From positions 51,957 to 115,956 of the forward strand of contig CACWSG010000001.1 in assembly GCA_902763535.1 (NCBI GenBank): a DNA stretch of 64,000 nt. The letters are read 5' to 3'. This document shows, in pieces, positions 1-64,000 of the stretch. Numbering within the stretch: position 1 is the stretch's first letter; each line of letters starts with the position of its first letter. The notes under the pieces were generated by a model. That model had not been told where the DNA came from, did not search any database, and worked only from the letters and a program-made list of their open reading frames with translations. The translations under genes were made by a program, and so were the position numbers. The stretch comes from an uncultured Pseudomonadota bacterium (GTDB lineage: Bacteria > Pseudomonadota > Alphaproteobacteria > RF32 > CAG-239).

Positions 1-101
1 TTACTGCCTTGTATTTTTTACAACTATCATCAACAACTTATACAAAGAAAAAGGTCTAATGTTTATCCAACATCAGACCTTCAATAAAAAAACTTCAGCT
101 T

Positions 102-764
102 TTATCTGTGACCGATTAAGCCTTCAGCAATATTGCGGTTAATATCAACCAAGCTGTTCAACAATTTATCGTCAACTTTATTCAAGCTTTGACCTAATTT
201 AATAGTATTAGCTGCAACATAATCAGCCAACTTAATCAGGTTGTCACGAGTTTCCTGCGGCAGTTTAGTTTTACCTTTTTTCATCAATGTTTTAATCATA
301 ACCCACAACTGCTGGTTAGCATCCAAGGCACTTACCATCTTCATCTCATCTTTAGATTTGAATGCTTGAGCCAACTCCAAGCCGCTCTTAGCTAAATAAT
401 AAGCTTCTTGTTGAGCCATATTTGTATTAACCGATTCCATCAAACCTTGTGAAATTTGACGATTTATATCAGCCAACGACTTAAAATAGCTGCTGGTCAT
501 ATTAACACCTTTGCTCAAGGTAACCTGTTCAACATACTGTGACAATCTATACAAATTGTCTTTGATTTGTTGCGGCATAGTATTGTTTTTATCTTTGGTA
601 GAAGCCCCAATCGACACCCACATTTTCATATTATCATCCAACACCAACACTTTATAATCATTGCTATTGGAGGTTGCCGCCGCATCCAAATACTCAGCAT
701 ACTCTTGCAAAAGATTGGCTTCTTCTGCTGCACCGCTGATTTGTGTTTCAATATCATTAGTCAT
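102..764 (-). CDS. Hypothetical protein with two internal ~100-aa tandem repeats; neighbour of the flagellar genes
   Basis: ORF 102..839. Internal Met at codon 26 is preceded by an AGGAAA RBS, so start is taken at 764. Two self-similar halves (…DINRxIxxGL… repeated). No TM segment or signal peptide. Function unknown. Confidence 0.4.
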   Translation of the reverse strand: MTNDIETQISGAAEEANLLQEYAEYLDAAATSNSNDYKVLVLDDNMKMWVSIGASTKDKNNTMPQQIKDNLYRLSQYVEQVTLSKGVNMTSSYFKSLADINRQISQGLMESVNTNMAQQEAYYLAKSGLELAQAFKSKDEMKMVSALDANQQLWVMIKTLMKKGKTKLPQETRDNLIKLADYVAANTIKLGQSLNKVDDKLLNSLVDINRNIAEGLIGHR

Positions 765-1002
765 GTATTTTTCCTTTAGTAAATGTTGTTTATACCAATC
801 CACCCAAACATAAACAAAGAGGAGAAGTTTATCTGCCATTGGGGAATATCGGCTATAATATAAACTTCTTCCTCTTATTAGTCAAGTAAAATACAACAAA
901 TATATTGTATTTTAACTTTAGTTTTTTTAAGAAAAAAATTGGGGAGATTTTACACTTAAAAAAACTTCTGCAACATAATAATATTAGGGAAAAATTTTCA
1001 CC

Positions 1003-1764
1003 TTAGAACGGAGCTATGACATCAAGTATTTGTCTGCCGTATCTGGGCTGTTGAACATCGGAAATAACTCCCTTACCGCCATAAGAAACTCTCAATTCGG
1101 CAATTTTGCTTGATTCGACAGTATTGTTAGAAGAAATATCAGCCCGTCTTACAATTCCGCGCATATACAACTGACGCACTTCATAACTTATGCGAATTTC
1201 TTGAGTTCCTTCAATTACCAAGTTACCATTCGGCAAAACTTGAGTAACCACGGCCGCAAATGTTACATTAATACTTTCTTTGCGGTCAATCTTACCATCG
1301 CCTTCAATCTCACGATTGGATGTAACTCCGATAGCACTTTCATTTTTGTACCCTTTCGGAAAGACATCTTCTAAATATTTTTCGAATCCTAAAGCTGAAG
1401 AAATACTTAAAGAATCTTTGTTATCATCCCGATTTTGCTCCATTTTATTTTCCATCAAAGCGTTGTCCTTGGTCGAAATTTTAACCGTGATAATATCACC
1501 GACCTTTGACGCTCTTTGATCTTTGAAAAATCCGGCCGCTCCTTGGCTCCACAAAGAATTAGCCGCATGAACTCCTTCTTGTTTTGCCGGCATCGGCATT
1601 GATACCGGTTCATAATCTCTCGCCTCAACCGGATTGGTAATAGGAGACAACGGAGGCTCTTGCCCTACATCAGACAAACGCGAAAATATTCCGCATCCCG
1701 ACAGCGATGTTGCCATTAACAAAATCGCCGTTCCTTTTCCAATCATCATATTTTTGTTTTTCAT
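1003..1764 (-). CDS. flgH: Flagellar L-ring lipoprotein FlgH
   Basis: From Met14 the N-terminus is MKNKNMMIGKGTAILLMATSLSGC, a signal peptide with an LSGC lipobox. AGGGGAA RBS lies upstream of this start. Length and flagellar operon context fit FlgH. Confidence 0.8.
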   Translation of the reverse strand: MKNKNMMIGKGTAILLMATSLSGCGIFSRLSDVGQEPPLSPITNPVEARDYEPVSMPMPAKQEGVHAANSLWSQGAAGFFKDQRASKVGDIITVKISTKDNALMENKMEQNRDDNKDSLSISSALGFEKYLEDVFPKGYKNESAIGVTSNREIEGDGKIDRKESINVTFAAVVTQVLPNGNLVIEGTQEIRISYEVRQLYMRGIVRRADISSNNTVESSKIAELRVSYGGKGVISDVQQPRYGRQILDVIAPF

Positions 1765-1783
1765 GCTAATAGTTCCCCTGCTA

Positions 1784-2488
1784 TTATTCATTTCCAATTT
1801 CAACCAATCCTGCGGCCTTAGCTACACCGATAATTTCTTTTTTACTGCTCAAATTAAGCAATTTTACTGCCTGTCCTTGCGCTGCGTTATCCAAAGCCTG
1901 CATCTTTGAGGTTATCTGTAAACCTTTTTTGGTATACATCGCCGTAACCGCCTGACCTTTTTTAATAATAATTTCCGCTTGCAAATCATTTTTTTCAATT
2001 AATTTGCCTGATTTTAAAAATTTGGCGGCCTGTTTTCCGATAATATCTTCCTTAGTGCTGTATGCTCCGCCCTTCAAGCGACTTGCTCGCACGGTTGTTT
2101 CCTGCAAATCACTCTCATTAATCAGTTTGTCTTTGGCAATATCCTTTGCCGGCACCCAAACTTTCACCATTTGATAATAACGCCCGACCAATTTAGTTTT
2201 TGCCACCTGTTCGCCATCGGCAAAAATTTCCGCATCAGATGAAAAACGCCCCTGCTCTTCATCAATACTAAAATTGCTCAACATAATTTTTGCATCATCG
2301 GCCTGCTCGAAGTAATATTCAGTCTTACCGCCGAAAATATCCAAATCGATATTTTCCATTCCTTGTTCGGCAAACTCTTTTTTCACTTCTTCGGTTATTG
2401 CTGTTTTGCTTAAACGATACTCAGCTTGGGCTCCGAAAGCCAGCAAACTAATCGCAACAGTCAAACCAAACAATCGATTACGCATCAC
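1784..2488 (-). CDS. flgA: Flagellar P-ring assembly chaperone FlgA
   Basis: 234 aa with N-terminal signal peptide (LLAFGAQA). Sits between flgG and flgH. SAF-like C-terminal region. Confidence 0.65.
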   Translation of the reverse strand: MMRNRLFGLTVAISLLAFGAQAEYRLSKTAITEEVKKEFAEQGMENIDLDIFGGKTEYYFEQADDAKIMLSNFSIDEEQGRFSSDAEIFADGEQVAKTKLVGRYYQMVKVWVPAKDIAKDKLINESDLQETTVRASRLKGGAYSTKEDIIGKQAAKFLKSGKLIEKNDLQAEIIIKKGQAVTAMYTKKGLQITSKMQALDNAAQGQAVKLLNLSSKKEIIGVAKAAGLVEIGNE

Positions 2489-2499
2489 TTGTCAACCCT

Positions 2500-3288
2500 T
2501 TATTTCATTTGATTAATGGTATTAAGCATGGAATCCGAAGTTGTAATAACTTTTGAATTCATTTCATAAGCGCGTTGTGCCGAAATCAGTTCAGTAATTT
2601 CTGTCACCGGATTAACATTTGATGTATTAAGATAGCCCTGCAAAATCGAGCCGAATCCTTCCGAATCCGGATTATCAATAATCGGATCGCCCGAAGCTTC
2701 GGTTTCAATAAAAAGATTATCTCCGATAGCTTCCAAACCGGCTTCATTCACAAAAGTGGCCAACTCTAATTGTCCGACATTAACTTCATCGACCTCACCG
2801 TCTTGTTTAATCCAAACCTCGCCTGATGAATTTACATAAACTTCAACGGCATCCTCGGGAATAGTAATTTCCGGTTGCACAACATATCCCTCATGGGTTA
2901 CGATTGTACCGTCTCCGTTGCGTTGAAAAGCTCCGTCGCGAGTATAGCCGGTTCCTTTTCCTTCCGGCAACTCAATGGTAAAATAGCCTCTGCCGCGAAT
3001 AGCCAAATCCAAGTCATTGCCGGTTGAAGTGAGCGAACCGCCCTCCGTAATACGATAAATCGCTGAAGTTCTAACACCCAATCCCATTTGCACACCGGCC
3101 GGAACGATTGTATTATCTGCAGTTGAAGCTGATCCCGGACGAACCACATTTTGATAAATCAAATCGCTGAACTCGGCACGACGCTTGGTATATGCGGTGG
3201 TGTTCATATTAGCGATGTTGTTGGCAATTGTATCAACATTGGTCTGTTGAGCCAACATTCCGGTAGCACCTATTTGTAATGATCTCAT
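2500..3288 (-). CDS. flgG: Flagellar distal rod protein FlgG
   Basis: N-terminal rod motif SLQIGATGMLAQQTNVDTIANNIANMNTTAY and C-terminal rod-family domain (…ISAQRAYEMNSKVITTSDSML). 262 aa. Confidence 0.9.
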   Translation of the reverse strand: MRSLQIGATGMLAQQTNVDTIANNIANMNTTAYTKRRAEFSDLIYQNVVRPGSASTADNTIVPAGVQMGLGVRTSAIYRITEGGSLTSTGNDLDLAIRGRGYFTIELPEGKGTGYTRDGAFQRNGDGTIVTHEGYVVQPEITIPEDAVEVYVNSSGEVWIKQDGEVDEVNVGQLELATFVNEAGLEAIGDNLFIETEASGDPIIDNPDSEGFGSILQGYLNTSNVNPVTEITELISAQRAYEMNSKVITTSDSMLNTINQMK

Positions 3289-3307
3289 TGTTTTTCCCCT
3301 TTATATC

Positions 3308-4051
3308 CTAAGCCAAATCGGCAAAAGTTGAAATTGTGTTGGACAGACGAGTGTGTTCCTCGTCTATCATTTGTTGAACATAATCATAACTGCGTTGAAT
3401 CTTGATTAAATTAGTCATTTCCGCAATAGCATTAACATTGGAATTTTCCACCATTCCTTGAATAATGCGCGCATTATCCGCACCATACTCCATTGCATTG
3501 CCTTGAACATTCTCAAACAATACTCCGGCAACCTTTAGCAATTTTCCCTCATCGGCAAAATTAGCAATTTTCAAACGACCGATAATGCCGTTTTCGGTCA
3601 TCACATCACCGCTTTCTGAGATAACTATCTCTTTTTCTCCCGGAGCAATGAACAACGGAGCGTTACTTTCGCTTAAAACAATATCGCCCTCGGTAGTGGT
3701 AATTGCACCGTCTTCATTCAAAGTAAATTGACCTTTACGCGTATAACGCTCACCGGCTGCGGTTTCTACACAGAAAAATCCCTTACCGCGAATAGCCACA
3801 TCCAAATCATTGCCGGTTTCCTTGAAACTGCCTTCACTAAAATCGGCATAATCACCATAATCCTGCGTAAAATAAATCGGACTTGAGCCAATTCCCAAAG
3901 CTGTCGGTGTTTGTTGTAAATAAGATGTAAAAACGGCATCATCTTGCTTATATCCGGCAGTATTCATATTGGCTATATTATTAGAAACAATATTCATTTG
4001 TTTCCACAAAGCCATCTGACGCGACAAAGCCACATAATTTGTATTATCCAT
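3308..4051 (-). CDS. flgF: Flagellar proximal rod protein FlgF
   Basis: N-terminal VALSRQMALWKQMNIVSNNIANMNTAGY rod motif. 247 aa. Immediately upstream of flgG. Confidence 0.85.
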   Translation of the reverse strand: MDNTNYVALSRQMALWKQMNIVSNNIANMNTAGYKQDDAVFTSYLQQTPTALGIGSSPIYFTQDYGDYADFSEGSFKETGNDLDVAIRGKGFFCVETAAGERYTRKGQFTLNEDGAITTTEGDIVLSESNAPLFIAPGEKEIVISESGDVMTENGIIGRLKIANFADEGKLLKVAGVLFENVQGNAMEYGADNARIIQGMVENSNVNAIAEMTNLIKIQRSYDYVQQMIDEEHTRLSNTISTFADLA

Positions 4052-4180
4052 TTATTTTCCCCTTTTAATATCAGCGCTTTCCCTTATCTGCGCTATCGGA
4101 TAATTTAATCATGTGCTTATATATGCAAAACCCGTGCCAAATTTTAAAATTACAAATTTTTGTTTATTGTTTAGCAACGC

Positions 4181-4585
<405 letters not shown>

Positions 4586-4620
4586 AACCGAAAACAATCC
4601 ATCTTTTAATCCATAATTTT

Positions 4621-5883
4621 TTATTTGGCAAGATTTTTTATACAATCACCAAAATCTTTGCCGCGTTCTTCAAAATTTTTATAACAATTATAACTGGGCG
4701 CTGCCGGCGATAATACAACAACACCGCCATCTTTTGTATACTCAAAAGCTGTCTCAACTGCCTCTTTCATATCATGTACCGCCTTGCTCTGCACTCCGTC
4801 AGATGCCGCCATAATTCTTACACCGGTATCCGGCAACACCACTAAACGGATTCTGTTACCCAATGATTTAAGATATTCACCCAACTTGGCATAATCCTGT
4901 CCGCGATCATAGCCACCCGCAATCAAAGTCATAATTTGACCTTTATCCAAAGCCTTAAGTGCTGCGATTGCTGTTTCCGGTGTTGTTGAAATACTATCAT
5001 CAACAAACTCAACTCCCCTAAACTCTCCTACTTTTTGCAAACGATGCGGCAAAGCCTGAAATGACGCAAAAGCCTCCTCGCATTTTTTTAAAGAAATTCC
5101 AAGTAATTTTACAACACTTAATACCGCGCAAGCATTATGAGCATTATGTTCTCCCGGCAACGGCAAAACCTGACATGAAAATATTTTTTCATTTCCATCA
5201 TAAAAACAACCGTCGTTTATATGCACCCCCTGACTGTCATTAAACCATTCTGCCGCTTTTTTATCCGCCATCAGCAATGTGCGTTCATCATCGGCATTCA
5301 GTAGTTTTCGTTTTGCCTTATTTATCATATTCAGTTTATCAAGCCAATATTGTTGATGGCTGCCGTGCCATTGCAAATGCTCCGGATAAAGATTAAGCAA
5401 AACTCCGATATCGGCACTCCCTTCACAATCAGCGCATTGATAGCTGGACATTTCTGCCACAATCACATCAGCTTTGCTATCGACCAACTCGACCAAAGGA
5501 AGCCCGATGTTTCCACCTAATTCAGCATTTTTTCCCAAATATTTTAAGGTATGATACAACAAAGCAGAAGTCGTACTTTTTCCTTTTGTTCCGGTAATTG
5601 CAATCAGCAAAGCATCTCTACTTTTGTTGGCGAAAAACAAATTACTGCCGGAAGTAACGGTAATTCCTTTTTTCTTTGCTTGAACAATTTCTTGACGATA
5701 CAGACTGACCCCCGGTGATTTAATCAAAACATCACATTGTTCAATCTCATCAGTATTATCTTCATTTATCTCTATAATTTTGTAAGAGGAACAATGTTGT
5801 TTGACAGCCCTGATTGCAGCCTGCCCTTCTTTACCTTGTCCCCAAACACCGATAACTTTATTTTCTAAATTCTGCCATAACAT
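4621..5883 (-). CDS. Mur ligase family protein (MurD-like ATP-dependent amide ligase)
   Basis: P-loop AITGTKGKSTT and an N-terminal Rossmann-like region with SPGVSL…GI.V.S..NLF, as in MurD. 420 aa. Lies outside any dcw cluster and overlaps the next gene by 26 nt. Confidence 0.55.
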   Translation of the reverse strand: MLWQNLENKVIGVWGQGKEGQAAIRAVKQHCSSYKIIEINEDNTDEIEQCDVLIKSPGVSLYRQEIVQAKKKGITVTSGSNLFFANKSRDALLIAITGTKGKSTTSALLYHTLKYLGKNAELGGNIGLPLVELVDSKADVIVAEMSSYQCADCEGSADIGVLLNLYPEHLQWHGSHQQYWLDKLNMINKAKRKLLNADDERTLLMADKKAAEWFNDSQGVHINDGCFYDGNEKIFSCQVLPLPGEHNAHNACAVLSVVKLLGISLKKCEEAFASFQALPHRLQKVGEFRGVEFVDDSISTTPETAIAALKALDKGQIMTLIAGGYDRGQDYAKLGEYLKSLGNRIRLVVLPDTGVRIMAASDGVQSKAVHDMKEAVETAFEYTKDGGVVVLSPAAPSYNCYKNFEERGKDFGDCIKNLAK

Positions 5884-7171
5884 TGCTAAATCTTTCCGGT
5901 ATTATATGTTGTTCACTCGGCACAAACAAATCATGACCATCATTTTCAATTTTATTTGCCAAGGATTTTATCACACAATCATTCTGCCATTCCGCTCTTG
6001 TTGCCAATTGTGCCAATGCCCATTTTGACTCTGCAAACTCTCCGACACATTCAAAAGGTTTATACCCCGTCAAACCTAACAGTTCTTCATATCCCTTTAT
6101 CTGATTTTCATCATTAAGCGGATTTTTCCCCACAACTGCAATCAGCTTATCTTTATCCATAAAAGCTGCTAAAATCAAAAATACAAAACGACATTTATCA
6201 CAATCACCGCACCAGTGATTTAATCTCTTTTCTTCATCGAGTTTAAAAGCCTTATTGCAGCTGGTAAACACCTCAAAATATTTAGCACATTTCTGCACAA
6301 ACAACTTGGCAATATGAATTTCACTAATCGGACGCAACAATGAAAAATAACGAAACTCAGGAGTTATCTTTTGACTCAATTCATAAAAATCGCTTTCAAA
6401 ATCATACGATTTACTGTATTGATGATTGATTTTGACGCCGTCAAAAACCATATTACCGGAAGAAGCCGAACGTTCACAACTCATCACCACATATTTTTTG
6501 TTATAAATAATCGCTACTGCCCACAACATAAAAGCCAAAATTCCGGTTATCGGCACATGACCGTTATAAACTTCACCGCTTTCATTCAAACGCAGCAACT
6601 CCGGTGCTATTTTTCGTTTTATAATAATTTTATCCATACCGGATTTGGCAATAACATTGGCAATCGGCTTCGGCTCACCGCAAGCAATAGCGGTGGTTTT
6701 TATATTCAAATCACGCAACAACTCTGCACTCACACAAGAATCTTTGCCCCCTCCGATGGGTAAAAGAGCCTCATCATTAAAGTGCATATCTATGGGCTCT
6801 CTTGTTAACCCCTGTTGAAACGGAAACTTAATTTTTTCAAAAAAATGCAGGTTATTGCGAACTGCAAATTCACCTAATCCGTTGACATAAAAGCGTTTAA
6901 AAAATTCTGCCTCTTGCGAATTTATCGCATAATCATCTAACACAATACTCTCAGGCAAAAAAGCCTTATAATAACTTATACCGGCCGCCAAATGCCAATA
7001 TCTGAGGACTTGATGTAATGCCTGAATTTGTTGTTCGTTAAGTTCTTTGGGCGGATTGGGCAAAATAAACTTTTCAACAAATTCATATTTGTCATCCACT
7101 CCATAGCCAAAAGAAACTTCCCCATTCTCAGGTGAAAAATTAAAATTTTTGAAATGAAATTCTTTATACAA
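5858..7171 (-). CDS. PP-loop ATP-pyrophosphatase family protein with QueC-like zinc motif
   Basis: PP-loop LPIGGGKDSCVSAELL and a C-proximal WCGDCDKCRF cysteine cluster resembling QueC Zn-binding CxxCxxC. At 437 aa it is much larger than QueC. Translationally coupled to the Mur-ligase-like gene. Confidence 0.5.
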   Translation of the reverse strand: MYKEFHFKNFNFSPENGEVSFGYGVDDKYEFVEKFILPNPPKELNEQQIQALHQVLRYWHLAAGISYYKAFLPESIVLDDYAINSQEAEFFKRFYVNGLGEFAVRNNLHFFEKIKFPFQQGLTREPIDMHFNDEALLPIGGGKDSCVSAELLRDLNIKTTAIACGEPKPIANVIAKSGMDKIIIKRKIAPELLRLNESGEVYNGHVPITGILAFMLWAVAIIYNKKYVVMSCERSASSGNMVFDGVKINHQYSKSYDFESDFYELSQKITPEFRYFSLLRPISEIHIAKLFVQKCAKYFEVFTSCNKAFKLDEEKRLNHWCGDCDKCRFVFLILAAFMDKDKLIAVVGKNPLNDENQIKGYEELLGLTGYKPFECVGEFAESKWALAQLATRAEWQNDCVIKSLANKIENDGHDLFVPSEQHIIPERFSNVMAEFRK

Positions 7172-7176
7172 TTTTC

Positions 7177-9522
7177 TTAGTCCTTAGCCTGATGCAACAC
7201 AAGTTGGGTAAACGGAATTTCAATTCCCTCTTCTTCAAAACGTTTGTTTATGATAAAGCGTACATCACTCGGTGCAGTCCAACCGCTCCATACATCACTG
7301 ACATAAAACCTTACCTCAAAATCAAGACTGCTGGCACCGAAATCCTGAAACAACACATAAGGAGCCGGCTTTTTAGCAACTTTAGGATGCGACGCCACAC
7401 ATTCCAACAAAACTTTCTTGACCTTTTCCACATCACTGCCATAAGCAACCCCTACTTTAACGCCATAACGAGCCCAATTACTTTGGTGGGTTAAATTGGT
7501 TACCGAGTTGGACAGCACTTTGGCATTAGGAATAATCAGACTTGATCGTTGAAAAGTTTCAATTTCGGTGGAACGAATATTAATCTGTTTAACCTGTCCC
7601 TCTTCACCATTGATAACAACCCAATCGCCGACTTTTATCGGACGCTCAAATAACATGATAATACCGGATACAAAGTTGTTTACAATATCTTGCAGACCTA
7701 AACCGATACCAACAGACAAAGCACCGGCAATTATTGCAATATTGGATAAGTTGCCGCCCATTATAGCTATTGCCAACAATCCTGACAACACATAGCCGAT
7801 ATAAGCAAAACCTGAGGCTAAAGAATGTTTGGTTCCGCTGTCAATTGAAGTGCGTTCCAAAATCTTAAATTCAATTCGGTCTTGCAAAAATCGGATTATC
7901 CACAAACAGATAACAAATGCCAAAACACCCCAAAAGATTGAGACTAATGATATTTTAACACCGCCGACATTAAATCCGTAGATTGCTTTATAGGCCATAC
8001 CTTGCAGCATATCAGTCGGTACACCCCACAAAATCAATATTCCGGCCATAAATACCAAAGTAATTAACGGTTCAACCGCAAAACCGAACCAAAAATCCAC
8101 CTTGCGCAAAAAAATGCGACGCACATGAAAATCTTTTACCCATAAACCCATAAATAGAATTCTGCGTCCTATATCATAAATAAAGCGTCTTATAATGGTA
8201 TAGATAAACAAGGCAACCAATGACAATAATGTGCGGTTAACCACGAAGTAAGCTAATCTGGCATAGCCGGAAAATGCCACCCCGATAACAATACAAGCAT
8301 ACAGCATTGCTAAAGCACCGATTTTAGAAGCGCGATTGCGAGCAATATTAGCTTTTTCATCATCGAGATCATTTTCAGTTTGATCACTGGTAAAATAAAT
8401 ATAAGTCAACCAAACCATGCACACAGCTCTTAATGATGCCGTCAACGCCATCAAATAAGACATCAATTCCAAAGGATAATGCTGTACTGCCACGATGGCG
8501 ATTAAAATCGAAAAAATACCTACCGTATAAATTGTAAAATTAATCGCCATAAACAACCTTTTAGCCTTGATGGTTGACATACTGATAAGCCGCCATTTTT
8601 CATTATACGGGGTTAAAATAACTCGCGCTAAAGCTCTGCCCATGGTCACAAACAAAGCGTAAGACAATATGGTCTGCAAAACCAATTTGAAAAATGCATT
8701 ATTCCAAAAAACAATCAAGCTCAAATGATACCAACAATAGATTATAATTGCTGTGGGAATAATACCGTAAGCACACCAAACTGCCATTGAAGCGGCAATC
8801 TTGCGTCCCAAACGCAAATTTTCAATATCATTGCGATATCCCCAACGATTGATTACAAAATGACGCAAATAATATCCCAAGACAACAATTACAGCCAACA
8901 GCCCTAAAAATTGCAGCATTGCCAAACCGGCACCGCTTCCGCCGTTTTCTTTATATTCCTGATAGGCCAAATAAGGCGATTTGGCTATATCAACCAACAA
9001 TATAAGCAATTCACGATTAACTTGCCACAAAATTGCCGGATTGATAAAACGCAAATCTGTTTTCAGTAAATTGCCCCATAATTTTTGATTGCGAATTTCA
9101 AAAATGCGTAAATTCAATTCTTCAATTTTAGCCGATAACAAATCAATTTCTGATAATCTGGTCTTTTCGGTTGTTAATTCCTGATTAAATTCCTGACGTT
9201 TTTGCATAATAATTTTAGCCTCTACGGCTCCGTCATCATTTTCTCCTAAAGCCTCAATGCGTTTTTCAATAAGTTTTATCTCACTGGCAATAATTTGTCT
9301 TGATGAGGTCAAATGTCCGAAAGTATCATTCAAATAGGTAATTTTATCAACCAACGAGTTAACATCTGTTTTTTCATCTTTGGTAAGTTTTTCAATATTT
9401 TTTAATTCGGTTGAAATGGTTTTATAACTCAAGCCATTGCCCAAATCATCAATACGCGCGTTTTGCGCATAAACATCAAAACTCAATAAAACAGCTAATA
9501 TCCAAACAACAATCTTTTTCAT
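7177..9522 (-). CDS. Mechanosensitive ion channel, MscS family (MscK/KefA-like)
   Basis: 781 aa with signal peptide, long periplasmic coiled-coil, multiple TM helices, and C-terminal MscS core (…GIIMLFERPIKVGDWVVINGEEGQVKQINIRSTEIET…). Confidence 0.85.
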   Translation of the reverse strand: MKKIVVWILAVLLSFDVYAQNARIDDLGNGLSYKTISTELKNIEKLTKDEKTDVNSLVDKITYLNDTFGHLTSSRQIIASEIKLIEKRIEALGENDDGAVEAKIIMQKRQEFNQELTTEKTRLSEIDLLSAKIEELNLRIFEIRNQKLWGNLLKTDLRFINPAILWQVNRELLILLVDIAKSPYLAYQEYKENGGSGAGLAMLQFLGLLAVIVVLGYYLRHFVINRWGYRNDIENLRLGRKIAASMAVWCAYGIIPTAIIIYCWYHLSLIVFWNNAFFKLVLQTILSYALFVTMGRALARVILTPYNEKWRLISMSTIKAKRLFMAINFTIYTVGIFSILIAIVAVQHYPLELMSYLMALTASLRAVCMVWLTYIYFTSDQTENDLDDEKANIARNRASKIGALAMLYACIVIGVAFSGYARLAYFVVNRTLLSLVALFIYTIIRRFIYDIGRRILFMGLWVKDFHVRRIFLRKVDFWFGFAVEPLITLVFMAGILILWGVPTDMLQGMAYKAIYGFNVGGVKISLVSIFWGVLAFVICLWIIRFLQDRIEFKILERTSIDSGTKHSLASGFAYIGYVLSGLLAIAIMGGNLSNIAIIAGALSVGIGLGLQDIVNNFVSGIIMLFERPIKVGDWVVINGEEGQVKQINIRSTEIETFQRSSLIIPNAKVLSNSVTNLTHQSNWARYGVKVGVAYGSDVEKVKKVLLECVASHPKVAKKPAPYVLFQDFGASSLDFEVRFYVSDVWSGWTAPSDVRFIINKRFEEEGIEIPFTQLVLHQAKD

Positions 9523-10496
9523 TTCATCTCTTTCTTTAACATTTTAACAATCAAATCACTAATTGTGGCGGCCATAATTTTTGCCTCATCACCGGCCGTC
9601 CAAAAGCTAACAGCATTTTCTAGACTCTCATCTTGACGAACACGACTGATGAAAACATCATATTCGCCTTGGACATCAGTCAAAGCGGCATATCCTCCGT
9701 CTTTTTGACTATTCACCACCAAAATGCCTTTAGTCTTTTTCCATATAGCCAAAGCATCTTCCGGCGTTGTTTCCCGCTTAAATTTCACACTCACAAAAGC
9801 TCCTGCCCCCACAAACACCGGAGCAATTGCACAATTAGCATGAATTTTAACTTCACCTGCCAAAACTCGTTTCAAATCAACCGCCAATTGCCACTCATAC
9901 TCTGTTTCTTCACCAATAAAAGAACCTGCTTGAGGAATAACATTAAAAGCCAAAGTCTTGGGAAAAATCTTTTTATCATCGGGATTATCATTCATCAAAA
10001 TACGCCGCGTATGATTATACAATTCACTCATACCGTCTTGTCCGGCAATATCAGCTCCAACCAACAGCGTAAAGCGTAAACTTTCAATACAAAAATTTTT
10101 TAACGGCTCAACCGCCTTGGCAATCAACAGCGACAACCCATGCGGAACATTAACCACACTTTCAACAGCTCCGTTTTTATCGATGACATAAGGAATTTCA
10201 GCATAATCACTCAAAGCATCCGTTGCGTTGATAATTTTAACTCCGGCTTTGGCCCATTTGTGAGCATATTCTCTTGCCAGCTGTTCATCACCGACAAACA
10301 CCGCCAAATCATAATCTTCTGCTTTGGCTTGTACAACATTTTGCACGGCAAAAATTTTATCCACGCAGTCTATCTCTTCTCCGGTTTGAACTTTGCGTGC
10401 AAACACATCCGCATCACAATCCTTACCCTTATTCAGCAAAGCTTCCAACACTTCGCGCACAGCCTTAACTTCACCCAAAATTGCCAATTTTTTCAT
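9519..10496 (-). CDS. Aspartate-semialdehyde dehydrogenase family protein (Asd/USG-1-like)
   Basis: Active-site-like IHANCAIAP and Asd-like dimerisation region. 325 aa. N-terminal NAD-binding motif is atypical. Confidence 0.5.
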   Translation of the reverse strand: MKKLAILGEVKAVREVLEALLNKGKDCDADVFARKVQTGEEIDCVDKIFAVQNVVQAKAEDYDLAVFVGDEQLAREYAHKWAKAGVKIINATDALSDYAEIPYVIDKNGAVESVVNVPHGLSLLIAKAVEPLKNFCIESLRFTLLVGADIAGQDGMSELYNHTRRILMNDNPDDKKIFPKTLAFNVIPQAGSFIGEETEYEWQLAVDLKRVLAGEVKIHANCAIAPVFVGAGAFVSVKFKRETTPEDALAIWKKTKGILVVNSQKDGGYAALTDVQGEYDVFISRVRQDESLENAVSFWTAGDEAKIMAATISDLIVKMLKKEMK

Positions 10497-10636
10497 ATTA
10501 TTAATTCCCTAATCCAAGCCACTTTACAATATTCTTTTATAAAAGATTTAACAATAAAATCTGTTGTGCTATTAACAAGTTTCTTTATAAACAAACAACC
10601 CTCATTGCTTTTTTTAAGCAACAAGGGCTGTAAAAA

Positions 10637-10984
10637 TCATTTTTTCTTGTTTTTCCTCAGGCTCAGTAAAGGCAATGATGCCGCCGCTAATACGAGCAGA
10701 AACGGCAACCAATTGTAATTACTCAATTTGAAACCGCAGACGATTAGCAAAACTCCTGCCGCCCACACAAACATCAAGCAAAAAGCATACATCGTCATAT
10801 TGTGACCTTTTCTTGCCAAATCTTGGTTTTGTGAATCTTTTTCTGCTTCTTTGCGTCTGAGTTCCGGATGCTTCTTGTATAATTTGACAAGATAAACCAG
10901 CATCACCAGAAGAAACACGACGAAAATCAAGGACCATATAACGACATAGCCCCTTACATCTTGAAATAAAATAGTCTGTTCCAT
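10637..10984 (-). CDS. Small membrane protein (3 predicted TM helices), hypothetical
   Basis: Hydrophobic segments VVIWSLIFVVFLLVMLVYLV, AFCLMFVWAAGVLLIVCGF and WLPFLLVLAAASLPLL. An imperfect hairpin terminator follows on the minus strand. Confidence 0.45.
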   Translation of the reverse strand: MEQTILFQDVRGYVVIWSLIFVVFLLVMLVYLVKLYKKHPELRRKEAEKDSQNQDLARKGHNMTMYAFCLMFVWAAGVLLIVCGFKLSNYNWLPFLLVLAAASLPLLSLRKNKKK

Positions 10985-11133
10985 AATTTTTTAGATTTTA
11001 ATAAATAGATAGAATTATAATTTTATATTCCACTCATTAAATAAAAACCGTTTTAATGTCAAGTATATTCTTGACATAAGCTCTAAAATGGCTTTTACTT
11101 ATAACCTGATTAAATTTTAACAACAAAGGATAT

Positions 11134-12441
11134 ATGACAATGACCGCACGCACTTTGCAGGGTTTTATGGAACTTTTACCGCAGGAACAAATTGTATTCA
11201 ACCGCATAAAATCGGTCATTGCCCATACTTATGAGTTGTTTGGCTATGCTCCTTTAGATACTCCGGTACTGGAATTGGCTGAAGTTTTACTCTCCAAATC
11301 CGGTGGCGAAACCGAAAAACAAATCTATGAGTTTAAGAAAGGCGACACTGATTTAGCCATGCGTTTTGATTTGACCGTACCTTTGGCAAAATACACCGCA
11401 CTTTATGCCAATGATTTGACTTTTCCGTTCAAACGCTATCAAATCGGCAAAGTTTATCGCGGTGAACGCCCGCAAAAAGGTCGCTTCAGAGAGTTTTATC
11501 AATGTGATATTGATGTTATCGACCGTGACGAATTGGATATTGTCTATGATGCCGAACTACCTGCGGTGATTTACACTATTTTCAAAGAGTTAAATCTCCC
11601 ATCATTCAAAATTTACATCAATAATCGTAAACTTTTGAGCGGTTACTTAGAGGCGTTGAATATTGCTGACAAAACGGTTGATGTTTTGCGTTTGGTTGAC
11701 AAGATTAAAAAGATTCCCGAAGAGGTATTTTTGGGCGAACTAAAGGATTTAGGAATGCCGCAAGATAAAAACAGTCAACTGCTTAATTTTATAAAAATCA
11801 AAGGATTAAATAAAGAAATTATAGCAAAACTTGAAGATTTAAAGATTGAAAATCAGAATTTTGTTGATGGCTTAAGTGAGTTAAAAACAGTAATTGAAAA
11901 GGCTCAAGCTTTTGGTGTACCGGAACAAAATATCCAAATTGATTTGAGTATAACCCGCGGACTTGATTATTACACCGGCACGGTTTATGAAACATTTTTT
12001 GATGATTATCCGCAATTTGGTTCGGTTTGTTCGGGTGGAAGATATGACAACCTATCTTCGGTATTTTCCAACCAAAAATTACCCGGTGTCGGTATTTCCA
12101 TCGGACTTACTCGTCTGTTTGACCAGCTTAAGGACAACAATTTGTTGCAATTTCCTGCTCTTACTCCCAATAAAGCTTTGATAATCACTCAAGGAGCCGA
12201 ATTTGATGCTTTAGCCGCCCAAGTTGCCGCTCAACTGCGTCAAAATAATATTGCTGCTGATGTTATGCATCGCAGTTGCAAGTTTAAGAAAAAAATGGAA
12301 TATGCTAACAAAATCGGCGTTCCTTATTTGATTATCATCGGCGAAGAAGAAGCCCAAAGCCAACAATACACTATCAAAAATATGACCACCGGCGAGCAAA
12401 CCCGCCTGCTCCCTGCTGATTTGATAAAATTGTTGTCTTAA
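11134..12441 (+). CDS. hisS: Histidine--tRNA ligase
   Basis: Class II aaRS motifs (…RYQIGKVYRGERPQKGRFREFYQCDIDVI…, …GGRYDNL…) and C-terminal anticodon-binding domain. 435 aa. Confidence 0.92.
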   Translation: MTMTARTLQGFMELLPQEQIVFNRIKSVIAHTYELFGYAPLDTPVLELAEVLLSKSGGETEKQIYEFKKGDTDLAMRFDLTVPLAKYTALYANDLTFPFKRYQIGKVYRGERPQKGRFREFYQCDIDVIDRDELDIVYDAELPAVIYTIFKELNLPSFKIYINNRKLLSGYLEALNIADKTVDVLRLVDKIKKIPEEVFLGELKDLGMPQDKNSQLLNFIKIKGLNKEIIAKLEDLKIENQNFVDGLSELKTVIEKAQAFGVPEQNIQIDLSITRGLDYYTGTVYETFFDDYPQFGSVCSGGRYDNLSSVFSNQKLPGVGISIGLTRLFDQLKDNNLLQFPALTPNKALIITQGAEFDALAAQVAAQLRQNNIAADVMHRSCKFKKKMEYANKIGVPYLIIIGEEEAQSQQYTIKNMTTGEQTRLLPADLIKLLS

Positions 12442-12463
12442 AATCAATCTTTACCCAAAAGAA

Positions 12464-12503
12464 ACACCCCGCATCAAAAAAACATGATACGGGGCATTTT
12501 TTT
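12464..12503. terminator. Bidirectional Rho-independent terminator between convergent hisS and the autotransporter gene
   Basis: ccccgcatc-loop-gatacgggg hairpin, flanked by an A-run upstream and a T-run downstream. Confidence 0.6.
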
Positions 12504-12532
12504 GCGGAGACTTTTTATTTACCAAATACAAA

Positions 12533-14800
12533 TTAGAATTTGTACTTTAAATTCAACAAGCCGGTGTGATCACGATAATCATCACGGAACTTGCCTTCGT
12601 AACCAACAGACAATTCAACATTATCGTTGATTTCGGCGGTCAAACCTAATCCGGCTTCAACACCGAAACGCTCTAAAGCCTTGCCGACTATGGTGTAGCT
12701 TGAGCCGTTCGGCAACAAAACTGTTGAGTTAGTGGCATCATGTTTGATGTCATAGGTTAATGCTAATCTGGCCTCTGGTTTTAAGGTCATACCATTATCC
12801 AAATTCCAGTTTTTAGCAACATTTACCCCCATTACACCAGTTAAGATATCGCTCTTGTCGCCACCAACGTTTGCACCCAATGATGTGGTGTAAGCATCTT
12901 GGTCAACGTGAACATAACGCAATCCGGCTTCAGGAGTTACAGTTACATTGCCCATCAACATATTGTATCCGGTCATCATTTGTAAACCTAAAGTTTCGGC
13001 ATCATGTTTAGCTGTTGAAACCGGTGTTTTCTCGTCATAACGTGACCAGTTGTGGCTCAACATGCCGTTAACAAACCAATTTGACGGTTTGTATTCGCCA
13101 TAAGCAAATACACTGTGAGTATCAACATCGGTTTTACGCATAGTGCTCTTAACATCGCTGTTATTATAAGCATAACCTAAACCGACTTTGGTTTCATCGC
13201 TGACTTGTTTTTCAAAGCCCAAAGCCAATCCTGCGGTATCAGCTTTGAAACCATCATTATTGGCAGTCTTATCTAATTTAGCATGGTTAAATAAACCTTG
13301 TACCCAAGCGGCACCTTTTTCAAACAAGCTGTCACCTGATGACATACCTTGGTTAGCCGAAGCTAAAGTACCACCGCTTAAACGGCTGGCAATAGCTGAA
13401 AATACTTGAGCAACATTCTCGGTTGAAACAGAGACAACCATCGGAGCAGCCTCAGGAGACATAGCGGTTACCAAATCCAAAGCGGCTTTAACTTGAGCAT
13501 CATCACCTGATTGCAACATCTCGTTAATATTGTTGGCTACACTATCAAATGCAGCATTGCCGGTATCAGCACCGTCAATCACAGAAGAAATAGCTGCAGC
13601 TTGGTTAGCATCAGCACCGGTTGATTCGGATATTTCGGAAGAGCTTTTCTTTTCAATTGATAATGTTGTATTGTCATCGCTCAAAGATAAATTGTATAAG
13701 CTGTTGTCAACCACATTCCATTCGGCATCTTCCGCAGAAGCATCAACTGCATCGGCAAATTGGTGGCTGGAAGCTTCACCAGCGGCAATAGTTGCTTTCA
13801 AATCGGATTTTCCGGCTAAAGTAACTGTTCCGGCAACTTTGGCACTGCTGTCATAATTGAAAGCCAAAGCTGAACCATCTGCTAAAGTAACATCAGCAGT
13901 TAAGGTTTTATCTGCCAAATCTAAATTACCGCTGACATTGTTAGTACCTGTACCGGAAATCGTCATATCTTGGCTCAATGTGCCACCGGTCAAGTTCATA
14001 ACACTATTATTGGTAACACTTCCGGTTAAACCGGCTAAAGCTGAAGTTAATGTACCATTATTAGTAACCGCACCGGACAATGTGCCTTTGTTTTCAAAAG
14101 ATTTATCAGCATTAATCGTAACATCATTGGCAATTGTACCATTATTAACAATATTGGCATTGGCAATCAAAGCACCGGTACCTTCAACATTAACCCCCAA
14201 TGTAGTAGCACGGCTGATTTTTAAATCGCCGTTAGCAATGATTTTGCCATTTCCATTGATATCAAATGTGGCTTCACCTTCGGCTTGGGCCGGAGCCGAT
14301 AAACCGGCTATCAAACCTGCACCGGCAAATTCCAAATTACCGTTCACGGTCAAAGTCTTAGCCGGATTGTTAGCATATTCTTCTTCCGTATAATATGCGG
14401 CGATGGCAGATTTGTTAGCCAAAGTTGCATCACCAATCGTCAAATCATTCCCAATAATGATACCTTTATCATAAGCATCACTTTCAGTAGTTATTGCCAA
14501 ATTTACACCTGACAAATCAGAACCGGAATTTGTTTCGGTTAAAAAACCGTCAACCTCGAGATTTTTATTGCCAGCCATAACTATGGCATTATGCAAAGTC
14601 AATTGTCCCGTAACTTTAACATCATTTTCCAAGGCAACTTCTGATAAAGTTGTATAAACAGTGTCGTTTATCACCTTAACTGAGCCATCTTCGGTTTTGA
14701 GTTGCTCAGCATCAGTAATTATAGTATCGGCATTTGCTACCATAGCAAAACTCAAGGAAGCAGCCACCAAAGCTGTTGAAAATAAAAGTTTATTTTTCAT
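12533..14800 (-). CDS. Autotransporter (type Va) outer-membrane protein with repetitive passenger domain
   Basis: Signal peptide MKNKLLFSTALVAASLSFAMVANA. Gly/Thr/Asn-rich beta-helical repeats. C-terminal beta-barrel ending …LLNLKYKF. Confidence 0.8.
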   Translation of the reverse strand: MKNKLLFSTALVAASLSFAMVANADTIITDAEQLKTEDGSVKVINDTVYTTLSEVALENDVKVTGQLTLHNAIVMAGNKNLEVDGFLTETNSGSDLSGVNLAITTESDAYDKGIIIGNDLTIGDATLANKSAIAAYYTEEEYANNPAKTLTVNGNLEFAGAGLIAGLSAPAQAEGEATFDINGNGKIIANGDLKISRATTLGVNVEGTGALIANANIVNNGTIANDVTINADKSFENKGTLSGAVTNNGTLTSALAGLTGSVTNNSVMNLTGGTLSQDMTISGTGTNNVSGNLDLADKTLTADVTLADGSALAFNYDSSAKVAGTVTLAGKSDLKATIAAGEASSHQFADAVDASAEDAEWNVVDNSLYNLSLSDDNTTLSIEKKSSSEISESTGADANQAAAISSVIDGADTGNAAFDSVANNINEMLQSGDDAQVKAALDLVTAMSPEAAPMVVSVSTENVAQVFSAIASRLSGGTLASANQGMSSGDSLFEKGAAWVQGLFNHAKLDKTANNDGFKADTAGLALGFEKQVSDETKVGLGYAYNNSDVKSTMRKTDVDTHSVFAYGEYKPSNWFVNGMLSHNWSRYDEKTPVSTAKHDAETLGLQMMTGYNMLMGNVTVTPEAGLRYVHVDQDAYTTSLGANVGGDKSDILTGVMGVNVAKNWNLDNGMTLKPEARLALTYDIKHDATNSTVLLPNGSSYTIVGKALERFGVEAGLGLTAEINDNVELSVGYEGKFRDDYRDHTGLLNLKYKF

Positions 14801-14834
14801 ATCTTAACTATCCTTTTATTGTTATAACAAAAAT

Positions 14835-15100
14835 AAAACCACCTGTTTGAGGTGGCCGGAGAGTTAAGAAAGACATATATCACGAAGTGCCCCCTTAAGT
14901 CTTTAGGATATAAATACCCCTGAACATACACTCAAGGCTCCCCGACCTTTGCAGTCGGGAATATATTTGTCGCTTTATGTTTTTCAACAGCGACTAACGA
15001 CGATATATCTACCACCGCGTGATATAAAAGAGCTTCTTACGACTCCACACCTACCTCTAGGTGCTAAATCGAAAAAATATTTCTTCGATTCTGATGAGAA
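14835..15100. repeat. Copy A of a ~250-bp intergenic repeat family (hairpin plus ggagagtt…gctccccgacc…gtcggg core)
   Basis: Homologous to 46331-46600 over about 250 bp, sharing ccacct-N-aggtgg, ggagagtt, ctttag, gaacatac, gctccccgacc-ttg-gtcggg and agagctt…acgac…cacc blocks. Confidence 0.75.
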
Positions 15101-15276
15101 TCAAAACATTTTTTCATTTACAAGTCAAGTTAAATAAAATCAGCTTTTTAAAAGTTCATATTTTGTTCTTTTTAAGGTTGACATTTTAAATTCGTCTAAT
15201 ATACTATCCGCAAATTTTAAGAAAATCGCGAAGTGCAAACTTAAGTTCTTGTGAATAATTGAGGTTATTATTGTGT

Positions 15277-16068
15277 TTAGCCTATTTTAAAACCTCGCAG
15301 ATATTTCACATCATTAACCCATGGTGACATATCTTGAGGCAGTTCGTGTCCGGTTTCCATTGTAATTAGGGCATCATTTCGTGTAAAACTTAAGAGCTTT
15401 GCCAAATCATAATTACCTTCACCATAATGCCCATGCATATCATCAGTGCCTTGCCAATCACTGTCGCACAAATGATACATATCCGGATTTAAGTTAGCAT
15501 AATCTTGAATATCTTGCCACTTATCACGAGCAAGCGAATTAGAAGCGCATATACCATGACAAAAATCATAGCAAAACTTGCATCCTGTCGCATCTTTTAT
15601 TCGTGCAATCTCTTGCGGAGTTGTTCCTTGAAAATGCATTTTATCAATCGGACAATATTCGGGGAGATTTTCAACCGCTATCCTCTCATCAGCTATCAAC
15701 CTAAATTGGCGAATGGTTTCATCAACGCCATATTCTCTGTTGCCATAACCGACATGCAAAATAATTATATCACCATACAACAAATCAGCAAATCTTTGTG
15801 CAGAATCCAATAAGCGGCGATTGTTTTGATAAGCTTCAGGATTGCAGGTATTAACACCCTGCCCTTGGTGCGGAGCATGAATGACAACTTTCATCTGCCC
15901 TTTGACTAATTTCGCAACCTTATCTTTGGTATCTGCAAAACTCTCCGGCAAAGCCATAAGCTCCAAGAAATCAAAAATCCCATCTTTAATCAGCTCAACA
16001 CATTCACGAGCTAAATCCGGTTGTTTTATAAAATTTTGTGTAAAAAGCTTGGCTCCGAATTTTCGCAT
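15277..16068 (-). CDS. Sugar phosphate isomerase/epimerase (xylose-isomerase-like TIM barrel) family protein
   Basis: 264 aa from internal Met (MRKFGAKLF…). Conserved His/Asp/Glu-rich metal-binding pattern (HAPHQG, HVGYG, VENL, HLCDSD). Confidence 0.5.
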   Translation of the reverse strand: MRKFGAKLFTQNFIKQPDLARECVELIKDGIFDFLELMALPESFADTKDKVAKLVKGQMKVVIHAPHQGQGVNTCNPEAYQNNRRLLDSAQRFADLLYGDIIILHVGYGNREYGVDETIRQFRLIADERIAVENLPEYCPIDKMHFQGTTPQEIARIKDATGCKFCYDFCHGICASNSLARDKWQDIQDYANLNPDMYHLCDSDWQGTDDMHGHYGEGNYDLAKLLSFTRNDALITMETGHELPQDMSPWVNDVKYLRGFKIG

Positions 16069-16187
16069 TTTATTACCTCTGGTTATTATTCCATTACCTC
16101 GCCTGATGGTAGAATAAAAATAAGATAAATACAATAATTATTATTCCGGCAATCTTATCAAATTAACAATATCCAACAAAAAAGCCA

Positions 16188-16216
16188 CCTTAAAAAGGTG
16201 GCTTGTATTGATGATG
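16188..16216 (-). terminator. Rho-independent terminator downstream of the MORN-repeat gene
   Basis: Minus strand reads caagccaccttttt-aaggtggcttttttt. Confidence 0.65.
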
Positions 16217-16242
16217 CTAAGTAAGCAGTTTACGAGCTGAAA

Positions 16243-17667
16243 TTATTTAGATAAACCTAATATTTCTTTTGCCATAGCTATTTTCTTTTCAAGTTTGTTC
16301 ATCTTAGGCAAACTCTTCTTCACGCCGGTTTCAGCCTCAATTTGCTTTTCCTCATTAATGCGCCCAGTGGCGATTTTCTTTAATTTTTTATATTTTGCTG
16401 TGCAATCCTTATCCTCTTGCCAATACTTTATTTCTGCTATTGAGCCATCACTATTATACAATTTCTCAAAACCATGTTTTTTACCATCTTTATATTGCGT
16501 TTCACTCTCCAACCATAATTTTTCTTTATTATATTTTCTGCTCATTCCATGCAATTTACCATCTTTATATTCAGATTCTTCAACACATGTAGCACCTCTT
16601 TTAATTTCCCGATACAGACCATCTTTTTTGCCATCACGCAAGGTATATTTAAAAAAAGCATGTTTAGTTCTCTCAACGACATGACATACACCATCTTGCC
16701 AATGATAATCAATTGTCTCTCCTACCCTTATTCTTCTACGCAAATGTCCTGTCATCTTTCCATAATCCCATTTGGCAGAGAAATCATAATCATAATAATC
16801 AACCGCCCCTGTAAATTTACCGTCATACCAGGTTCCTACAACGGTGGGAGACATAATTCCTCCACCCAAAGAAAGACCAATATCATCAAAATCAAGATAG
16901 AATGTTCCTTTAATGTCAATCATTGGTATGGATATTTTATCTATTAAATCTTCACCTGTCTTAATTGCACACGGACTATAATTAAATACTAATTCATTCT
17001 TATATAACGGCATTCTATAATCACCTGTCAGCACACCTTTTTCAAACGATGCATGATATCCTAGTCTATCCGAATACTCCGTTAACTCACCATTTTTTAG
17101 TGTGCAAGTCCATTCTACTCCATTATTATAACTTGGGCCCCCATAAGTATCTCTCCACGATGTACTCTTTTCAATTTTATCAACTCTAACACCATTTTCA
17201 TAACTTGTTTGATGTCTTAATTTGTGTGTATGAATAAGTTCATTATGAATAGGTTCATTATGTCTACGGCTTTGAGGGCCTTCATCATCACCAAAAGCTT
17301 CATAAATGAATTCTTTTGTTCTAACGCTTTCACCATTTTTAATGGTTTCTGTTTCAACGCAGTCAACAAATGGGAAATCCCATTCGCTTCCTTTTTTACG
17401 TTTCAATTTGCCACTACTGTAGTCATATCTTCTTCGTGAGGTCTCCTCAGACTTTTCGCCGTCCTCATATATGATATACCCGTCCTTGGTTTTGACCTGC
17501 CCATTCCAAACTGCACCGTCTTTATACTCTAATTCATCGAGTATTTTATTCGAATTCTGCTTATATACAGTATAATTTCCCTGTTTTTTTCCTTGTTCAT
17601 CCACAAAATAAACAGCTTTTAACGAACGGTCAGGGTAATATTCTCTCTTTTCTTGCAACTCAGACAT
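16243..17667 (-). CDS. MORN-repeat protein
   Basis: Multiple YxDGxxxG units (YKDGAVWNG, YKDGKLHG, YKDGKKHG, YNSDGSIA). 474 aa. No signal peptide. Confidence 0.6.
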   Translation of the reverse strand: MSELQEKREYYPDRSLKAVYFVDEQGKKQGNYTVYKQNSNKILDELEYKDGAVWNGQVKTKDGYIIYEDGEKSEETSRRRYDYSSGKLKRKKGSEWDFPFVDCVETETIKNGESVRTKEFIYEAFGDDEGPQSRRHNEPIHNELIHTHKLRHQTSYENGVRVDKIEKSTSWRDTYGGPSYNNGVEWTCTLKNGELTEYSDRLGYHASFEKGVLTGDYRMPLYKNELVFNYSPCAIKTGEDLIDKISIPMIDIKGTFYLDFDDIGLSLGGGIMSPTVVGTWYDGKFTGAVDYYDYDFSAKWDYGKMTGHLRRRIRVGETIDYHWQDGVCHVVERTKHAFFKYTLRDGKKDGLYREIKRGATCVEESEYKDGKLHGMSRKYNKEKLWLESETQYKDGKKHGFEKLYNSDGSIAEIKYWQEDKDCTAKYKKLKKIATGRINEEKQIEAETGVKKSLPKMNKLEKKIAMAKEILGLSK

Positions 17668-18006
17668 GGCAAACTCCTTTCATTATTAGTTCCATTTTAC
17701 CCCCCCCGATTTTTGTCAAGTTTTTTTCGCAAAAAAATGAGAAAATTTTTATTATGAGCCGCCGGATTTTATCCGAGCGAAACAACAAAACCAGCTGAAA
17801 TTGTATAGTCGAGCTTGATCAACATTCCCAGCTCGACTACTCTGCGCCATAAATGGCTTGAGTTGCAACTGCGCTCGTTCGCGATACATCGCGAACCTGC
17901 ACACCCCGTGTGCCTCTCGCTTGTTGTCAAACTCGCTCCCCGCGAGTTCCAATTCTCTGACTATAATCAATAAAAAAATACCCTCATAAAGAGGGCATTT
18001 TTTTAT

Positions 18007-18082
18007 TGGTGATCCCAGCGAGACTCGAACTCGCGTTACCGCCGTGAGAGGGCGATGTCCTAGACCGCTAGACGATGGGACC
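18007..18082 (-). tRNA. tRNA-Glu (anticodon CTC)
   Basis: Reverse complement GGTCCCATCGTCTAGCGGTCTAGGACATCGCCCTCTCACGGCGGTAACGCGAGTTCGAGTCTCGCTGGGATCACCA. Anticodon loop CT-CTC-AC. A terminator hairpin (ccctc-ataaa-gaggg + T-run) follows immediately. Confidence 0.85.
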
Positions 18083-18194
18083 AATGTTTTATGTGCACAC
18101 TTATAAACATAAAAAAAATAACTTGCAAGCATTTTTTTCATAAAAAAACCTTATTTATGCTTTCAATCGCACAAATAAGGTTTTTTCTTCCAAC

Positions 18195-18821
18195 CTACTT
18201 TTGTTGGCGCAAGGCTTCCAAAAATTCCTGATAAGAGAAAGTCTTGATGGTCTCATCTTCCCAGAATGGTAATGAAGAGCCATACACTCCGGAAACTCCT
18301 TGGGTAAAGCGCTGAGATGTAACCACTAGTGCTACGGTCGGATAGTCCAAGCGTTTTTTCTCGTCTTTCATCACTGCCGTAACTTTATATACTTTTTTGT
18401 CGGACAGTGTTTTGAGGTAAAAGACGACGGTCTTGCCATCCTCACTTTCACCTTTAGAGACGAAGTAGGTCTCCCCTGTGAAGATGTCCTTGGTGCGAAA
18501 GGCATCATCAAACAAATCGTAACTAAGGCACGACTTGTTTGCTTTTTCATAAACTGTTTCGAACCAAGAACCTGCCCAAGCCAATCCATGTGTTATAATA
18601 TGGCTGGCATGATCTTTGTCGCCGATTGCCTCCTGCAGTTTTTTCAATGCTGTCGCAAATTTTTTGCAATCGCACTTGGCATCATGCAACTGGCGACCAC
18701 AAAACGGACACTTGTCATCATCAACCGAAAAGTTGAATGATGCGTTAAGCGGAAATCCGCCTTTTTTCTCTTTTCCGGTAAATCTGATGCACGGAAAAGA
18801 CATTTCTACATTTACTTTCAT
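18195..18821 (-). CDS. Hypothetical protein with N-terminal Cys-rich (zinc-ribbon-like) segment
   Basis: CPFCGRQLHDAKCDCKK motif. 208 aa. No recognisable family. Confidence 0.4.
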   Translation of the reverse strand: MKVNVEMSFPCIRFTGKEKKGGFPLNASFNFSVDDDKCPFCGRQLHDAKCDCKKFATALKKLQEAIGDKDHASHIITHGLAWAGSWFETVYEKANKSCLSYDLFDDAFRTKDIFTGETYFVSKGESEDGKTVVFYLKTLSDKKVYKVTAVMKDEKKRLDYPTVALVVTSQRFTQGVSGVYGSSLPFWEDETIKTFSYQEFLEALRQQK

Positions 18822-18997
18822 AATGATATTTTTTAAATTAATAATTTTATTTGTGCCGTATTATAAATAAAGTTGTCTTAAAGTCAACTTATTTTTGTCC
18901 AAAGTCCGGTTTTCTTATTGATTTTACTGGTTTTGTATTTTTCTCTTGCATTTTTCAACAAAATCATTTTTATATACCTGTGATAAGGAACATTCAA

Positions 18998-20152
18998 ATG
19001 CAGTTAATTGAAAACACTTCTGATTTAAAAAAATTATGTACAGAATTGGCTAAGAAGCCTTTTGTCTGTGTGGATTTGGAATTTTTACGCGAACATACTT
19101 ATTTTGCTCAACTCTGTCTTATACAAATTGCCAACCCTGATGTTGAAGCTATTGTTGACCCATTAGCTAAAGAACTTGACCTTCAGCCTTTTTTTGAACT
19201 TATGCAAAACCCCGAAGTAACCAAAGTTTTTCACTCCGGCAGGCAGGATATTGAGATTATCTATCAACAAGGACACTGCATACCTTCACCGCTTTTTGAC
19301 ACTCAGATTGCCGCTTCAGCTATGGGATATGGTGAATCTGTCAGTTACGAAAATTTGGTTAAATCTCTGCTTAATATCAACTTGGATAAAAGTTCCCGCC
19401 TTTCGGATTGGAGTAAACGCCCGCTTTCTCAAGAACAACTGCAATATGCTATTTGTGATGTAACACATTTGGCAAAAATGTATCCGCTTATTGTTGAAAA
19501 AATGCAAAACAAAGGACGATTACATTGGATTGATGATGAACTGCGTAACCTCAGCAGTCCTTTTCTTTATGATGTCAACCCTTACGAAATATGGACCAAA
19601 ATACGCCATCGCTCGCACAGTTCCAAGTTTTTAACCTTGTTGCGTGAATTAGCTTGTTGGCGTGAAAAGAGAGCCATGCTCAAAAACACTCCTCGCCAGT
19701 CTTTGATTAAAGATGATATTTTGCTGAATATATGCTCGGCCTGTCCGCTCAGCAAAGATGATCTCTCCGCTGTTCGCGGAATGAGAGCTGATTTAGCCAG
19801 AGGCAAAATCGGTGATGAAATTATTGAGGTTATTCAAAATGTTAAGACGATGGATAAAGATAATTATGTAACTGTTTATGAAGAAAGCAATTCTCTTAAT
19901 CCTGACAGCGCTTTGTTAGAAATTTTGCGCGTGGTTTTACACATTATTTCTGCTCAAAACAATACTTCGCCCAAACTCATTGCCTCTGATGATGAACTGA
20001 AACAATACTGTTCCGATCCAACTTGTGATGTGAAATTTATGCATGGATGGCGTTATGAGATTTTCGGAAATTTGGTTGAACAAGTAAAATCAGGCACCAC
20101 TGCCATCATCTATAACGCTGACAAACATTCTATTGATGTTAAAAAAATTTAA
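18998..20152 (+). CDS. rnd: Ribonuclease D
   Basis: 385 aa from internal Met (MQLIENTSDLKKLC…). DEDDy exonuclease motifs (VCVDLEF, FHSGRQDIEII, YAICDVTHL) and C-terminal HRDC-like region. Confidence 0.85.
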   Translation: MQLIENTSDLKKLCTELAKKPFVCVDLEFLREHTYFAQLCLIQIANPDVEAIVDPLAKELDLQPFFELMQNPEVTKVFHSGRQDIEIIYQQGHCIPSPLFDTQIAASAMGYGESVSYENLVKSLLNINLDKSSRLSDWSKRPLSQEQLQYAICDVTHLAKMYPLIVEKMQNKGRLHWIDDELRNLSSPFLYDVNPYEIWTKIRHRSHSSKFLTLLRELACWREKRAMLKNTPRQSLIKDDILLNICSACPLSKDDLSAVRGMRADLARGKIGDEIIEVIQNVKTMDKDNYVTVYEESNSLNPDSALLEILRVVLHIISAQNNTSPKLIASDDELKQYCSDPTCDVKFMHGWRYEIFGNLVEQVKSGTTAIIYNADKHSIDVKKI

Positions 20153-20439
20153 AATATTTTACTGAGCAACTCTATAATCTTCCGAGTTTTTTCATCTTTT
20201 AGCTGGTAATAAATTGTTTGCGCCGATCGTCTGGTTTTGACTACCTCATAATTGCGCAATATTGCCAAATGCTGCGATAAAGCCGACTGACTCAATTTTA
20301 TTTCTTTTTCAATTTGACCGACGCTCAATTCTTTATCGGCTATCAGGCACAAAACCTTTAAACGATTTTCATTGGCTATTGCCCGCAATTTTTGTGCTGC
20401 TGCACTGATTGTTTTAATTTTCACTGCCCTTCCCCTCAA
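20149..20439 (-). CDS. ArsR/SmtB-family transcriptional regulator
   Basis: Winged HTH LKVLCLIADKELSVGQIEKEIKLSQSALSQHLAILRNYEVV. 96 aa. Confidence 0.8.
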   Translation of the reverse strand: MRGRAVKIKTISAAAQKLRAIANENRLKVLCLIADKELSVGQIEKEIKLSQSALSQHLAILRNYEVVKTRRSAQTIYYQLKDEKTRKIIELLSKIF

Positions 20440-20564
20440 TTATCCGTCTTATTGCTTTTAATCTAATCAACGAATTGTTGTTTACCATCTATACTTAGGT
20501 ATTGCTAAAAACAAATTTATATTCTAACCTTGGCTCAATAACATTGTTATAGGAGTTATTCGTT

Positions 20565-20810
20565 ATGACTGAAGAAAATCTGGATCAACTGAGTTTTGAA
20601 GATGCTCTTGCTCAACTAGAAAAAATTGTTCAGGAATTGGAAAGCGGGCGCATAAAACTTGATGATGCGGTTGCCTCTTATGAAAAAGCCACTGCTTTGA
20701 AAAAATTATGTGAGGAAAAGCTCAAAACCGCCCAACTTAAAATTGAAAAAATTGAAATAACTGCCGATAATCAGGTAAGCTCTTCAGAATTTAGCGTTCC
20801 GGAGGAATAA
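20565..20810 (+). CDS. xseB: Exodeoxyribonuclease VII small subunit
   Basis: 81 aa with LSFEDALAQLEKIVQELESG…LDDAVASYEKATALKKLCEEKL, the XseB helical-hairpin signature. Stop abuts the ispA start. Confidence 0.88.
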   Translation: MTEENLDQLSFEDALAQLEKIVQELESGRIKLDDAVASYEKATALKKLCEEKLKTAQLKIEKIEITADNQVSSSEFSVPEE

Positions 20811-21704
20811 ATGTACGATTTTATCGCCGATCTCAAACAATTCAGTACAGATTTCAATTCTCGCCTGCCGCAATTTTTCAAATTTCCTGCCGGATTAGAA
20901 AAACGCGTCAGCGAAGCTATGTTTTATTCTTTGTCCAACGGTGGAAAGCGTTTGCGTCCTTTTCTGGTTTGTCGCACTGCTCAGCTTTTCAATGTTGATG
21001 AACAAGCTGCTTTTTATGTCGCTGCCTCACTGGAAATGCTTCATACTTATTCATTGATACATGATGACTTGCCGGCTATGGATAATGATGACTTTCGCCG
21101 CGGACACCCGACTTGCCACAAACAATATGACGAAGCAACCGCAATTTTAGCCGGTGATGGTTTATTGACCTATGCTTTTGAAGTTTTGTGTCAAAGTAAA
21201 AACATCTCCGATTCCGTAAAAATAAAACTGTGTTCACTCTTGGCTCAAAGAGCCGGTGCATTTGATGGCATGATTGCCGGACAGATGCTTGATCTTACTA
21301 CCGATCTTTCACCTGAGTTGTCATCTGCTGATACAGTTAAACATATTGAAGAAATGAAAACCGGCTGTCTGATTGCCTATGCTTGTCAGGCCGGTGCTAT
21401 TCTCGGCAATGCTTCAATGAACGAATATGATATTATCAGCCGTTATGCCCGCAACATCGGTATAGCTTTTCAAATCACGGATGATATATTAGATGTAATC
21501 GGTGATTCCGCCAAAATGGGTAAAACTTTGGGCAAAGACAAACAACAATCCAAAATGACCTTTGTATCGCTTTACGGATTGGACACCGCCCGTCAAAAAG
21601 CCGAACAACTGATAAAAGATGCCAAAAAAGAAATAGCTCATTTCGGCGACAAAAGCTTACCCTTACAAAAACTGGCCGATTTTATACTTTCACGCGATCA
21701 TTAA
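20811..21704 (+). CDS. ispA: Polyprenyl (farnesyl/geranylgeranyl) diphosphate synthase
   Basis: First DDxxD motif LIHDDLPAMDNDDFRRGHPTCH and second motif FQITDDILD. Classic xseB-ispA arrangement. Confidence 0.9.
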   Translation: MYDFIADLKQFSTDFNSRLPQFFKFPAGLEKRVSEAMFYSLSNGGKRLRPFLVCRTAQLFNVDEQAAFYVAASLEMLHTYSLIHDDLPAMDNDDFRRGHPTCHKQYDEATAILAGDGLLTYAFEVLCQSKNISDSVKIKLCSLLAQRAGAFDGMIAGQMLDLTTDLSPELSSADTVKHIEEMKTGCLIAYACQAGAILGNASMNEYDIISRYARNIGIAFQITDDILDVIGDSAKMGKTLGKDKQQSKMTFVSLYGLDTARQKAEQLIKDAKKEIAHFGDKSLPLQKLADFILSRDH

Positions 21705-22615
21705 TCCACATCCATAAAGGTCATATAAACATATTTTATGGTTGGCGCCGGATTGGGTACTGAAATCAACAGAGGAACTTTTTCGCCGGCTCGAACAATT
21801 GAACTTTCCATCGTGCGATTTTGGGTTTGCAACAACGAAGTTTCTTTGTCCATAATTTCAACATGGACCAATGGAATCTCAATATTTTTTTCTGTCTGAT
21901 TAAAGATAAAACCTCTTATATCCAGTCTGGTACCTTCACCTTCAGCCAGCATATCCCAGCTTATGTTCTGAAACTCTAGTCCCTCGCCGGCAATTTTAGC
22001 ATTGATACCAAAGGTTTTATATATTCCGTTCATGAAAGGAACTGTCCTGACAATATCATAACGATTGTTAAACAACCAAACGATTCCAAACAAAACCGCA
22101 CCAATTCCCACATACTTCCAATTAATCCTGAAATTCAGCCCCAATATGTTGTGTATCCACAACAATATGCGTTTGTAGAACGGCAGTTTACGCTCTTCAT
22201 TAATCAAATTTTCGGTTCGTTCGGATAAGCGCTCAAAAATATCTTCAATATCAAATTCTTCATCTTCAACTTCAGAATTTTTAGCCTCTGTATCTTCCGT
22301 CGTTGAATTTTCATCCGGTTTAGCATCATCTTGAAACGTATGCTCGTCTTTGGGAGCCTCTGCTGCAACATCTTTTTGTGCAACCGGTGCGGGTTCATCT
22401 ACCGGAGGATTTTTATCTTCTTTAGATTGTCCCCCCATAGCTTCTTGCAACATACCGAAAGCATTTTCCGAAACATCTTCTTCGACAATTTTATCCACAG
22501 TAAAAATCTCGCCGCAAACCCCGCAGCGCATCCGTCTTGACTTGAGTTTCAGCAACTCATCATCAATCTCATATCCTGTATTACATCTGGGACAAAAAAC
22601 TTTCATAAAATCCAA
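21701..22615 (-). CDS. MJ0042-type zinc-ribbon protein with acidic linker and C-terminal membrane-associated domain (DUF3426-like)
   Basis: N-terminus MKVFCPRCNTGYEIDDELL…MRCGVCGEIFTV. Acidic E/D-rich middle region. TM segment GIGAVLFGIVWLF. Confidence 0.65.
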   Translation of the reverse strand: MDFMKVFCPRCNTGYEIDDELLKLKSRRMRCGVCGEIFTVDKIVEEDVSENAFGMLQEAMGGQSKEDKNPPVDEPAPVAQKDVAAEAPKDEHTFQDDAKPDENSTTEDTEAKNSEVEDEEFDIEDIFERLSERTENLINEERKLPFYKRILLWIHNILGLNFRINWKYVGIGAVLFGIVWLFNNRYDIVRTVPFMNGIYKTFGINAKIAGEGLEFQNISWDMLAEGEGTRLDIRGFIFNQTEKNIEIPLVHVEIMDKETSLLQTQNRTMESSIVRAGEKVPLLISVPNPAPTIKYVYMTFMDVD

Positions 22616-22766
22616 CCTCGTTCAATTATCCTCAATATAAAATGAAAAAGATTTTAATCAAAGAAAAAAAACACTTTATTAAATGAATAATTATTGCTAT
22701 CTTCGTTTCAGTAAAATTGCAAAGAGGCAAATCGTGATTAAAAGCAGTCCTAATAATATAATTGAA

Positions 22767-23453
22767 ATGAATAATGTCGGAATCCGCTACGACCAAGGTC
22801 CCGAAATTTTGAGCAATATCAAATTGGCTTTACCGAAAGGATCTTTTCACTTTTTGACCGGACAAAGCGGTGCCGGCAAAACATCACTTTTAAGCCTGAT
22901 GTATTTAGCCCAAAAACCGAGCCGCGGTGATATCAGCATTTTCGGACATAACATAAATTTTGCCAATCACAACCAACTGGCTTCATTTCGCCGCCGAATT
23001 GGCGTTGTGTTTCAAGACTTTCGCTTGCTCGAGCATTTATCTGCTTTTGACAATGTAGCTTTACCCTTGCGAGTCTGTGATATGGACGAGCGCGAAATCA
23101 GAAAACGCGTCACCGAATTTTTAACTTGGGTTGAACTGGATCATCATATGTACGATAAAGCTTCAACCTTATCCGGCGGTGAAAAACAACGCGTTGCCAT
23201 CGCTCGGGCTGTTATCAATCGCCCCGATATTTTGTTGGCTGATGAACCGACCGGCAATGTTGATAATATAATTGCCGGCAAACTGATGAAATTATTTGTC
23301 GAGCTTAACAAAATCGGCACAACAGTCGTCATAGCCACTCACTCTGACAAAATCATCAATGATTTTAAATATCCGCGCCTGCACTTGCAAAATCGCGCCC
23401 TGCATATTTATTATCCGAACAATAATTCGGCTCTGGGAGATATCAATGTCTAA
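22767..23453 (+). CDS. ftsE: Cell-division ABC transporter ATP-binding protein FtsE
   Basis: Walker A GQSGAGKTS, signature LSGGEKQRVAIARA, Walker B ILLADEPT. Start set at internal Met (MNNVGIRYDQG), giving 229 aa. Confidence 0.85.
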   Translation: MNNVGIRYDQGPEILSNIKLALPKGSFHFLTGQSGAGKTSLLSLMYLAQKPSRGDISIFGHNINFANHNQLASFRRRIGVVFQDFRLLEHLSAFDNVALPLRVCDMDEREIRKRVTEFLTWVELDHHMYDKASTLSGGEKQRVAIARAVINRPDILLADEPTGNVDNIIAGKLMKLFVELNKIGTTVVIATHSDKIINDFKYPRLHLQNRALHIYYPNNNSALGDINV

Positions 23454-24360
23454 GCAGCAAATCGTCCCTCGCAAACAAGAATTACAACTTAAAAACGAAA
23501 ACACCGGCCTATTTTTGCAGGTTATTATCTCGATTGCGGTATTCATCTTTGCCATAACCCTATCCGGTGTTTTGGCTGTCAACTCAATGATCGGCAACTG
23601 GAATCGCAGCATATTGGGATCACTGACAGTTCAGGTTATCCCCTCACAAAATCCCAATCAAGAAAAGGCTCTCAGCGAAACCTTGGCTCATCAAGAAAAA
23701 GTTGTTGACTTTTTGCGCTCGGTTAACGGCGTTTTGAAAGTAACTCCTTTAACCAATGAGCAGCTCGGTGAATTACTGACTCCTTGGTTAGGTGATGACA
23801 TATCAATAAATGAGCTTCCGGTTCCTCGTATTATTGATGTTAAAATTGATTCCGATGCTAATATTAATTTCAGCCAGTTATCCAAAGATTTAAATAATGT
23901 TTCGCCTTTGGCATCATTGGACAACCACAAACTTTGGCTCAACAAACTTATTGCCTTTGCTGACGGACTTAAGATGATTGCCACAACTATTTTACTGTTG
24001 GTTTCACTAATCACTTCCGGTGCCATTTTTTACACTACCAAAATGAGTTTAGGACTGCAACGCGGCGTTATTGAGATATTACATATCATCGGTGCAAAAG
24101 ACACTTACATTGCCCAACAATATGCTCGCCACATGGGAGCTTTAGGCTTTATCGGCGGACTGGGCGGAATTGTTTTTGCCATTCCTGCCATATTTTTCAT
24201 CGGCAATTTGGCCTCTGCCATTGAAGGCGGCATTATCAGCGAAACTTCCTTAAGCATATCCGATTGGATTACTATATTATCATTACCGATATTTGCGATG
24301 ATTATCGCCATAACAACCGCATATTATACGGTCAAACAAACCTTAAAGAAGATGCTGTAA
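23446..24360 (+). CDS. ftsX: Cell-division permease FtsX
   Basis: Starts MSKQQIVPRK…, overlapping the ftsE stop. One N-terminal TM, a periplasmic domain and three C-terminal TMs. 305 aa. Confidence 0.8.
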   Translation: MSKQQIVPRKQELQLKNENTGLFLQVIISIAVFIFAITLSGVLAVNSMIGNWNRSILGSLTVQVIPSQNPNQEKALSETLAHQEKVVDFLRSVNGVLKVTPLTNEQLGELLTPWLGDDISINELPVPRIIDVKIDSDANINFSQLSKDLNNVSPLASLDNHKLWLNKLIAFADGLKMIATTILLLVSLITSGAIFYTTKMSLGLQRGVIEILHIIGAKDTYIAQQYARHMGALGFIGGLGGIVFAIPAIFFIGNLASAIEGGIISETSLSISDWITILSLPIFAMIIAITTAYYTVKQTLKKML

Positions 24361-24929
24361 TGATGAGAAAAATTTTCACAATTACCTTTTTTTTATTGAT
24401 CGTTTGGATTGGCGGATTGTTCTACTTCGGCTACTCAATTAACCACTATCAAACCGATACCTCCTCTCATACTGATGCCATAATTGTCTTAACCGGAGGA
24501 CGCAATCGCATTGCGGAAGCATCTAAACTTCTCAACAAAAAAATGGCTGATAAACTATTTATTTCCGGTGTTGACAAAAACACCAACCTAAAAAACATTC
24601 AAAAAACCAACAAAATCAAACAATCATCAATGCGTGATATTGAAATCGGTCGTCAGGCAACCGATACCGAAAGCAATGCTGAAGAAACTTTAAGTTGGGT
24701 TAACAGCCACCATATTGCCTCCATTCGTTTGGTTACATCCAATTACCACATGCCGCGATCGATGTTGGAATTTCGCCACCTTATGCCCGAAATAGAGATA
24801 ATTATGCATCCGGTATATTCTGAACGAATTGAAAAAAAATGGTGGACGAGTTGGCAAACTTTCTCGCTTATTTTTAAAGAATATAATAAATTTATCTTCA
24901 AACTTATACAATATCAATTACAACCATGA
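24360..24929 (+). CDS. YdcF/ElyC-like DUF218 domain protein
   Basis: From internal Met MMRKIFTITFFLLIVWIGG… (TM anchor). DUF218 core VLTGGRNRIAEASKLL…VTSNYHMPRS. Start overlaps the ftsX stop. Confidence 0.65.
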   Translation: MMRKIFTITFFLLIVWIGGLFYFGYSINHYQTDTSSHTDAIIVLTGGRNRIAEASKLLNKKMADKLFISGVDKNTNLKNIQKTNKIKQSSMRDIEIGRQATDTESNAEETLSWVNSHHIASIRLVTSNYHMPRSMLEFRHLMPEIEIIMHPVYSERIEKKWWTSWQTFSLIFKEYNKFIFKLIQYQLQP

Positions 24930-24938
24930 GGTCATTTT

Positions 24939-25703
24939 ATGCTGGTGATTCGTTCTTTGATTTTTAATATATGCGGTTATTCTATAATTGCCATAGGCTG
25001 TATTTTCAATTCGTTATTAGGGGCTATTTCGCCCAAAGCCACCATAAAAACTTGGAACTACTTTTTTATCCCTATGTTTGCTTGGTCGCTTGAGCATATT
25101 GCCGGTATCAAAATAGAGCTCAGAGGACAGCAGTATATCAATCAAGATTGTGGCATCTATGCCGGCAAGCACGAGTCGGCGGTTGAAACTTTTGTTTTGA
25201 CCAAATACCTGAAAAAAGCCTCTTATGTTTTGAAAAAAGAATTGATTTACATTCCGTTTTTCGGTTGGGCTCAAGCTTTTTACGGCATGATTCCGGTCAA
25301 CCGTTCAGCCGGATCGGCTGCCATGAAAAGTATGCTGCGTCGTGCTCAAAATATCAGCCAAGCCAAGCGTCCGATTATCATTTTTCCGGAAGGAACTCGC
25401 AAAGCACCCGAACAAAAACCCGATTACAAACCGGGTGTTGCCCTGCTCTACCAGCACTTAAACATTCCGGTCATACCGATTGCTTCCAATACCGGTTTTT
25501 TCTGGCGCCGCAATTCTTTTATGCGTTACCCCGGCAAAATTATCTTTGAGTTTTTGCCCCCTATTGAGCCGGGCTTGAACAAGCAGGAATTTATGACTAA
25601 ATTGCAGGATACCATTGAACAAAAATGCCATGAACTCAACATGGAAACTATTAAAGAATATCCTCACTTAAAAAAAATGCTTTCATCTGATTATCAAGGA
25701 TAA
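24939..25703 (+). CDS. plsC: 1-acyl-sn-glycerol-3-phosphate acyltransferase (PlsC family)
   Basis: Acyltransferase motifs KHESAVETF (HxxxxD-like) and IIFPEGTR. 254 aa with N-terminal TM. Confidence 0.75.
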   Translation: MLVIRSLIFNICGYSIIAIGCIFNSLLGAISPKATIKTWNYFFIPMFAWSLEHIAGIKIELRGQQYINQDCGIYAGKHESAVETFVLTKYLKKASYVLKKELIYIPFFGWAQAFYGMIPVNRSAGSAAMKSMLRRAQNISQAKRPIIIFPEGTRKAPEQKPDYKPGVALLYQHLNIPVIPIASNTGFFWRRNSFMRYPGKIIFEFLPPIEPGLNKQEFMTKLQDTIEQKCHELNMETIKEYPHLKKMLSSDYQG

Positions 25704-25708
25704 AAACA

Positions 25709-26803
25709 TTGCCCAAAATCTTTACAAAATTTTTTCTTCGTTGCGCTGATTGGATAGGAAATATCCGTCAATTATTCAAACTGAAAATCGGCGCAATTTT
25801 GAGTTTTGTATTTTCATTTGTTTTGGTTTTTTCTTGTCTTTATGTAACAGCCCAACGCGGTATAATGGTAAAAAAAATACGCAAAAGCTTACCGGAAATT
25901 ATTACATCGCTTAACGAGGTTGGGGTTGATCTCGCCTATGATAATATAAAATTTAATCCGGTTGCTTTTTTTCCGCTTATGAAAATAGACAACCCGCAAC
26001 TTTATTCTTTGGATGAGCGCCAATATTGGAATCTTCAATTTGATAACATCAAAATATATACCAATTTGTTAGGATCCCCCCAACTGCAAATAAAATTTGC
26101 CGACCATGGCGCATTTTCGCATGGTAACACTTTATATGAAACAACTTCCGGCAAAACCATACTGCGCATTGATGATTTGCTCTCACAACCGGAATTTCTC
26201 ATCCGCAGTGAGAAGTTTAACATTAAAAATTTGGCCCTCTTTAATAACATAACTTTTTGGCTCAAACCGAGCAATCTTACCGAACAAACCGCCAAGGGGC
26301 TGCCTTTTTACCAGTCACTGCTTGAAATCAATAATGTTACTATAAACGGCATGGTAAACTATCCGCTTTCTTCGTACATTAAAAACATTAGTGCCAAAGC
26401 TGATATTATCGGCAAGTTTTCTTTTGATGACGATTTACTCACCTCTGCCGAAAGTTGGGTAAAGAACGGCGGATTTATGGATGTTCCGCAGCTTATAGTG
26501 CAGTGGGCACCTTTGACCTTGGTCGGAAGAGGCAATGTTCATCTCAACGGAAATTTGCAACCAACCATTAATTTTAACACCTCATCTAAAGGGCTTTTGA
26601 AGCTGATTAAGAGCTTGCAGGAAATATCTTTTATTAACAGTTCTAATGTTTATGTTGCCAATATTCTCTTGAGCAACAAAGCTTTCAGGCTCAATCCCGA
26701 AGATGAAGAATTGACCATTACTACCCCCATCAGCTATTCAGACGGCAAAATCAGTATTGAAAATTTAGTGATTAAAGATTTTGACAAAGAAACTCAGCAA
26801 TAA
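25709..26803 (+). CDS. Hypothetical membrane-anchored protein (alphaproteobacterial DUF2125-like)
   Basis: N-terminal TM (ILSFVFSFVLVFSCLYV) followed by a large soluble domain. Lies downstream of plsC, as seen in Rhizobiales. Confidence 0.35.
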   Translation: MPKIFTKFFLRCADWIGNIRQLFKLKIGAILSFVFSFVLVFSCLYVTAQRGIMVKKIRKSLPEIITSLNEVGVDLAYDNIKFNPVAFFPLMKIDNPQLYSLDERQYWNLQFDNIKIYTNLLGSPQLQIKFADHGAFSHGNTLYETTSGKTILRIDDLLSQPEFLIRSEKFNIKNLALFNNITFWLKPSNLTEQTAKGLPFYQSLLEINNVTINGMVNYPLSSYIKNISAKADIIGKFSFDDDLLTSAESWVKNGGFMDVPQLIVQWAPLTLVGRGNVHLNGNLQPTINFNTSSKGLLKLIKSLQEISFINSSNVYVANILLSNKAFRLNPEDEELTITTPISYSDGKISIENLVIKDFDKETQQ

Positions 26804-27320
26804 TCACTTTGGCCAAGCCATAGCGGCGCGTATCTAACAATTTATATTGTTCCGGCAAGGTACATTCTTCGTTTTTTTCAACCTCAATCAAACATAAAGC
26901 CCCATCGCTCAGCCAACCGGTCATATTGACGAGTGCTTTTTCACTCAGCCCCTTATTATATGGAGCATCCATAAACATAACATCAAACTTTTCACTTTTG
27001 TTGGCAATTTTACAAGCATCACCTTGTATCAGTCTTATCTTATTTTTTTCTTGCGGTAACAAATCGGCATTTTTCTTTGCATCGCTCAAATCAATATCAA
27101 TCATTGTTACAGCAGCAAAACCTTGACTGACTGCCTCCAAACCCAAAGCTCCCGAACCGGAAAAAACATCCAAGAATTTCAACCCGCTGAAATCATTTCC
27201 TAAACGGGCACGCAAAATATTAAACAAAGCTTCTCGCGCTTTGTCTGCTGTCGGACGCACTGCCGCCGACTTGGGTGATAAAAGTTTTTTGCCGCGATAT
27301 TTGCCGCCGATTATCCTCAT
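26772..27320 (-). CDS. rsmD: 16S rRNA (guanine966-N2)-methyltransferase RsmD
   Basis: MRIIGGKYRGKKL…, SAM motif FLDVFSGSGALGLEAVSQG, catalytic MDAPY. 182 aa. Confidence 0.85.
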   Translation of the reverse strand: MRIIGGKYRGKKLLSPKSAAVRPTADKAREALFNILRARLGNDFSGLKFLDVFSGSGALGLEAVSQGFAAVTMIDIDLSDAKKNADLLPQEKNKIRLIQGDACKIANKSEKFDVMFMDAPYNKGLSEKALVNMTGWLSDGALCLIEVEKNEECTLPEQYKLLDTRRYGLAKVIIAEFLCQNL

Positions 27321-28069
27321 AACGCAAATTTGCTCCCCAACTGTTCGCGCAAAACCTTTTGCGGAATCTCTTTCACCTCGCCTTTTTTCATCGCCCCGAG
27401 TTGAAACGGGCCATAAGACAAGCGAATAAGGCGTGATACTTCCAGCCCGAAAAACTTCATCACTTTGCGAATTTCGCGATTCTTGCCTTCCGTTAACGCT
27501 ATTCTAAGCCAAGTATTGGCGCCTTGTTTGGATTCAACTTCGGCTTTTACCGAGCCGTAATTGATACCGTCAATTGTTATTCCTTGGCTCATTTTTTGCA
27601 AATCAGCCTCTTTAACCGCACCAAAAACTCTCACCTTGTAACGCCGAACCCAACCATTGGCCGGTAACTCCAGTTTATGTGCCAACTCTCCGGAATTGGT
27701 CAGCAACAACAATCCTTCGGAATTAAGGTCCAATCGCCCGATGGAAATCACTCTTGGCATTGAGGAGGGTAAATTATCAAACACCGTATTGCGCCCTTTT
27801 TCATCCCTATGGGTGGTAACCAACCCCACCGGTTTGTAATAAAGCCACAGGCGCGTGTTTTCTACTTCCGGTAACTTCTCGCCATCCAGCAGAATTTTCT
27901 CTTCCCCTGACACATTAAAAGCCGGCGATGATACCACCTCACCGTTTACGGTAACTCTTTCCTGTTTGATCAGCTCTTCAGCTTCGCGGCGTGAAGCCAC
28001 TCCGGCCCGCGCCAAAAATTTAGCAATTCGCATCATGATTTTTGTTTCCTTTTTTCTAATCACTAACAC
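27317..28069 (-). CDS. rluB: 23S rRNA pseudouridine synthase (RluB/RsuA family)
   Basis: N-terminal S4 domain (RIAKFLARAGVASRREAEELI) and catalytic RLDLNSEGLLLLTNSGELAHKL. Confidence 0.8.
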   Translation of the reverse strand: MLVIRKKETKIMMRIAKFLARAGVASRREAEELIKQERVTVNGEVVSSPAFNVSGEEKILLDGEKLPEVENTRLWLYYKPVGLVTTHRDEKGRNTVFDNLPSSMPRVISIGRLDLNSEGLLLLTNSGELAHKLELPANGWVRRYKVRVFGAVKEADLQKMSQGITIDGINYGSVKAEVESKQGANTWLRIALTEGKNREIRKVMKFFGLEVSRLIRLSYGPFQLGAMKKGEVKEIPQKVLREQLGSKFAL

Positions 28070-28094
28070 AAATTGCTAAAAATACAATTAAAAA

Positions 28095-28130
28095 GTCCCC
28101 TAATTTTTAATTTAAGGGACTCTTATTAGA
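28095..28130 (-). terminator. Rho-independent terminator after the 415-aa hypothetical gene
   Basis: agtccc-loop-gggact hairpin with T-run on the minus strand. Confidence 0.55.
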
Positions 28131-28159
28131 TTAATTATATCTTGATACTAAAGATTATT

Positions 28160-29407
28160 TTATCTACTTGATCCTTCTCTTGCGGCAACTTTATCAAGAG
28201 TGCTTTTGGTAACCGGCTTGCTTTCCGGCTTTTTGCCGCGTAATTGCTCAACGCGGTATGCCATACGTTGTTCTGATGACATTCCTTCCATAGCTTTGGC
28301 GCGTTCAGCTAATTTATCAACACCTGTAGTGTTTTGAATATCCTTAACACCAATATTTTCTTTTGCTTTATTTTTAATTATGTCATCAAACTTGTTACGC
28401 AATACAAATTGACAAAAATAATCTGATATGTCACTTCCATAAGGTCCTCCACCACTGGAAAGACCAAATTGCTGATGAGGTCCTTCAAGAATCCACTTTC
28501 CATCTTGTCCATATCCCATACATCTTTCTTTACGGCGATTTATATCCAGATTTTTACATTGCTCTTCTGTCCAACCATTTGCCTTAAGAATCTCTTCTTC
28601 TTTTTGGCGATAAACATTACATATTTCACTAGTGGGAACCTTACCGTTAAGATTATCTTTAGGTAAGTCAGCTAATTTCTGCTTTAAATCACTATCATAC
28701 TCTAAAGCTTGCCTCGCTGGACCATTTTTAATTTGTACAATCTCCATTTCATAATTACGACCATAATCCCGTGAGTTACTTTCAGATGCCATCATCATTC
28801 CATGAAAGACATTTTTTGTGGCTTGCATTCTAGCCTCTTCATTGTATTGTTCCGCTCTTGAATATTCTCTCGCTTTCGCCTCTACTAAACGCGGATCAAC
28901 TATTTTTCCAGCTACCTCCACCTCCTTAAGAAAAATTTGAGTAGCAATAGATTTCTCCTCATCTTCCATACTGCTAAGCTTTTCTCTAGTTTTAGGAAAA
29001 TCATCAGTAAACTCAACAGCCGCACGACAAGCATCAGGATCTTTAGAAATATCTTGCAACTCCTTGATATAATATTTCATATTCGGATATTTATCAAGTA
29101 AATCAGGATTCTTCTCCAAAAACTCATTTAAACCATCATCATTTCCTGAACGATAAATTCCTCTTCTGATATTGGTTAATTGATTATAAAGCTCAACATC
29201 ATGTTGATTTTGTAGATCCAGTCCAGATAAATTCCTTAGCGAATAATCAGCTTCACTTTCATGCCTTATGGCAGCATCATAGGGTCTAATTTTATTTTTT
29301 ACATCAGATTCTTTCTGCTTTAAAAGTTCAATATCTTTTAAAGATGTTGAAGCTTCCATAATATTAGAAAATGGAACTTCATCTAACCAACTCATATCGT
29401 AAATCAT
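28160..29407 (-). CDS. Hypothetical protein (415 aa, no recognisable domain, no signal peptide)
   Basis: Long ORF with its own terminator and an AT-rich upstream region. Sits between rluB and tadA. Confidence 0.5.
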   Translation of the reverse strand: MIYDMSWLDEVPFSNIMEASTSLKDIELLKQKESDVKNKIRPYDAAIRHESEADYSLRNLSGLDLQNQHDVELYNQLTNIRRGIYRSGNDDGLNEFLEKNPDLLDKYPNMKYYIKELQDISKDPDACRAAVEFTDDFPKTREKLSSMEDEEKSIATQIFLKEVEVAGKIVDPRLVEAKAREYSRAEQYNEEARMQATKNVFHGMMMASESNSRDYGRNYEMEIVQIKNGPARQALEYDSDLKQKLADLPKDNLNGKVPTSEICNVYRQKEEEILKANGWTEEQCKNLDINRRKERCMGYGQDGKWILEGPHQQFGLSSGGGPYGSDISDYFCQFVLRNKFDDIIKNKAKENIGVKDIQNTTGVDKLAERAKAMEGMSSEQRMAYRVEQLRGKKPESKPVTKSTLDKVAAREGSSR

Positions 29408-29557
29408 AATTGCATCCTCCTAATTATTTCATTCATATTTTCATTATACCACCCCACTAGACAAAAGTAAACATAATTTTATTTTTTTTATAAAAAGTTT
29501 TGCTTGCCTTTTTATGCAAAATCATTTTTTATATATCGCAGTTAAAGGAAAAATTTT

Positions 29558-30010
29558 ATGACACCTGAAGATTATATGCAACTTGCCTTAGCGCAAGCAC
29601 AAAAAGCCGCTGCAATTGATGAAATACCGGTCGGTTGTTTGATTGTCAATCCTGCCAAAAATGAAGTTATTGCCGCCACCCACAACCGCAACCAACACAC
29701 TTTTGATGCTACGGCTCATGCCGAGATTTTAGCCATTCGTCAGGCTTGCGAAAAATTATCTCAAAATCGCCTTTGGGATATGGATATGTATGTAACCCTA
29801 GAGCCTTGTGCCATGTGTGCTGCCGCCATTTCTTTTGCCCGTATCAAAAATCTTTATTTTGGAGCTTTTGATGAAAAAGGCGGTGCGGTCGTCAACGGGG
29901 TTAAATTTTATGAGCAAAAAATTTGCCACCATAAACCCGAAATCTATGGTGGCATCTTAGAAAAACAATGCTCGGAAATATTAAAGCAATTCTTTCAAAA
30001 TAAACGATAG
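29558..30010 (+). CDS. tadA: tRNA-specific adenosine(34) deaminase TadA
   Basis: CDA zinc motifs HAEILAIRQAC and TLEPCAMCAAAI. 150 aa. Confidence 0.9.
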   Translation: MTPEDYMQLALAQAQKAAAIDEIPVGCLIVNPAKNEVIAATHNRNQHTFDATAHAEILAIRQACEKLSQNRLWDMDMYVTLEPCAMCAAAISFARIKNLYFGAFDEKGGAVVNGVKFYEQKICHHKPEIYGGILEKQCSEILKQFFQNKR

Positions 30011-30011
30011 C

Positions 30012-30446
30012 TTATTCAATTTCCAATCTTACGGCAAAATCATTTTCCTCTATATTATCAACATTTGCCTTGTCTTCATCGCGGACATAATTGGCAACTA
30101 TAATTGCTTCACCGGGCTTTAAGGTTTTGATCTTATAAAAACTCTTTCCGCCGACACCGACCATACCTTCCGGATTTTCATCAGCAACATATCTTTCATC
30201 CACTTCTTCGACTATGCCGTCATCTTTGACATAGGTGATATATTGCCAACTGTAACCGGTTGTGGCATTAGCCTCCAACTCAACTTCAACTTCTTGTCCC
30301 GCCTTTATTGTCACAATTGCTCCACTGTCTTGTGCGCTCAAACCGACAATATCCTCACTTGCCGCAACTACATCAGCATTCTTTTCAGCATCCTTTTGTC
30401 CGCAAGCCGCCAACAACATTGCTACCAATAACAAATATTTCTTCAT
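30012..30446 (-). CDS. Lipoprotein with chagasin-like (I42) cysteine-peptidase inhibitor domain
   Basis: Lipobox LLAACGQ, then NATTGYSWQY (chagasin NPTTGY[RS]W signature) and a beta-rich Ig-like core. Confidence 0.65.
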   Translation of the reverse strand: MKKYLLLVAMLLAACGQKDAEKNADVVAASEDIVGLSAQDSGAIVTIKAGQEVEVELEANATTGYSWQYITYVKDDGIVEEVDERYVADENPEGMVGVGGKSFYKIKTLKPGEAIIVANYVRDEDKANVDNIEENDFAVRLEIE

Positions 30447-30568
30447 TTTGTTCCTTGCCTTTCCAAATAATTAGCCTCGTACCTTATGCTATACAATATA
30501 ATCTTTTTTGTAAATCAAAAAATGAACTTTTGTTTATAAAACAAGTACATCTTTATTCCAAGGCGCAA

Positions 30569-32737
30569 TTATTTGCTTAACCCCAACTCTTCCATTACCT
30601 GCTTTTTCAAGGTTACATTATCCGCCTTGCCGGTGGCAAAAGTAGGCAATTCTTTGTGCATAAGAATGACTCTCGGCAAATAAAGCTCCGGCAAGCCGTT
30701 CATCTTGATATATTCATGCAGTCTTTCCGAAGTAACCTTTTTGTTGGTTGTAACCAAAACCACCTGTTCGCCTTTGGTATCATGCGGCACGGCAACTACG
30801 CCATAATCAAACTCACCGTCTTTTTCAAAGGCTTTTACCACTGTCTCTAAAACGGCATTCAGTGATACCATCTCACCGCCGACTTTGGCAAAACGTTTGA
30901 TTCTGTCTTTAATATAAACAAAACCGATATCATCAATATCAACCACATCACCGGTATGATACCAGCCATCTTTCAAAGGAACCAACTTACCCGGATTATC
31001 CGGCATAATATAGCCCTTCATAACATTCGGACCTTTAACGCAAAGCTCGCCGCCCTTCTCAATTCCATCAACCGGCAAAAGCTTGTATTGAATCTTCGGC
31101 AAAAGCTTACCGATAGAGCCGAAACGATTGAAAATATGGTTATTGGCACATATAACCGGAGAACATTCGGTTGCACCATATCCTTCTTTAATGCTAACCC
31201 CCAATCTTTCGCCCCACAGGTTGCGCGTATCAGGTTTAATTGCTTCAGCACCGCCAACCATAACTCTGACATGATTAAAGTCCATCGGATGAGCAATCTT
31301 GGCATAACCGCGGAAAAATGTATCGGTACCCACCAGCAAGGTCGTGCCTATCTCATAAGACAATTCGGCAATAATACGATAATGCAACGGTGACGGGTAT
31401 AAAAACAACTTACTTCCTCTGAATATCGGGAACAAAGTTCCTACTGCCAACCCGAATGAATGAAACATCGGCAATGCATTCAACATCACATCATTCACAT
31501 CACAACTGTAAATACACGATATTTGATCAACATTGGAAATCACATTGGCATGGCTCAAAACTACTGCCTTTGGCGCACCTTCCGAACCGGAAGTAAACAG
31601 TACAACTGCTTCTTTATCTCCGCCGACCGGATGCGGCACGCGTTTAACCTTATAGCGGATATAGGCCTCAATTTTATCCCTCAAAGTGATATATTTACGC
31701 AAATCTTCAAGGAAAAAGATGTTATATCCGGCTTCGCGCAAATCATCAATCACATTTTCCATCTTAGCACCTCTTATAAAGGTGTGCGAAGTGATAATCA
31801 TTTTAACTTTGGCCGTATTGCACATTGACACCATGTTTTTGGCACCAACCGAAAAATTAAGCATTACCGGCACGCGCTCATAAGCCGACAAACCGAAAAA
31901 TGCACAAACCGTAGCCAAAGCATTAGGCATCAACAAAGCTATTCTGTCACCGGGGTTGGTCATTTTCTTAAAGAAACGTCCCAAAACAAACGACTTAACC
32001 ACCAAATCAAGATAGGACTGCGGCACGCGATTCACATCTTCAAAAAATTTCGGACGGAAAAACAAACCGCGCTTGGAGTTAATTTTAGCCGCTTTCATCA
32101 ACATCCCGAACAACGATATATCACCATTGTTAATTGCATCAAAACACATATCACGCATAATCATATAAATTTCGTTACTCAAGTGATCGCGTTGATTGCG
32201 CAAATTATCTTTCAACTTAAATTTAATCGGTTTTTGTACCGTGATGGTAATCTTGGGCAGCGGACGATGCGGCAACTTGCCCTTAGTCTTCGAAAAATAG
32301 CCGTATTGCGGTCCGTTAATCCAAATCGGCACTACCGGAGCATTAGCTTTATCAGCCAACAAACCGGGAGCCTCATAAATTTTCATCAAACCACCATTCT
32401 CGGTCATACGTCCCTCGGGGAAAATAACACAACGTCTGCCGGATTCGACCTTGGCAATCAATTCTTTCAAATCGGCCGGTTCAATCATGTTAAACGGCAT
32501 AATATCAGCCGTCTTCATGAATAGTCTTACCCATTTGTTACGATAGAGATGTCCGTTTAGGGCAAAAATCGGATCACCCGGCAAAAATGCAAAAAGCATT
32601 ATCGGGTCAAGATATGACACATGGTTGGAAATATAGACAGCCTTGGTCGGCAATTTATTAACATCAAACTGAATATTGCATCTGACTTTCAAAACCGTAA
32701 ACACCAAACGCAAAATAAATCGCACAAGATTTCTCAA
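30569..32737 (-). CDS. aas: Bifunctional 2-acyl-GPE acyltransferase / acyl-ACP synthetase (Aas-like)
   Basis: N-terminal PlsC-type acyltransferase domain (NHVSYLDP, VIFPEGRMTENG) fused to an AMP-binding adenylation domain (…LFTSGSEGAPKAVVLSHANV…, YGATE). 722 aa. Confidence 0.8.
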   Translation of the reverse strand: MRNLVRFILRLVFTVLKVRCNIQFDVNKLPTKAVYISNHVSYLDPIMLFAFLPGDPIFALNGHLYRNKWVRLFMKTADIMPFNMIEPADLKELIAKVESGRRCVIFPEGRMTENGGLMKIYEAPGLLADKANAPVVPIWINGPQYGYFSKTKGKLPHRPLPKITITVQKPIKFKLKDNLRNQRDHLSNEIYMIMRDMCFDAINNGDISLFGMLMKAAKINSKRGLFFRPKFFEDVNRVPQSYLDLVVKSFVLGRFFKKMTNPGDRIALLMPNALATVCAFFGLSAYERVPVMLNFSVGAKNMVSMCNTAKVKMIITSHTFIRGAKMENVIDDLREAGYNIFFLEDLRKYITLRDKIEAYIRYKVKRVPHPVGGDKEAVVLFTSGSEGAPKAVVLSHANVISNVDQISCIYSCDVNDVMLNALPMFHSFGLAVGTLFPIFRGSKLFLYPSPLHYRIIAELSYEIGTTLLVGTDTFFRGYAKIAHPMDFNHVRVMVGGAEAIKPDTRNLWGERLGVSIKEGYGATECSPVICANNHIFNRFGSIGKLLPKIQYKLLPVDGIEKGGELCVKGPNVMKGYIMPDNPGKLVPLKDGWYHTGDVVDIDDIGFVYIKDRIKRFAKVGGEMVSLNAVLETVVKAFEKDGEFDYGVVAVPHDTKGEQVVLVTTNKKVTSERLHEYIKMNGLPELYLPRVILMHKELPTFATGKADNVTLKKQVMEELGLSK

Positions 32738-32841
32738 ATTAAAGTCCTCCGAGAGTTTAAGTTGCCAATCTTCTACCCTAAAAACAAAGCTCTGTAAAGC
32801 AAAATTTTTATCCCCTTTGGTTTAGCCGATTCGCTTTTAAG

Positions 32842-32853
32842 TCAATCGATTGA
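32842..32853. promoter_or_regulatory. Perfect 12-bp palindrome TCAATCGATTGA in the aas/tetR divergent region; candidate TetR operator
   Basis: The same 12-mer recurs at 33639-33650, with a near-copy at 33617-33628, upstream of fadL. Confidence 0.55.
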
Positions 32854-32919
32854 TTTTATTATATTTTCAGAAGGAAAATAACTGGTGGATAAAATTTTTA
32901 TTGTAATTTCAAACAAATA

Positions 32920-33615
32920 ATGCATAATAAGGCAAAATTTAACAATTTTAAATCGGATAAAACTATGCCTAACGATTCCAAAGCTAAATTACTCTTAAGT
33001 GCCTTTGAAGAATTTGCCAAAAACGGATTCTTTGGTGCCTCCACTCGCGATATTGCCGCCAAAGCCAATATTAATATATCTTCTATTCTTTATTATTTTG
33101 GCGGCAAAAAAGGTATCTATACCGCTGCCTTAAAAAATATTGTCAATGTAGTTAATGATATGACGGCTGATTTGACCGCGCAATATCAGGTAGTGCAAAA
33201 AAGCGAAAATCAATCTGATGCCGCTGCCCTCCTAAAAGATTTCATGCAACGCTTTTTGATGATTATCTGCTCGGAGACCTTGTCTATTGATATGAAAAAA
33301 GTTTTTTTGAGTGAGTATTCCTGCCCCACGGAAGAATTTTCGATTCTCTATGATGAGTTGATTCGTCCCTTTCACGACAAAATTTCCTCATTGTTGCATT
33401 GGGCATCGGCCAAAAAAATTCCGCTTAAAGACTGCTATTTTTATGTAATTACCTTGTTTTCAACTTTCTTCGTCTTTATCTCGCGTGAAGAAAACATTTG
33501 CAAAATTATGGAATGGGATAAGGCTGATGAAAAAGTTTTAGACAAGTTATTAACTTATACCAACAAACAGATAGACTTTATTTTATCGGCATTTTCGCAG
33601 GACAGTAAAAAATAA
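32920..33615 (+). CDS. TetR/AcrR-family transcriptional regulator
   Basis: HTH AKLLLSAFEEFAKNGFFGASTRDIAAKANINISSILYYFGGKKGIY. 231 aa (or shorter from an internal Met). Confidence 0.85.
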   Translation: MHNKAKFNNFKSDKTMPNDSKAKLLLSAFEEFAKNGFFGASTRDIAAKANINISSILYYFGGKKGIYTAALKNIVNVVNDMTADLTAQYQVVQKSENQSDAAALLKDFMQRFLMIICSETLSIDMKKVFLSEYSCPTEEFSILYDELIRPFHDKISSLLHWASAKKIPLKDCYFYVITLFSTFFVFISREENICKIMEWDKADEKVLDKLLTYTNKQIDFILSAFSQDSKK

Positions 33616-33616
33616 T

Positions 33617-33679
33617 TCAATCGAGTGATTAAAATTATTCAATCGATTGATTGACATTTAAAATTTTTTGTTTTATAAC
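33617..33679 (+). promoter_or_regulatory. fadL promoter (TTGACA-17-TATAAC) overlapped by TCAATCGATTGA operator copies
   Basis: -35 at 33651-33656 and -10 at 33674-33679. Palindrome at 33639-33650 and degenerate copy at 33617-33628. Confidence 0.55.
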
Positions 33680-33715
33680 CTCCTTGTATTTTGAAACTAT
33701 CAAGGAGTTCTTAAA

Positions 33716-34951
33716 TTGAAAAAATTAGTAACTTTCACCGCTTTGGCCACTGTTTTGGCTATTGCAAACAATGCTAACGCCGCCGGATTCCAGCTGCGTG
33801 AACAATCGGCCGCCGCTCAAGGTAACGCTTTTGCCGGTGCCACAGCCGGAGCCGAAAACCCATCTTATGCTTTCTTTAATGTAGCCGGCTTAACTCGTCA
33901 AAAAGGAATTCAGGTCAACCTCGGTGGAACTTATATTGCTCCTCAGGCTGAAGCCAGAAACATTTCCGGAGGCTTGCCGACAAGCGAAACCGGTGAGCAA
34001 CACAATATTGTTCACGCCGCCATTGCTCCTAACGGAACCGTATCTTACCAGCTTGATGATAAAACTGTTTTGGGTGTAAGCGTTAACTCTCCTTTTGGCA
34101 TGATTACCAAATACAATGCCAACTGGGCCGGTTCTGCACATGGCAACACTTCCCGCGTTCACACCATCACTATTACCCCGATGGCTGCATATAAAGTTAC
34201 TGACCAATTATCTCTTGGTGCCGGATTTGTGGTTGAAAAAGTTCGTGCTCGTTTAACCAGCAAAGCCAGAGGTGTCTATGATACTGCTGTTCATGGCGAC
34301 ACCACCGATATCGGCTATCAATTAGGTGCTATGTATGAGTTAAACGACAATACTCGTTTTGGTATTGGCTATCGTAGTGAAATGAAACACAAAATCCAAG
34401 GTGAAATAGAATCTTCTCCACTATTGGGAGCATTGATGAATCAAGACATCAACTGCGACTTGGATCTTCCGGCAACTTTCTCTTTGGGTGCTTATCACAA
34501 ACTCAACGACAAATGGGAGTTGATGGCTGAATATCAACGCACTTATTGGTCATCTTTTGATCGTTTGGATTTCAACGGCAAAGATAATCCGGCTTTTCAT
34601 TCCAGAACCTATGAAAACTGGCGCGACACCAATTTCTATGCCTTGGGTGCCTCTTATCAAATCGACGATCAGTGGAAAGCTCGTTTCGGTGTAGCTTTTG
34701 ACCAAGCTGCTGCCAAAAGAGCCGAACGCACACCGCGTATTCCCGATTCTGATCGTATTTGGTACTCTTTTGGTTTGAATTATAAATATAATGAAAAATT
34801 GAGCTTTGATATGGCTTATACCTACATCCAAGCCAAAGATGCGACTGTTGATACTGCCAACACTCGTAACAGAGGCACCGGACCCGAAGTTTATGCCGAC
34901 TACAAAAACTCGGTTAAGATGTGGGGCTTGTCTTTGAACTACAAGTTCTAA
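33716..34951 (+). CDS. fadL: Outer-membrane long-chain fatty acid/hydrophobic compound transporter (FadL/TodX family)
   Basis: Signal peptide ending ANA-AG, N-terminal hatch segment GFQLREQSAAAQGNAFAG, C-terminal beta-barrel ending …SLNYKF. Confidence 0.85.
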   Translation: MKKLVTFTALATVLAIANNANAAGFQLREQSAAAQGNAFAGATAGAENPSYAFFNVAGLTRQKGIQVNLGGTYIAPQAEARNISGGLPTSETGEQHNIVHAAIAPNGTVSYQLDDKTVLGVSVNSPFGMITKYNANWAGSAHGNTSRVHTITITPMAAYKVTDQLSLGAGFVVEKVRARLTSKARGVYDTAVHGDTTDIGYQLGAMYELNDNTRFGIGYRSEMKHKIQGEIESSPLLGALMNQDINCDLDLPATFSLGAYHKLNDKWELMAEYQRTYWSSFDRLDFNGKDNPAFHSRTYENWRDTNFYALGASYQIDDQWKARFGVAFDQAAAKRAERTPRIPDSDRIWYSFGLNYKYNEKLSFDMAYTYIQAKDATVDTANTRNRGTGPEVYADYKNSVKMWGLSLNYKF

Positions 34952-35131
34952 GATATTTCAATTTATACAATAATGCCCTTGATAACTTCATCAAGGGCAT
35001 TATTTATTTTTAAGCAAATAACATTATTAAGATTATCAAAACAAAAGCAATCTTTCCGATATTTTGCATAAACCCCTCGCCCATTGTCAAACCATCAATG
35101 AGCATATAATGGATTTAGCTTCTTTTTCAAA

Positions 35132-35773
35132 CTAGTGATAAGTTCTAATCAGCGAACTCAGGATTCCTTGCACTTTTACTCTTCCGGCGGCCAATTTGCG
35201 CGTTTGATAAGCGCTGTTTTGCGGTATCAACTCAACATAGGCTCCCGATTTTTTGATTTTTTTCAAAGTTGCTTCCGTATTATCCACCAAAGCCACCACA
35301 ATATCACCGTTATTAGCTGTTTCGGTTCTTTTTATAATAACAGTGTCGCCATCCATAATTCCGGCTTCAATCATTGAATCTCCTTCAATCGTCAAAGCAT
35401 AATAATCACCGCCATAAACCATGGCTGCCGGAATACTGAGCTTATCATTTTCATTGGCAATAGCTTCAATCGGTGTTCCTGCTGCAATTTTACCATAAAG
35501 AGGAATTTCCACCGAAGGAGTTGCTTTTTCGGTAGGTATCACCACATTAGACGGCTTTATTTTAGGCAATCGCAACACTTCCAATGCTCTAGCTTTGTGC
35601 GGCAACTTTCGAATAAAATTGCGCTCCACAAGAGCATCAATCAAAGCATGAATGCCGGATTTTGATTTTAAACCGATAGCGTCTTTCATCTCATCAAAAG
35701 AGGGACAACATCCGGTTTCTTTGATAGTTTTATGAATAAACAGTAACAAATTATATTGTTTTGGTGTTAACAT
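35132..35773 (-). CDS. lexA: LexA repressor
   Basis: N-terminal winged HTH (LTPKQYNLLLFIHKTIKETGCCPSFDEMKDAIGLKS). Ala-Gly cleavage site (IAAGTP). S24 peptidase Ser/Lys (GDSMIEAG…VIIKRT). Confidence 0.9.
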   Translation of the reverse strand: MLTPKQYNLLLFIHKTIKETGCCPSFDEMKDAIGLKSKSGIHALIDALVERNFIRKLPHKARALEVLRLPKIKPSNVVIPTEKATPSVEIPLYGKIAAGTPIEAIANENDKLSIPAAMVYGGDYYALTIEGDSMIEAGIMDGDTVIIKRTETANNGDIVVALVDNTEATLKKIKKSGAYVELIPQNSAYQTRKLAAGRVKVQGILSSLIRTYH

Positions 35774-35805
35774 AACGCAACTCCTTAATTGATTTGTTCT
35801 AGTTT

Positions 35806-35820
35806 AGTTCTATTAAAAAC
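35806..35820. promoter_or_regulatory. Alphaproteobacterial-type LexA box GTTC-N7-GTTC upstream of lexA
   Basis: gttctagtttagttc lies 33 bp upstream of the lexA start codon, in the lexA/lysS divergent region. Confidence 0.7.
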
Positions 35821-35941
35821 ATTTTGTCAAGCCAAAAAAATATTTCTTTGACGATTTAACTGTATTTTTTATTTGAAAATAAATTAACTTGCTATTATAG
35901 TGGGTGAAGTTTTTTATAATAAATATTAATAGGAATATATC

Positions 35942-37414
35942 ATGTCTAACGAAACTAATATTCATCGTGAATCGCGCCTAAATAAGCTGCACGACTTACA
36001 AGAAAAAGGCTATAACCCCTACCCTTATTGTTTCAAACCCAATGCAAAAGCGGCTGACTTGCAAGAAAAATACAAAGATTTGGAAGCAGGCGCTGATACA
36101 TCTGACAGGGTAACCATTGCCGGACGCGCCATGGCCGTGCGCAACAACGGAATGTTTATTGATGTTAAAGACATGAGCGGCAAAATTCAGGCTTTTTGCC
36201 ACAAAAATCATCTACCGGAAGAAGATTTGGCTTTGCTTAAAGACTTGGATGTCGGCGACATCGTCGGAATTTCCGGTTATGTTCGCCGCACCCCGCGCGG
36301 AGAATTATCAATTGCCGCTGAGCACTTTGACATAATATCAAAATCACTGCAAGCTCTGCCGGAAAAATTCCATGGTCTGACCGATATTGATGCGCGTTAT
36401 CGTCAACGTTATGTTGATTTTATCATGAATGACGACAGCAAAGAAATCTATCGTAAACGTTGCGAAATTATCTCAGCTGTTCGCCGTTATTTTGAGGAAA
36501 ATGACTTTTTGGAAGTTGAAACTCCGATGTTGCACCCGATTATGGGCGGCGCATCAGCCAAACCTTTCATAACTCACCACAACACTTTGGATATGGACTT
36601 ATATTTGCGTATCGCCCCCGAATTATATTTGAAAAAATTGGTTGTCGGCGGTTTTGATCGCGTATTTGAAATCGGGCGCAACTTCCGCAATGAAGGCATT
36701 GATAAAACCCATAATCCTGAATTTACGGCTTTGGAAGCCTATCAAGCTTACGCTGACTACAATGACATGGCGGAACTCATTCCCAATCTGTTGCGCTATG
36801 TTGCTCAAAAAGTTTTGGGAACAACCATCATCAATGTTAACGGCAACGAAATTGATTTAAGCAAGCCCTTTGCCAAAAAATCAATGATTGATTTGGTAAA
36901 AGAAGCTACCGGAGCTGATTTCTTGAGCGTTGAAACTCTGGAAGATGCTGTTGCTTTGGCAAAATCAGTCGGCGTTGATGCATCATCTTGTATTTCTTGG
37001 GGTAAAGTTATATCTGAAGTATTTGATGCCAAAGTTGAGCCCAATTTGATTCAACCGATTTTGGTTATGGATATGCCGCGTGATATTTCGCCTTTGGCAA
37101 AAACACACCGCTCCAATCCACGTTTGGTTGAACATTTTGATGCTTATGTCGGCGGCATGGAAGTCGGTTGTGCTTATTCTGAATTATCCAACCCCTTGGA
37201 GCAACGCGAACGTTTTGAAGCTCAAAGTAAAGATCGCGAAAAAGGCGATGATGAAGCCCAAATGCTTGATGAAGATTTCATCAATGCGCTTGAAAACGCC
37301 TTTCCTCCCACCGGCGGTATGGGAATGGGATTGGATCGACTGGCAATTTTGTTGACCGGTGCCGAGACCATTCGCGATGTGATTGCTTTTCCAACTTTAC
37401 GCAAAAAAGACTAA
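35942..37414 (+). CDS. lysS: Lysine--tRNA ligase (class II)
   Basis: OB-fold N-terminus. Class II motifs ([23 protein letters not shown]). 490 aa. Confidence 0.92.
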
Positions 37415-38549
37415 GATATTGCAAAAATTTTCATCACTAAAGCTCAAATGGCTGTTGATTAAATGTTCGCGTTTAATCGCAGCTTTGGCTTTTGTGATGT
37501 TTATTGTCTTTCATTTTAACACATCAAACAATTCTCAAAATGATGAAGTTGCTTCTGCACCGACACCCGATGGTGATGAAACTTATGTCTCAATGTATGA
37601 GAATTTTGATAAACAGTCTTCTCTTTCGCAAGAAAATCTCTCTTCATCATCAAATGAAATCTCTCCCTCCAAAACCAATAGTGAATATGATGAGCTGGCT
37701 TTGGCTGTTGAGTTAGGAACCTCAACTGAAATAACTTATGATGATGAGATTCCTCAATTATATGATACTTTATACGAAGAAGTTTTACCTGATGACATCA
37801 TTGACTTTGACCACCCTGAAGTTAATACTAAGCATAAAAATATAAGTGTTCCTGCGCAAAAACCGGCTTATTTTGGTAAAAATCCGCTTATTGCCATCGT
37901 AATTGATGATATGGGAATAAATCATCGTAGAACTGCTGAAATAAGTTCACTTAACTATCCCCTGACAGCTTCTTTTTTGACCTATGGCACCAATATTGAT
38001 GAACAAGTCAATCATTCACAAACCTCGGGACATGAAATTATGCTGCACGCACCGATGGAAGCCTTAAGCACCACCGAAAATGCTCCTGATGTTTTGACCA
38101 CTGCTATGTCAGCACAAGAAATCAAAGATAACTTTTCCGTTATGTTGCAGAAAGTTAAAAATATTAAAGGGGTTAATAATCATATGGGAAGCAAGCTGAC
38201 CCAAGATAAGGAAAAAATGCTTGCTGTTATGGAAGTTATCAAAGAACATAACCTATTCTTTCTTGATTCGCGAACATCAGCAAAATCAGTCGCTGATAAA
38301 GCAGCTCAAGAAATGAAAGTTAAATATGCTACTCGTAATATCTTTTTAGATAACAACAACGATAAAAACTATATTCTTAAACAATTAGAACACACCGAAA
38401 ATCTGGCTCGCAAAAACGGTTATGCTATTGCTATCGGACATCCCAAAAGCCAAACGGTTGCCGCTTTACAAGAATGGTTGCCATCATTGCAAAACAAAGG
38501 TATAAAATTGGTACATTTAAGCGAAATCATCAATATTCTAAACCAATAA
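37383..38549 (+). CDS. Divergent polysaccharide deacetylase family protein (YibQ-like)
   Basis: N-terminal TM, Ser/acidic-rich linker, C-terminal domain with [12 protein letters not shown] and HAPME motifs. Confidence 0.7.
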
Positions 38550-38563
38550 AAAAAGGGGGCTGA

Positions 38564-39271
38564 TTATTTTTCAGACCCCCTTTTTTGTTGTTGTACTTTG
38601 CGACTTATCATTTTGACAACTCGTCTTTTGCGGAAAATTCCCTTAACTTGTAATTTATCGGCCAACCAATCTCGTGAAATACGATTAGCTTTCAGTCGAT
38701 CCAATATAAATTCCGGCCAACGCATCCATTCATAAGGAGAACTGACCAAGCACTCAACTATCGTGTTGTGATAAGAATTGCGCGCCAGCACATCTTTCAG
38801 ATTACACCCGCTGCCCAAATCATCGACCAAAAACTCTTCTTGGTTAAAGGGAAGAATTTTTATCAATGTTCTTGTTGCATTATAATCCGAAGAATTGTCG
38901 TGAACAACACACCAAGTTGCATTTCTTTTGACGAATTCAACCATGACTTTTACAAGCATCTTGTCTTGATTAGCCTGCCACCCCATCCAAGACGGATATT
39001 GAGATGATGATCCGAGTTCGTTTTTTATGCAAGCATAAACGAGTTCAAGTAATTTAGTCGTTTGAACTTCATCAATCTCATGCAAATCACGAACATTTTT
39101 CATAATGGCAAAAAACGCCATTTTTTTATCATCATCACATGAAACCACATCAGAAAAATGATTAATGATAATGGCAAACAAATCTAAAGCAGCCGCCTCA
39201 TTGGCAGAATTGTCATTTGTATAAGCCAGCAAAGCTGTTCGAAGTTTTTTGTAATCTTCTTTCATAAGCAT
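38564..39271 (-). CDS. Hypothetical protein (235 aa)
   Basis: Long ORF with no recognisable motif. Last gene before tRNA-Glu(TTC). Confidence 0.4.
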   Translation of the reverse strand: MLMKEDYKKLRTALLAYTNDNSANEAAALDLFAIIINHFSDVVSCDDDKKMAFFAIMKNVRDLHEIDEVQTTKLLELVYACIKNELGSSSQYPSWMGWQANQDKMLVKVMVEFVKRNATWCVVHDNSSDYNATRTLIKILPFNQEEFLVDDLGSGCNLKDVLARNSYHNTIVECLVSSPYEWMRWPEFILDRLKANRISRDWLADKLQVKGIFRKRRVVKMISRKVQQQKRGSEK

Positions 39272-39407
39272 AAAAATTTATTCATAATATAATTCGTGGC
39301 GAGTTTATATGGGTTAAACTGCTTTGTCAAGAAAGCAAACAAAAATTTTAAAAAAACTCTTGACCTATAAAAATTTTACTTGTATATAGCATAAGTCATC
39401 ATTTGAT

Positions 39408-39482
39408 GGTCCCATCGTCTAATGGTTAGGACATCACCCTTTCACGGTGGTAATATGGGTTCGAATCCCGTTGGGATCACCA
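39408..39482 (+). tRNA. tRNA-Glu (anticodon TTC); integration site of the downstream island
   Basis: GGTCCCATCGTCTAATGGTTAGGACATCACCCTTTCACGGTGGTAATATGGGTTCGAATCCCGTTGGGATCACCA. Anticodon loop CT-TTC-AC. A Rho-independent terminator follows at 39483-39520. Confidence 0.9.
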
Positions 39483-40990
39483 ATCGCAACACCCTCGATT
39501 TTCGGGGGTGTTTTTTTGTTTAAAGAATCTATCAAATCAAAAGGTTTTCTAAGGTTATAAGAGATTTTCCTATCCTTCATTTGCAAGTTCGAAAGTAAAA
39601 GTTTCAAAATCGCTCTTTTGGTCTCTACTTTCGAACTTTTGAAAATTTGGTAGGCATTATTCCCCAATGAAAGTATTGTTGATATTGCGATAGAGAAGTT
39701 TTTATCAGCCTCGGTCAATAAAGCAGACTTTCCCTCAAGTTCGTATTGTTCTTGTTTAACGTCTTCATTCATATCCCGATATTCTTCGGGCGTAATATGA
39801 CCTTCAAGCAGTAATGACCGCAATCGTTTAATCTTGTCTTGGCAATTGTCATATTTCTGACGAATTGCTCGCACTTCCTTATTATGAGCCTCATTTTGTT
39901 TATTGATGATTTTTTCCATATCAGCCTTAAGATATGGCATAATTTCTTGTGGAACGTGCAAATTCTTTAACTCACCTTCTATTGCCTCTAATGCAACATT
40001 TTCATTAATTTGAGGGTTTTCACAATTGCCTTTGAAATGCGAACACTTCAAATAGATATACTCCTTTCCGCTTGGTTTTGTTTTTTTATAGCTGCTGATA
40101 GTACAGCCACATACGCCGCAAGTCATAAGCCCTCTGAAAATAAAAGGCTCTTCAGTCGCCTTAAACGGTATTTTTTCTTCTGGTTTACGACCGTGCATAA
40201 TATCTTGGCAAGTTTGAAACAATGCAGGAGCAATGAACGTTTCATATTGATGCTTAAATACATTCTCCCTGTATATCATTTCCCCTATGTAAAATTTGTT
40301 GTTCAAAATACGATGAACTGCACTGGTATTTAATGGTTTACCGTTGTATTTACTCGTCAAACCCCATTCTTTACATTGTTTTACCATATCTTTTAATGAA
40401 TATAAGCCTGTTGCATAGCGTTCAAACAGCTTTTGTATAATTGGCGCTCGTTCATTATCAACAATAACATCAGCTTTACCATCTGGTTTTCTAACATTAA
40501 AATATCCTAAAGGAGCTCTATACATACAAAAACCGTGTTCGGCTTGATGATTCATACCACTAACAACGTTATCTCGCAAAGAAAGAACATAGTTTTGTGC
40601 CATAACGACATTTAAGCCTAAAATCGTTAAATCACCAGCTTTTGAATTTTTATCAAGCACCAAATTCTCTTGCACTAAGTGAAGTTCTAATTGACCGCTC
40701 TTACGCATTTCATCAATCATTGTATAGTTTTTGAAGTTACGCATTAAGCGGTCAGTTTTCAAACAAACCAGAGCTATACCACCACGTTGTTTCTTACAAA
40801 AAGCCAATATCTCCATAAAGTGCTTGCGTTCACCACGAGTGGAACTTTCAACCAGTTCAGCATCTTTTATAATATTTAAGCCTTTTCGTTCGCAGTATTG
40901 CTTCAACACTTCTTGCTGATTTTGCAACGAGTAGCCCTCTTGCGATTGCATAGTAGTCGATACACGACGTAATAAAACAGCATTTTTCAT
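39434..40990 (-). CDS. Large serine recombinase (integrase)
   Basis: N-terminal resolvase catalytic domain (VLLRRVSTTMQSQEGYSLQNQ…, catalytic Ser in RVST). Recombinase domain, Cys-containing zinc-ribbon region (CGVCGCT…CSHFKGNC) and coiled-coil. The last ~16 codons are antisense tRNA-Glu sequence. Confidence 0.85.
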   Translation of the reverse strand: MKNAVLLRRVSTTMQSQEGYSLQNQQEVLKQYCERKGLNIIKDAELVESSTRGERKHFMEILAFCKKQRGGIALVCLKTDRLMRNFKNYTMIDEMRKSGQLELHLVQENLVLDKNSKAGDLTILGLNVVMAQNYVLSLRDNVVSGMNHQAEHGFCMYRAPLGYFNVRKPDGKADVIVDNERAPIIQKLFERYATGLYSLKDMVKQCKEWGLTSKYNGKPLNTSAVHRILNNKFYIGEMIYRENVFKHQYETFIAPALFQTCQDIMHGRKPEEKIPFKATEEPFIFRGLMTCGVCGCTISSYKKTKPSGKEYIYLKCSHFKGNCENPQINENVALEAIEGELKNLHVPQEIMPYLKADMEKIINKQNEAHNKEVRAIRQKYDNCQDKIKRLRSLLLEGHITPEEYRDMNEDVKQEQYELEGKSALLTEADKNFSIAISTILSLGNNAYQIFKSSKVETKRAILKLLLSNLQMKDRKISYNLRKPFDLIDSLNKKTPPKIEGVAIGDPNGIRTHITTVKG

Positions 40991-41353
40991 TACTAATTAT
41001 CCTTATTATTAAAAGTATCATATCATACAATTTTAGACAAAAACAAGCAAATTATTTAAGACTAAACATTTTTAATAATGATTAGTTTTCTAATAAAAAT
41101 CTTACCAAAAACCCTTAGTTACAAATAATTTCCCAACCAAAAACCTCTTTTACATAATTTCAATACAAGCCAATTGGTGGTTTGTCAGCAAAATGCCTGT
41201 AAGCATTTTTGTCCAAACAATGATAAATGAAAAAGTTGGAAATTGTAAAATCGTGGTATCCGAATGAAACATTGTCTGATGATGATGCTTCAAGAATATA
41301 TGAACGATTATTGCAACTTTTTCTACTTTTTTACAATGAGGACAATCTGACTA

Positions 41354-42184
41354 ATGAAAGAGAGGTTACTAATGAGTCAGAAAAAAAATAAAATTTATAA
41401 AGAAGCTGAAAATCAATTGAATGAAATGCAAAAGGCATTCATCGAATTTGATAAAAGCTATATTCTTCCCAGAAATCACTTGAATTCAGCCCTCATTGGT
41501 TGTTATCAAGCTTCAACGGAATGGGAGGATAAGTTCATAGAAGAATACTGTGAACAAAACAACATCAAATATATGAAGAAGAAACGCTACAAAAATATAG
41601 TGATGCTAGCTATGAATGTTAGCGATGACTGCGATGAAAGGACAAAAGCTCGTGTTAGAACTTATGTTCGTATCTTAAAAAAATTTAAGCAGCTAAATTA
41701 TGATGTTGAAACAGCAAAAGAGCAACTTGAAGAATTCGGTACTGACTATTTTGCTAATCCAAGAAAAAAGAAGGAAAAATCGGAAGAAACTTCAAAGCCG
41801 CAACAGCTTGAGTTTGATTTCGGAACTTCTTCAAAAAATACTTCGAATGAAGAAGACGATGATGATAGCGAAGCTGATGCAGAGGAAATAAGCGATGATG
41901 ATTCCGAAGAAGATAAAGACGAATGCGATTTTGCAGATGAAGATGATGATGAAAACTATGAAGGAAAAAATCGCTTTCGTGATTATCACATTCCAGCTTC
42001 TGTAAAACAAGACAAACAATCTTCTAAAACTTTTTCAGAAGAACTTATTGACCTTTGTAACAAGTATGACTTTGAGGATGAAAACTTTGTCCTTTGGATA
42101 TGTGAGGATAAAGTCCGAATGAGTACTGATAAAAAACTCATTAATCGCTTGGAAAAACAAAATTATGAGTTCGAAGACTTATAG
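41354..42184 (+). CDS. Hypothetical protein with poly-acidic low-complexity region
   Basis: 276 aa with a 60-aa D/E-rich segment (EEDDDDSEADAEEISDDDSEEDKDECDFADEDDDE). Confidence 0.45.
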   Translation: MKERLLMSQKKNKIYKEAENQLNEMQKAFIEFDKSYILPRNHLNSALIGCYQASTEWEDKFIEEYCEQNNIKYMKKKRYKNIVMLAMNVSDDCDERTKARVRTYVRILKKFKQLNYDVETAKEQLEEFGTDYFANPRKKKEKSEETSKPQQLEFDFGTSSKNTSNEEDDDDSEADAEEISDDDSEEDKDECDFADEDDDENYEGKNRFRDYHIPASVKQDKQSSKTFSEELIDLCNKYDFEDENFVLWICEDKVRMSTDKKLINRLEKQNYEFEDL

Positions 42185-42300
42185 TTTATCTTTTGATAAG
42201 GGGGTACAGCAGTATCCCCTTATTTGCAAAACGTTGTTCAACAACGTTTTTACATCACCCCAAAAACTGCACAAATGTATACAACCATATTTAGTCATTA

Positions 42301-43065
42301 ATGCAGTTTATATTAAGGACAACTACTATGACTAACTTCGCAGATAAATTCGAACATAACGCAGTATTACAGTTAAGGAAATTAAATAGAGCTATTGATT
42401 TATATTGCAAGGATATCTTTAGAAAAAATAAACTAATAAGATATGTAAGAAGCGATAATGGATACGGTATGATGCAGCCTATGGCTTTATATAACTTTTC
42501 AGAAATAGCATTTACTCACCTAGAGCCAATTATTGGTGTTGAAAATATTTCAATGTTTACTATAGCCGTTGATACTTTCAATTTTGGGAAAGACAATTGG
42601 GATTTCAATTATCCATTATTTCGTAAAGAAATCAAAAAAATACTAAAAGGTTATGACTACATTGCTAATGTGGCTTTAGATGAATTTCCAAGAGGACGTT
42701 ACTTTGATGAAGGGATATTAATGACACCGCATATACACGGCATATTTTTCAGACCGTTAACTCGTTGGGAAAAAGGTAAAATATCCATAAAAATAAAAAA
42801 ACATTTTCCAGAATATCGAATAAGACCTTTTGTTGTCAGAGAAAAGTTTGATTTAAAATCTGCAATACATTATTCTTTCAAGGCATTATATGGCGGTAAA
42901 ACCACTTATTCTGGTACGTGCGGAAAAAATATTGAAACACCATATAGGAACCTCTTTATAAATTTTTTGCACCTTAAAGCCCTCAAAATATACGATTGTG
43001 CTTTTGCTGGTGGTAAAGGCATTGAAGTGTTAAATAATATTATCAGCGATATTAAAACTAACTAA
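42301..43065 (+). CDS. HUH-superfamily replication initiator (Rep)-like protein
   Basis: HUH motif TPHIHGIFF and downstream Tyr motif IHYSFKALYGGK (YxxK). 254 aa. Confidence 0.5.
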   Translation: MQFILRTTTMTNFADKFEHNAVLQLRKLNRAIDLYCKDIFRKNKLIRYVRSDNGYGMMQPMALYNFSEIAFTHLEPIIGVENISMFTIAVDTFNFGKDNWDFNYPLFRKEIKKILKGYDYIANVALDEFPRGRYFDEGILMTPHIHGIFFRPLTRWEKGKISIKIKKHFPEYRIRPFVVREKFDLKSAIHYSFKALYGGKTTYSGTCGKNIETPYRNLFINFLHLKALKIYDCAFAGGKGIEVLNNIISDIKTN

Positions 43066-43612
43066 CACAACTTAAATAATTATAAACAGTCCTTCGTGAA
43101 ACATTAAATTGTTTGGCGATGGTGGTTATAGGGGTACGATTATTAACCAAGGCTTTTATTTCTTCGGCTTGTTCATTGGTTAGTTTACGTTGCCCACCTT
43201 TATATTTACCTTTGAGTTTAGCCAAAGCAATTCCCTCACGTTGACGCTCCAAGATTAAGTTGCGCTCAAGCTCTGCTACAGCTCCCAACATCGTCATCAT
43301 CATTTTTTGATACGGATCTTGTTTATCGGGGGCAAATATCAAATTTTCTTTATGAAATACAACTTTAGCTCCTTTATTGGTTATTTCTTCGACCAAGTTC
43401 AGCAAATCATTTGTGTTGCGTGCTAATCTATCCATCGAGTGGACATTAACCACATCACCGGCACGAATATTAAGTAACATAGCTTGAAGTTCTGGGCGGT
43501 TAGTGTTTTTACCACTGATTTTTTCGACATATTCCCTATCGCAAGCAACATTTAACAGTTGGCGCTCGGTATTCTGGTCGGTTGTGGAAACTCTCTTGTA
43601 ATTAAACAACAT
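43058..43612 (-). CDS. Small serine recombinase (resolvase/invertase family) with C-terminal HTH
   Basis: MLFNYKRVSTTDQNTERQ… (catalytic Ser). DRLARNTNDLLNLVEEITNKGAKVVF. C-terminal HTH IAKQFNVSRRTVYNYL. 184 aa. Confidence 0.85.
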   Translation of the reverse strand: MLFNYKRVSTTDQNTERQLLNVACDREYVEKISGKNTNRPELQAMLLNIRAGDVVNVHSMDRLARNTNDLLNLVEEITNKGAKVVFHKENLIFAPDKQDPYQKMMMTMLGAVAELERNLILERQREGIALAKLKGKYKGGQRKLTNEQAEEIKALVNNRTPITTIAKQFNVSRRTVYNYLSCVS

Positions 43613-43731
43613 TTTAAGCTCCTATATGTGAAATTTACATTTATAACTTTGATTTACAGGTGTGTAATTAATGCGGTTTTCGACTTTGTTTACACACTTT
43701 TAAGGCTGCGCAATCACGGTATACTTTATTT

Positions 43732-44253
43732 TTACACCGCCTCAGCCTTGACAACTATCGTGTCCTCAACTGTCAGGTCATAAATCCTTGGCATATTGCT
43801 CGAACGTAGAAATCGCAAACCGTCAGAATCATTTAAATAAATTCTGTCTGTGGTTATTCGGTCAATCACGCTCCAATGGTCGTGTAGACCTTGTATGCCT
43901 ATAATCACGGCTGTATTCGGCTGTTTTGTTAGTGTCGATATTTTTTTGATGGCTGTTGTCGTGCGAGTTTTATCGTTGAATGGCCTATAATGCGTTAACC
44001 TGATATTGTCCAATTGTGATTGAATAATACCAAGATAATCCTCAACTTGTTCAACTTCTGAGCCTTCTTTATGGACTGCGTTTAATTTACGGTGTTTATA
44101 TAAGTATGCAATTATTTCTTGAAACCAAAATTTTACGTATTTCTTTTTAAAATTCTCCAAACCTTCTGTCGATAACAATGTCGCATTAATTGAGCTATAC
44201 ACACCACAGAGATTGTCGAGATTGCCTTGCGAAAAGTAAATATTCTTCATCAA
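43732..44253 (-). CDS. Stand-alone C39-like (papain-fold, clan CA) peptidase-domain protein
   Basis: Q-x7-CG (QGNLDNLCGVYSSINA), His motif GLHDHWSVI and downstream Asp. Paralogous to 56398..56982. Confidence 0.5.
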   Translation of the reverse strand: MMKNIYFSQGNLDNLCGVYSSINATLLSTEGLENFKKKYVKFWFQEIIAYLYKHRKLNAVHKEGSEVEQVEDYLGIIQSQLDNIRLTHYRPFNDKTRTTTAIKKISTLTKQPNTAVIIGIQGLHDHWSVIDRITTDRIYLNDSDGLRFLRSSNMPRIYDLTVEDTIVVKAEAV

Positions 44254-44573
44254 TATTCATCTCCTCTCATTATGGTTAGCACTCTGTTGGTAACGCTCTC
44301 ATCGGATATGTCGGGACTGAGGCATAAGTAGTCTAGGTCGTAGTAATCAATCTTCCAGAAGTATGTTGCCCCTTTGAAGTCTATAGCCCCGAAGTCGTGT
44401 TCTTGATTAGGATCATTATTTGCAGTGAATTTATCAAAAGTGCGAACTCGGTTTAACAGCTCAGCACGGTCATTGTCGTTTAACTCGCAAACACCAACTG
44501 TCAACATAACTTTGCCACCAGTGAATGTCTTGCGAAGTTTGTCGTTCAATAGTCGTATTTTACCAACACTCAT
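44250..44573 (-). CDS. Small hypothetical protein with candidate double-glycine leader
   Basis: 107 aa, N-terminus MSVGKIRLLNDKLRKTFTGG-KVM…. The Gly-Gly sits at residues 19-20 with hydrophobics at -4, -12 and -15. Translationally coupled (ATGA overlap) to the C39-like gene. Confidence 0.4.
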   Translation of the reverse strand: MSVGKIRLLNDKLRKTFTGGKVMLTVGVCELNDNDRAELLNRVRTFDKFTANNDPNQEHDFGAIDFKGATYFWKIDYYDLDYLCLSPDISDESVTNRVLTIMRGDEY

Positions 44574-44894
44574 TTTTTACTCCTTTAAAATAAAAAAAGA
44601 GCCAAGGTATTTAACCAAGGCTCTCAAAATTTGCGGATTAAGGCAGATGGTATGTCCCACAAAACCTATTTCGACATTAGAATTGTATGACATACCACCT
44701 CACTTTCACACCGACAAAATTAAACCTTATCTGCTCTGGTGAAAAAGCAGATTATATAAGGCTTATGTGTCAGTGATTTTGTATTCGAAATAAACGAACC
44801 GATTCGTTTTTGAATACAACTAATTATAACACAAAAATAAAGGAAAATCAAGTACTTAATTGACAAAACATCATTTTTTGACGCATTTTTTAGT

Positions 44895-45551
44895 TTATTT
44901 CAAATGGTTTAGTACCTCTTTTTTATGTTTATTGAAATAACTGATTATTTCTTGAGCAAATTGTCTGAATTGTTTTATATCTTCATCGCTTATTGTATCG
45001 GAATCATTTATTGAAACAGTATGTTGACTATCATTATAAGTGTCACAATCACAATTTTTAACAGCTATTAATTTCGATGTTTCTTGTATAATCGCAAAAT
45101 CGTCATTGTCCTGATTATTGATTGAGCTAAAAACACCTAGCTGTTTGTTTTGCCAATACATCACAACAGAAAAATTAATTTCAAAATGTTTATTTATTTC
45201 ATAAGATGCTGTAAATAATGAATAATCGCTTATATCATTTGCTAAATCAAAACAGTTATCTAAATCTGTAATATAAATTATATTATGATTTTCAATATCT
45301 AAGTCATTTACCAGATCTTCCCAAACGGCTTCCCATATTTGACGACACATAATCCAGCCGTCCGTTTTAAACTTCTGCAAAAACACCTTAGCTTGATAAA
45401 AGTTTTGATATTCATCAAACGAAATTTTGCTAGGTACTTCGGTATTGTCGAACATAGCTAAAGCTTTTATCGTATTATCTTTGCAAACTTTTTTTAAATT
45501 TTCAGGTATTTGTATCATTTTTAACACTCCCAATATAAAATTTTGTTCCAC
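44895..45551 (-). CDS. Hypothetical protein (218 aa), acidic
   Basis: Long ORF, overlaps the upstream gene by 31 nt (operon). No recognisable motif. Confidence 0.4.
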   Translation of the reverse strand: MEQNFILGVLKMIQIPENLKKVCKDNTIKALAMFDNTEVPSKISFDEYQNFYQAKVFLQKFKTDGWIMCRQIWEAVWEDLVNDLDIENHNIIYITDLDNCFDLANDISDYSLFTASYEINKHFEINFSVVMYWQNKQLGVFSSINNQDNDDFAIIQETSKLIAVKNCDCDTYNDSQHTVSINDSDTISDEDIKQFRQFAQEIISYFNKHKKEVLNHLK

Positions 45552-46306
45552 AATGAAGACCTGTAACGTTTCATATCTTCATCTTCAACCAGTCCGTCTA
45601 GGTTCTGTTCCCATAATTGCATAACATCACACCAGAGTATATTTTTCCAAGATTCTTTTTTTTCTTTTTTTGCATCAATATCTTTTTGAATATTTTTAAT
45701 AGTGATAACGACGAAGGTCAGCTCTTTACCTTTGGCAATTTTCTTCATCTGTTCCTCATAAACGCTTAATTCATTACCATCAATTACGGCATCAAATTTT
45801 ACTTCAATACATAAAGCTCCGCTATTCCATATAATTGTATTATCAATACGTTTTCGCCTTTTTTTCTTATCTTTGACATTTTTAGTAAGAACTTCGCAAG
45901 CACAATAATAACCATCTTTGGGAAGTTCTTTATTTTGATTTAATAATTTAAAAATAGCCTGTAAAAATGCTTTGCAGCTTTGTTGATTTTCGAGTAAAAA
46001 ATTTGATAATGCTTTTGTAAATTGTGGTTCTTTCAAATTTAAATAGCGATATAAAGGCTTATAACGGAATGAATGATGCGCTGTATAATTACCTAAAAAT
46101 GGAAAATCACTTAATAGATCTTCATATGTTTGATAACCGATTTTAGCATACTGCTTTGCTATATAATCGTGATAGTCTTGCAAAAACGATTTGACTTTTA
46201 AGTGATCCCCATAAAATGCTTGAATATATGGCAGACTTTGATGATATACATCATTACAATATACTTCGGATAATTGTGAAAAATATTTTTCTTTACTCAT
46301 TATCAT
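45521..46306 (-). CDS. Hypothetical protein with PD-(D/E)xK-like nuclease motif
   Basis: …IDNTIIWNSGALCIEVKFD… (D…E-V-K), embedded in predicted beta strands. 261 aa. Confidence 0.4.
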   Translation of the reverse strand: MIMSKEKYFSQLSEVYCNDVYHQSLPYIQAFYGDHLKVKSFLQDYHDYIAKQYAKIGYQTYEDLLSDFPFLGNYTAHHSFRYKPLYRYLNLKEPQFTKALSNFLLENQQSCKAFLQAIFKLLNQNKELPKDGYYCACEVLTKNVKDKKKRRKRIDNTIIWNSGALCIEVKFDAVIDGNELSVYEEQMKKIAKGKELTFVVITIKNIQKDIDAKKEKKESWKNILWCDVMQLWEQNLDGLVEDEDMKRYRSSLWNKILYWEC

Positions 46307-46330
46307 ACCAATTCTCCGAATATATCAATT

Positions 46331-46600
46331 AAAAAACCACCTTTGAATAAGGTGGTCGGAGAGTTCGTAAATCATATTAGGTAAAATGATCCTTTTAGCC
46401 TTTAGAAAGTAGATTCTTGGACATACGCTAAAAGCTCCCCGACCATTGTCGGGGATAGCTGTTGCTTCAAAAATATTGCAACTGACGATGTTATCCGACA
46501 CCGTACCTAATAAGAGCTTACGACGGCTCCGCACCTTATATAAGGTACTAAACATAGGTTGCCCTATGCCTAATAAAAACATTAAGCCTACATAGGTTAA
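46331..46600. repeat. Copy B of the ~250-bp intergenic repeat family, located inside the island
   Basis: See copy A at 14835-15100. Hairpin ccacctttgaataaggtgg, then ggagagtt and the gctccccgaccattgtcgggg core. Confidence 0.75.
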
Positions 46601-46697
46601 ATTACAATTAAAATCACTTTATTTTCAGAAAATTATTTTGCTTTTTTGGTAAAGCATAATATTATGAAAAAAAATACTAACAGTAGGATTAAAGATA

Positions 46698-47360
46698 ATG
46701 GATTTAGACAAACACGCAACCCAATATTTGGATATTATGAATAAACAGGCTCAGGAATTATCTTGTTATGAACAGCAATTTGATAATGCTGATTCTCATA
46801 TGCTGCAACACGTAATTGACTATTCGAAAATGGCTATCAAATCACTTTTTTTATTAAATGGAACGGCAGCCATTTCTGTATTTACTTTATTTACATCTTC
46901 ATCACTAAATATTCAAAAAGTTTTTCAGCCATTACTTGATGCGGTTACAATATTTTCTTGGGGTGCTGTTATTTCAGTTATATGTATTTTTTTAGCCTAT
47001 GCGGCGCAAAAATTTTATCAAGATGAGTGTGCTTGTATAGGAAGAGAGAAAATATTATATATCAAATTAAGACAATCTGAAGAAAAACGGATATTTTTTG
47101 CAAAGGAAAAAGTATTGAATAAAGAAATACCAGTTGAAAAAGATATAGAAGCCTTAGAAAATGAGGCAGAGGATACTAAAAAACAGAGGGATTTAGAAGA
47201 AAAAAAGGAAAAAAGATATGGCAAACTTGGAGATATTTTTACAGGTATCGCTATAATAGGAGTCATCTGTTCATTGTGTTTATTTATATTCGGCGTCTAT
47301 AAAGTAAAAAACGAATTTGTTCAATATACTAAGGACACAATTACTGAACAAAATAAGTAA
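46698..47360 (+). CDS. Membrane protein with two TM helices and charged coiled-coil tail
   Basis: TMs AISVFTLFTSS and GAVISVICIFLAYAA, a K/E-rich helical segment, and a C-terminal TM IAIIGVICSLCLFIFGV. Confidence 0.45.
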   Translation: MDLDKHATQYLDIMNKQAQELSCYEQQFDNADSHMLQHVIDYSKMAIKSLFLLNGTAAISVFTLFTSSSLNIQKVFQPLLDAVTIFSWGAVISVICIFLAYAAQKFYQDECACIGREKILYIKLRQSEEKRIFFAKEKVLNKEIPVEKDIEALENEAEDTKKQRDLEEKKEKRYGKLGDIFTGIAIIGVICSLCLFIFGVYKVKNEFVQYTKDTITEQNK

Positions 47361-47409
47361 AAGTAATTTTGTATAAGTGATTACCAATTTCGAAGAAATC
47401 ATCTGTATA

Positions 47410-49899
47410 TTACGATATTTCATTCTTATTTTGATTTTTTGCTTCTTTTTCTATGGCTTTTTCTACTTTTTCAAATCCACTACAACCATCTTTAATAGCT
47501 TCATTCCAGTTAAAATATGCAACCCCTATATTTACCTTATTCCAAATATCTGTTAGATAATCTCTGAAAAGAATAGATTTACGGTATCTATCTTCAATTT
47601 TAAATGACTGAATTAGAGGAAATATTTCATCTCGAGTTATTGTATCCAAAATAGGCGTATCAATCGAAACCGCATCTAAATATGAAAACTCACCTATCCA
47701 CTTATATAAATGATATACACCTATACTTGTAACTCTAAATCCTTCTGGAATATCTCCACATAACACACCTGTTTTTCTTTCAAATTCTACCCTTCCAACA
47801 GATTCTATCAATTTTTTATTAGTAAGTCTTCTAATAGAATATTCAATTTGAGGAATTGTGTAACCATATTTTTGCATTTCGGTTATAATGTCTATAAATT
47901 TAACAAAACTATCGGTATCTTTTGTTGAATATTTACTTTCGAGATATGCGACAATTAGCGATGACAAAAAATGCTCTTTAATATCAGGAGATGAAATCTC
48001 AAATAAATTCATTGCTAGTGAAGTATCTTCATTAAAATAAGAGTAATCTCCTAAAATAGCTGCTTTTGAAAATTCGTGCAAAGGAATTAAATAATCATCT
48101 TCTTTACTAAAGGATATGATTTTATCACTATCTACATTAGTATTACTTATAAATTTTGCAATAAAATCCATTACTAATCGAACATTTCCACCTGTAATGT
48201 TTGATAATATTTCTCTTATTTCTTTATTATTTTTTATAGAAAATAAAAGGGATTTAATAAATACGACTATATCGCTCAAATCTAAACTAATATTTTCTAA
48301 AGGATGTATCTTTGTATTGCCTTGTGCTATTTTTAACGCAAATTCAAGACGTTTAGCCACAACTGTTTCTATCCTTGGTGGAAGTATAGTAAATACACGT
48401 TGAGTATATCCAGACAAAGAGCGCCCTCTCATTTTTGATTGATAAAAGGTTTCTGGGCGTAACGCAATAAAAGTCATCGCTTTCCATCCAGAAGCAAGTT
48501 CTTGAGCTATAACAAAAGCTTCATCCTGTATGTCTGTAGTCCTTTGATCCGCATTATCAATAGTAATGATAATTTGTTTTTTATGAGCTTTGGCTATATG
48601 CTCTATTGCTTTACACAAATGGCTAGATTTATCTGAGGTTAATTTATCAAGATATGAGATAAGTTTTTCATTATATAATTTTGGATTCTGCTGCAATAAA
48701 TCTTTATAAATGCCATTTTCAAATCTCTTTATTTCAGAATGATAAATACCTTTTACAAAATTTGAAGAATAAATATCTATTTTGTGATTGTCCAAAAGTT
48801 GCTTTTCTATATCTAGCAATATAAAAGATTTTAAATCATTCGATAAAGTACCACTATCCCCTAAATCAATATATAAATACAGTGATTTTTCAAACTCTTC
48901 TTTAGCATTTAAATATTTTAAACTTTTAAGAAAGCTTGTCTTTCCAACTCCTACATCTCCTATTACTACAATAGGTCTCTTTGATAAAGCCTCAGCGTAT
49001 ATCTTATCAGAGAGAAGACCTTGTTTTTTATTTTTTTGCATTAAGCATTCTATATTCGTATCGCTATCCTGCGGAAACAAGTGAGCATAACGTTTGGATA
49101 AAATATCTTTACTAATAAGGGCATCTTGAGATAAGGCTCCACTTTGGCAATAGCATTCCTGAAAAAATTCTTCTTCAATTTCTGGAGAAGTTATCAAATC
49201 TTGTAGTAATAATTCAGATAAAATTTCTAAACTTTTTTGATTGTCATTTTTATATCTTATATCTCGATAATTTAGAATATATTGAGATAGTTTACTAGGT
49301 AAAAATTTTCTTTCACTTGCTATAAAAAAGTCATATAGATTTCTATCTTTAATTCCGTAAATTGAAAGGTATTGCCATACAAGCTGGAAATTTGTTAATA
49401 AATCATCTTTGTTTCTTATAATAAATGCATCCCCATCAAGAGGAGGAATACCATCTCGTCGTGATGCTAAAAAGGCTATAATTTGGTATGAATTTATAAT
49501 AACTGCAAACTCGACACCTCGTTTAGAACAATAATCAAATACTTGATTAACGGCATCTTTAGCGGCAGAACTTGTTTTTATAATTGATTGTATAGAACAG
49601 ATATATTTCTCTCTTCCGTTTGATGGAAAATCAAATTGTATACTATCTTTTTTAGCTTCAACAATACAACATTTAGGATGTCCTAGTTCATAATCGGTAT
49701 AGTCTCCATTGTGATATTTTTCAGTTTCAATATTTTCTTTATTCCAGCCTAGACAATATACCAAAAAATCATCTATAAACTGAAACCTAGTATCTTCTTC
49801 TGTCCAATTCCAAGAAGCTTTAGTGCTTTCTTCGACTAAGGCTTTTAGGTTCTCTAGACCTATCTTCATATCGTTCACATTACTTATAAAATTTGCCAC
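47410..49899 (-). CDS. Fusion protein: N-terminal HsdR-N/Mrr-like PD-(D/E)xK nuclease domain plus P-loop NTPase (STAND/AAA-like), with a long C-terminal region
   Basis: Nuclease motif …DYTDYELGHPKCCIVEAKK…. Walker A IVVIGDVGVGKTSFLK. Walker B-like QIIITIDNADQ. 829 aa and extremely AT-rich. Directly downstream, on the same strand, of the m5C methyltransferase. Confidence 0.55.
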   Translation of the reverse strand: MANFISNVNDMKIGLENLKALVEESTKASWNWTEEDTRFQFIDDFLVYCLGWNKENIETEKYHNGDYTDYELGHPKCCIVEAKKDSIQFDFPSNGREKYICSIQSIIKTSSAAKDAVNQVFDYCSKRGVEFAVIINSYQIIAFLASRRDGIPPLDGDAFIIRNKDDLLTNFQLVWQYLSIYGIKDRNLYDFFIASERKFLPSKLSQYILNYRDIRYKNDNQKSLEILSELLLQDLITSPEIEEEFFQECYCQSGALSQDALISKDILSKRYAHLFPQDSDTNIECLMQKNKKQGLLSDKIYAEALSKRPIVVIGDVGVGKTSFLKSLKYLNAKEEFEKSLYLYIDLGDSGTLSNDLKSFILLDIEKQLLDNHKIDIYSSNFVKGIYHSEIKRFENGIYKDLLQQNPKLYNEKLISYLDKLTSDKSSHLCKAIEHIAKAHKKQIIITIDNADQRTTDIQDEAFVIAQELASGWKAMTFIALRPETFYQSKMRGRSLSGYTQRVFTILPPRIETVVAKRLEFALKIAQGNTKIHPLENISLDLSDIVVFIKSLLFSIKNNKEIREILSNITGGNVRLVMDFIAKFISNTNVDSDKIISFSKEDDYLIPLHEFSKAAILGDYSYFNEDTSLAMNLFEISSPDIKEHFLSSLIVAYLESKYSTKDTDSFVKFIDIITEMQKYGYTIPQIEYSIRRLTNKKLIESVGRVEFERKTGVLCGDIPEGFRVTSIGVYHLYKWIGEFSYLDAVSIDTPILDTITRDEIFPLIQSFKIEDRYRKSILFRDYLTDIWNKVNIGVAYFNWNEAIKDGCSGFEKVEKAIEKEAKNQNKNEIS

Positions 49900-50056
49900 T
49901 TATTGTCTCCATATAAAACCTAACTGCAAAATATGACATACAAATTAACATAAACATCTAAACAATCAAGAATAAAAACAATTCGCATCATTTTGACGTA
50001 GCTTGGAAATTGGACAGATTAACAATTGCACAAGTACTAAATTTTATACCTGAGTG

Positions 50057-51289
50057 TTACTCTGCAGCCATTTCTAGTTGCAGTCCATTTGTCATTTTTT
50101 CATTTAAACAATCCAACATTTCAATTAAGCAACACCCTATATGATAACTTAAATTAACCGGAACAGCATTACCTATTTGTTTATACTGTGATGACATTGT
50201 TCCTTGAAATTTCCAATTATCAGGAAATGATTGAATTCTTGCATATTCACGAATGGTAAGTGGTCTCGTTTCACTTGGATGACAGCGTTCAGTTTGCTTT
50301 TGAGCTGGTGCGCAAGTCAACGTTAAACTCGGTTCATCCCAAGATAAACGTCTTGCCATACCAGTTTTGCCACCAGATAAATGAAAACTGCCTTTCATAT
50401 ATTCTTTTTGAACATCAATCGGTAAATCTCGCCAATACCCCCCCTCTGGAACCAATGACAATATTTCAGCTTTACGTTTAGGATAGCTTTGACCTTCTGA
50501 TTTAGGACAATCTTTTAACGCAGCTCTTAGTGAAACTGTATAATTTTTCTCTGTTGGAAAGATAAAAGGAATATTCAAATCATTACGAATTGCAATAATT
50601 ATTAATCTTTCTCTTTTTTGCGGCACATCTAAATACTGTGCTCTCAAAACCTTATATTGCACATTATAACCAATTTCTTTCAAGGCATTAACCATTGTTT
50701 TAAGGGTTCTGCCATTATCGTGTTTCAACAATCCTTTAACATTTTCACCAACAGCAATTTTGGGCATTGTTTCTTTAACGCAGCGAGCAAATTCAAAAAA
50801 CAATGTTCCTCTGGTATCTTCAAATCCCATACTTTTACCAGCATAACTGAAAGCTTGACAAGGAAATCCTGCTTGAACTATATCGACTTTACCTTTCCAA
50901 GGAGAAAAATCTACATTATGGACATCTTCGTGAATTATGTTAGTTCCTTTAGGAAAATTATGTTGCAAAGTTGCGACACAATCTTTATCTATTTCGTTTA
51001 GTAAGATGTGTCGAATACCTGCATTTTCAAACCCAAGAGCTGTTCCTCCAGCTCCTGCAAATAGTTCTATCGCTGTATAAGGAGACTTAAGTTTGGATTC
51101 CAACACTTTGAACTCTTCATCGGATTTATTATTTAATTTATCCAATAAGGCAAAAACTTCGTCATCATTGAACATACGATGATTTTTATCAGAACGTTCT
51201 GCCTTTATTAATCCTTTTTTTTCCCAACGTCTAATTGTATCAATAGATAAATTAAGTTTTTTACTTACTTCGTGAATAGATAACCACAT
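50057..51289 (-). CDS. DNA (cytosine-5)-methyltransferase with N-terminal MerR-like HTH
   Basis: Motif I ELFAGAGGTALGF, IV GFPCQAFSYAGK, VI ENVKGLL, VIII QKRERLIIIA, X QIGNAVPV. N-terminus MWLSIHEVSKKLNLSIDTIRRWEKKGLI is an HTH. Confidence 0.9.
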   Translation of the reverse strand: MWLSIHEVSKKLNLSIDTIRRWEKKGLIKAERSDKNHRMFNDDEVFALLDKLNNKSDEEFKVLESKLKSPYTAIELFAGAGGTALGFENAGIRHILLNEIDKDCVATLQHNFPKGTNIIHEDVHNVDFSPWKGKVDIVQAGFPCQAFSYAGKSMGFEDTRGTLFFEFARCVKETMPKIAVGENVKGLLKHDNGRTLKTMVNALKEIGYNVQYKVLRAQYLDVPQKRERLIIIAIRNDLNIPFIFPTEKNYTVSLRAALKDCPKSEGQSYPKRKAEILSLVPEGGYWRDLPIDVQKEYMKGSFHLSGGKTGMARRLSWDEPSLTLTCAPAQKQTERCHPSETRPLTIREYARIQSFPDNWKFQGTMSSQYKQIGNAVPVNLSYHIGCCLIEMLDCLNEKMTNGLQLEMAAE

Positions 51290-51376
51290 TATTAATCTCC
51301 TTAATTAACTGAATACAATATAAAATAACCCCTGCATATATGCAAGGGTTATTTTTAAGATATTAAATCAATATAA

Positions 51377-52087
51377 TTAATTAACTGATTCTTCTATTTC
51401 TTGAGCTAAACTGTCTATTGCATCTTCAATAATAGCTGTACCATCAATCTCATTCGCAACTTCGGCAATATTATTAATCAATGCTTCATAAAAGTCTTCA
51501 TCACCTGTCAATCTATACCAGAATTCTTTACCTGCATAGACGGGATTAGACTTATTTATGGTTTTATACATTGTTGATAAATCTTCATTACTACCATAAA
51601 AGACCCCAACAACACAGTCAACATCAGGATTGAAATCTCTTAAACCATTTGTTCGTGCTAAATTTCGGATTGCTTGGAAATGGTTTAATATTGTTGTAAT
51701 ATCATCCTTATTTATAGTATTTGGACCAGCCTTAATCTGGCAATATTTGTGTCTTCCATCAACTTGATCTGTGAATTCAATATCAATACCAGATGTTGTT
51801 GAGGCAAAACCATTTAAAACGTCTTTGCAAAAAGATTGCATCTGAGTACCAAAAATAGTATTTATCGATGTTCCTAAAACTCGAGGATAAATCAAAGCCT
51901 TTGCAATGTTTTTACTATCAGAATTGCCAAAAGCAAAATTTGCTAAATATTTCTGTAAAAAAGGATTAGGATTGAATTCCTTTAAGTGTTTAGCTTCTTC
52001 AGTTTTCTTTTTATGATTCTCAACAATATTGTCTCTAAAAAATTGTTTGGCTTTTTGCAGTATAAGTTGTTTTTCCTCTGGGGTCAT
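51377..52087 (-). CDS. Putative type II restriction endonuclease, cognate of the adjacent m5C MTase
   Basis: 236 aa from internal Met with GGAGA RBS. Candidate PD…(D/E)xK: GIDIEFTDQVDGRHKYCQIK. Position and orientation are typical of an R-M pair. Confidence 0.45.
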   Translation of the reverse strand: MTPEEKQLILQKAKQFFRDNIVENHKKKTEEAKHLKEFNPNPFLQKYLANFAFGNSDSKNIAKALIYPRVLGTSINTIFGTQMQSFCKDVLNGFASTTSGIDIEFTDQVDGRHKYCQIKAGPNTINKDDITTILNHFQAIRNLARTNGLRDFNPDVDCVVGVFYGSNEDLSTMYKTINKSNPVYAGKEFWYRLTGDEDFYEALINNIAEVANEIDGTAIIEDAIDSLAQEIEESVN

Positions 52088-52246
52088 TCTTATTCTCCGT
52101 ATAACAAACACGAGTAACATTTTATCTTAATTACCCAGAAAAGCAAGTTATAATTGGCTTTATTCTACATAATTAAACAGCAAAAAACCAAATTAATCTC
52201 TATATAATTGTAAAATGTATTTAACAAAATCCATAAATAAGAAATA

Positions 52247-52927
52247 TTATTTGTAGCTATTCAAGTCTATTTTATATTTTGAACAAAAATCGTAGATATT
52301 TTTAACTGTATAACACTTAATTCCTGTTTTTAAAGCAAATTCTTTTGCTCTATCATCATAACCATTCTTTACAAAATATGTTAAAATATAAGGATGCACA
52401 ATTGTTTTGTTTTCATCTGAAATATTCTTTATTACCCCTCCAACAAATTGTTTCATAGAGTTAAGACCTATACATTTTTTATCAAAACACTTGACTTGTG
52501 AATAAACGTCTATAATACCTAATATATCATCCTCCAATTTTCCTTTAATATCAATTGTATTAGCATCTTCTTGAGAATTATCAGCAACTTCTTCTACTTT
52601 AATTTTTTCACTTTTATTTAAAATATCACAACAGAGTTTTGCATATGATTTTGGACTTAATAGGTTTAATGCCTTACAAAATTCCATATATTCTTTTTTT
52701 CCTTTTATAACTACAAAATTTTCTTTATCATCAAACTCTACTATTTCATCGTCCTGTTCTCTAAAGAAATTTTCTAATATTCCTAAATGGTTATTAATCT
52801 CATCTTCTGAAATACTATCATCTATTTCTTGAACTACATTTGTAATTATCTTAGCAAAAGATCCAGATGTAGGATTACTACAAGCCATTTTATATATTTC
52901 GTTAAATGAAGGAAATTTGTTAACCAT
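52247..52927 (-). CDS. Hypothetical protein (226 aa) co-transcribed with the ParB-like gene
   Basis: Start codon abuts the upstream gene's stop (52927/52928). No recognisable domain. Several Cys pairs. Confidence 0.4.
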   Translation of the reverse strand: MVNKFPSFNEIYKMACSNPTSGSFAKIITNVVQEIDDSISEDEINNHLGILENFFREQDDEIVEFDDKENFVVIKGKKEYMEFCKALNLLSPKSYAKLCCDILNKSEKIKVEEVADNSQEDANTIDIKGKLEDDILGIIDVYSQVKCFDKKCIGLNSMKQFVGGVIKNISDENKTIVHPYILTYFVKNGYDDRAKEFALKTGIKCYTVKNIYDFCSKYKIDLNSYK

Positions 52928-54064
52928 TTAATTATCCTTAAGTTTTTTAATTGCCATTATCTTTTTTTGCACAAAATCCACCATATCTTCTACCAATTTA
53001 AAATCCTCATCACTAAACGATTGGATCGTTATAAAAGGCATAATATCAAACTCTGTTTTTAAATTTTCAATAGCCATTTTCCAATTATTATTGGGTTTTG
53101 AATTTTTAATTTCAAACTCTATCTCTTCTAATGTTTTATCTGTAGATAAAAAACTTTGATAAAACTTTGTATTTTCTTCTCTTAATAAATTAGATAATTT
53201 TCTCATACTTTTAGCTTCTGATAATTTTGGTGAATTATTTTCTCCTGTTGTTTCATTATACTTTCCTTTCATCCAAGAAATAAGCAATTCCAAATTATCT
53301 TTATTTAAACACTCAAAAGGATCATCTTGTATATCTAACCATTTTCTAATATTAGGACTTTTCATTGCTTCTTCAAAATAACTGTAATTATCAGGCGTAA
53401 ACGAAACATCTGTATCACCCTCAAGACTATTTGCCATTTCAAATAATTTCAGTGATCTTTTAGATTGCTTAACGGTTGCTTTTGTTATTCCCAACATATT
53501 ACTTATCTCTTCGTCAGAAATTTTATCTTTTGTTAATTTATTAATTAAAAGTGCTTTCTGATATGCTCCCCAAGATTTAACTCCTGATATATGCCTTATT
53601 CCAGGAATCAGCATATTATACGAAGCTTCTTTATCTTTATTGTCAACTAACAAAACATCTATGTTTTCCAAATCATTTTTCTCTTCTTTTGATAATGTAA
53701 TTTTTCCAACATTTTCCAAGTTTATTATAGATTTCAAAGCCGCAATTCTTCTATTACCTTCTATAACTACATATTTATTTTCAAATCCATTTATAGGTCT
53801 TACAACTACTTTATCTATAGGAAGAAAACCTACCTCAAGTATATTATCTCTTAAAGAAGATACTTCAAAAGATGGTAACAACATACGTTTTAACGTTTCT
53901 TCTTGAACTTTATCTTCTATTATTCTGTTTTCAGGAACTACGTAATTTTCCATATTAATCTCTAAAAAACGAGGATTATTAGGATCTAAATATAGATCAT
54001 TTAAGGCAATTGTTTTTTGTTTGAATTCATCTCTAGAAAAAGTTGTCATAATTACGCCTTCCAT
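52928..54064 (-). CDS. ParB/Srx-fold N-terminal domain protein with central HTH
   Basis: ParB box VVIEGNRRIAALKSI. HTH ISNMLGITKATVKQSKRSL. Long helical C-terminal region. 378 aa. No parA partner nearby. Confidence 0.55.
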   Translation of the reverse strand: MEGVIMTTFSRDEFKQKTIALNDLYLDPNNPRFLEINMENYVVPENRIIEDKVQEETLKRMLLPSFEVSSLRDNILEVGFLPIDKVVVRPINGFENKYVVIEGNRRIAALKSIINLENVGKITLSKEEKNDLENIDVLLVDNKDKEASYNMLIPGIRHISGVKSWGAYQKALLINKLTKDKISDEEISNMLGITKATVKQSKRSLKLFEMANSLEGDTDVSFTPDNYSYFEEAMKSPNIRKWLDIQDDPFECLNKDNLELLISWMKGKYNETTGENNSPKLSEAKSMRKLSNLLREENTKFYQSFLSTDKTLEEIEFEIKNSKPNNNWKMAIENLKTEFDIMPFITIQSFSDEDFKLVEDMVDFVQKKIMAIKKLKDN

Positions 54065-54446
54065 ATTTATTATTCAATACTGAGTAGAATAAAGCTCTTA
54101 CTGTACAAAAGCAAGCAAAATATATAAAAAATAAGAATAGCTTCAAATGAACATCAAAACTAAAAGAAACATTCAAAACGCAGGAAGTCGAAGGCAAATT
54201 GTTTCAAAAATGCAACTATTATCTAAAAATTTTGAAACTATTATTTACCTTGGATTTTTTTACCATACAATGCGGTTGTGCTGTTTTATGCATATTTTAT
54301 CATTAAAATGCTCGATTCGCATTGTATGAATAGAATATCGACAGTAAATAACATTTTTCATCGTAAATTATCTTTATGTAAGTTGTAACCATCTGATTTT
54401 ACACATTAAAATATGCTGCAAAAAAACATTTTCAGGCGCTTTTTAC

Positions 54447-54475
54447 TTGCTTATACTAGGAAAATATGGTATAAT
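54447..54475 (+). promoter_or_regulatory. Near-consensus sigma70 promoter (TTGCTT-17-TATAAT) driving a ~150-nt leader or small RNA
   Basis: -35 at 54447-54452, spacer of 17, -10 TATAAT at 54470-54475. Confidence 0.55.
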
Positions 54476-54595
54476 AAAATTGTATTTAGGCGGTAACCGT
54501 AGGTTAATTAAAAATGCTTAAATATAGGTTTGATGATAAAATCCTTCCGTGTGAACTAAGGGTCTAGCCAAACGTTAAGAACTCAACCCACATTC

Positions 54596-54676
54596 ACCTC
54601 AACAGGTGAAATGTGGATTTTGTTTTTTAACGAGCATCTGCATTTCACCAAAGATATGAAAGGAAACTGAAATGCA
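54596..54676 (+). promoter_or_regulatory. Leader with intrinsic terminator plus alternative, mutually exclusive pairings that sequester the start codon of the 54672 gene
   Basis: A ccacattcacc / A' ggtgaaatgtgg + T7 (terminator). B ctgcatttcacc can pair with A' or with B' tgaaatgcag. B' contains the ATG at 54672. Confidence 0.45.
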
Positions 54677-55427
54677 GACTTTTACAATTATAAAAAAGTA
54701 TATTGCTAAGCAAATTAAGCTTAATGGCAATTCTTGTAAAAATATTATACTAAGCACTAGGCAAATAAAAAAGGGTTATGAAAATCTTACTAATGCAGAG
54801 GTGTTTTATGATCTTATGACTATGGAAAATGCAGGAATTATTAAAATAAAAGTAAAAGCACGTCCAAGAAAGATATATAAAAATTTAAGGAGTAGCATAA
54901 TATTTTGCCAAAGAATTTGTCGCTATATTATAGATGTTTTACAACCTGAATATTTCTGTGTAAATGAACAAATTAATAATGATTGTACCAAAGAAAAGTG
55001 GGCTATTCAGGCTTCAGTTGATATTGATAACTGGAAATTCATTGTAAAATTAAATGGCATCGATGAAGATTTTGAATTCAATTTTAAACCTGCAGCAAAT
55101 GGATTGAAAACAAAATTGATGAGTTTTTGGGAAAAGGCTCAAAATAATCCAAATACTGAAATTGATTGCTATAGTGACGACTTGTTTAAAAGACCACACG
55201 ATTCCATAAAAGCATTTTTTAGACAATTTTGCCCCGAATTGCAGGATTATCTGATTAGTATTTCACGATCTGGAAACACCGCTCGTTTTATGCCTGTCGT
55301 ATCACCAGATATTTTAAGAGCTAAGAATATAGGCCGACTGATATTTAACAAGGGAGAAAATGAAAAAAAGTATAAATGTTCTTGGGATGAGAGTGGAACT
55401 TTTTTAGGCTGGAAGAGAATTGGCTAG
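54672..55427 (+). CDS. Hypothetical protein (251 aa)
   Basis: Long ORF behind the structured leader. No recognisable motif. Confidence 0.4.
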   Translation: MQTFTIIKKYIAKQIKLNGNSCKNIILSTRQIKKGYENLTNAEVFYDLMTMENAGIIKIKVKARPRKIYKNLRSSIIFCQRICRYIIDVLQPEYFCVNEQINNDCTKEKWAIQASVDIDNWKFIVKLNGIDEDFEFNFKPAANGLKTKLMSFWEKAQNNPNTEIDCYSDDLFKRPHDSIKAFFRQFCPELQDYLISISRSGNTARFMPVVSPDILRAKNIGRLIFNKGENEKKYKCSWDESGTFLGWKRIG

Positions 55428-55653
55428 ACTATGGTTATTGTCAAGGAATTTTCGAATATTAAAATAAGTCTGCATAGTTTCCGTATAGTACTCCTCTGAG
55501 AGTAAAAGTTCGAGATTCGTTGCGTTATTGTCACCAATTGCAACACTATTGATTTTTGAGGGAATTTTCCTGTTTAATTAATAAAAATAACATCTTGACT
55601 TCAAGATATTATTGTGCAACTTTTTGAATAGCTCAATATCAAGGAGAATTTTT

Positions 55654-56367
55654 ATGAAAAAAATCATTGTTGCTTTATTAGTTTTTTCTGCTTTTATCTG
55701 CCACAATTGCCAAGCGGCAACTTCTTTTTTAACTGAAGATGAAATTCCGACCGGAGCCAAAATCCTCCCCTTGCCCCCCAAACCGGGCGAAGCAGCTTTT
55801 TACAATGATTGGATGCGTTATGAATGGGGCAAAACCATGCGCGATACCGCACGCGGTCAACAGGCCAAAGAAGACGCCGTTCACACTTTGGAATATTTCT
55901 CTAAAATATACTCTGAACCATTCGGTATGACCATTTCACCTGAAACCACACCGGAAATTTCCTCACTTATAGAACGCATACTTGAAACTACTTTTTTGTG
56001 CAACAAAAAATCCAAAAGCCGCATTATGCGTGCCAGACCATTTATGCAATTCAATGAACCAACTCCCGTACCGGAAGACGAAGAAAAATTGCGCACCAAC
56101 TCATCTTATCCCTCAGGACACACTACTATGGGATGGGCAATTGCTCTTGTTTTGGCAGAAATTAATCCTGATCGTCAAGATGAAATTTTGCAACGCGGAT
56201 TTGAATATGGCGAAAGCCGTGTAATCGTCGGTTTTCACTATCAAAGTGATGTTGACCATGCCCGCATAATCACCTCGGCGCTTGTCAACAGATTGCATAC
56301 TAATGATGATTTTCTTCAACAAATGAAAAAAGCGAAGGAAGAATTTTTATCCCACAAATCGCTCTAA
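55654..56367 (+). CDS. Class A non-specific acid phosphatase (PAP2/PhoN family), secreted
   Basis: Signal peptide MKKIIVALLVFSAFICHNCQA. PAP2 motifs KSRIMRARPF, PSGHT, SRVIVGFHYQSDV. AAGGAGA RBS. Confidence 0.85.
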   Translation: MKKIIVALLVFSAFICHNCQAATSFLTEDEIPTGAKILPLPPKPGEAAFYNDWMRYEWGKTMRDTARGQQAKEDAVHTLEYFSKIYSEPFGMTISPETTPEISSLIERILETTFLCNKKSKSRIMRARPFMQFNEPTPVPEDEEKLRTNSSYPSGHTTMGWAIALVLAEINPDRQDEILQRGFEYGESRVIVGFHYQSDVDHARIITSALVNRLHTNDDFLQQMKKAKEEFLSHKSL

Positions 56368-56397
56368 TTTTTACCATAACAGCCCGCAAATTGGCTG

Positions 56398-56982
56398 TTA
56401 TGACAACTGTTTGGCACTTATGAAAAAAATTCCTTCTTTCATAAGCTGGGTTTCTTTTGATGTTTTCTTTTTTCTTCTTGGTTTCCATGCCAAATTTGCG
56501 AAGTTTATCTTCAAAAAATGGTATGAATCTACCAAATAACTGACCGGAAATTTAACTTTTTGGAACACTGTCCAATGATCACCGGTTTTGGGTGTATCAA
56601 CTCTGACAATACAGGAATGATCTTTCCGCAACATCCATTGTCGCAAAAGCTGAAAAGTTTTCCTGAAAGTTAAGTTTTTCCAATCCGGCATGGCTGTAAG
56701 TTTTTTCCATTGTATTAAAATATGATAATTTTCTTTCATATAATCCCGCGCTAAAAGCAAATACTTTTCTTCCAACACGCAGGTAGTGCCGTGATTAACA
56801 ACTTGCTCAATCAAATTGTTATCAATAAGATATTTCATAAAACATCTGAAAAAGGCTTCTTTTTCGCTGCTTGTCATAACCTTAAAAGATGAACAGGCAT
56901 AGCCGACTGCATTTATAACGGCATAAATTCCACAAAAATAATCCAAAGTACCTTGATACGAAATCTGAAATTTTGCAGGCAT
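56398..56982 (-). CDS. Stand-alone C39-like papain-fold peptidase-domain protein (paralog of 43732..44253)
   Basis: QGTLDYFCGIYAVINA and GDHWTVF…YLVDS align with QGNLDNLCGVYSSINA and HDHWSVI…YLNDS in the other copy. Lies 21 bp downstream of guaC on the same strand. Confidence 0.5.
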   Translation of the reverse strand: MPAKFQISYQGTLDYFCGIYAVINAVGYACSSFKVMTSSEKEAFFRCFMKYLIDNNLIEQVVNHGTTCVLEEKYLLLARDYMKENYHILIQWKKLTAMPDWKNLTFRKTFQLLRQWMLRKDHSCIVRVDTPKTGDHWTVFQKVKFPVSYLVDSYHFLKINFANLAWKPRRKKKTSKETQLMKEGIFFISAKQLS

Positions 56983-57003
56983 AATACCTTTTTCCTCTCT
57001 TAG

Positions 57004-58122
57004 CTAACTTTTACCAAAAACTTCATTTAATTGGCGATTGACACGGTAGAATGTTGTGCATTTAGGAATATCTTTCAGTCTGCGCGCACCGATATAAGCC
57101 ATTGTTGAGCGAATTCCACCCAATATCTCTTGAATCACATCTTCAATACTGCCCTTATAAGCCACCTCAACCACTTTTCCCTCCGAAGCACGATAACAAG
57201 CCATACCTCCGAAATGCCTTTCTTGTGCTAATTGTGATGACATCCCGTAAAACAGTTTATATTTCTCTTTCTTTTGAAGCAAACAAGCTTCGCCGGATTC
57301 TTCAGACACAACATTCGTTTGAATTGTCTTTTCAATCAACTCACCGGCCGCTTCATCAGTACCGGCAAACATTCCCCCCAACATCACAAAATCAGCCCCT
57401 GCGCCATAGGCTTTGGCCACATCTCCGGCGCAAGTACAACCGCCATCGGCACAAATAAATCCGTTAACACCGTGTGCGGCATCGGAACATTCCAAAATTG
57501 CTGATAACTGCGGACGTCCGACCCCGGTCAATTTTCGGGTTGTACAAACCGAACCCGGACCGATACCAACCTTGACAACATCAGCACCGCTTAAAATCAA
57601 ATCTTGGGTCATATCGCCGGTAACAATATTACCAACCATAATTAGTATGTCAGGAAACTTATCTCTTACTTCTTTTACAAAATCGGTCAATTTGGGAATG
57701 TAACCATTAGCAATATCTATGCATAATTTATCTATCTTAAAACTTTTATCTGCCAGCAGCGCAAAAAGCCGCTCCTTATCATCTTTCAAACCGGTTGAAA
57801 TAAAGGTATAAGCATTATGAGCACTCTCTTCTTTTTCATAATTTTGGGCAACATACTGATAGTTTTGGCCGTCACTAAAATCGTAATGTTTATGCAAACA
57901 GGTTATGGCTTGATATTTTTGCAAAACATCATTTACCGCAAAAGTTCCGGTTGTCGCCATATTAGCCGCCATAATTCCGCAAGACATAAGATGATGCGGA
58001 TAATACTTAAACTTATATTCTCTGATAACATCGGCTTCTTTGCGCGAATTAAGCGTTGTTCTTTTAGGCTGAAACAAAACATCGCAAAAATCTAATTCTA
58101 TACTATCCTTTATTTGTGTCAT
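57004..58122 (-). CDS. guaC: GMP reductase
   Basis: Collinear with enterobacterial GuaC over the full length: FKDVLxxPKR, IIAANM, CIDxANGY, active-site GIGPGSVCTTR, GADFVMLGGM, FYGMSS, ILGG(L/I)RS. 372 aa. Confidence 0.85.
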   Translation of the reverse strand: MTQIKDSIELDFCDVLFQPKRTTLNSRKEADVIREYKFKYYPHHLMSCGIMAANMATTGTFAVNDVLQKYQAITCLHKHYDFSDGQNYQYVAQNYEKEESAHNAYTFISTGLKDDKERLFALLADKSFKIDKLCIDIANGYIPKLTDFVKEVRDKFPDILIMVGNIVTGDMTQDLILSGADVVKVGIGPGSVCTTRKLTGVGRPQLSAILECSDAAHGVNGFICADGGCTCAGDVAKAYGAGADFVMLGGMFAGTDEAAGELIEKTIQTNVVSEESGEACLLQKKEKYKLFYGMSSQLAQERHFGGMACYRASEGKVVEVAYKGSIEDVIQEILGGIRSTMAYIGARRLKDIPKCTTFYRVNRQLNEVFGKS

Positions 58123-58278
58123 TATATCACCCCGATAAAAACTACATTTATTGAGTCAACTTTAATCATTATGCATATTTTATGCAACTGTTTAATGATT
58201 GTTATTAAAGTTATTGCAATTTTTAATTTTATAATCTTTAATATTTACTGACTTAAAATACCGCACAGGAAAACATCA

Positions 58279-59070
58279 ATGGTTATAAACAAACATAAAG
58301 ACCTTATCATCAACAAATATACGGAATACAACGAAGATGCACGATTGTTTAGTGATCGTGGACACAATGTCGAATATTTAACTACTATGCGCTATATTCA
58401 AAAATTTCTAAAACCTGGTGCTAAAATTTTAGAAATCGGCGCTGCAACAGGAAAATATTCAATTACATTAGCCAAAATGGGATATGAAGTTACTGCTGTT
58501 GATTTAGTTCCTCACCATATTGAAATAATGAAATCGAAATCACGTCATCTAAAAAATTTTCATTGTATGGTTGCCGACGCCCTTGATTTAAGTTTGTTTG
58601 ATGATAACACCTTTGATATGGTCTTAAATTTTGGCCCGATGTATCATTTGTTTCATAAAAAGGATAAAAACCAAGCTGTCAAAGAAACCTTACGTGTAGC
58701 TAAAAAGAACGGAATTTGTATGTTTGCATATATCCCAGGCGCATCTATTATTACCGGTTATGGCCTATTGCATCAAGGTATGGAGCACTTACATTCGTGC
58801 TTGGATAAATTTGGCCGTCCCAAAGATATTCCCGAAGAAATATTCAGTTGTTTTTACATCGAAGATTTCAAAAAATTATTCAATAAAACCAATAGTAAAT
58901 ATATTACTAATGTGGCAACCGACGGCATAGCCTATGCTATGAGGGAATATCTTGAGCAACTATCCGAAAAAGCCTATCAGGCCTTTTTAAATTGGCATTT
59001 TATCACCTGTGAACGAGCTGATCAACAAGGTTACAGCTCACATTTGCTCTATATTTGTCGGAAAAAATAA
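58279..59070 (+). CDS. Class I SAM-dependent methyltransferase
   Basis: Motif I ILEIGAATGKYS, acidic motif II VTAVDL, motif III-like VLNFGPMYHL. 263 aa. Followed by a strong bidirectional terminator (aagacgaaat…atttcgtctttt). Confidence 0.7.
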   Translation: MVINKHKDLIINKYTEYNEDARLFSDRGHNVEYLTTMRYIQKFLKPGAKILEIGAATGKYSITLAKMGYEVTAVDLVPHHIEIMKSKSRHLKNFHCMVADALDLSLFDDNTFDMVLNFGPMYHLFHKKDKNQAVKETLRVAKKNGICMFAYIPGASIITGYGLLHQGMEHLHSCLDKFGRPKDIPEEIFSCFYIEDFKKLFNKTNSKYITNVATDGIAYAMREYLEQLSEKAYQAFLNWHFITCERADQQGYSSHLLYICRKK

Positions 59071-59164
59071 AAAAATATCATATCATTTTACCGCATAATT
59101 TTACACTTTATAACAAACAAAAAAGACGAAATCCGGTCTCATCCGAATTTCGTCTTTTGTTGCG

Positions 59165-59668
59165 TTAATCTTCTTTTGCCGGTCTTACGATGATGTAGTG
59201 ATTTTCCACCGAATCAAACTTGACCTCACAAACAGCGGGAATTTCAGCTCTGGTCAAAGTATTATCCAACAACACTCTGATCTTTTTTCCGCCCTCTTCG
59301 ATTTCACCTTCGACAAATTCCTGATCTGTAAAGGAAATAATTCCTATCCTTTTCATAAGATATACTTTGTCTTTTTTCAATCTCGTATTGTCATAAAACG
59401 AAATCCAAGCCAAAAAGGCCATCAAATACACAAAAGCATATCCCAAAATAGCAACCAGCCATCCGTTTTGATGATGAGATGACACGAAAATGTTGTCATA
59501 GAGGATATAGGCTGTAATCAGGACAACCTCAACAACAAAAACCGTTATCCAGCTTTTTTTGCTGATAGCCCTTTTCACAACTCCGCTTACGGCAGCATAA
59601 CCGATGAAAAGATTAATTACGCATACCATTCCGAGAATGGCTCTGGAGATAATAATACTGTCTTCCAT
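59165..59668 (-). CDS. Membrane protein with C-terminal bacterial PH-like (YdbS/YdbT-type) domain
   Basis: Three N-terminal TM helices, then a beta-rich cytoplasmic segment KKDKVYLMKRIGIISFTDQEF…KIRVLLDNT. Confidence 0.5.
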   Translation of the reverse strand: MEDSIIISRAILGMVCVINLFIGYAAVSGVVKRAISKKSWITVFVVEVVLITAYILYDNIFVSSHHQNGWLVAILGYAFVYLMAFLAWISFYDNTRLKKDKVYLMKRIGIISFTDQEFVEGEIEEGGKKIRVLLDNTLTRAEIPAVCEVKFDSVENHYIIVRPAKED

Positions 59669-59866
59669 AATGTATAAGATTTTTTAATTTATAAAATTAT
59701 AATGTTTGAATCTAACATATAATTTTTTTGTATTTTGTCAAGTTGCAAAATTGTTGTGCTAAAAATAACAATTTCTTTTGACTTTATCTGAAAACAGCTT
59801 TCAAATGGTGGCATGGGAGGCAGATATCCCATATAAACTTTAATATTAAAGAAAGGAATTTTATCC

Positions 59867-60139
59867 ATGAATAAAACTGAATTTGTTGAGGCTGTTGCTA
59901 AAGAAGCCAAAGCCACCAAAGCTGCTGCTAACGAAGTTGTTAATGCTGCTATCGCTGTAATCACCAAAGCTTTGAAAAAAGGTGATTCTGTTCAATTGAC
60001 CGGTTTTGGTACTTTTGCTGTTGCCAAACGCGCTGCCCGCAAAGGTCGCAATCCTGCTACCGGTAAAGAAATCAAAATTGCAGCTTCTAAGGCTCCTAAA
60101 TTCAAAGCCGGTGCTGTTTTGAAAAAGGCTGTAAAGTAA
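59867..60139 (+). CDS. hup: HU-family nucleoid-associated DNA-binding protein
   Basis: MNKTEFVEAVAKEA… GFGTFAVAKRAARKGRNPATGKEIKIAASKAPKFKAG (HU arm). 90 aa. Confidence 0.9.
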   Translation: MNKTEFVEAVAKEAKATKAAANEVVNAAIAVITKALKKGDSVQLTGFGTFAVAKRAARKGRNPATGKEIKIAASKAPKFKAGAVLKKAVK

Positions 60140-60194
60140 TTTAGTTTTACAAGCATAAATTAGCCCCGCAGATAATTGGTCTGCGGGGCTTATT

Positions 60195-60473
60195 TTATTC
60201 CCTTTCAACCAACACAATTTGCCAATCAATTTTATAAAATTTCATCAGTTTTTGATATTTGCTCCAAGCAACACTGCCGCCGTTTTCAATTCCGTTTAAT
60301 GTCATCAATGATATATCAGTTTGCAAAACAACTTCTTCTGCGGTCATATTCTTATCCAAACGCACCTTTTTCAGTTGAGCCCCGATGCGATTGCGCATAT
60401 CATATTTAAAACTTGGTTTCATTTCAAACTCCCGTAATTTTGTTAAAACAAAACCACCTTGACAACTCATCAA
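60195..60473 (-). CDS. XRE-family helix-turn-helix transcriptional regulator
   Basis: IGAQLKKVRLDKNMTAEEVVLQTDISLMTLNGIENG. 92 aa. Confidence 0.7.
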   Translation of the reverse strand: MMSCQGGFVLTKLREFEMKPSFKYDMRNRIGAQLKKVRLDKNMTAEEVVLQTDISLMTLNGIENGGSVAWSKYQKLMKFYKIDWQIVLVERE

Positions 60474-60610
60474 GGTGGGGAGTTCGAAACTGTCGTTTTA
60501 ACAGTCCGGCGTATTCAATATATTCCGCCGGCTCCCCAAAATCTAGGAGTTTTTAAAACGAGGAGTTTCGACACTCCGCAAAAGCCTATCGCCTTTGCAG
60601 GAACTAACCT
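60454..60610. repeat. Copy C, a diverged relative of the intergenic repeat family; doubles as terminator of the MacAB-like operon
   Basis: Hairpin ccaccttgacaactcatcaaggtgg, then ggagtt…, gctcccc…cctttgcagg fragments. Minus-strand T-run follows the hairpin. Confidence 0.45.
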
Positions 60611-60779
60611 AACTGACTTAAAGTAAAATTGCAAGAATATTTTACATATATAAATCATAAAATCACAGATAGTGAGGGATATAATAAGAAATAAATTAAA
60701 AAGTACCGGAGCGTACTATAAGCGTACGTGAGGACACTTTTTAATTTGTTTCTGTATTAGATACCCACTAGATGTGATT

Positions 60780-62009
60780 TTACTCATAGCGCAAGGCATT
60801 TATCGGATTAAGCAGCGAAGCCTTATAAGCCGGATAAAAGCCGAATATCAAACCCACCATACCGGCAAACGAAAACGGTAACAAAACCGACCATAACGAC
60901 ACCGAAGCCGGCAGAGAACTTGCCGCACCAACCACATAAGAACCAATCAGTCCGCATACTACTCCGACCAACCCGCCGATAAGCGATAATACCAAAGCCT
61001 CCATTAAAAATTGCAATCTTATATCCCATGCCTTCGCCCCGATTGCCATACGAATACCAATCTCTCGTGTGCGCTCGGTTACCGATACCAGCATAATATT
61101 CATAATACCGATACCGCCGACCAACAACGAAATCGAGGCAATCGAACCTAAAAGTATGGTCATGATTTTGGTGGAGCTTTCCATCATTTCCATCATTTGG
61201 GTTAAGTTCATAATGATAAAATCATCATCTTTATTGGCCCCCAAATTATGCCGTTGGCGCAAGAGTTGTTTAATTTCATCTTGCGAGGTATAGGTGCTGC
61301 GAGAATCAACTGCTTGCAAAATAATCATTTTCACCTGATCGGGAAAAGAAATCCCCATAACTTTTTTCTGCGCTGTGGTAATCGGGATATAAACCGCATC
61401 ATCTTGGTCCTGCCCCATGCCGGACTGACCGCGTGACTGTAACACTCCGATAACCTTAAACGGTATGCCTTTAACTCGAATATTTTTGCCCAAAGGATCA
61501 ACATCGCCGAACAATTCATTGACCACGGTTTGTCCCAAAATTGCCACTTTCGCCGCCGTTTTTATATCACTTTCCGAGAAAAATTTGCCATAAGCCAAAT
61601 CCCATTCTTTGATTTGGAAAAAGCGATTATCAGTACCGGAAACCACGGTTGACCAGTTGGCATTACCATAAACCAATTGCGCTGCCTCATCCAGTTGCGG
61701 TGCCGCTAATTTGATAGCATCAATTTTTTCCTGAATTGCATCACCATCGCCTTTTTTCATGGTTGGTTGTGATCCGCCGCCCCCGCGCGCTCCTGATGAT
61801 GTTGCCACACCGGAACGAATAATAATCAAATTTGAGCCCATGGTTTTCATCTCGTTTTGAATGGAAATCTGCGCCCCATTGCCCACCGAAAGCATTACAA
61901 TTACCGCCGCCACACCGATAATAATACCCAATGAGGTCAAAATTGAGCGCATCTTATTGGCTCTTATGGCGCGTATGGCAATTGCAAAAATTGTTTTTAA
62001 ATCAATCAT
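60780..62009 (-). CDS. ABC transporter permease, MacB/FtsX-like (4 TM with large periplasmic domain)
   Basis: N-terminal TM, periplasmic ~220 aa, C-terminal three TM helices (…LLVGGIGIMNIMLVSVTERTREIGIRMAIGA…). Start set at internal Met to avoid a 62-nt overlap. Confidence 0.8.
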   Translation of the reverse strand: MIDLKTIFAIAIRAIRANKMRSILTSLGIIIGVAAVIVMLSVGNGAQISIQNEMKTMGSNLIIIRSGVATSSGARGGGGSQPTMKKGDGDAIQEKIDAIKLAAPQLDEAAQLVYGNANWSTVVSGTDNRFFQIKEWDLAYGKFFSESDIKTAAKVAILGQTVVNELFGDVDPLGKNIRVKGIPFKVIGVLQSRGQSGMGQDQDDAVYIPITTAQKKVMGISFPDQVKMIILQAVDSRSTYTSQDEIKQLLRQRHNLGANKDDDFIIMNLTQMMEMMESSTKIMTILLGSIASISLLVGGIGIMNIMLVSVTERTREIGIRMAIGAKAWDIRLQFLMEALVLSLIGGLVGVVCGLIGSYVVGAASSLPASVSLWSVLLPFSFAGMVGLIFGFYPAYKASLLNPINALRYE

Positions 62010-62688
62010 TTCGTTTGTCCGAGTTAATTTCACCATCAACAATTTTAATAATTCGCTTAGCATAGCGGGCTATGTCTTCTTCGTGGGTTACCAAAATAAT
62101 TGTGCGCCCCAACTCGGTGTTCAGTTCGGTAAATAACTTCATAATTTCCACACTCATTTTGGTATCCAAGTTACCGGTCGGCTCATCGGCAAAAATTATC
62201 GGCGCTTCATTAACAATCGCCCTAGCAATCGCCACGCGTTGTTGTTGACCGCCGGAAAGCTGATTGGGCTGATGATCCATTCTCTCAGCCAAACCTACTT
62301 TTGCCAAAGCTTTTTTGGCTCTCTCCTCACGCTCTTTTGCTCCTATATTGGCATAAACCATCGGCAGTTCGACATTTTCTAAAGCCGAAGTGCGTGAAAG
62401 CAAATTAAATCCCTGAAACACAAAACCGATTTTTTGATTGCGCACTTGCGCCAGTTCATCAGAAGATAAACTATCCACTCTTTGCCCGTCTAAGATATAG
62501 GTTCCCGATGTTGGTTTATCCAAACACCCCAAAATATTCATGCAAGTCGATTTTCCCGAACCCGACGGTCCCATAATCGCGACAAAATCACCCTTTTCGA
62601 TGGTTAAATCGATTCCTTTTAAGATTTGCAAGAAACCATCTCCCAAAGGATAGCTTTTGGTAATTTGTTTCAGCTCAATCAGACTCAT
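62002..62688 (-). CDS. ABC transporter ATP-binding protein (MacB/LolD-type)
   Basis: Walker A GPSGSGKST, signature LSGGQQQRVAIARA, Walker B IIFADEPTGNLD. 228 aa. Confidence 0.9.
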   Translation of the reverse strand: MSLIELKQITKSYPLGDGFLQILKGIDLTIEKGDFVAIMGPSGSGKSTCMNILGCLDKPTSGTYILDGQRVDSLSSDELAQVRNQKIGFVFQGFNLLSRTSALENVELPMVYANIGAKEREERAKKALAKVGLAERMDHQPNQLSGGQQQRVAIARAIVNEAPIIFADEPTGNLDTKMSVEIMKLFTELNTELGRTIILVTHEEDIARYAKRIIKIVDGEINSDKRND

Positions 62689-63833
62689 TATCGCGGCATC
62701 CTCATTCTCATCTGTGATTTGCTGACAGCAGCATTTTTGTCTTCGACTACCACTTTATCGCCGACCTTGATTTTATCCGAGATAATCTCGGTTTTATCAT
62801 CATCACTGACACCGGTTGTAATGCTCTCGCGCTGCAGTTTTCCGCCTCTCATCAACCAAATTCCCTTGTCATTATAACGTTTTACTTGTCCGTCTTCATC
62901 CGTTACATAAAATCTCAAAGCTTTGTTAGGAACTAACATGGCATCTTTTTTCTCAGCGGTAACAATCTCCACATTAGCAGTCATTCCCGGCTTAATTTTC
63001 ATATCTTTGTTATCAACACTGATAATTACTTCATAAGTTACGACATTTGAGGTGGTAATCGGGTTGTTGCGTACTTGCACCACCTTGCCCTCAAAAGTCT
63101 CGTCCGGAAAACTGTCAACCGAAAAATAAACTTTTTGTCCTTCTTTAACTTTGGCAATATCTGCCTCAACCACCGAGGCTTCAATTTGCATTTTGGTCAA
63201 ATCTTCCGCCACATTAAACAAAGTTGGAGTTTCAAAAGATGCGGCAACCGTCTGTCCTTCTTCCACTTCACGCGAAATTACCACTCCGTCAACCGAAGAT
63301 ATAATCTTGGTATAATCCAAATCAATCATTGCCTGTTTAAGTGAAGCTTCCGCTTGTTTAACCTGCGCCTCGCGCAAAGTCTTCTCTGCTACCGAATTGT
63401 TATAATCGCGTTCGGCCGCTTCCAATTCTTTGTCGGTTGAATATTTTGAAGTGTTGAGTTTTTTGATTCTGTCCAAGTGTTTTTTATAATATACAATATC
63501 ATTTTCGGTAACTTTTAATTCGGCACGGGCAATGTCCAAAGCAGCTTGTTTTTGATCAACGGCAGCTTCAAAGGTTTGCGGATCAATAATTGCCAACAAT
63601 TCGCCTTTTTTAACTATGGAATTAAAATCAACATAAATCTCGGAAATTATTCCCGAAACCTGTGTTCCGATAACCACGGTTGATATCGGATTAATCGTAC
63701 CTGATGCGGTAATTTTTTGCACTATATCGCCTTGTTCTACTTTGGTCGTCACATAATCCGGCTTATTTTTCTCACACCCCGACAACAACAAGACCACCGC
63801 CAATGCCGTCGATATCATATATTTTTTATTCAT
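62688..63833 (-). CDS. HlyD/MacA-family periplasmic adaptor (membrane fusion) lipoprotein
   Basis: Lipobox VVLLLSGC, coiled-coil hairpin, beta-barrel and MP domains. Stop overlaps the ABC ATPase start. Confidence 0.85.
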   Translation of the reverse strand: MNKKYMISTALAVVLLLSGCEKNKPDYVTTKVEQGDIVQKITASGTINPISTVVIGTQVSGIISEIYVDFNSIVKKGELLAIIDPQTFEAAVDQKQAALDIARAELKVTENDIVYYKKHLDRIKKLNTSKYSTDKELEAAERDYNNSVAEKTLREAQVKQAEASLKQAMIDLDYTKIISSVDGVVISREVEEGQTVAASFETPTLFNVAEDLTKMQIEASVVEADIAKVKEGQKVYFSVDSFPDETFEGKVVQVRNNPITTSNVVTYEVIISVDNKDMKIKPGMTANVEIVTAEKKDAMLVPNKALRFYVTDEDGQVKRYNDKGIWLMRGGKLQRESITTGVSDDDKTEIISDKIKVGDKVVVEDKNAAVSKSQMRMRMPR

Positions 63834-64000
63834 TTCCGCACCCCATAAAAAAAACAAACAACCTATATTATAATAAACGAAACAAATAAAAAAAAGTTTA
63901 AATTTTTTATTGACTAACTATTTTTAGCTGTTTATATTTTTGTCCAATAAAATAATTATTCTAACTAAAAATATAACAATATGCTTAACAACAAAGAAGA

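What the first reader, a model, noticed from the sequence alone, without database searches (positions are those of the whole stretch)
4621..7171. Mur-ligase-like gene translationally coupled to a large QueC-like PP-loop ATPase, outside the cell-wall cluster
A MurD-like ADP-forming ligase overlaps by 26 nt a 437-aa protein. That protein has a PP-loop (GGGKDS) and a QueC-type Cys cluster (WCGDCDKCRF). Both enzyme classes activate carboxylates (acyl-phosphate and acyl-adenylate respectively). A coupled pair suggests a two-step amide/nitrile-forming modification. The product could be a peptidoglycan stem-peptide amidation, analogous in concept to MurT/GatD, or a small-molecule ligation. It is not the canonical murD or queC context.
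Basis: partly seen in the sequence, partly recalled or inferred. Interest (0 to 1): 0.55.

Follow-up and report, generated by a model that had tools for sequence, protein, structure and literature searches.

The report
Known MurL–MurD2 D-glutamate cell-wall bypass
The overlapping gene pair is the already characterised MurD2/MurL route, which adds ordinary L-glutamate to the cell-wall precursor and then uses ATP to flip it to the D-form. It occurs here in an uncultured rumen alphaproteobacterium, so it is a new host for a known mechanism, not a new chemistry.

Summary
A 420-aa MurD-type ligase gene (4621-5883, minus strand) overlaps a 437-aa gene (5858-7171, minus strand) by 26 nt. The larger protein carries GGGKDS and WCGDCDKCRF.

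The ligase carries the MurD2 L-glutamate-specificity signature: Glu168, Arg327, Pro396, Tyr398 and Ile298. These replace E. coli MurD Asp182, Lys348, Ala414, Leu416 and Lys319. In the 86 other MurD sequences compared, the combination is confined to MurL-linked genes: 54 of 70 carry exactly these five residues and none of 16 canonical MurDs does.

The murL→murD order recurs immediately adjacent in 67 of the 70 related loci with a complete murD-type ORF, across several phyla. In 13 of them the two genes are fused into one ORF.

So the pair most likely replaces glutamate racemase plus MurD. It is not an amidation or nitrile-forming accessory system.

Not testable here: enzyme activity, and whether murI or a second murD exists elsewhere in the genome.

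The parts
5858..7171 (-). [quoted passage not shown]
   Evidence: NF041275 MurL at E=3.5e-129, 431 bits, aligned 3-431 of the protein to 8-442 of the 447-position model. Precomputed Pfam PF26299 MurL_N and PF26298 MurL_epimerase_C on the identical protein. 40% identity over 431 residues to the PGAP-annotated murL of Xanthomonas sacchari. Homologues start at the same residue.
4621..5883 (-). murD2: MurD-type ligase with the L-glutamate-specificity signature, 420 aa
   Evidence: TIGR01087 at 314.6 bits. All catalytic MurD positions are kept. MurD2 signature E/I/R/P/Y. An HMM of MurL-linked MurDs scores it 427.5 bits against 318.5 for a canonical-MurD HMM.
5858..5883 (-). 26-nt overlap of the murL 3' end and the murD2 5' end (probable translational coupling)
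   Evidence: The same -26 overlap occurs in L002, L005, L007, L008, L010, L011, L014 and L042.
6737..6754 (-). MurL PP-loop motif GGGKDS (residues 140-145)
   Evidence: Coordinates. Across 78 homologues G140 is kept in 77, K143 in 76, and the other four positions in all 78. It sits where the PP-loop lies in QatC, the best structural match.
6191..6259 (-). MurL Cys cluster Cys305-x15-Cys321-x2-Cys324-x2-Cys327, a QueC/QatC-type putative Zn site
   Evidence: Cys305, Cys324 and Cys327 are kept in 78/78 and Cys321 in 76/78. QatC binds Zn with Cys332, Cys352, Cys355 and Cys358, and the motif is shared with QueC. Metal binding was not tested here.
6047..6049 (-). MurL Cys375 (motif FECVGE), an invariant Cys outside the Cys4 cluster; a candidate catalytic base by inference only
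   Evidence: Kept in 78/78 homologues. No functional evidence.
5380..5382 (-). MurD2 Glu168, equivalent to E. coli MurD Asp182 and X. oryzae MurD2 Glu197
   Evidence: Alignment. Glu occurs in 64 of 70 MurL-linked MurDs and in none of 16 canonical MurDs. In X. oryzae MurD2 the E197D/R358K double mutant switches the enzyme to D-Glu (PMC8788868).
4903..4905 (-). MurD2 Arg327, equivalent to E. coli Lys348 and X. oryzae Arg358
   Evidence: Arg occurs in 70 of 70 MurL-linked MurDs. Canonical MurDs have Lys in 14 of 16, with Arg only in the two Bacilli.
4990..4992 (-). MurD2 Ile298, equivalent to E. coli Lys319
   Evidence: Ile, Leu or Phe occurs in 70 of 70 MurL-linked MurDs, and Lys in 15 of 16 canonical ones. 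The E. coli K319T mutant gains L-Glu acceptance.
4690..4698 (-). MurD2 Pro396-Ser-Tyr398, equivalent to E. coli Ala414-Ser-Leu416 and X. oryzae Pro433/Phe435
   Evidence: Pro occurs in 67 of 70 MurL-linked MurDs and in none of 16 canonical ones.
7177..9522 (-). mscK-like mechanosensitive channel gene, co-oriented, 5 nt upstream of murL. Probably co-transcribed but not part of the conserved unit.
   Evidence: Pfam MS_channel domains and NF008438. Conserved next to murL only in the closest relative, L002.
9519..10496 (-). asd-like gene, below threshold for every aspartate-semialdehyde dehydrogenase model; it overlaps the start of mscK by 4 nt and is the probable first gene of the transcription unit
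   Evidence: 139 bits against a cut-off of 223. Conserved only in L002. A terminator-like hairpin at 10595-10631 lies just upstream.
4510..4585 (-). tRNA-Thr(CGU), 35 nt downstream of the murD2 stop codon on the same strand
   Evidence: ARAGORN.

Best explanation
The pair encodes the MurD2/MurL alternative route for the second residue of the peptidoglycan stem peptide.

- **MurD2 (4621-5883).** It uses ATP, through an acyl-phosphate and releasing ADP, to ligate L-glutamate rather than D-glutamate onto UDP-MurNAc-L-Ala.
[quoted passage not shown] That gives the normal MurE substrate.
- **How MurL probably works.** Its PP-loop core most likely adenylates the Glu alpha-carboxylate. This acidifies the alpha-proton so that it can be removed and returned from the opposite face, after which the adenylate is hydrolysed.
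- **Consequence.** The route makes free D-glutamate, and hence a glutamate racemase or D-amino-acid transaminase, unnecessary.
- **Expression.** The 26-nt overlap probably couples translation so that the two enzymes are made together.

Status of each step:
- Shown elsewhere: the two reactions, their ATP dependence, AMP formation and one-way direction, for the X. oryzae, Micromonospora and Salinispora enzymes.
- Shown here: homology, specificity-residue signature, synteny, fusions and predicted fold.
- Inferred: the activities of these particular proteins, the adenylation site, the proton-transfer residues, and the absence of murI in this organism.
For: 1. **MurL homology.** Full-length match to NCBIfam MurL (E=3.5e-129) and to Pfam MurL_N plus MurL_epimerase_C. 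40% identity to the annotated X. sacchari MurL. The 431-bit score exceeds the 409 bits of a Micromonosporaceae homologue. Micromonospora and Salinispora, genera of that family by my own taxonomic knowledge, have orthologues that were confirmed in vitro.
2. **MurD2 signature.** The ligase has Glu168, Arg327, Pro396, Tyr398 and Ile298. These are the positions the Dairi group showed to control L- versus D-Glu choice.
   - X. sacchari MurD2 reads E/I/R/P/F.
   - 54 of 70 MurL-linked MurDs read EIRPY.
   - 16 canonical MurDs from six phyla never have Glu at position 182 or Pro at position 414.
3. **Clustering.** The MurL-linked versus canonical split appears in the neighbour-joining tree with bootstrap 123/200. 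A MurD2 HMM built without any alphaproteobacterial sequence beats the canonical HMM by 109 bits. The X. sacchari positive control gives a 100-bit margin.
4. **Synteny.** In 67 of the 70 related loci with a complete murD-type ORF (Alpha- and Gammaproteobacteria, Acidimicrobiia, Micromonosporaceae, Patescibacteria), murD follows murL immediately, from a small overlap to a 25-nt gap.
5. **Fusions.** MurL-MurD2 single ORFs occur in 13 Patescibacteria loci and 11 of the best 150 cluster representatives. One reverse-order MurD-MurL fusion also exists.
6. **Fold.** The AF2 model (pLDDT 94) matches PP-loop ATP pyrophosphatases best: QatC, TtuA, MnmA, NAD synthetase, Cap9 and argininosuccinate synthase. 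This fits AMP-forming carboxylate activation.
7. **No competing genes in view.** No canonical murD, murI or dat gene lies in the window.
Against: - No biochemical or genetic test was possible.
- The MurL score (431 bits) is below the NCBIfam equivalog cut-off (700). That model is built for Xanthomonadales only.
- Bootstrap support for a separate MurD2 clade is moderate (61%).
- Whether the genome lacks murI, dat and a second murD could not be checked, because only 64 kb is available. This absence is the feature that prompted the original discovery.
- Some MurL-like genes are not next to a murD. Examples are the Pseudonocardia plasmids and L023. Family membership alone therefore does not guarantee this function.
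Confidence: 0.88

Rival explanations
1. First reader's idea. A Mur-type ligase and a QueC-like PP-loop enzyme together install an amide or nitrile on the stem peptide or a small molecule. The chemistry would be an amidation like MurT/GatD or a QueC-like nitrile synthesis.
For: The PP-loop motif and QueC/QatC-type Cys cluster are real and conserved. The best fold matches are the QueC-like enzymes QatC and Cap9, which activate a carboxylate for N-C bond formation.
Against: - The protein is a full-length MurL homologue, and MurL was shown to be an epimerase that gives the D-Glu product with the same mass.
- No glutaminase or ammonia-donor gene accompanies the pair.
- The MurT model scores 21 bits against a cut-off of 800.
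- There is no QueC family match at sequence level: Pfam finds nothing and hhalign gives probability 3.4%.
Confidence: 0.03
2. The ligase is the organism's ordinary D-glutamate-adding MurD, displaced from the dcw cluster. The neighbouring MurL-like protein has an unrelated role.
For: TIGR01087 (murD equivalog) is passed at 314.6 bits. PGAP also names the Xanthomonas MurD2 a 'D-glutamate ligase'. Some MurL-like genes occur without a murD neighbour.
Against: - The five specificity positions read E/I/R/P/Y as in MurD2, not D/K/K/A/L.
- None of the 16 canonical MurDs has this combination.
- The MurD2 HMM wins by 109 bits.
- Linkage and fusion to MurL are conserved across phyla.
- TIGR01087 does not separate MurD2 from MurD. 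It also passes the MurL-linked ligases of L061 and L045 and the ligase half of the L040 and L054 fusions.
Confidence: 0.04
3. The chemistry is genuine MurD2/MurL, but it is not the sole D-Glu route. The organism also has murI and/or a canonical murD, and the pair is a backup, a condition-specific route or a recycling route.
For: Absence of murI, dat or a second murD could not be tested; only 64 kb was seen. The operon partners (a mechanosensitive channel and an Asd-like protein) could hint at stress-linked expression.
Against: The organisms in which the pathway was defined lack D-Glu-forming genes. No such gene lies in the window. The pair is strictly conserved in small Patescibacteria genomes, where redundancy is unlikely.
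Confidence: 0.1

Closest known systems
MurD2 (XOO_1320) / MurL (XOO_1319) of Xanthomonas oryzae; Feng et al. 2017, reviewed in PMC8788868 and PMC5808125
   Same: - Same two protein families and the same murL→murD2 order with overlapping reading frames. X. sacchari has a 20-nt overlap; here it is 26 nt.
- Same specificity residues: Glu/Arg/Pro/aromatic, plus Ile at the E. coli Lys319 position.
- The PP-loop motif is identical and the Cys-x2-Cys-x2-Cys spacing is kept, although the residues between the Cys differ (GGGKDS; CGVCPKC in X. sacchari, CGDCDKC here).
   Different: - Sequences have diverged: 40% identity for MurL and 35% for MurD2.
- The host is an uncultured, low-GC rumen alphaproteobacterium, not one of the genera listed in the review.
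- Upstream neighbours differ: aspartokinase/LysA in Xanthomonas, asd-like and mscK-like genes here.
- Activity has not been tested here.
QueC-like PP-loop ATP pyrophosphatases: QatC (PDB 9y02/9y01), Cap9 (9nto), QueC
   Same: - Predicted fold: Foldseek E=1.4e-4, probability 1.00, 387 aligned columns to QatC.
- Same layout as QatC: an N-terminal extra domain, the PP-loop at about residue 140-160, a Rossmann-like core, then a Cys-x(15-19)-Cys-x2-Cys-x2-Cys cluster and a helical C-terminal region.
- ATP is converted to AMP.
   Different: - No significant sequence-family membership: Pfam and PADLOC find nothing and hhalign against E. coli QueC aligns only the PP-loop.
- The TM-score is only 0.41.
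- The first PP-loop residue is Gly, not Ser.
- The substrate is a UDP-muramyl dipeptide rather than a 7-deazaguanine, and the outcome is epimerisation rather than N-C bond formation.
Canonical MurD plus glutamate racemase MurI
   Same: [quoted passage not shown] MurD2 keeps the whole MurD catalytic apparatus, at the positions equivalent to E. coli MurD Lys115, Asn138, Glu157, His183, Lys198, Thr321, Ser415 and Phe422.
   Different: - Racemisation happens after ligation, on the nucleotide-peptide rather than on free glutamate.
- It costs one extra ATP and runs in one direction only.
- The gene lies outside a mraY-murD-ftsW context. Five of the eight control loci whose records annotate that stretch show this order.
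- The specificity residues differ.
MurT/GatD lipid II isoglutaminyl synthase
   Same: A Mur-ligase-fold protein paired with a second enzyme, acting on the stem-peptide glutamate.
   Different: - MurT/GatD amidates the D-iGlu alpha-carboxylate of lipid II using a glutaminase partner.
- Here the ligase is MurD-type; the MurT model scores 21 bits against a cut-off of 800.
- The partner here is a PP-loop enzyme with no amidotransferase domain.

Membership tests
[quoted passage not shown] | Full-length similarity to characterised MurL proteins and their curated models | tested here: met
   NF041275 at E=3.5e-129, covering 8-442 of 447 model positions. Pfam MurL_N and MurL_epimerase_C on the identical protein. 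40% identity to annotated X. sacchari MurL, E=1e-99.
[quoted passage not shown] | Score above the NCBIfam equivalog cut-off (700 bits) | tested here: not met
   431 bits. The model is named for Xanthomonadales. A Micromonosporaceae homologue scores 409, and homologues labelled Gammaproteobacteria or Patescibacteria score 352-397 bits. The cut-off therefore reflects taxonomic scope rather than function.
[quoted passage not shown] | [quoted passage not shown] | not testable with these tools
   This is a biochemical property. Only the PP-loop motif and fold consistent with AMP formation could be shown.
[quoted passage not shown] | Glu and Arg at the positions of X. oryzae MurD2 Glu197 and Arg358 (E. 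coli Asp182 and Lys348), which control Glu stereospecificity | tested here: met
   Glu168 and Arg327. Controls: X. sacchari MurD2 has Glu and Arg, and none of 16 canonical MurDs has both.
[quoted passage not shown] | Pro and an aromatic residue at X. oryzae Pro433 and Phe435; a non-Lys residue at E. coli Lys319 | tested here: met
   Pro396, Tyr398 and Ile298. Pro is never seen in the 16 canonical MurDs, and Lys319 is kept in 15 of them.
[quoted passage not shown] | Gene adjacent to and co-oriented with murL | tested here: met
   26-nt overlap. The same arrangement occurs in 67 of the 70 related loci with a complete murD-type ORF, and fusions exist.
[quoted passage not shown] | Phylogenetic separation from canonical MurD | tested here: inconclusive
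   The split is present in the neighbour-joining tree, but bootstrap support is only 123/200. HMM discrimination is clear, 427.5 against 318.5 bits.
MurD2/MurL pathway (organism level) | The genome lacks glutamate racemase, D-amino-acid aminotransferase and a second, canonical murD | not testable with these tools
   Only 64 kb is available. None of these genes is in the window.
Canonical MurD (D-Glu ligase) | Asp182/Lys348-type glutamate pocket and dcw-cluster (mraY-murD-ftsW) context | tested here: not met
   The pocket residues differ. The neighbours are murL and tRNA-Thr. TIGR01087 is passed, but it also passes the MurL-linked ligases tested (L061, L045, and the L040 and L054 fusions).
PP-loop ATP pyrophosphatase superfamily (QueC/QatC-like branch) | SGGxDS-type PP-loop at the start of a Rossmann-like core | tested here: met
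   GGGKDS, with Gly in place of the first Ser. Four positions are kept in 78/78 homologues, G140 in 77 and K143 in 76. The model (pLDDT 94) matches QatC, TtuA, MnmA, NAD synthetase, Cap9 and ArgG.
PP-loop ATP pyrophosphatase superfamily (QueC/QatC-like branch) | Cys4 zinc site, Cys-x(n)-Cys-x2-Cys-x2-Cys, as in QueC and QatC | tested here: inconclusive
   The motif Cys305, Cys321, Cys324, Cys327 is present and conserved and parallels QatC Cys332, Cys352, Cys355, Cys358. Metal binding and site geometry could not be examined.
QueC family proper (7-cyano-7-deazaguanine synthase) | Significant sequence or profile match to QueC | tested here: not met
   No Pfam hit even at E≤10. hhalign against E. 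coli QueC gives probability 3.4% and aligns only 34 PP-loop columns.
MurT/GatD | MurT-type ligase plus a glutamine amidotransferase partner | tested here: not met
   NF052464 MurT scores 21 bits against a cut-off of 800. The partner protein has no amidotransferase match.

The most novel reading that the evidence does not exclude
Two points that the open-access papers I could search do not state.

1. MurL has been described as 'lacking known conserved domains'. Here it appears to be a QueC/QatC-like PP-loop ATP pyrophosphatase, with a conserved Cys4 (probable Zn) site and one further invariant Cys (Cys375). That would give the first structural rationale for an AMP-forming epimerase: adenylation of the Glu alpha-carboxylate followed by proton exchange.
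2. The pathway is far more widespread than the 'few genera' reported. It includes gut and rumen Alphaproteobacteria, Acidimicrobiia and many Patescibacteria, where MurL and MurD2 are often fused into one bifunctional protein. In this rumen lineage it may be the sole D-Glu route.
Probability: 0.45. Interest if true: 0.35.

Novelty: new member of a known kind. Interest (0 to 1): 0.17.

Why it matters
For the scan, it matters mainly as a clean resolution. An apparently odd ligase plus PP-loop pair is a textbook-adjacent, already characterised pathway.

There is some modest wider value:
- It adds uncultured rumen and gut Alphaproteobacteria to the organisms likely to make cell-wall D-glutamate without a racemase.
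- The family is large: 1148 clusters at 50% identity with E≤1e-30. It is also often fused to MurD2 in Patescibacteria. Both points are relevant to proposals to use MurD2/MurL as a narrow-spectrum antibiotic target.
- Automated annotation still labels MurD2 a D-glutamate ligase.
- The predicted QueC/QatC-like fold of MurL suggests concrete residues to mutate: the PP-loop, the Cys4 cluster and Cys375.

Tried and rejected
- **Local Pfam scan of the 437-aa protein.** No hit, even at E≤10. The local copy returned nothing although MurL_N and MurL_epimerase_C are on record for the identical protein in the precomputed Pfam hits; I take it the local copy lacks them, so the blank is not evidence of novelty.
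- **PDB sequence search for MurL.** Nothing found.
- **PADLOC.** No hit for either protein, so there is no link to QatABCD or CBASS defence systems despite the fold resemblance.
- **hhalign of the MurL profile against E. coli QueC.** Only the PP-loop aligned, probability 3.4%. QueC family membership is rejected.
- **Upstream genes as part of the system.** I asked whether the asd-like and mscK-like genes belong to it. They are conserved next to murL only in the closest relative, L002.
- **Aspartokinase/LysA neighbour.** The one seen in Xanthomonas recurs in only one of the 80 loci. This link is treated as sporadic.
- **First tree script.** It timed out and was replaced by a numpy neighbour-joining implementation.
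- **Whole-genome check for murI or a second murD.** Not possible with the caps and data available.
Full report
**Observation**

4621..5883(-) encodes 420 aa and 5858..7171(-) encodes 437 aa, and they share 26 nt.
- The smaller protein has the Mur-ligase middle and C-terminal domains. It passes the NCBIfam murD model at 314.6 bits against a cut-off of 212.
- The larger protein contains GGGKDS (residues 140-145) and WCGDCDKCRF (320-329).
- No other Mur ligase is encoded in the 64-kb window.
- The neighbouring genes are flagellar basal-body genes by my reading of the ORF translations (not scanned against any family library), a tRNA-Thr, an mscK-like channel, an asd-like gene and hisS.

**What the large protein is**

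- The local Pfam copy gives no hit. NCBIfam matches it end to end to NF041275, UDP-N-acetyl-alpha-D-muramoyl-L-alanyl-L-glutamate epimerase (MurL), at E=3.5e-129.
- The identical protein, found on rumen metagenome contigs, carries precomputed Pfam MurL_N and MurL_epimerase_C domains.
- It is 40% identical over 431 residues to the PGAP-annotated murL of Xanthomonas sacchari.
- The 431-bit score is below the model's 700-bit equivalog cut-off, but that model is specific to Xanthomonadales. A Micromonosporaceae homologue scores 409 bits, and homologues labelled Gammaproteobacteria or Patescibacteria score 352-397. Micromonospora and Salinispora orthologues were confirmed in vitro.

**What is known about the family (PMC8788868 and PMC5808125)**

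- X. oryzae lacks glutamate racemase and D-amino-acid aminotransferase.
[quoted passage not shown] It uses one ATP, forms AMP and works in one direction only.
- Both genes are needed to rescue a D-Glu auxotroph.
- In MurD2, Glu197 and Arg358 (E. coli MurD Asp182 and Lys348) determine stereospecificity, and the double mutant reverts to D-Glu ligation. Pro433 and Phe435 replace Ala414 and Leu416.
- E. coli MurD K319T gains L-Glu acceptance.

**Is the ligase MurD2 or MurD?**

I aligned four sets of sequences: the window protein, E. coli MurD, 70 MurD-type genes linked to murL in related loci, and 15 further canonical MurDs. The canonical set comes from six phyla and was recovered from chromosomes mis-filed as plasmids. 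Five of the eight records that annotate the stretch show an mraY-murD-ftsW order.

| E. coli MurD position | Window protein | 70 MurL-linked MurDs | 16 canonical MurDs |
|---|---|---|---|
| Asp182 | Glu168 | Glu in 64 | Glu in 0 |
| Lys319 | Ile298 | Ile, Leu or Phe in 70 | Lys in 15 |
| Lys348 | Arg327 | Arg in 70 | Lys in 14; Arg in the two Bacilli |
| Ala414 | Pro396 | Pro in 67 | Pro in 0 |
| Leu416 | Tyr398 | Tyr or Phe in 70 | not discriminating: Phe, Tyr or Trp in 13, Leu in 3 |

- The five-residue pattern EIRPY occurs in 54 of the 70 MurL-linked proteins. X. sacchari MurD2 reads E/I/R/P/F.
- All catalytic MurD residues are retained.
- The MurL-linked versus canonical split is recovered by neighbour joining, with moderate support (123/200).
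- An HMM built only from non-alphaproteobacterial MurL-linked ligases scores the window protein 427.5 bits, against 318.5 for the canonical HMM. The Xanthomonas positive control gives 381.7 against 281.2.
- TIGR01087 does not discriminate the two types.

**Linkage**

- In the 80 best related loci from species-representative genomes, 70 carry a complete murD-type ORF. In 67 of these it follows murL directly, usually overlapping by 4-32 nt.
- Most of the other ten loci are truncated by a contig end.
- Thirteen Patescibacteria loci encode MurL and MurD2 as one ORF of 812-870 aa (confirmed for L040 and L054).
- Among the best 150 representatives of 50%-identity clusters, eleven are MurL-MurD-length fusions, with P0121 confirmed. 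One, P0227, has the reverse order.
- The upstream asd-like and mscK-like genes are shared only with the closest relative, so the conserved unit is the pair.

**Fold of MurL**

- An AlphaFold2 model built from 74 homologues is confident (pLDDT 94, pTM 0.92).
- Foldseek against the PDB returns QatC of the QatABCD defence system as the best match: E=1.4e-4, probability 1.00, 387 aligned columns, TM 0.41. It is followed by TtuA, TrmU/MnmA, NMN/NAD synthetase, Cap9 and argininosuccinate synthase, all PP-loop ATP pyrophosphatases.
- QatC has an N-terminal extra domain, a PP-loop at residues 156-161 and a Zn site formed by Cys332, Cys352, Cys355 and Cys358 that is shared with QueC.
- MurL has the same layout, with GGGKDS at 140-145 and Cys305, Cys321, Cys324 and Cys327. 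In 78 homologues from several phyla these positions are near-invariant, as are Cys375, Arg186, His205, Asn249-His250-Gln251, Lys254, Glu259 and Glu381.
- At sequence level there is no QueC family membership.
It fits the published AMP-forming stoichiometry.
- In the open-access library I found no paper that links MurL to the PP-loop or QueC families. That is absence from one library only.

**Mechanism proposed**

[quoted passage not shown] This is the MurD2 step, which proceeds through an acyl-phosphate and releases ADP + Pi.

MurL then adenylates the terminal Glu alpha-carboxylate at its PP-loop. The activated residue loses and regains its alpha-proton from opposite faces, possibly via an oxazolone or enolate, with an invariant Cys, His or Lys as the base. 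[quoted passage not shown]

The reactions are established for homologues. Their assignment to these proteins is by homology, signature, synteny and fold. The adenylation site and the bases are inference.

**Limits**

- No activity data.
- No access to the rest of the genome, so absence of murI, dat and a second murD is untested.
- The Cys4 metal site is unverified.
- Some MurL-like genes, such as those on Pseudonocardia plasmids, lack a murD neighbour.

**Source and distribution**

- The identical MurL protein, followed by a murD-type gene of the same length, occurs on rumen metagenome contigs.
- The nearest genomes are uncultured rumen or gut Alphaproteobacteria, 71% identical or less.
- The family comprises 1148 clusters at 50% identity with E≤1e-30. 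At least 591 matching stretches in species-representative genomes encode a relative. This is considerably more than the handful of genera listed in the 2021 review.

**Verdict**

This is a correctly spotted gene pair with a partly correct reading. It is a new member, in a new lineage, of the known MurD2/MurL pathway, so overall interest is low. The side observations on MurL's fold and on the fusions are modestly useful.

Noticed in passing
L040:5986-8430, L054:5980-8430 and 11 other Patescibacteria loci (L044, L051, L057, L060, L062, L063, L064, L066, L070, L076, L080); proteins P0121, P0127, P0139, P0155, P0157, P0170, P0175, P0205, P0211, P0248, P0258; P0227: MurL and MurD2 are encoded as a single fused ORF of about 800-915 aa in many candidate-phyla-radiation (CPR/Patescibacteria) genomes. 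One representative, P0227, has the reverse domain order MurD-MurL. No paper in the searched library mentions these fusions.
   Followed up: partly
P0222 (918 aa); L101:926-3535 (Xanthomonas sacchari): One MurL homologue is fused to an N-terminal aspartokinase (AA_kinase + ACT). In X. sacchari a bifunctional aspartokinase/diaminopimelate decarboxylase lies two genes upstream of murL. In the window an Asd-like gene lies two genes upstream. This looks like a sporadic link between MurL and the aspartate-to-DAP branch. It is not general: a related gene turned up near murL in only 1 of the 80 loci.
   Followed up: partly
window 9519-10496 (-): The Asd-like protein (325 aa) scores below threshold for every aspartate-semialdehyde dehydrogenase model (139 bits against a cut-off of 223). 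By eye it lacks the N-terminal GxxGxxG loop, the active-site Cys of the NCST motif and the catalytic His. It may be a pseudo-enzyme. It overlaps the start of the mscK-like gene by 4 nt.
   Followed up: no
L102 (Pseudonocardia alni pPaSha1) 3959-5359; hits H42 and H44: Mobilisable Pseudonocardia plasmids carry 'hypothetical' genes about 31% identical to MurL. The one locus fetched, L102, has no adjacent murD. The MurL-like family therefore probably includes members with another substrate.
   Followed up: no
L101:5304-6740: PGAP annotates the Xanthomonas MurD2, next to an annotated murL, as 'UDP-N-acetylmuramoyl-L-alanine--D-glutamate ligase'. TIGR01087 cannot separate MurD2 from MurD, so MurD2 genes are probably mis-named wherever this model supplies the name.
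   Followed up: partly
window 39408-55000: A probable integrated element sits next to tRNA-Glu(UUC) at 39408-39482. It contains a large serine recombinase (39434-40990, -), a small serine invertase-like recombinase (43058-43612, -), a Dcm-type cytosine methyltransferase (50057-51289, -), an 829-aa ORF and several others with no family match. GC is 26-35% against about 39% elsewhere.
   Followed up: no
window 4510-4585 (-): tRNA-Thr(CGU) lies 35 nt downstream of the murD2 stop codon on the same strand, with no terminator-like hairpin between them. It may be co-transcribed with the operon.
   Followed up: no

Follow-up and report, generated by a model that had tools for sequence, protein, structure and literature searches.

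A recurrent cassette of a DUF3768 gene, a predicted papain-fold hydrolase gene and a small recombinase gene on mobile DNA of Alphaproteobacteria

Three adjacent genes on the minus strand of the window, the whole stretch of 64,000 nucleotides analysed here, encode a 107-aa protein with the domain DUF3768, a predicted papain-fold hydrolase (PEP) and a small serine recombinase. Judged by gene content and gene order in related loci, the combination of DUF3768, PEP and a small recombinase is a recurrent cassette on mobile DNA in Alphaproteobacteria. The first two open reading frames were found where the initial annotation had placed them, the DUF3768 gene at 44250-44573(-) and the peptidase gene at 43732-44253(-), and the N-terminus quoted for the 107-aa protein, MSVGKIRLLNDKLRKTFTGG followed by KV, was also correct. 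Read from the TTG at 44253, PEP has 173 aa, and from the ATG at 44250-44248 it has 172 aa. The ATG is probably the true start, giving a protein of 172 aa, since it directly follows the TTG and homologs begin with MKN. In the resulting TGATG junction the start codon of PEP shares one base with the TGA of the DUF3768 gene, and an AGGAG motif (SD) lies about 10 nt upstream of the PEP start. The extent of the overlap varies from 1 to 4 nt with the start chosen, and overlap and SD bear out the proposed translational coupling of the two genes. Elsewhere, the two genes overlap or are separated by gaps of 0-50 nt. The recombinase gene (43058-43612(-), 184 aa) has the same orientation and follows PEP after 119 nt, an interval in which no terminator-like site was found. 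Its product is of the resolvase/invertase type and matches the Pfam families Resolvase and HTH_7 and, weakly, the NCBIfam model of an Mpi-type invertase.

The search for related loci was conducted with a 24-sequence PEP alignment. A small serine recombinase gene was located directly downstream of PEP in 17 of the related loci, and the pairing of DUF3768 with PEP was kept down to about 23% PEP identity. Small serine or tyrosine recombinases on the same strand accompanied 26 of the 30 DUF3768-PEP loci with enough flanking sequence versus 2 of 28 loci with DUF3768 only; the latter count is a lower bound, since recombinases in these loci were sought by phmmer from five queries only, and the loci behind both counts are phylogenetically non-independent. 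At the level of PEP clusters of 50% identity, a recombinase was present in 11 of the 13 clusters linked to DUF3768, with locus L115 as one further case, and in none of the six clusters without DUF3768. Four gene orders were observed: the serine recombinase downstream, the tyrosine recombinase upstream, the tyrosine recombinase downstream, and PEP-Tyr-X-DUF3768. The carriers in Alphaproteobacteria are integrative islands as well as at least one plasmid and one contig labelled as phage. One copy is situated among HEPN/MNT, ParE/Phd and HigB genes, and another adjoins AbiE. The association with recombinases may mirror the clustering of backbone genes instead of a shared mechanism.

Both partners also occur separately. 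DUF3768 lacked PEP in 51 of the 79 loci having enough downstream sequence, and PEP occurred without DUF3768 in six lineages. The slot downstream of DUF3768 is variable and may be filled by PEP, by a double AAA+ ATPase, by RhuM/Fic or by a DUF736-like gene. DUF3768 was detected in Rhizobium phages of about 115 kb and on 477 plasmids, of which 247 are conjugative. PEP was present on one plasmid only, from Paracoccus, in a tblastn search with PEP and the divergent family member P0055.

In the window, the cassette forms part of the backbone of a tRNA-Glu island. This low-GC island of about 16 kb extends from the tRNA-Glu(UUC) gene at its end (39408-39482(+)) to about 55.5 kb. The tRNA gene is overlapped by the gene of a large serine recombinase of 518 aa (39434-40990(-)). 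The large serine recombinase, o276, o254, the resolvase, PEP and DUF3768 form a backbone common to two further loci (L001, L006), and the cargo in the window comprises restriction-modification and other defence-type genes. A close relative (L018), with about 88% DNA identity in the tRNA-Glu flank, retains only recombinase fragments between tRNA-Glu and PAP2/pepB.

The gene pepB (56398-56982(-)) encodes a basic paralog of PEP and is a chromosomal stand-alone copy with neither DUF3768 nor a recombinase alongside; its catalytic set is intact. The paralogy asserted in the initial annotation was recovered by BLASTP (23% identity over 173 residues, E 6e-9), and the length of about 180 aa given for both proteins corresponds to 172 or 173 aa for PEP and 194 aa for the pepB product. 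As described, pepB lies 21 nt downstream of a GMP reductase gene, guaC (57004-58122(-)), whose product scored above the NCBIfam equivalog cut-off (NF003470, 472.8 bits vs 397). The same adjacency was found elsewhere only in the close relative L018 (peptidase E 5.5e-128, guaC E 9.3e-250). A functional link between pepB and guaC was rejected because other relatives have different neighbours next to pepB (L013/L019, L021 and L009-L016); on gene order, the adjacency is incidental and a matter of local synteny.

The cassette is preceded by a conserved leader that is predicted to fold into four hairpins and to end in a terminator-like one. This 5' structure, some 240 nt long (44574-44816(-)), was delineated with alignments of 7 and 14 loci and with MFE folds. 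Hairpin P1 (about 44816-44782) contains the palindrome GAATCG[G/A]TTC and is followed by P2 (about 44775-44709). P3 (about 44705-44640) sequesters an invariant GAAAGUGAGG..AUG, and P4 resembles an intrinsic terminator with a stem at 44624-44598 and a U-run to 44587, all on the minus strand. An SD, AAGGAG, is located at 44585-44580 just after P4. The leader DNA is 82-84% identical to the regions upstream in loci L005/L006. The MFE z-scores were -6.7 and -7.5, and none of 200 shuffled sequences was equally stable. P1-P4 appeared in the MFE folds of about 10-12 of the 14 leader copies, the remaining ones having P2-P4 without the 5' P1, and P3 folded alone formed in all 14. Double changes were observed in seven base pairs. 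A scan of 39000-58500 against Rfam 15 at E<=0.1 returned tRNA only and no match to the leader. A 38-codon open reading frame within the leader (44577-44693) was considered as a leader peptide. Its coding is doubtful despite an invariant SD and AUG, because its stop and its length (22-66 codons) vary and its start is buried in P3.

Upstream of the leader, a promoter-like site (TTGATT, 17 nt, TG-n-TATAAT; 44823-44851(-)) agrees with the consensus at 10 of 12 positions and has an extended -10 element, its -10 region being conserved among 7 loci. Such sites were no more frequent in the region than in shuffled sequences, and the assignment is hence based only on position and conservation. An invertible promoter was considered in view of the invertase-like size of the recombinases and was dropped because convincing inverted repeats flanking the promoter or the cassette were absent.

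PEP and the pepB product belong to one family of about 1,160 clusters at 50% identity (representatives at E<=1e-3). Neither PEP nor the pepB product had a usable match in Pfam, NCBIfam, PADLOC, PHROGs or PDB sequences; the family is large, absent from Pfam and undescribed in any curated library. Among 144 representatives, one per 50%-identity cluster, Q9, G10, D13, C16, Y19, N23, G64, H126, W127, D142 and S143 were at least 96% conserved, and the single cysteine of PEP is the conserved one. The signature common to PEP and the pepB product is conserved as Q-x6-C-G ... H-W-[ST]-V ... D-S, with Q-x6-C in place of the Q-x7-C given in the initial annotation. The N-terminal domain of the fusion proteins P0163 and P0169 matched nothing in Pfam or PDB.

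The AlphaFold model of PEP (pLDDT 87.9) depicts a papain fold in which Cys16 is located near the N-terminus of helix 13-28, His126 opens strand 126-133, and a further strand spans residues 137-140. A signal peptide or TM-like stretch was not found in PEP, which is basic (pI 8.6). As modelled, PEP is a hydrolase of the cytoplasm that has a papain fold and an active site arranged as Gln/Cys/His/Asp. The best structural match in Foldseek was Alr0975 of Nostoc (E 1.6e-4, TM 0.58-0.65 over about 195 columns, probability 1.00), followed by the C39 domain of PCAT1 (7n87; E 2e-3, TM 0.48-0.54, probability 1.00). Further matches were a Josephin-type DUB, AvrPphB, SpeB, IdeS and UfSP. Model and matches agree in a papain-like fold of the clan CA type.

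The initial annotation had recognized in both peptidases the catalytic layout of C39 domains. The order Gln, Cys, His, Asp and the papain fold are shared with ComA, PCAT1 and LahT, and the H-x15-D of PEP (H126/D142) aligned to His96/Asp112 of ComA with the same spacing. Membership in the C39 family was not confirmed by profiles, which at sequence level is the outcome that the initial annotation had named as refuting its reading: no C39-type profile matched PEP or the pepB product at E<=1 or any of 100 family members at E<=0.01, and the probability in hhalign against the C39 domains of two ComA proteins was 1.5%. PEP differs from C39 domains in its Gln-x6-Cys (x5 in C39) and in about 60 additional, helical residues inserted after the Cys helix and before the sheet, and it has no leader-bearing substrate gene. 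The peptidases do stand alone, as had been stated; an ABC transporter was neither fused to PEP nor near it in the window neighbourhood and the related loci examined.

Alr0975, a phytochelatin-synthase-like cysteine peptidase (MEROPS C83), shares with PEP a Cys-His-Asp triad and a similar size, but the two proteins are only 14-15% identical and superpose with an rmsd of 5-6 A. The His-Asp spacing, 17 residues in Alr0975, is 15 in PEP, and the Pfam profile Phytochelatin matched neither PEP nor the pepB product nor 100 family members. In genomic context, PEP goes with mobile elements and not with the metabolism of metals or thiols. PEP also shares the motifs HW[TS]V...DS and Q...D..CG.[YF]...N with Ulp1/SENP-type proteases and deubiquitinases of clan CE such as RickCE. 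The order of the motifs is permuted, however (His, Asp, Gln, Cys in clan CE), and the match between RickCE and PEP (E 0.03, in two pieces) is not statistically significant.

The 107-aa protein matches the Pfam family DUF3768 (PF12599) over the entire profile (1-83 of 83; E 1.8e-30, 105.2 bits vs a cut-off of 25). It is acidic (pI 4.9) and modelled with high confidence (pLDDT 96.1) as a compact alpha/beta domain, that is, as a complete folded DUF3768 domain. No structural neighbour was found in PDB or BFVD, and a literature search for DUF3768 and PF12599, including the supplements of leading-region anti-defence surveys, yielded no paper. The initial annotation had read the double glycine (GG) of this protein as the end of a leader peptide. 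That idea fails, as the protein is an ordinary folded domain with an internal GG. In the model, residues 19-20 form the turn that joins helix 3-16 to strand 21-24. In the family alignment, the best-conserved positions include residues 6-25 and with them the GG, and N10, D11, R14, G20 and T25 are invariant; a dispensable double-glycine leader as in C39 substrates was not found. The GG is not a leader, and the tempting annotation as a bacteriocin leader/C39 pair has been removed as wrong.

As a tentative best guess, made by analogy, the pair of DUF3768 and PEP is a toxin-antitoxin-like (TA-like) stability or control module of the mobile element. The three genes would form one operon transcribed from the promoter-like site, and the leader terminator, possibly together with binding of the recombinase at the P1 palindrome, would control its expression. 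Within the cell, the hydrolase would act on a partner protein, which is most likely DUF3768 or something that DUF3768 binds. The acidic DUF3768 protein would either restrain the basic hydrolase or undergo modification by it, and the cassette would not be a system for maturation of secreted peptides. In Tn3-family transposons, TA pairs adjoin tnpR/res (PMC7157771). Similarly, the cassette presents an overlapping two-gene module beside a small serine recombinase on a mobile element, and its promoter/palindrome region could be under recombinase control. In the cassette, by contrast, the recombinase may be a short tyrosine recombinase, neither DUF3768 nor PEP belongs to a known TA family, and both often occur alone. 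The two small, co-directional and overlapping genes on mobile DNA are as in type II TA modules, and a small acidic protein encoded upstream of a larger basic one is likewise a TA-like feature, as are the HEPN/MNT, ParE/Phd and HigB genes around one copy and the AbiE beside another. Obligate co-occurrence of the partners and a DNA-binding antitoxin were not found: HTH, RHH or similar DNA-binding domains were not detected in DUF3768 or PEP in profile searches, and DUF3768 is unusually conserved in comparison with antitoxins. Homology to a known toxin, antitoxin or defence protein was not detected with PADLOC and PHROGs. DUF3768 is found far more often without PEP than with it, and PEP also occurs alone on chromosomes, as with pepB; an obligate TA pair would be expected to show neither pattern.

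A role in anti-defence or host takeover, in which DUF3768 is a general protein of mobile elements that neutralises a host function on entry and PEP is an accessory effector, for instance a hydrolase of the deconjugating or deubiquitinase-like kind or one that cleaves a host defence protein, is unlikely. The occurrence of the acidic DUF3768 protein on plasmids, many of them conjugative, in Rhizobium phage genomes and on integrative islands, the variable slot downstream of its gene and the weak similarity of PEP to a Josephin-type DUB, UfSP and RickCE are consistent with such a role. The DUB-like similarities are weak, however (E 0.014-0.06), DUF3768 is absent from the anti-defence survey supplements, and neither the tight link to small recombinases nor the chromosomal stand-alone paralogs are explained. 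Less probable again is that DUF3768 and PEP regulate the adjacent recombinase and hence excision, resolution or inversion, by setting directionality, through activation by proteolysis or by cleaving a repressor in the way that ImmA acts on ImmR. The strong association with serine or tyrosine recombinases in four arrangements, the short, resolvase/invertase-like size of both recombinase types, the XRE-type HTH genes adjoining PEP in three loci (L107, L110, L114) and the palindrome at the transcript start would suit this explanation. Against it stand the lack of a DNA-binding domain in either protein, the rarity of such recombinases at DUF3768 loci, most of which have none, and the absence of inverted repeats marking an invertible segment.

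It is improbable that the two proteins have no functional link, PEP being a small-molecule amidase or transferase (for instance in glutathione or gamma-glutamyl processing as with Alr0975, or an acyl-transferase) that hitch-hikes by DUF3768. Alr0975 as best structural match and the chromosomal PEP paralogs, which lie among metabolic genes and are often divergent from a GNAT acetyltransferase, point in this direction. The overlapping arrangement is nevertheless maintained in many lineages at 23-28% PEP identity, and the missing Phytochelatin match and the His-Asp spacing of 15 also argue against it. We consider it very improbable that PEP is a stand-alone C39-type protease cutting the 107-aa protein after Gly19-Gly20 and releasing a toxin or signal: the ComA-type H-x15-D, the PCAT1 match, the translational coupling, the hydrophobic residues at -4, -12 and -15 from the GG and its presence in 28 of 28 PEP-linked but 42 of 51 PEP-less DUF3768 genes (Fisher p = 0.02, uncorrected for phylogeny) are outweighed by the missing profile matches, the occurrence of the GG in most peptidase-less copies, including those of plasmids and phages, the conserved residues upstream of it and an N-terminal helix that packs into the domain, an invariant Arg instead of a hydrophobic residue at -7, the absence of an ABC transporter or other exporter near every locus examined, and an 87-aa 'mature' part that is, unlike a bacteriocin, more than 50% identical across Alphaproteobacteria.

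Going further than the TA-like reading, DUF3768, the papain-fold hydrolase and the recombinase might constitute a new addiction or counter-defence module, in which the hydrolase acts on DUF3768 or is gated by it and which is switched by the leader RNA in a gut lineage; taken as a whole, we regard this as rather unlikely. Within it, the leader may be a previously undescribed, terminator-containing element of the gut-alphaproteobacterial lineage, riboswitch-like or an attenuator. The cassette offers a first handle on DUF3768, a family borne by hundreds of plasmids and islands of Alphaproteobacteria and by some phages, and with it a large family of minimal papain-fold hydrolases, so far uncurated, is defined that counts over 1,100 clusters at 50% identity. 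With its consistent three-way linkage to small recombinases and its structured leader, the module is open to experiment. For the defence-island carriers among gut and rumen Alphaproteobacteria, its study may bring to light a new strategy for maintenance or against the host.

Both open reading frames (ORFs) described in the initial annotation were recovered on the minus strand, where the 107-aa DUF3768 gene (44250-44573) precedes the 173-aa cysteine hydrolase gene PEP (43732-44253 when counted from a TTG codon). Judging from the junction sequence GAT GAA TAT TGA TG AAG, PEP likely starts at the ATG at 44250, which shares one base with the upstream stop codon. An AGGAG motif lies approximately 10 nt 5' of this ATG, and the N-terminus of PEP homologs reads MKN. 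The one-base stop/start overlap together with the AGGAG motif confirmed the translational coupling of the two genes. The proposed paralog pepB (56398-56982, minus strand, 194 aa) was also found, 21 nt downstream of a gene scoring above the NCBIfam GMP-reductase equivalog cut-off, as had been reported. PEP and pepB are 23% identical over their full length (E 6e-9), at the sequence level a real resemblance beyond chance. The shared signature was present as well, but its spacing is Q-x6-C-G ... D-H-W-[ST]-V ... D-S and not Q-x7-C-G.

Neither PEP, pepB nor any of 100 diverse relatives matched a Pfam family, and sequence searches of NCBIfam, PADLOC, PHROGs and the PDB with the PEP paralogs returned no match. 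An exhaustive profile search yielded 1,160 cluster representatives at E<=1e-3 and 385 at 1e-10; family members are in nearly all cases stand-alone proteins of 170-220 aa. In 144 representatives, eleven residues (Q9, G10, D13, C16, Y19, N23, G64, H126, W127, D142 and S143) reach a conservation of 96% or more. In the AlphaFold model (pLDDT 87.9, pTM 0.86), Cys16 lies close to the N-terminal end of helix 13-28, a strand begins with His126, and Asp142 follows the next strand. The top Foldseek matches in the PDB were exclusively papain-fold enzymes; PEP matched the phytochelatin-synthase-like Alr0975 (E 1.6e-4, TM 0.58-0.65), the PCAT1 C39 domain (E 2e-3, TM 0.48/0.54) and further a Josephin-type deubiquitinase, AvrPphB, SpeB, IdeS and UfSP. 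PEP contains one cysteine, has a pI of 8.6 and lacks a hydrophobic N-terminus. Based on the motif, the model, the Foldseek matches, the single cysteine and the non-hydrophobic N-terminus, we conclude that PEP is a predicted cytoplasmic Cys-His-Asp hydrolase with a papain fold; its relatives form a new family of papain-fold hydrolases. The claim of a C39-type peptidase thus held for the layout and the fold matches, yet membership in C39 was not demonstrable at the profile level: besides the negative Pfam search, profile-profile alignment to two verified C39 domains of ComA gave a non-significant probability of 1.5%. The sole stretch that aligned placed H126/D142 on His96/Asp112 of ComA, and the H-x15-D spacing is the same in both.

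The 107-aa protein is a full-length DUF3768 (PF12599, E 1.8e-30), whose N-terminal GG had been interpreted as a double-glycine leader. When 37-39 homologs were aligned, I-R-x-L-N-D-x-[FL]-R-x-x-[FL]-x-G-G-x-V-x-x-T-x-G matched the remainder of the protein in conservation, and N10, D11, R14, G20 and T25 were invariant. A very confident AlphaFold model (pLDDT 96.1) shows helix 3-16, the GG at a turn and strand 21-24; according to this model, cleavage after Gly20 would cost the protein an integral helix with three invariant polar residues. The GG was present in 28/28 peptidase-linked copies versus 42/51 copies without an adjoining peptidase gene (p = 0.02, phylogeny ignored). Exporter genes were absent near all loci examined, in line with the reported lack of an ABC transporter. 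The leader peptide was rejected because the GG is a conserved turn within a folded domain, is kept in peptidase-less copies and has no exporter nearby. DUF3768 is acidic (pI 4.9); the E-Y at its C-terminus is invariant, as are many of its charged residues. Structural neighbours were found neither in the PDB nor in BFVD (best E 0.43 and 0.14), and a literature search retrieved no paper mentioning the family.

Close PEP homologs (58-98% identity) are always preceded by DUF3768 and followed by a small serine recombinase. The DUF3768-PEP pair was also found with far more divergent PEP proteins, at locus L008 (30% identity), on a Paracoccus marcusii plasmid (23%), on a human-gut 'Bacteriophage sp.' contig (29%), and with the family members P0055, P0100, P0090 and the 529-aa fusion P0163. 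Thirty DUF3768-PEP loci had sufficient flanking sequence, and in 26 of them the same strand encodes a small site-specific recombinase. The serine recombinases are of the resolvase type and lie downstream; the tyrosine recombinases have ~190 aa and occur both upstream and downstream. A fourth gene order, PEP-Tyr-X-DUF3768, occurs at the P0090 locus. When PEP was clustered at 50% identity, a recombinase accompanied 11/13 DUF3768-linked clusters versus 0/6 without DUF3768, and locus L115 provides a further case. P0163 (L113/L114, 3001-4590) and P0169 are fusion proteins, in which a Cys-rich domain of 340-450 aa without match in Pfam or the PDB precedes a C-terminal PEP domain; in L113/L114 the fusion gene still comes after a Tyr recombinase gene and DUF3768, in that order.

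The association is less tight when DUF3768 is taken as the starting point. PEP lies downstream in 18 of the 80 metagenomic loci nearest to the DUF3768 of the window, and the PEP-linked copies are confined to a few clades. Of the 28 loci with DUF3768 only, at least 2 have a related recombinase close by, a lower bound set by the phmmer search. Other downstream occupants are a double AAA+ ATPase, RhuM/Fic, a DUF736-like gene and unknown genes. In one clade, the gene for a 702-aa double AAA+ (Cdc48-like) ATPase overlaps the DUF3768 stop codon in place of PEP (L067, 4306-6414), which suggests that the slot 3' of DUF3768 takes interchangeable partners. Among PLSDB plasmids, DUF3768 occurs on 477 and PEP on one. 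DUF3768 is also present without PEP in Rhizobium phage genomes of ~115 kb (RHEph10, RHph_N1_10 and others), which shows that it is a general mobile-element gene and not specific to islands.

The cassette is part of a low-GC island of ~16 kb (39408-55500); over ~39.4-55.5 kb of the window the GC content falls to 26-35%. The island starts at a tRNA-Glu(UUC), and the gene of a large serine recombinase overlaps the 3' end of this tRNA. Related elements in gut and rumen Alphaproteobacteria MAGs share a backbone of large serine recombinase, o276, o254, resolvase, PEP and DUF3768, and their cargo varies, with Lamassu LmuB, methyltransferases or DUF6119 present. The cargo here comprises a PD-(D/E)XK protein matching the PADLOC candidate PDC-S26 (45521-46306), an 829-aa AAA ATPase (47410-49899), an m5C methyltransferase (50057-51289) with an EcoO109I-like endonuclease (51377-52120), and a weakly ParB-like protein of 378 aa (52928-54064). 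The conserved backbone ORFs o276 (41354-42184, plus strand, 276 aa) and o254 (42301-43065, plus strand, 254 aa) had no family match. The former contains a very acidic D/E-rich repeat region at about 41850-41960, the latter the sequence 'PHIHGIFF', resembling an HUH motif. By its sequence o254 could be a candidate rolling-circle Rep or relaxase, in which case the island would be a replicative or mobilisable element. ARAGORN additionally called a tRNA-Glu(CUC) at 18007-18082 (minus strand) within the ORF 17752-18141.

Immediately beyond the island, the paralog pepB is part of the gene series PAP2 phosphatase, pepB, guaC, methyltransferase, and the close relative L018 alone repeats this series. 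The neighbours of more divergent pepB-type genes are unrelated (GGDEF-EAL, nitroreductase, GNAT, acyl-CoA synthetase, glycosyltransferases) and include neither DUF3768 nor a recombinase. In several genomes, a divergently oriented GNAT acetyltransferase gene directly adjoins the 5' side of chromosomal pepB/'pepC'-type paralogs (L009-L016, L108, L109), which may reflect nothing but synteny or may hint at a role in acyl transfer or deacylation.

Directly before DUF3768, a promoter-like site (TTGATT-17-TGnTATAAT) and a ~240-nt leader with four hairpins (P1-P4) occupy 44574-44851 on the minus strand. Over the 320 nt 5' of DUF3768, conservation equals that of the genes, at 82-84% identity to L005/L006. 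The leader was found in 14 loci and gave folding z-scores of -6.7 and -7.5. Folded individually, 10/14 copies formed the same four hairpins; in the remaining leaders (L028, L029, L032, L035) the MFE fold lacked the 5' hairpin P1 and kept P2, P3 and P4. P3 folded alone formed a hairpin in 14/14 copies. Three sequence types differ in their stem sequences with pairing kept. P1 carries the almost invariant DNA palindrome GAATCGATTC, and P3 buries an invariant SD-like GAAAGUGAGG..AUG. P4 combines a GC stem with U7, ends ~10 nt before the DUF3768 SD and resembles an intrinsic terminator. An ORF of 38 codons (44577-44693, minus strand) begins at GAAAGUGAGG..AUG and measures 22-66 codons in relatives; in L029, L032 and L035 it continues in frame into DUF3768, hence the 'long' DUF3768 database proteins of 145-147 aa. 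No Rfam family matched. For the cassette, the leader would appear to serve as a terminator-based regulatory element or as a small RNA, and it is a candidate for a new, undescribed structured cis-regulatory RNA or sRNA.

To the demonstrated protein identities, translational coupling, conservation of the trio and location on a mobile element we add a tentative proposal on function. The hydrolase would act in the cytoplasm on a protein partner, and the DUF3768-PEP pair would be a stability or control module of the element, beside its small recombinase. Tn3-family transposons carry TA pairs beside tnpR/res (PMC7157771), and here too the pair adjoins a small recombinase. The chief weakness of the stability or control module is that DUF3768 and PEP each often occur alone. 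An anti-defence pair is an unlikely explanation, control of the recombinase by the pair is more doubtful still, and PEP as an unrelated small-molecule hydrolase is less probable again. Processing of a GG leader is very improbable, as the partner is a folded DUF3768 and no locus has an exporter. From the initial interpretation, the papain/C39-like hydrolase was retained and the leader/protease pair was not. The locus is an uncharacterised mobile-element cassette built of known kinds of parts, which unites papain-fold hydrolases of a new family with a DUF for whose predicted structure there is no solved relative and with a structured leader RNA not described before.

Follow-up and report, generated by a model that had tools for sequence, protein, structure and literature searches.

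Gene content and setting of the block

The window analysed here, a stretch of 64,000 nucleotides from an uncultured Pseudomonadota bacterium, carries five co-directional ORFs on its minus strand, and ORF calling returned them at the coordinates reported in an initial annotation of the sequence. Three independent public assemblies of the same organism call the identical five proteins, contiguously. The features of the block and of the left part of the surrounding island are as follows:

39408-39482, plus strand: tRNA-Glu(UUC), left island edge (ARAGORN, Rfam)
39408-40990 (span of tRNA and recombinase together), minus strand: large serine recombinase ORF, adjoining tRNA-Glu (Pfam Resolvase, Recombinase, Zn_ribbon_recom)
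43058-43612: resolvase
47410-49899, minus strand: 829-aa protein (ORF call)
50057-51289, minus strand: m5C MTase, 410 aa (ORF call)
51322-51355, minus strand: hairpin between REase stop and MTase start (terminator scan and RNA fold)
51377-52120, minus strand: REase, 247 aa, or 236 aa in the public assemblies (ORF call)
52247-52927, minus strand: predicted Mrr-type partner nuclease, 226 aa (ORF call)
52928-54064, minus strand: ParB-like protein, 378 aa, or 373 aa in the public assemblies, from the second Met (ORF call)

The block lies on a mobile, restriction-modification (R-M)-rich island beside tRNA-Glu and the serine recombinase; GC content is low over 41-55 kb (25-35%, versus 38-43% in the flanks), and this, together with the tRNA and the recombinases, bears out its proposed location inside an island. 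The gaps within the block had been described as short, which holds for the junction of the 378-aa and 226-aa genes, where TAA is followed directly by ATG (0-nt gap), an arrangement that fits the translational coupling proposed for these two genes. The remaining gaps, about 126-159 nt from the 226-aa gene to the REase gene, 87 nt from the REase gene to the MTase gene (containing the hairpin) and 157 nt from the MTase gene to the 829-aa gene, are not short, so that they do not point to a single operon for all five genes.

The middle pair is a type II R-M system

As had been recognised initially, the two middle genes, for an REase and an m5C MTase, constitute a conventional type II R-M system; the REase belongs to the EcoO109I family. 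The REase matched Pfam RE_EcoO109I (PF14511) at 2.1e-34 over profile positions 2-196 of 198, and the 410-aa MTase matched Pfam DNA_methylase (PF00145) at 3e-85, NCBIfam dcm at 1.1e-82 and PADLOC MTase_II at 1.7e-111; the N-terminus of the MTase additionally matched a Pfam MerR-type HTH (9.7e-12). The genes are adjacent and co-directional, and the pair is complete by itself. Because the REase matched the crystallised EcoO109I (PDB 1wtd) only weakly (E 0.004), its specificity may differ; RGGNCCY, the EcoO109I site, is depleted ~3.4-fold in the window (5 observed vs 17.1 +/- 4.8 expected), a depletion that does not fix the specificity. The hairpin between the two genes has a perfect 15-bp stem followed by a T-rich tract, and its RNA fold (dG -25.4 kcal/mol, z -5.05) was equalled in stability by 0 of 200 shuffles; it serves either as an intrinsic terminator or as an operator bound by the HTH of the MTase.

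The ParB-like protein is paired with a divergent Mrr-type nuclease

The 378-aa protein has a genuine ParB/KorB/Noc-type fold, made up of an N-terminal nucleotide-binding domain and a central HTH; its C-terminal domain is helical. When its AF2 model (pLDDT 83) was submitted to Foldseek, KorB, Noc, ParB and Spo0J aligned over ~250 columns with E between 2e-6 and 1e-4, partition and repressor proteins being the best structural matches; the C-terminal helical domain gave no fold match in this search. The best profile match was PADLOC PDC-M38A (1.4e-48, profile positions 8-357 of 715), and PD-Lambda-5_A profiles (430-500 positions) matched at about 1e-13 over the N-terminal ~150-170 aa only; profiles and structural matches together support the ParB/Srx fold with HTH assigned earlier. 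The family comprises 436 clusters at 50% identity (E<=1e-30), and an alignment of 30 sequences revealed invariant LDPNNPRF and EGNRRxxA motifs in the N-domain. In ParB, the Glu of the GERR box is catalytic for CTP hydrolysis. The equivalent position is Asn104 in 30/30 ParB-like sequences, a register backed by profile alignment to PadC (GFRR), so canonical CTP hydrolysis may not apply to this family.

The 226-aa protein had been taken to belong to no known family, a view that its homologous loci overturned: with its retained D...QxK motif it is a very divergent Mrr-type PD-(D/E)xK nuclease, one with which the ParB-like family is conservedly paired. A single-sequence search yielded only 2 matches, which gives the protein the look of an orphan, and its direct Pfam Mrr score is below threshold (E 0.063). 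The genes that follow homologous ParB-like genes encode proteins recognised by Pfam Mrr_cat; an HMM built from 43 partner proteins matched the 226-aa protein at E 1.2e-14, and pairwise comparison with a Mrr_cat-annotated partner gave E 4e-11. The catalytic residues D126 and Q144-x-K146 are invariant in 44/44 partner sequences. A helix-1 Glu kept by 42 of the 44 is replaced by Ala96 in the window's protein, so its nuclease activity could be altered. The Mrr_N winged-helix domain, the DNA reader of Mrr, is absent (Pfam), and the N-terminal ~90 aa match no family. The pairing is kept in 51 of the 57 loci with enough downstream sequence and was also found on 3 prophage-like contigs; across 80 loci, no third conserved gene lies beside the pair.

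These findings bear on whether the ParB-like protein might instead serve the mobile element, as a KorB/ParB-type partition protein or a CTP-dependent silencer with the 226-aa protein as a degenerate or regulatory partner. We consider this quite unlikely: the top fold matches are KorB, Noc, ParB and Spo0J and do include the HTH domain, the locus is on an integrative element with recombinases and one conserved acidic residue is lost in the window's 226-aa partner, but no ParA-type or other partition ATPase was found near the ParB-like gene, either in the window or at any homologous locus examined, the invariable partner is a nuclease, and the best family match of the ParB-like protein is a defence-candidate model of PADLOC. 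Many of the pairs, moreover, are situated among chromosomal housekeeping genes without a mobile element.

A test of co-occurrence with defence genes had been suggested. DNA methylases, R-M genes and recombinases appear enriched among the neighbours of the pair, but many housekeeping genes are among them too and the signal is moderate. Methylases are the commonest category among 145 neighbours (N6_N4_Mtase 5, N6_Mtase 2, D12 2, Eco57I 2, EcoRI methylase 1); MTase-like genes lie within 4 kb at 12 of 40 ParB-pair loci, as against 7 of 73 for the 829-aa family, and downstream of one homologous pair there is an m5C MTase gene in convergent orientation. Distant relatives of the ParB-like gene are located directly after portal gene Q in P2-like phages, which also carry an m5C MTase; Vassallo et al. 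(PMC9519451) examined a hotspot for defence genes in P2 around its portal gene, to which the Q-adjacent site may or may not correspond. All of these methylase associations would suit a pair that is not type IV-like and instead supplies the restriction activity in a methylation-protected, R-M-like system, attacking unmodified DNA while a neighbouring methyltransferase protects self. Such an arrangement is unlikely in our judgement, as no methylase is nearby in about 70% of the loci whose flanks are long enough to tell, pairs occur in housekeeping contexts without one, the methylase families vary as co-location in defence islands would have them do, and the MTase of the window already has its own cognate REase.

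The 829-aa protein joins a nuclease to an ORC/Cdc6-like ATPase

The PD-(D/E)xK-NTPase fusion that had been proposed for the 829-aa protein was confirmed: an HsdR-N-type PD-(D/E)xK nuclease is joined to an ORC/Cdc6-like AAA+ ATPase and a winged helix. D69 and E81-A-K83 are invariant in the N-terminal nuclease, and the ATPase contains Walker A (G314DVGVGKTS) and Walker B (D448NADQR) motifs; downstream of its core, a helical lid and the winged helix (~640-735) precede a helical domain at the C-terminus. The P-loop core with Walker A and B, the helical lid and the C-terminal winged helix are the features by which the ORC/Cdc6-STAND clade is recognised. No repeat sensor is present, the C-terminus consisting of the winged helix plus ~100 helical residues; Pfam NACHT and nSTAND5 matches were far below threshold, and the BrxC, RdrA, McrB and Avs models of PADLOC gave no sequence match. 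The only family match was to an unannotated PHROG.

The family is large and occurs as a stand-alone single gene whose full length is strongly conserved in many phyla, and is carried by plasmids and prophage-like contigs as well. In 80 genomes the gene has no conserved neighbour; the genes around it vary (integrases, resolvases, Mrr, McrB_N, RhuM, IS elements), housekeeping genes are frequent among them, and the neighbouring recombinases come from different families. That the protein is a mobile-element ATPase, whether it regulates transposition in the manner of TnsC/IstB or initiates replication of the island in the manner of ORC/Cdc6, is very unlikely, given that neither a transposase nor any other gene is conserved beside it, that the adjoining recombinases differ, that a nuclease of HsdR-N fold with invariant D and ExK is fused to its N-terminus, and that it is conserved as a single full-length gene over so many phyla.

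The block is composed of three independent modules

The initial annotation had grouped the five genes in one co-directional, defence-like block; comparison with close relatives shows that they are not one unit. Relatives of 74% and 64% identity have the ParB pair but neither the R-M pair nor the 829-aa gene, and close relatives of the 829-aa gene likewise occur without the other units, from which it follows that the block is composite, three independent modules lying side by side. A single integrated system of all five genes, with an R-M core and the ParB/nuclease pair and nuclease-ATPase as accessory subunits, on the model of BREX and DISARM loci, where a methylase joins ATPases and nucleases, is most improbable. 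The co-directional order and the contiguity of the genes in all three public assemblies speak for such a system, as do the Pfam methylase matches among the ParB-pair neighbours, the greater frequency of MTase-like genes there than around the 829-aa family and the convergent m5C MTase after one homologous pair; besides the relatives that lack the other units, it is opposed by the absence, across 80 loci, of any conserved neighbour of either outer family beyond the ParB/nuclease pairing, by the 87-159-nt gaps with a strong hairpin between REase and MTase genes, and by the self-sufficiency of the R-M pair.

Neither outer unit matched a named, validated defence system (PADLOC), and to this extent the view that they are unassignable stands, but the ParB-like protein does match half of the candidate model PDC-M38A. 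The literature yielded no experimental report on either outer family, and thus none of protection from phage or foreign DNA. The outer units are widespread candidates for defence modules, a role that we infer from architecture and context.

Proposed working of the modules

Gene structures, folds, catalytic motifs, the conserved pairing, the independence of the modules and the mobile, R-M-rich setting are observed. We favour, with moderate confidence, a reading in which an integrative element carries the block as a small defence island whose three independent DNA-targeting modules would work as follows. Module 1 (52247-54064) would be a two-gene operon in which the ParB/KorB-type protein is translationally coupled to the Mrr-type PD-(D/E)xK nuclease; the ParB-like subunit may act as an NTP-dependent DNA-binding or clamping sensor which, on recognising foreign, possibly modified, DNA, would license the nuclease subunit to cut. 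So construed, the module would be analogous to the ParB(DUF262)-HNH type IV enzymes GmrSD, BrxU and SspE, but split and armed with an Mrr-type nuclease. Module 2 (50057-52120) is a classical type II R-M system, its MTase probably autoregulated via the MerR-type HTH. Module 3 (47410-49899) is a single polypeptide whose ORC/Cdc6-like AAA+ part, with the winged helix, would require ATP to bind DNA or to oligomerise on it and would deploy the N-terminal HsdR-type nuclease, acting as a stand-alone NTP-dependent restriction or abortive-infection nuclease. We infer the anti-phage function throughout, and with it the use of nucleotide, the DNA recognised and the sparing of self DNA.

Comparison with known systems

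The R-M pair resembles the EcoO109I system in the near end-to-end match to Pfam RE_EcoO109I and the m5C MTase partner, and differs from it by the additional MerR-type HTH of the MTase.

ORC/Cdc6-clade AAA+ conflict proteins joined to REase domains have been described computationally (PMC10853773, PMC12839542). With these, RADAR RdrA and STAND/NLR proteins, the 829-aa protein shares an ORC/Cdc6-STAND-type AAA+ domain, a C-terminal winged helix and PD-(D/E)xK, and with McrBC the union of an AAA+ NTPase and a PD-(D/E)xK nuclease. In the 'CR-effector' ORC/Cdc6 versions the REase is C-terminal, whereas here it is N-terminal, of HsdR-N type and, by its motif, presumably active; HerA-linked ORC/Cdc6 systems contain an inserted, inactive REase, whereas the 829-aa protein is without HerA/FtsK, KAP or a second ORC partner. 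An Avs/NLR-like STAND protein was rejected, there being no NACHT/NB-ARC match above threshold and no TPR, LRR or WD40 repeat sensor, as was a type I HsdR, in which the nuclease is followed by an SF2 helicase motor and accompanied by HsdM/HsdS.

For the ParB pair, membership of PDC-M38 was rejected, since only half of the PDC-M38A profile is matched and neither the 226-aa protein nor the other Mrr-like partners match any PDC-M38 model (PADLOC). PD-Lambda-5, whose top domain label is 'methyltransferase' and which its authors call a compacted RM+Abi system (PMC9519451), was likewise rejected: ~150-170 N-terminal residues match, there is no methylase domain and PD-Lambda-5_B is not matched. ParB/KorB/Noc clamps have in common with the 378-aa protein the two-domain fold (N-domain plus HTH) and an arginine-rich GxRR box; the 378-aa protein departs from them in its lack of a ParA/partition context, its nuclease partner, the Asn in place of the GERR Glu and an unmatched C-terminal domain. 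Mrr shares the D...QxK catalytic core with the 226-aa protein, and partners in homologous pairs carry Pfam Mrr_cat, but the 226-aa protein has no Mrr_N, is just 226 aa long and is strictly paired with a ParB-like protein.

A GmrSD-type type IV REase was rejected, as no DUF262 or DUF1524 was matched (Pfam, PADLOC) and the nuclease is in a separate gene. DUF262 and DndB carry a DGQQR/DGQHR box, which the EGNRR of the ParB-like family, of [DE]G[QN]xR type, appears to resemble. Like GmrSD, BrxU and SspE, which are stand-alone and often beside methylation-based systems, the pair couples a ParB/Srx-superfamily nucleotide-binding domain to a DNA endonuclease; in contrast to them it consists of two polypeptides, its predicted nuclease is Mrr-type PD-(D/E)xK rather than HNH, and its ParB-like subunit adds a KorB/ParB-type HTH.

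The five-gene block consists of three independent modules in a low-GC island

The five minus-strand genes that the initial annotation had taken as one defence-like block (47410-54064) were all recovered at those positions, and three independent public assemblies of this organism carry calls for the same five proteins. They lie in a low-GC island, in which GC content is 25-35% over about 41-55 kb, compared with 38-43% outside; the stretch starts at a tRNA-Glu gene (39408-39482) adjoining a large serine recombinase, and a resolvase is also encoded inside. A search for an att-type direct repeat of the tRNA-Glu 3' end, or for another convincing island-border repeat, found none, so the right border is placed by GC content and gene content only.

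Features of the island
52928-54064, minus, 378-aa ParB-like protein (first gene of the pair)
52247-52927, minus, 226-aa predicted Mrr-like nuclease (second gene of the pair)
51377-52120, minus, 247-aa EcoO109I-family restriction endonuclease (REase)
51322-51355, minus, hairpin and T-rich tract in the REase-MTase intergenic gap
50057-51289, minus, 410-aa m5C methyltransferase (MTase)
47410-49899, minus, 829-aa protein with nuclease, ATPase and winged-helix modules
46698-47360, plus, 220-aa protein flanked by the 829-aa and PDDEXK_4 genes, on the opposite strand to both
44895-46306, minus, 261-aa PDDEXK_4 nuclease and 218-aa protein without family, genes overlapping by 31 nt
43732-44573, minus, DUF3768 protein (107 aa) and 173-aa protein, genes overlapping by 4 nt

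The co-directional arrangement of the block is real, but it is not obviously a single operon, since a tight junction occurs only between the 378-aa and 226-aa genes (TAA directly followed by ATG), the remaining intergenic gaps measure 87-159 nt, and a hairpin stands between the REase and MTase genes. This hairpin has a perfect 15-bp stem, AAAATAACCCTTGCA TATA TGCAGGGGTTATTTT (dG -25.4 kcal/mol, z -5.05), and could be either a terminator separating the two genes or an operator for the MerR-type HTH of the MTase. A promoter scan returned 44 matches against 43.3 in shuffled sequence, no excess, and is therefore silent on transcription units.

The 74%- and 64%-identical relatives of the pair occur without the restriction-modification (R-M) genes and without the 829-aa gene; the 72%- and 59%-identical relatives of the 829-aa gene instead adjoin an integrase or resolvase, RhuM/Fic, PDDEXK_4 and WYL genes. 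Because relatives of these two outer units lack the other units and have no conserved neighbours, the block is three independent modules side by side and not the single unit first proposed.

Further genes of the island lie beside the block. The 220-aa protein, in which hydrophobic segments and a charged coiled-coil-like stretch are visible by eye, has no match in Pfam, PADLOC or PHROGs, and its position is kept in the other assemblies. The 261-aa nuclease matches Pfam PDDEXK_4 (1.3e-6) and the PADLOC candidate model PDC-S26 (7.5e-9), and with its 218-aa neighbour it is a candidate second two-gene module of the island; PDDEXK_4 genes were also seen near relatives of the 829-aa gene. The 173-aa protein carries CG(V/I)Y...DHW(S/T)V motifs and has a distant paralogue outside the low-GC stretch (56398-56982, minus; 23% identity, E 6e-9). 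DUF3768 and resolvase genes are found with the 74%-identical ParB pair as well, a hint that the mobile elements are related.

The middle genes form an ordinary R-M pair

The 410-aa protein (Pfam DNA_methylase 3e-85, N-terminal MerR 9.7e-12; NCBIfam dcm 1.1e-82) is a C5-cytosine methyltransferase whose N-terminus carries a MerR-type HTH. Pfam RE_EcoO109I is matched over nearly its whole length by the 247-aa protein (2.1e-34), which also shows a weak match to crystallised EcoO109I. The 64-kb window contains 5 copies of the EcoO109I site, RGGNCCY, against 17.1 +/- 4.8 expected, a depletion of ~3.4-fold and a count no higher than that in any of 100 shuffles, and none of the 5 sites lies inside the island; this depletion fits an EcoO109I-like specificity of the REase without amounting to proof. 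In line with the initial annotation, this is a conventional type II pair, and an ordinary one.

The 378-aa protein has a ParB fold

Pfam returned only ParB_N for the 378-aa protein, below threshold. In PADLOC it matched the candidate model PDC-M38A strongly, at 1.4e-48, though covering only positions 8-357 of a 715-position profile, and PD-Lambda-5_A more weakly, at ~1e-13, confined to the first ~170 residues. PDB sequence searches with the 378-aa and 829-aa proteins were uninformative, and a PDB profile search gave a designed HTH repeat and a weak match to PadC, nothing else. The AlphaFold model (pLDDT 83), when submitted to Foldseek, matched KorB, Noc, CTP/CDP-bound ParB and Spo0J over ~250 columns (E 2e-6 to 1e-4). 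The matched region comprises the nucleotide-binding N-domain and the HTH DNA-binding domain, in agreement with the ParB fold and HTH originally assigned; the C-terminal ~160 helical residues found no fold match in Foldseek.

The family is clearly delimited: its members are ~365 aa long, and it yields 435 matches in the clustered database and, at E<=1e-30 in a set of 1.84 billion representatives, about 436 clusters (50% identity). One member of 655 aa, nearly twice the usual length, matches the family profile in two stretches and could have arisen by tandem duplication or by fusion. In a 30-sequence alignment the motifs LDPNNPRF, E-G-N-R-R-x-x-A and PG-RH-SG-K-WG-YQ are invariant. The position of the glutamate in the ParB GERR box is occupied by asparagine throughout the family, a register backed by profile alignment to the GFRR of PadC. 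This glutamate has a catalytic role in ParB; the ParB-like protein probably binds nucleotide, and may or may not hydrolyse it.

The partner of the ParB-like protein is a predicted Mrr-type nuclease

The 226-aa protein had been described as belonging to no known family. Searched as a single sequence among 5.8 billion proteins, it retrieved itself and one 64%-identical relative, and Pfam gave Mrr_cat below threshold (E 0.063). Synteny and profiles gave a different answer. A co-directional gene for a protein of 225-310 aa follows the ParB-like gene in each homologous locus inspected, and among the 57 loci with at least 850 nt of downstream sequence (53 of 80 metagenomic loci and 4 others) it lies within +/-60 nt in 51. 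In more typical family members this partner carries Pfam Mrr_cat; one such annotated partner aligns with the 226-aa protein along its entire length (26% identity, pairwise E 4e-11), and an HMM of 43 distinct partners matches it at E 1.2e-14. D126 and Q144-x-K146 are invariant in 44/44 partner sequences; the glutamate of helix 1 is kept in 42/44, and is alanine in the protein of the window. The synteny, the partner HMM and the conservation of D...QxK together lead us to classify the 226-aa protein as a divergent Mrr-type PD-(D/E)xK nuclease. This orphan is recognisable as a nuclease only by combining synteny with profile searches, an approach which may serve for other orphan genes.

The pair has no conserved third gene beside it and is also present on prophage-like contigs. 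Many loci sit among housekeeping genes; the commonest neighbours are DNA methylases and R-M genes, followed by recombinases and transposases. Pfam annotation of 145 neighbours gave N6_N4_Mtase (5), N6_Mtase (2), D12 (2), Eco57I (2), EcoRI methylase (1) and DpnII (1), and a convergent m5C methylase lies downstream of one homologous pair. By a crude motif count, amino-methylase-like proteins lie within three genes at 11/58 pair loci versus 3/74 loci of the 829-aa family (Fisher p 0.009 by locus). Within 4 kb, methylases of several families occur at 12/40 pair loci with enough flanking sequence versus 7/73 loci of the 829-aa family (~30% vs ~10%). This context, in a crude comparison drawn with the 829-aa family and not with genomic background, supports a role of the pair in conflicts over DNA. 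The co-location with methylases may reflect chance clustering in defence islands or functional coupling. The pair may target modified DNA in the manner of a type IV system, or it may target unmodified DNA while a nearby methylase protects self, a mode that stays in play because of the association with methylases.

In P2-like phages the portal gene Q is immediately followed by genes for distant ParB-like relatives (25-28% identity), in a cassette exemplified by:

Phage Wphi, 28705-32684 (also in phage vB_EcoM-12474III): ParB-like gp98, gp96 and a convergent m5C methyltransferase

Here gp98 matches PDC-M38A (9e-25) and PD-Lambda-5_A (3e-24), and its gene is overlapped by that of gp96, a protein of 330-370 aa. 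Since gp96 is unrelated to the Mrr-like partner family and has no PADLOC match, this is a different, more distant arrangement. The cassette seems to be an uncharacterised relative of systems of the PD-Lambda-5 type. A P2 defence hotspot around the portal gene, which may or may not be this position, was examined by Vassallo et al. (PMC9519451).

The 829-aa protein is a stand-alone nuclease-ATPase fusion

The fusion of nuclease and ATPase first read in the 829-aa protein is borne out by the family alignment, in which an N-terminal nuclease signature (E34...T37-R38, D69-x-E71, E81-A-K83) is invariant and the ATPase motifs are GDVGVGKTS (Walker A) and DNADQR (Walker B). The AlphaFold model (pLDDT 80, pTM 0.72) has three recognisable modules. 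PADLOC returned no family match; the protein belongs to PHROG 14719 (1.8e-74), whose function is unannotated. A scan of genome contigs with the protein alone gave nothing, whereas the same scan with the family alignment succeeded.

The family comprises at least 520 full-length matches at 37-73% identity in Proteobacteria, Nitrospirota, Acidobacteriota, Bacteroidota, Omnitrophota and other phyla, with members on 27 plasmids and 7 prophage-like contigs; copies occur on plasmids of Klebsiella, Shewanella and Rhizobium. In 80 genomes we saw no conserved neighbour: the largest cluster of neighbours covers 5/80 loci, and the immediate neighbours include integrases (5), resolvases (3), Mrr (3) and NA-iREase1 (2), as well as McrB_N, type I methylase, RhuM, transposases and housekeeping genes. 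The 829-aa gene is a stand-alone gene that travels with mobile DNA. A distant member is:

NZ_CP138703.1 (K. pneumoniae IncF plasmid), 55651-58155: 24% identity over 94% of the length

On many conjugative plasmids of Klebsiella and Enterobacter the clade of this member appears as a solitary 'hypothetical protein', and one record is annotated 'Predicted type IV restriction endonuclease'.

Comparison with known systems

From the observed folds, motifs, pairing and context we infer the functions of both outer units. In the pair, the ParB-like subunit would use its ParB N-domain and HTH to bind nucleotide and DNA and would act as sensor or clamp, and the Mrr-type subunit would cut. In the 829-aa protein, the ORC/Cdc6-like module and winged helix would provide ATP-dependent DNA binding or oligomerisation, with DNA cleavage by the N-terminal nuclease. 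A more specific reading, which we consider rather unlikely, would make the pair a new class of immunity, in which a nucleotide-gated DNA clamp of ParB-CTPase fold loads on or slides along invading DNA and licenses a dedicated PD-(D/E)xK nuclease, and, separately, would make the 829-aa family a new ATP-dependent restriction enzyme that consists of one protein and is based on an ORC/Cdc6 ring. If true, the part on the pair would extend the ParB/KorB/Noc CTP-switch paradigm from chromosome biology to nucleic-acid immunity.

Both outer families are sizeable, span many phyla and lie outside the validated catalogue of PADLOC. The pair would offer a compact two-gene test, with clear mutational targets, of whether control of a nuclease has been taken over by a ParB nucleotide-switch fold, a coupling that bears on current CTP-switch work; the 829-aa protein would bring a design based on ORC/Cdc6 to the few NTP-dependent restriction enzymes.

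The outer units were considered as PD-Lambda-5, PDC-M38, GmrSD, canonical ParB partition, Avs/NLR, HsdR and McrBC, and fall outside the definition of each. In the literature, including the DefensePredictor paper, we found no description of either outer module, nor of PDC-M38. The pair is functionally parallel to GmrSD, BrxU and SspE, which fuse a ParB-superfamily NTPase domain to an HNH nuclease (a parallel drawn partly from PMC12839542). Combinations of an ORC/Cdc6-clade ATPase with a REase have been described computationally as conflict systems (PMC10853773; PMC12839542), but their domain orders and partners differ from those of the 829-aa protein. The pair is best described as a ParB-superfamily NTPase with a nuclease, and the 829-aa protein as an AAA+ NTPase joined to a PD-(D/E)xK nuclease, the architectural logic of both being familiar.
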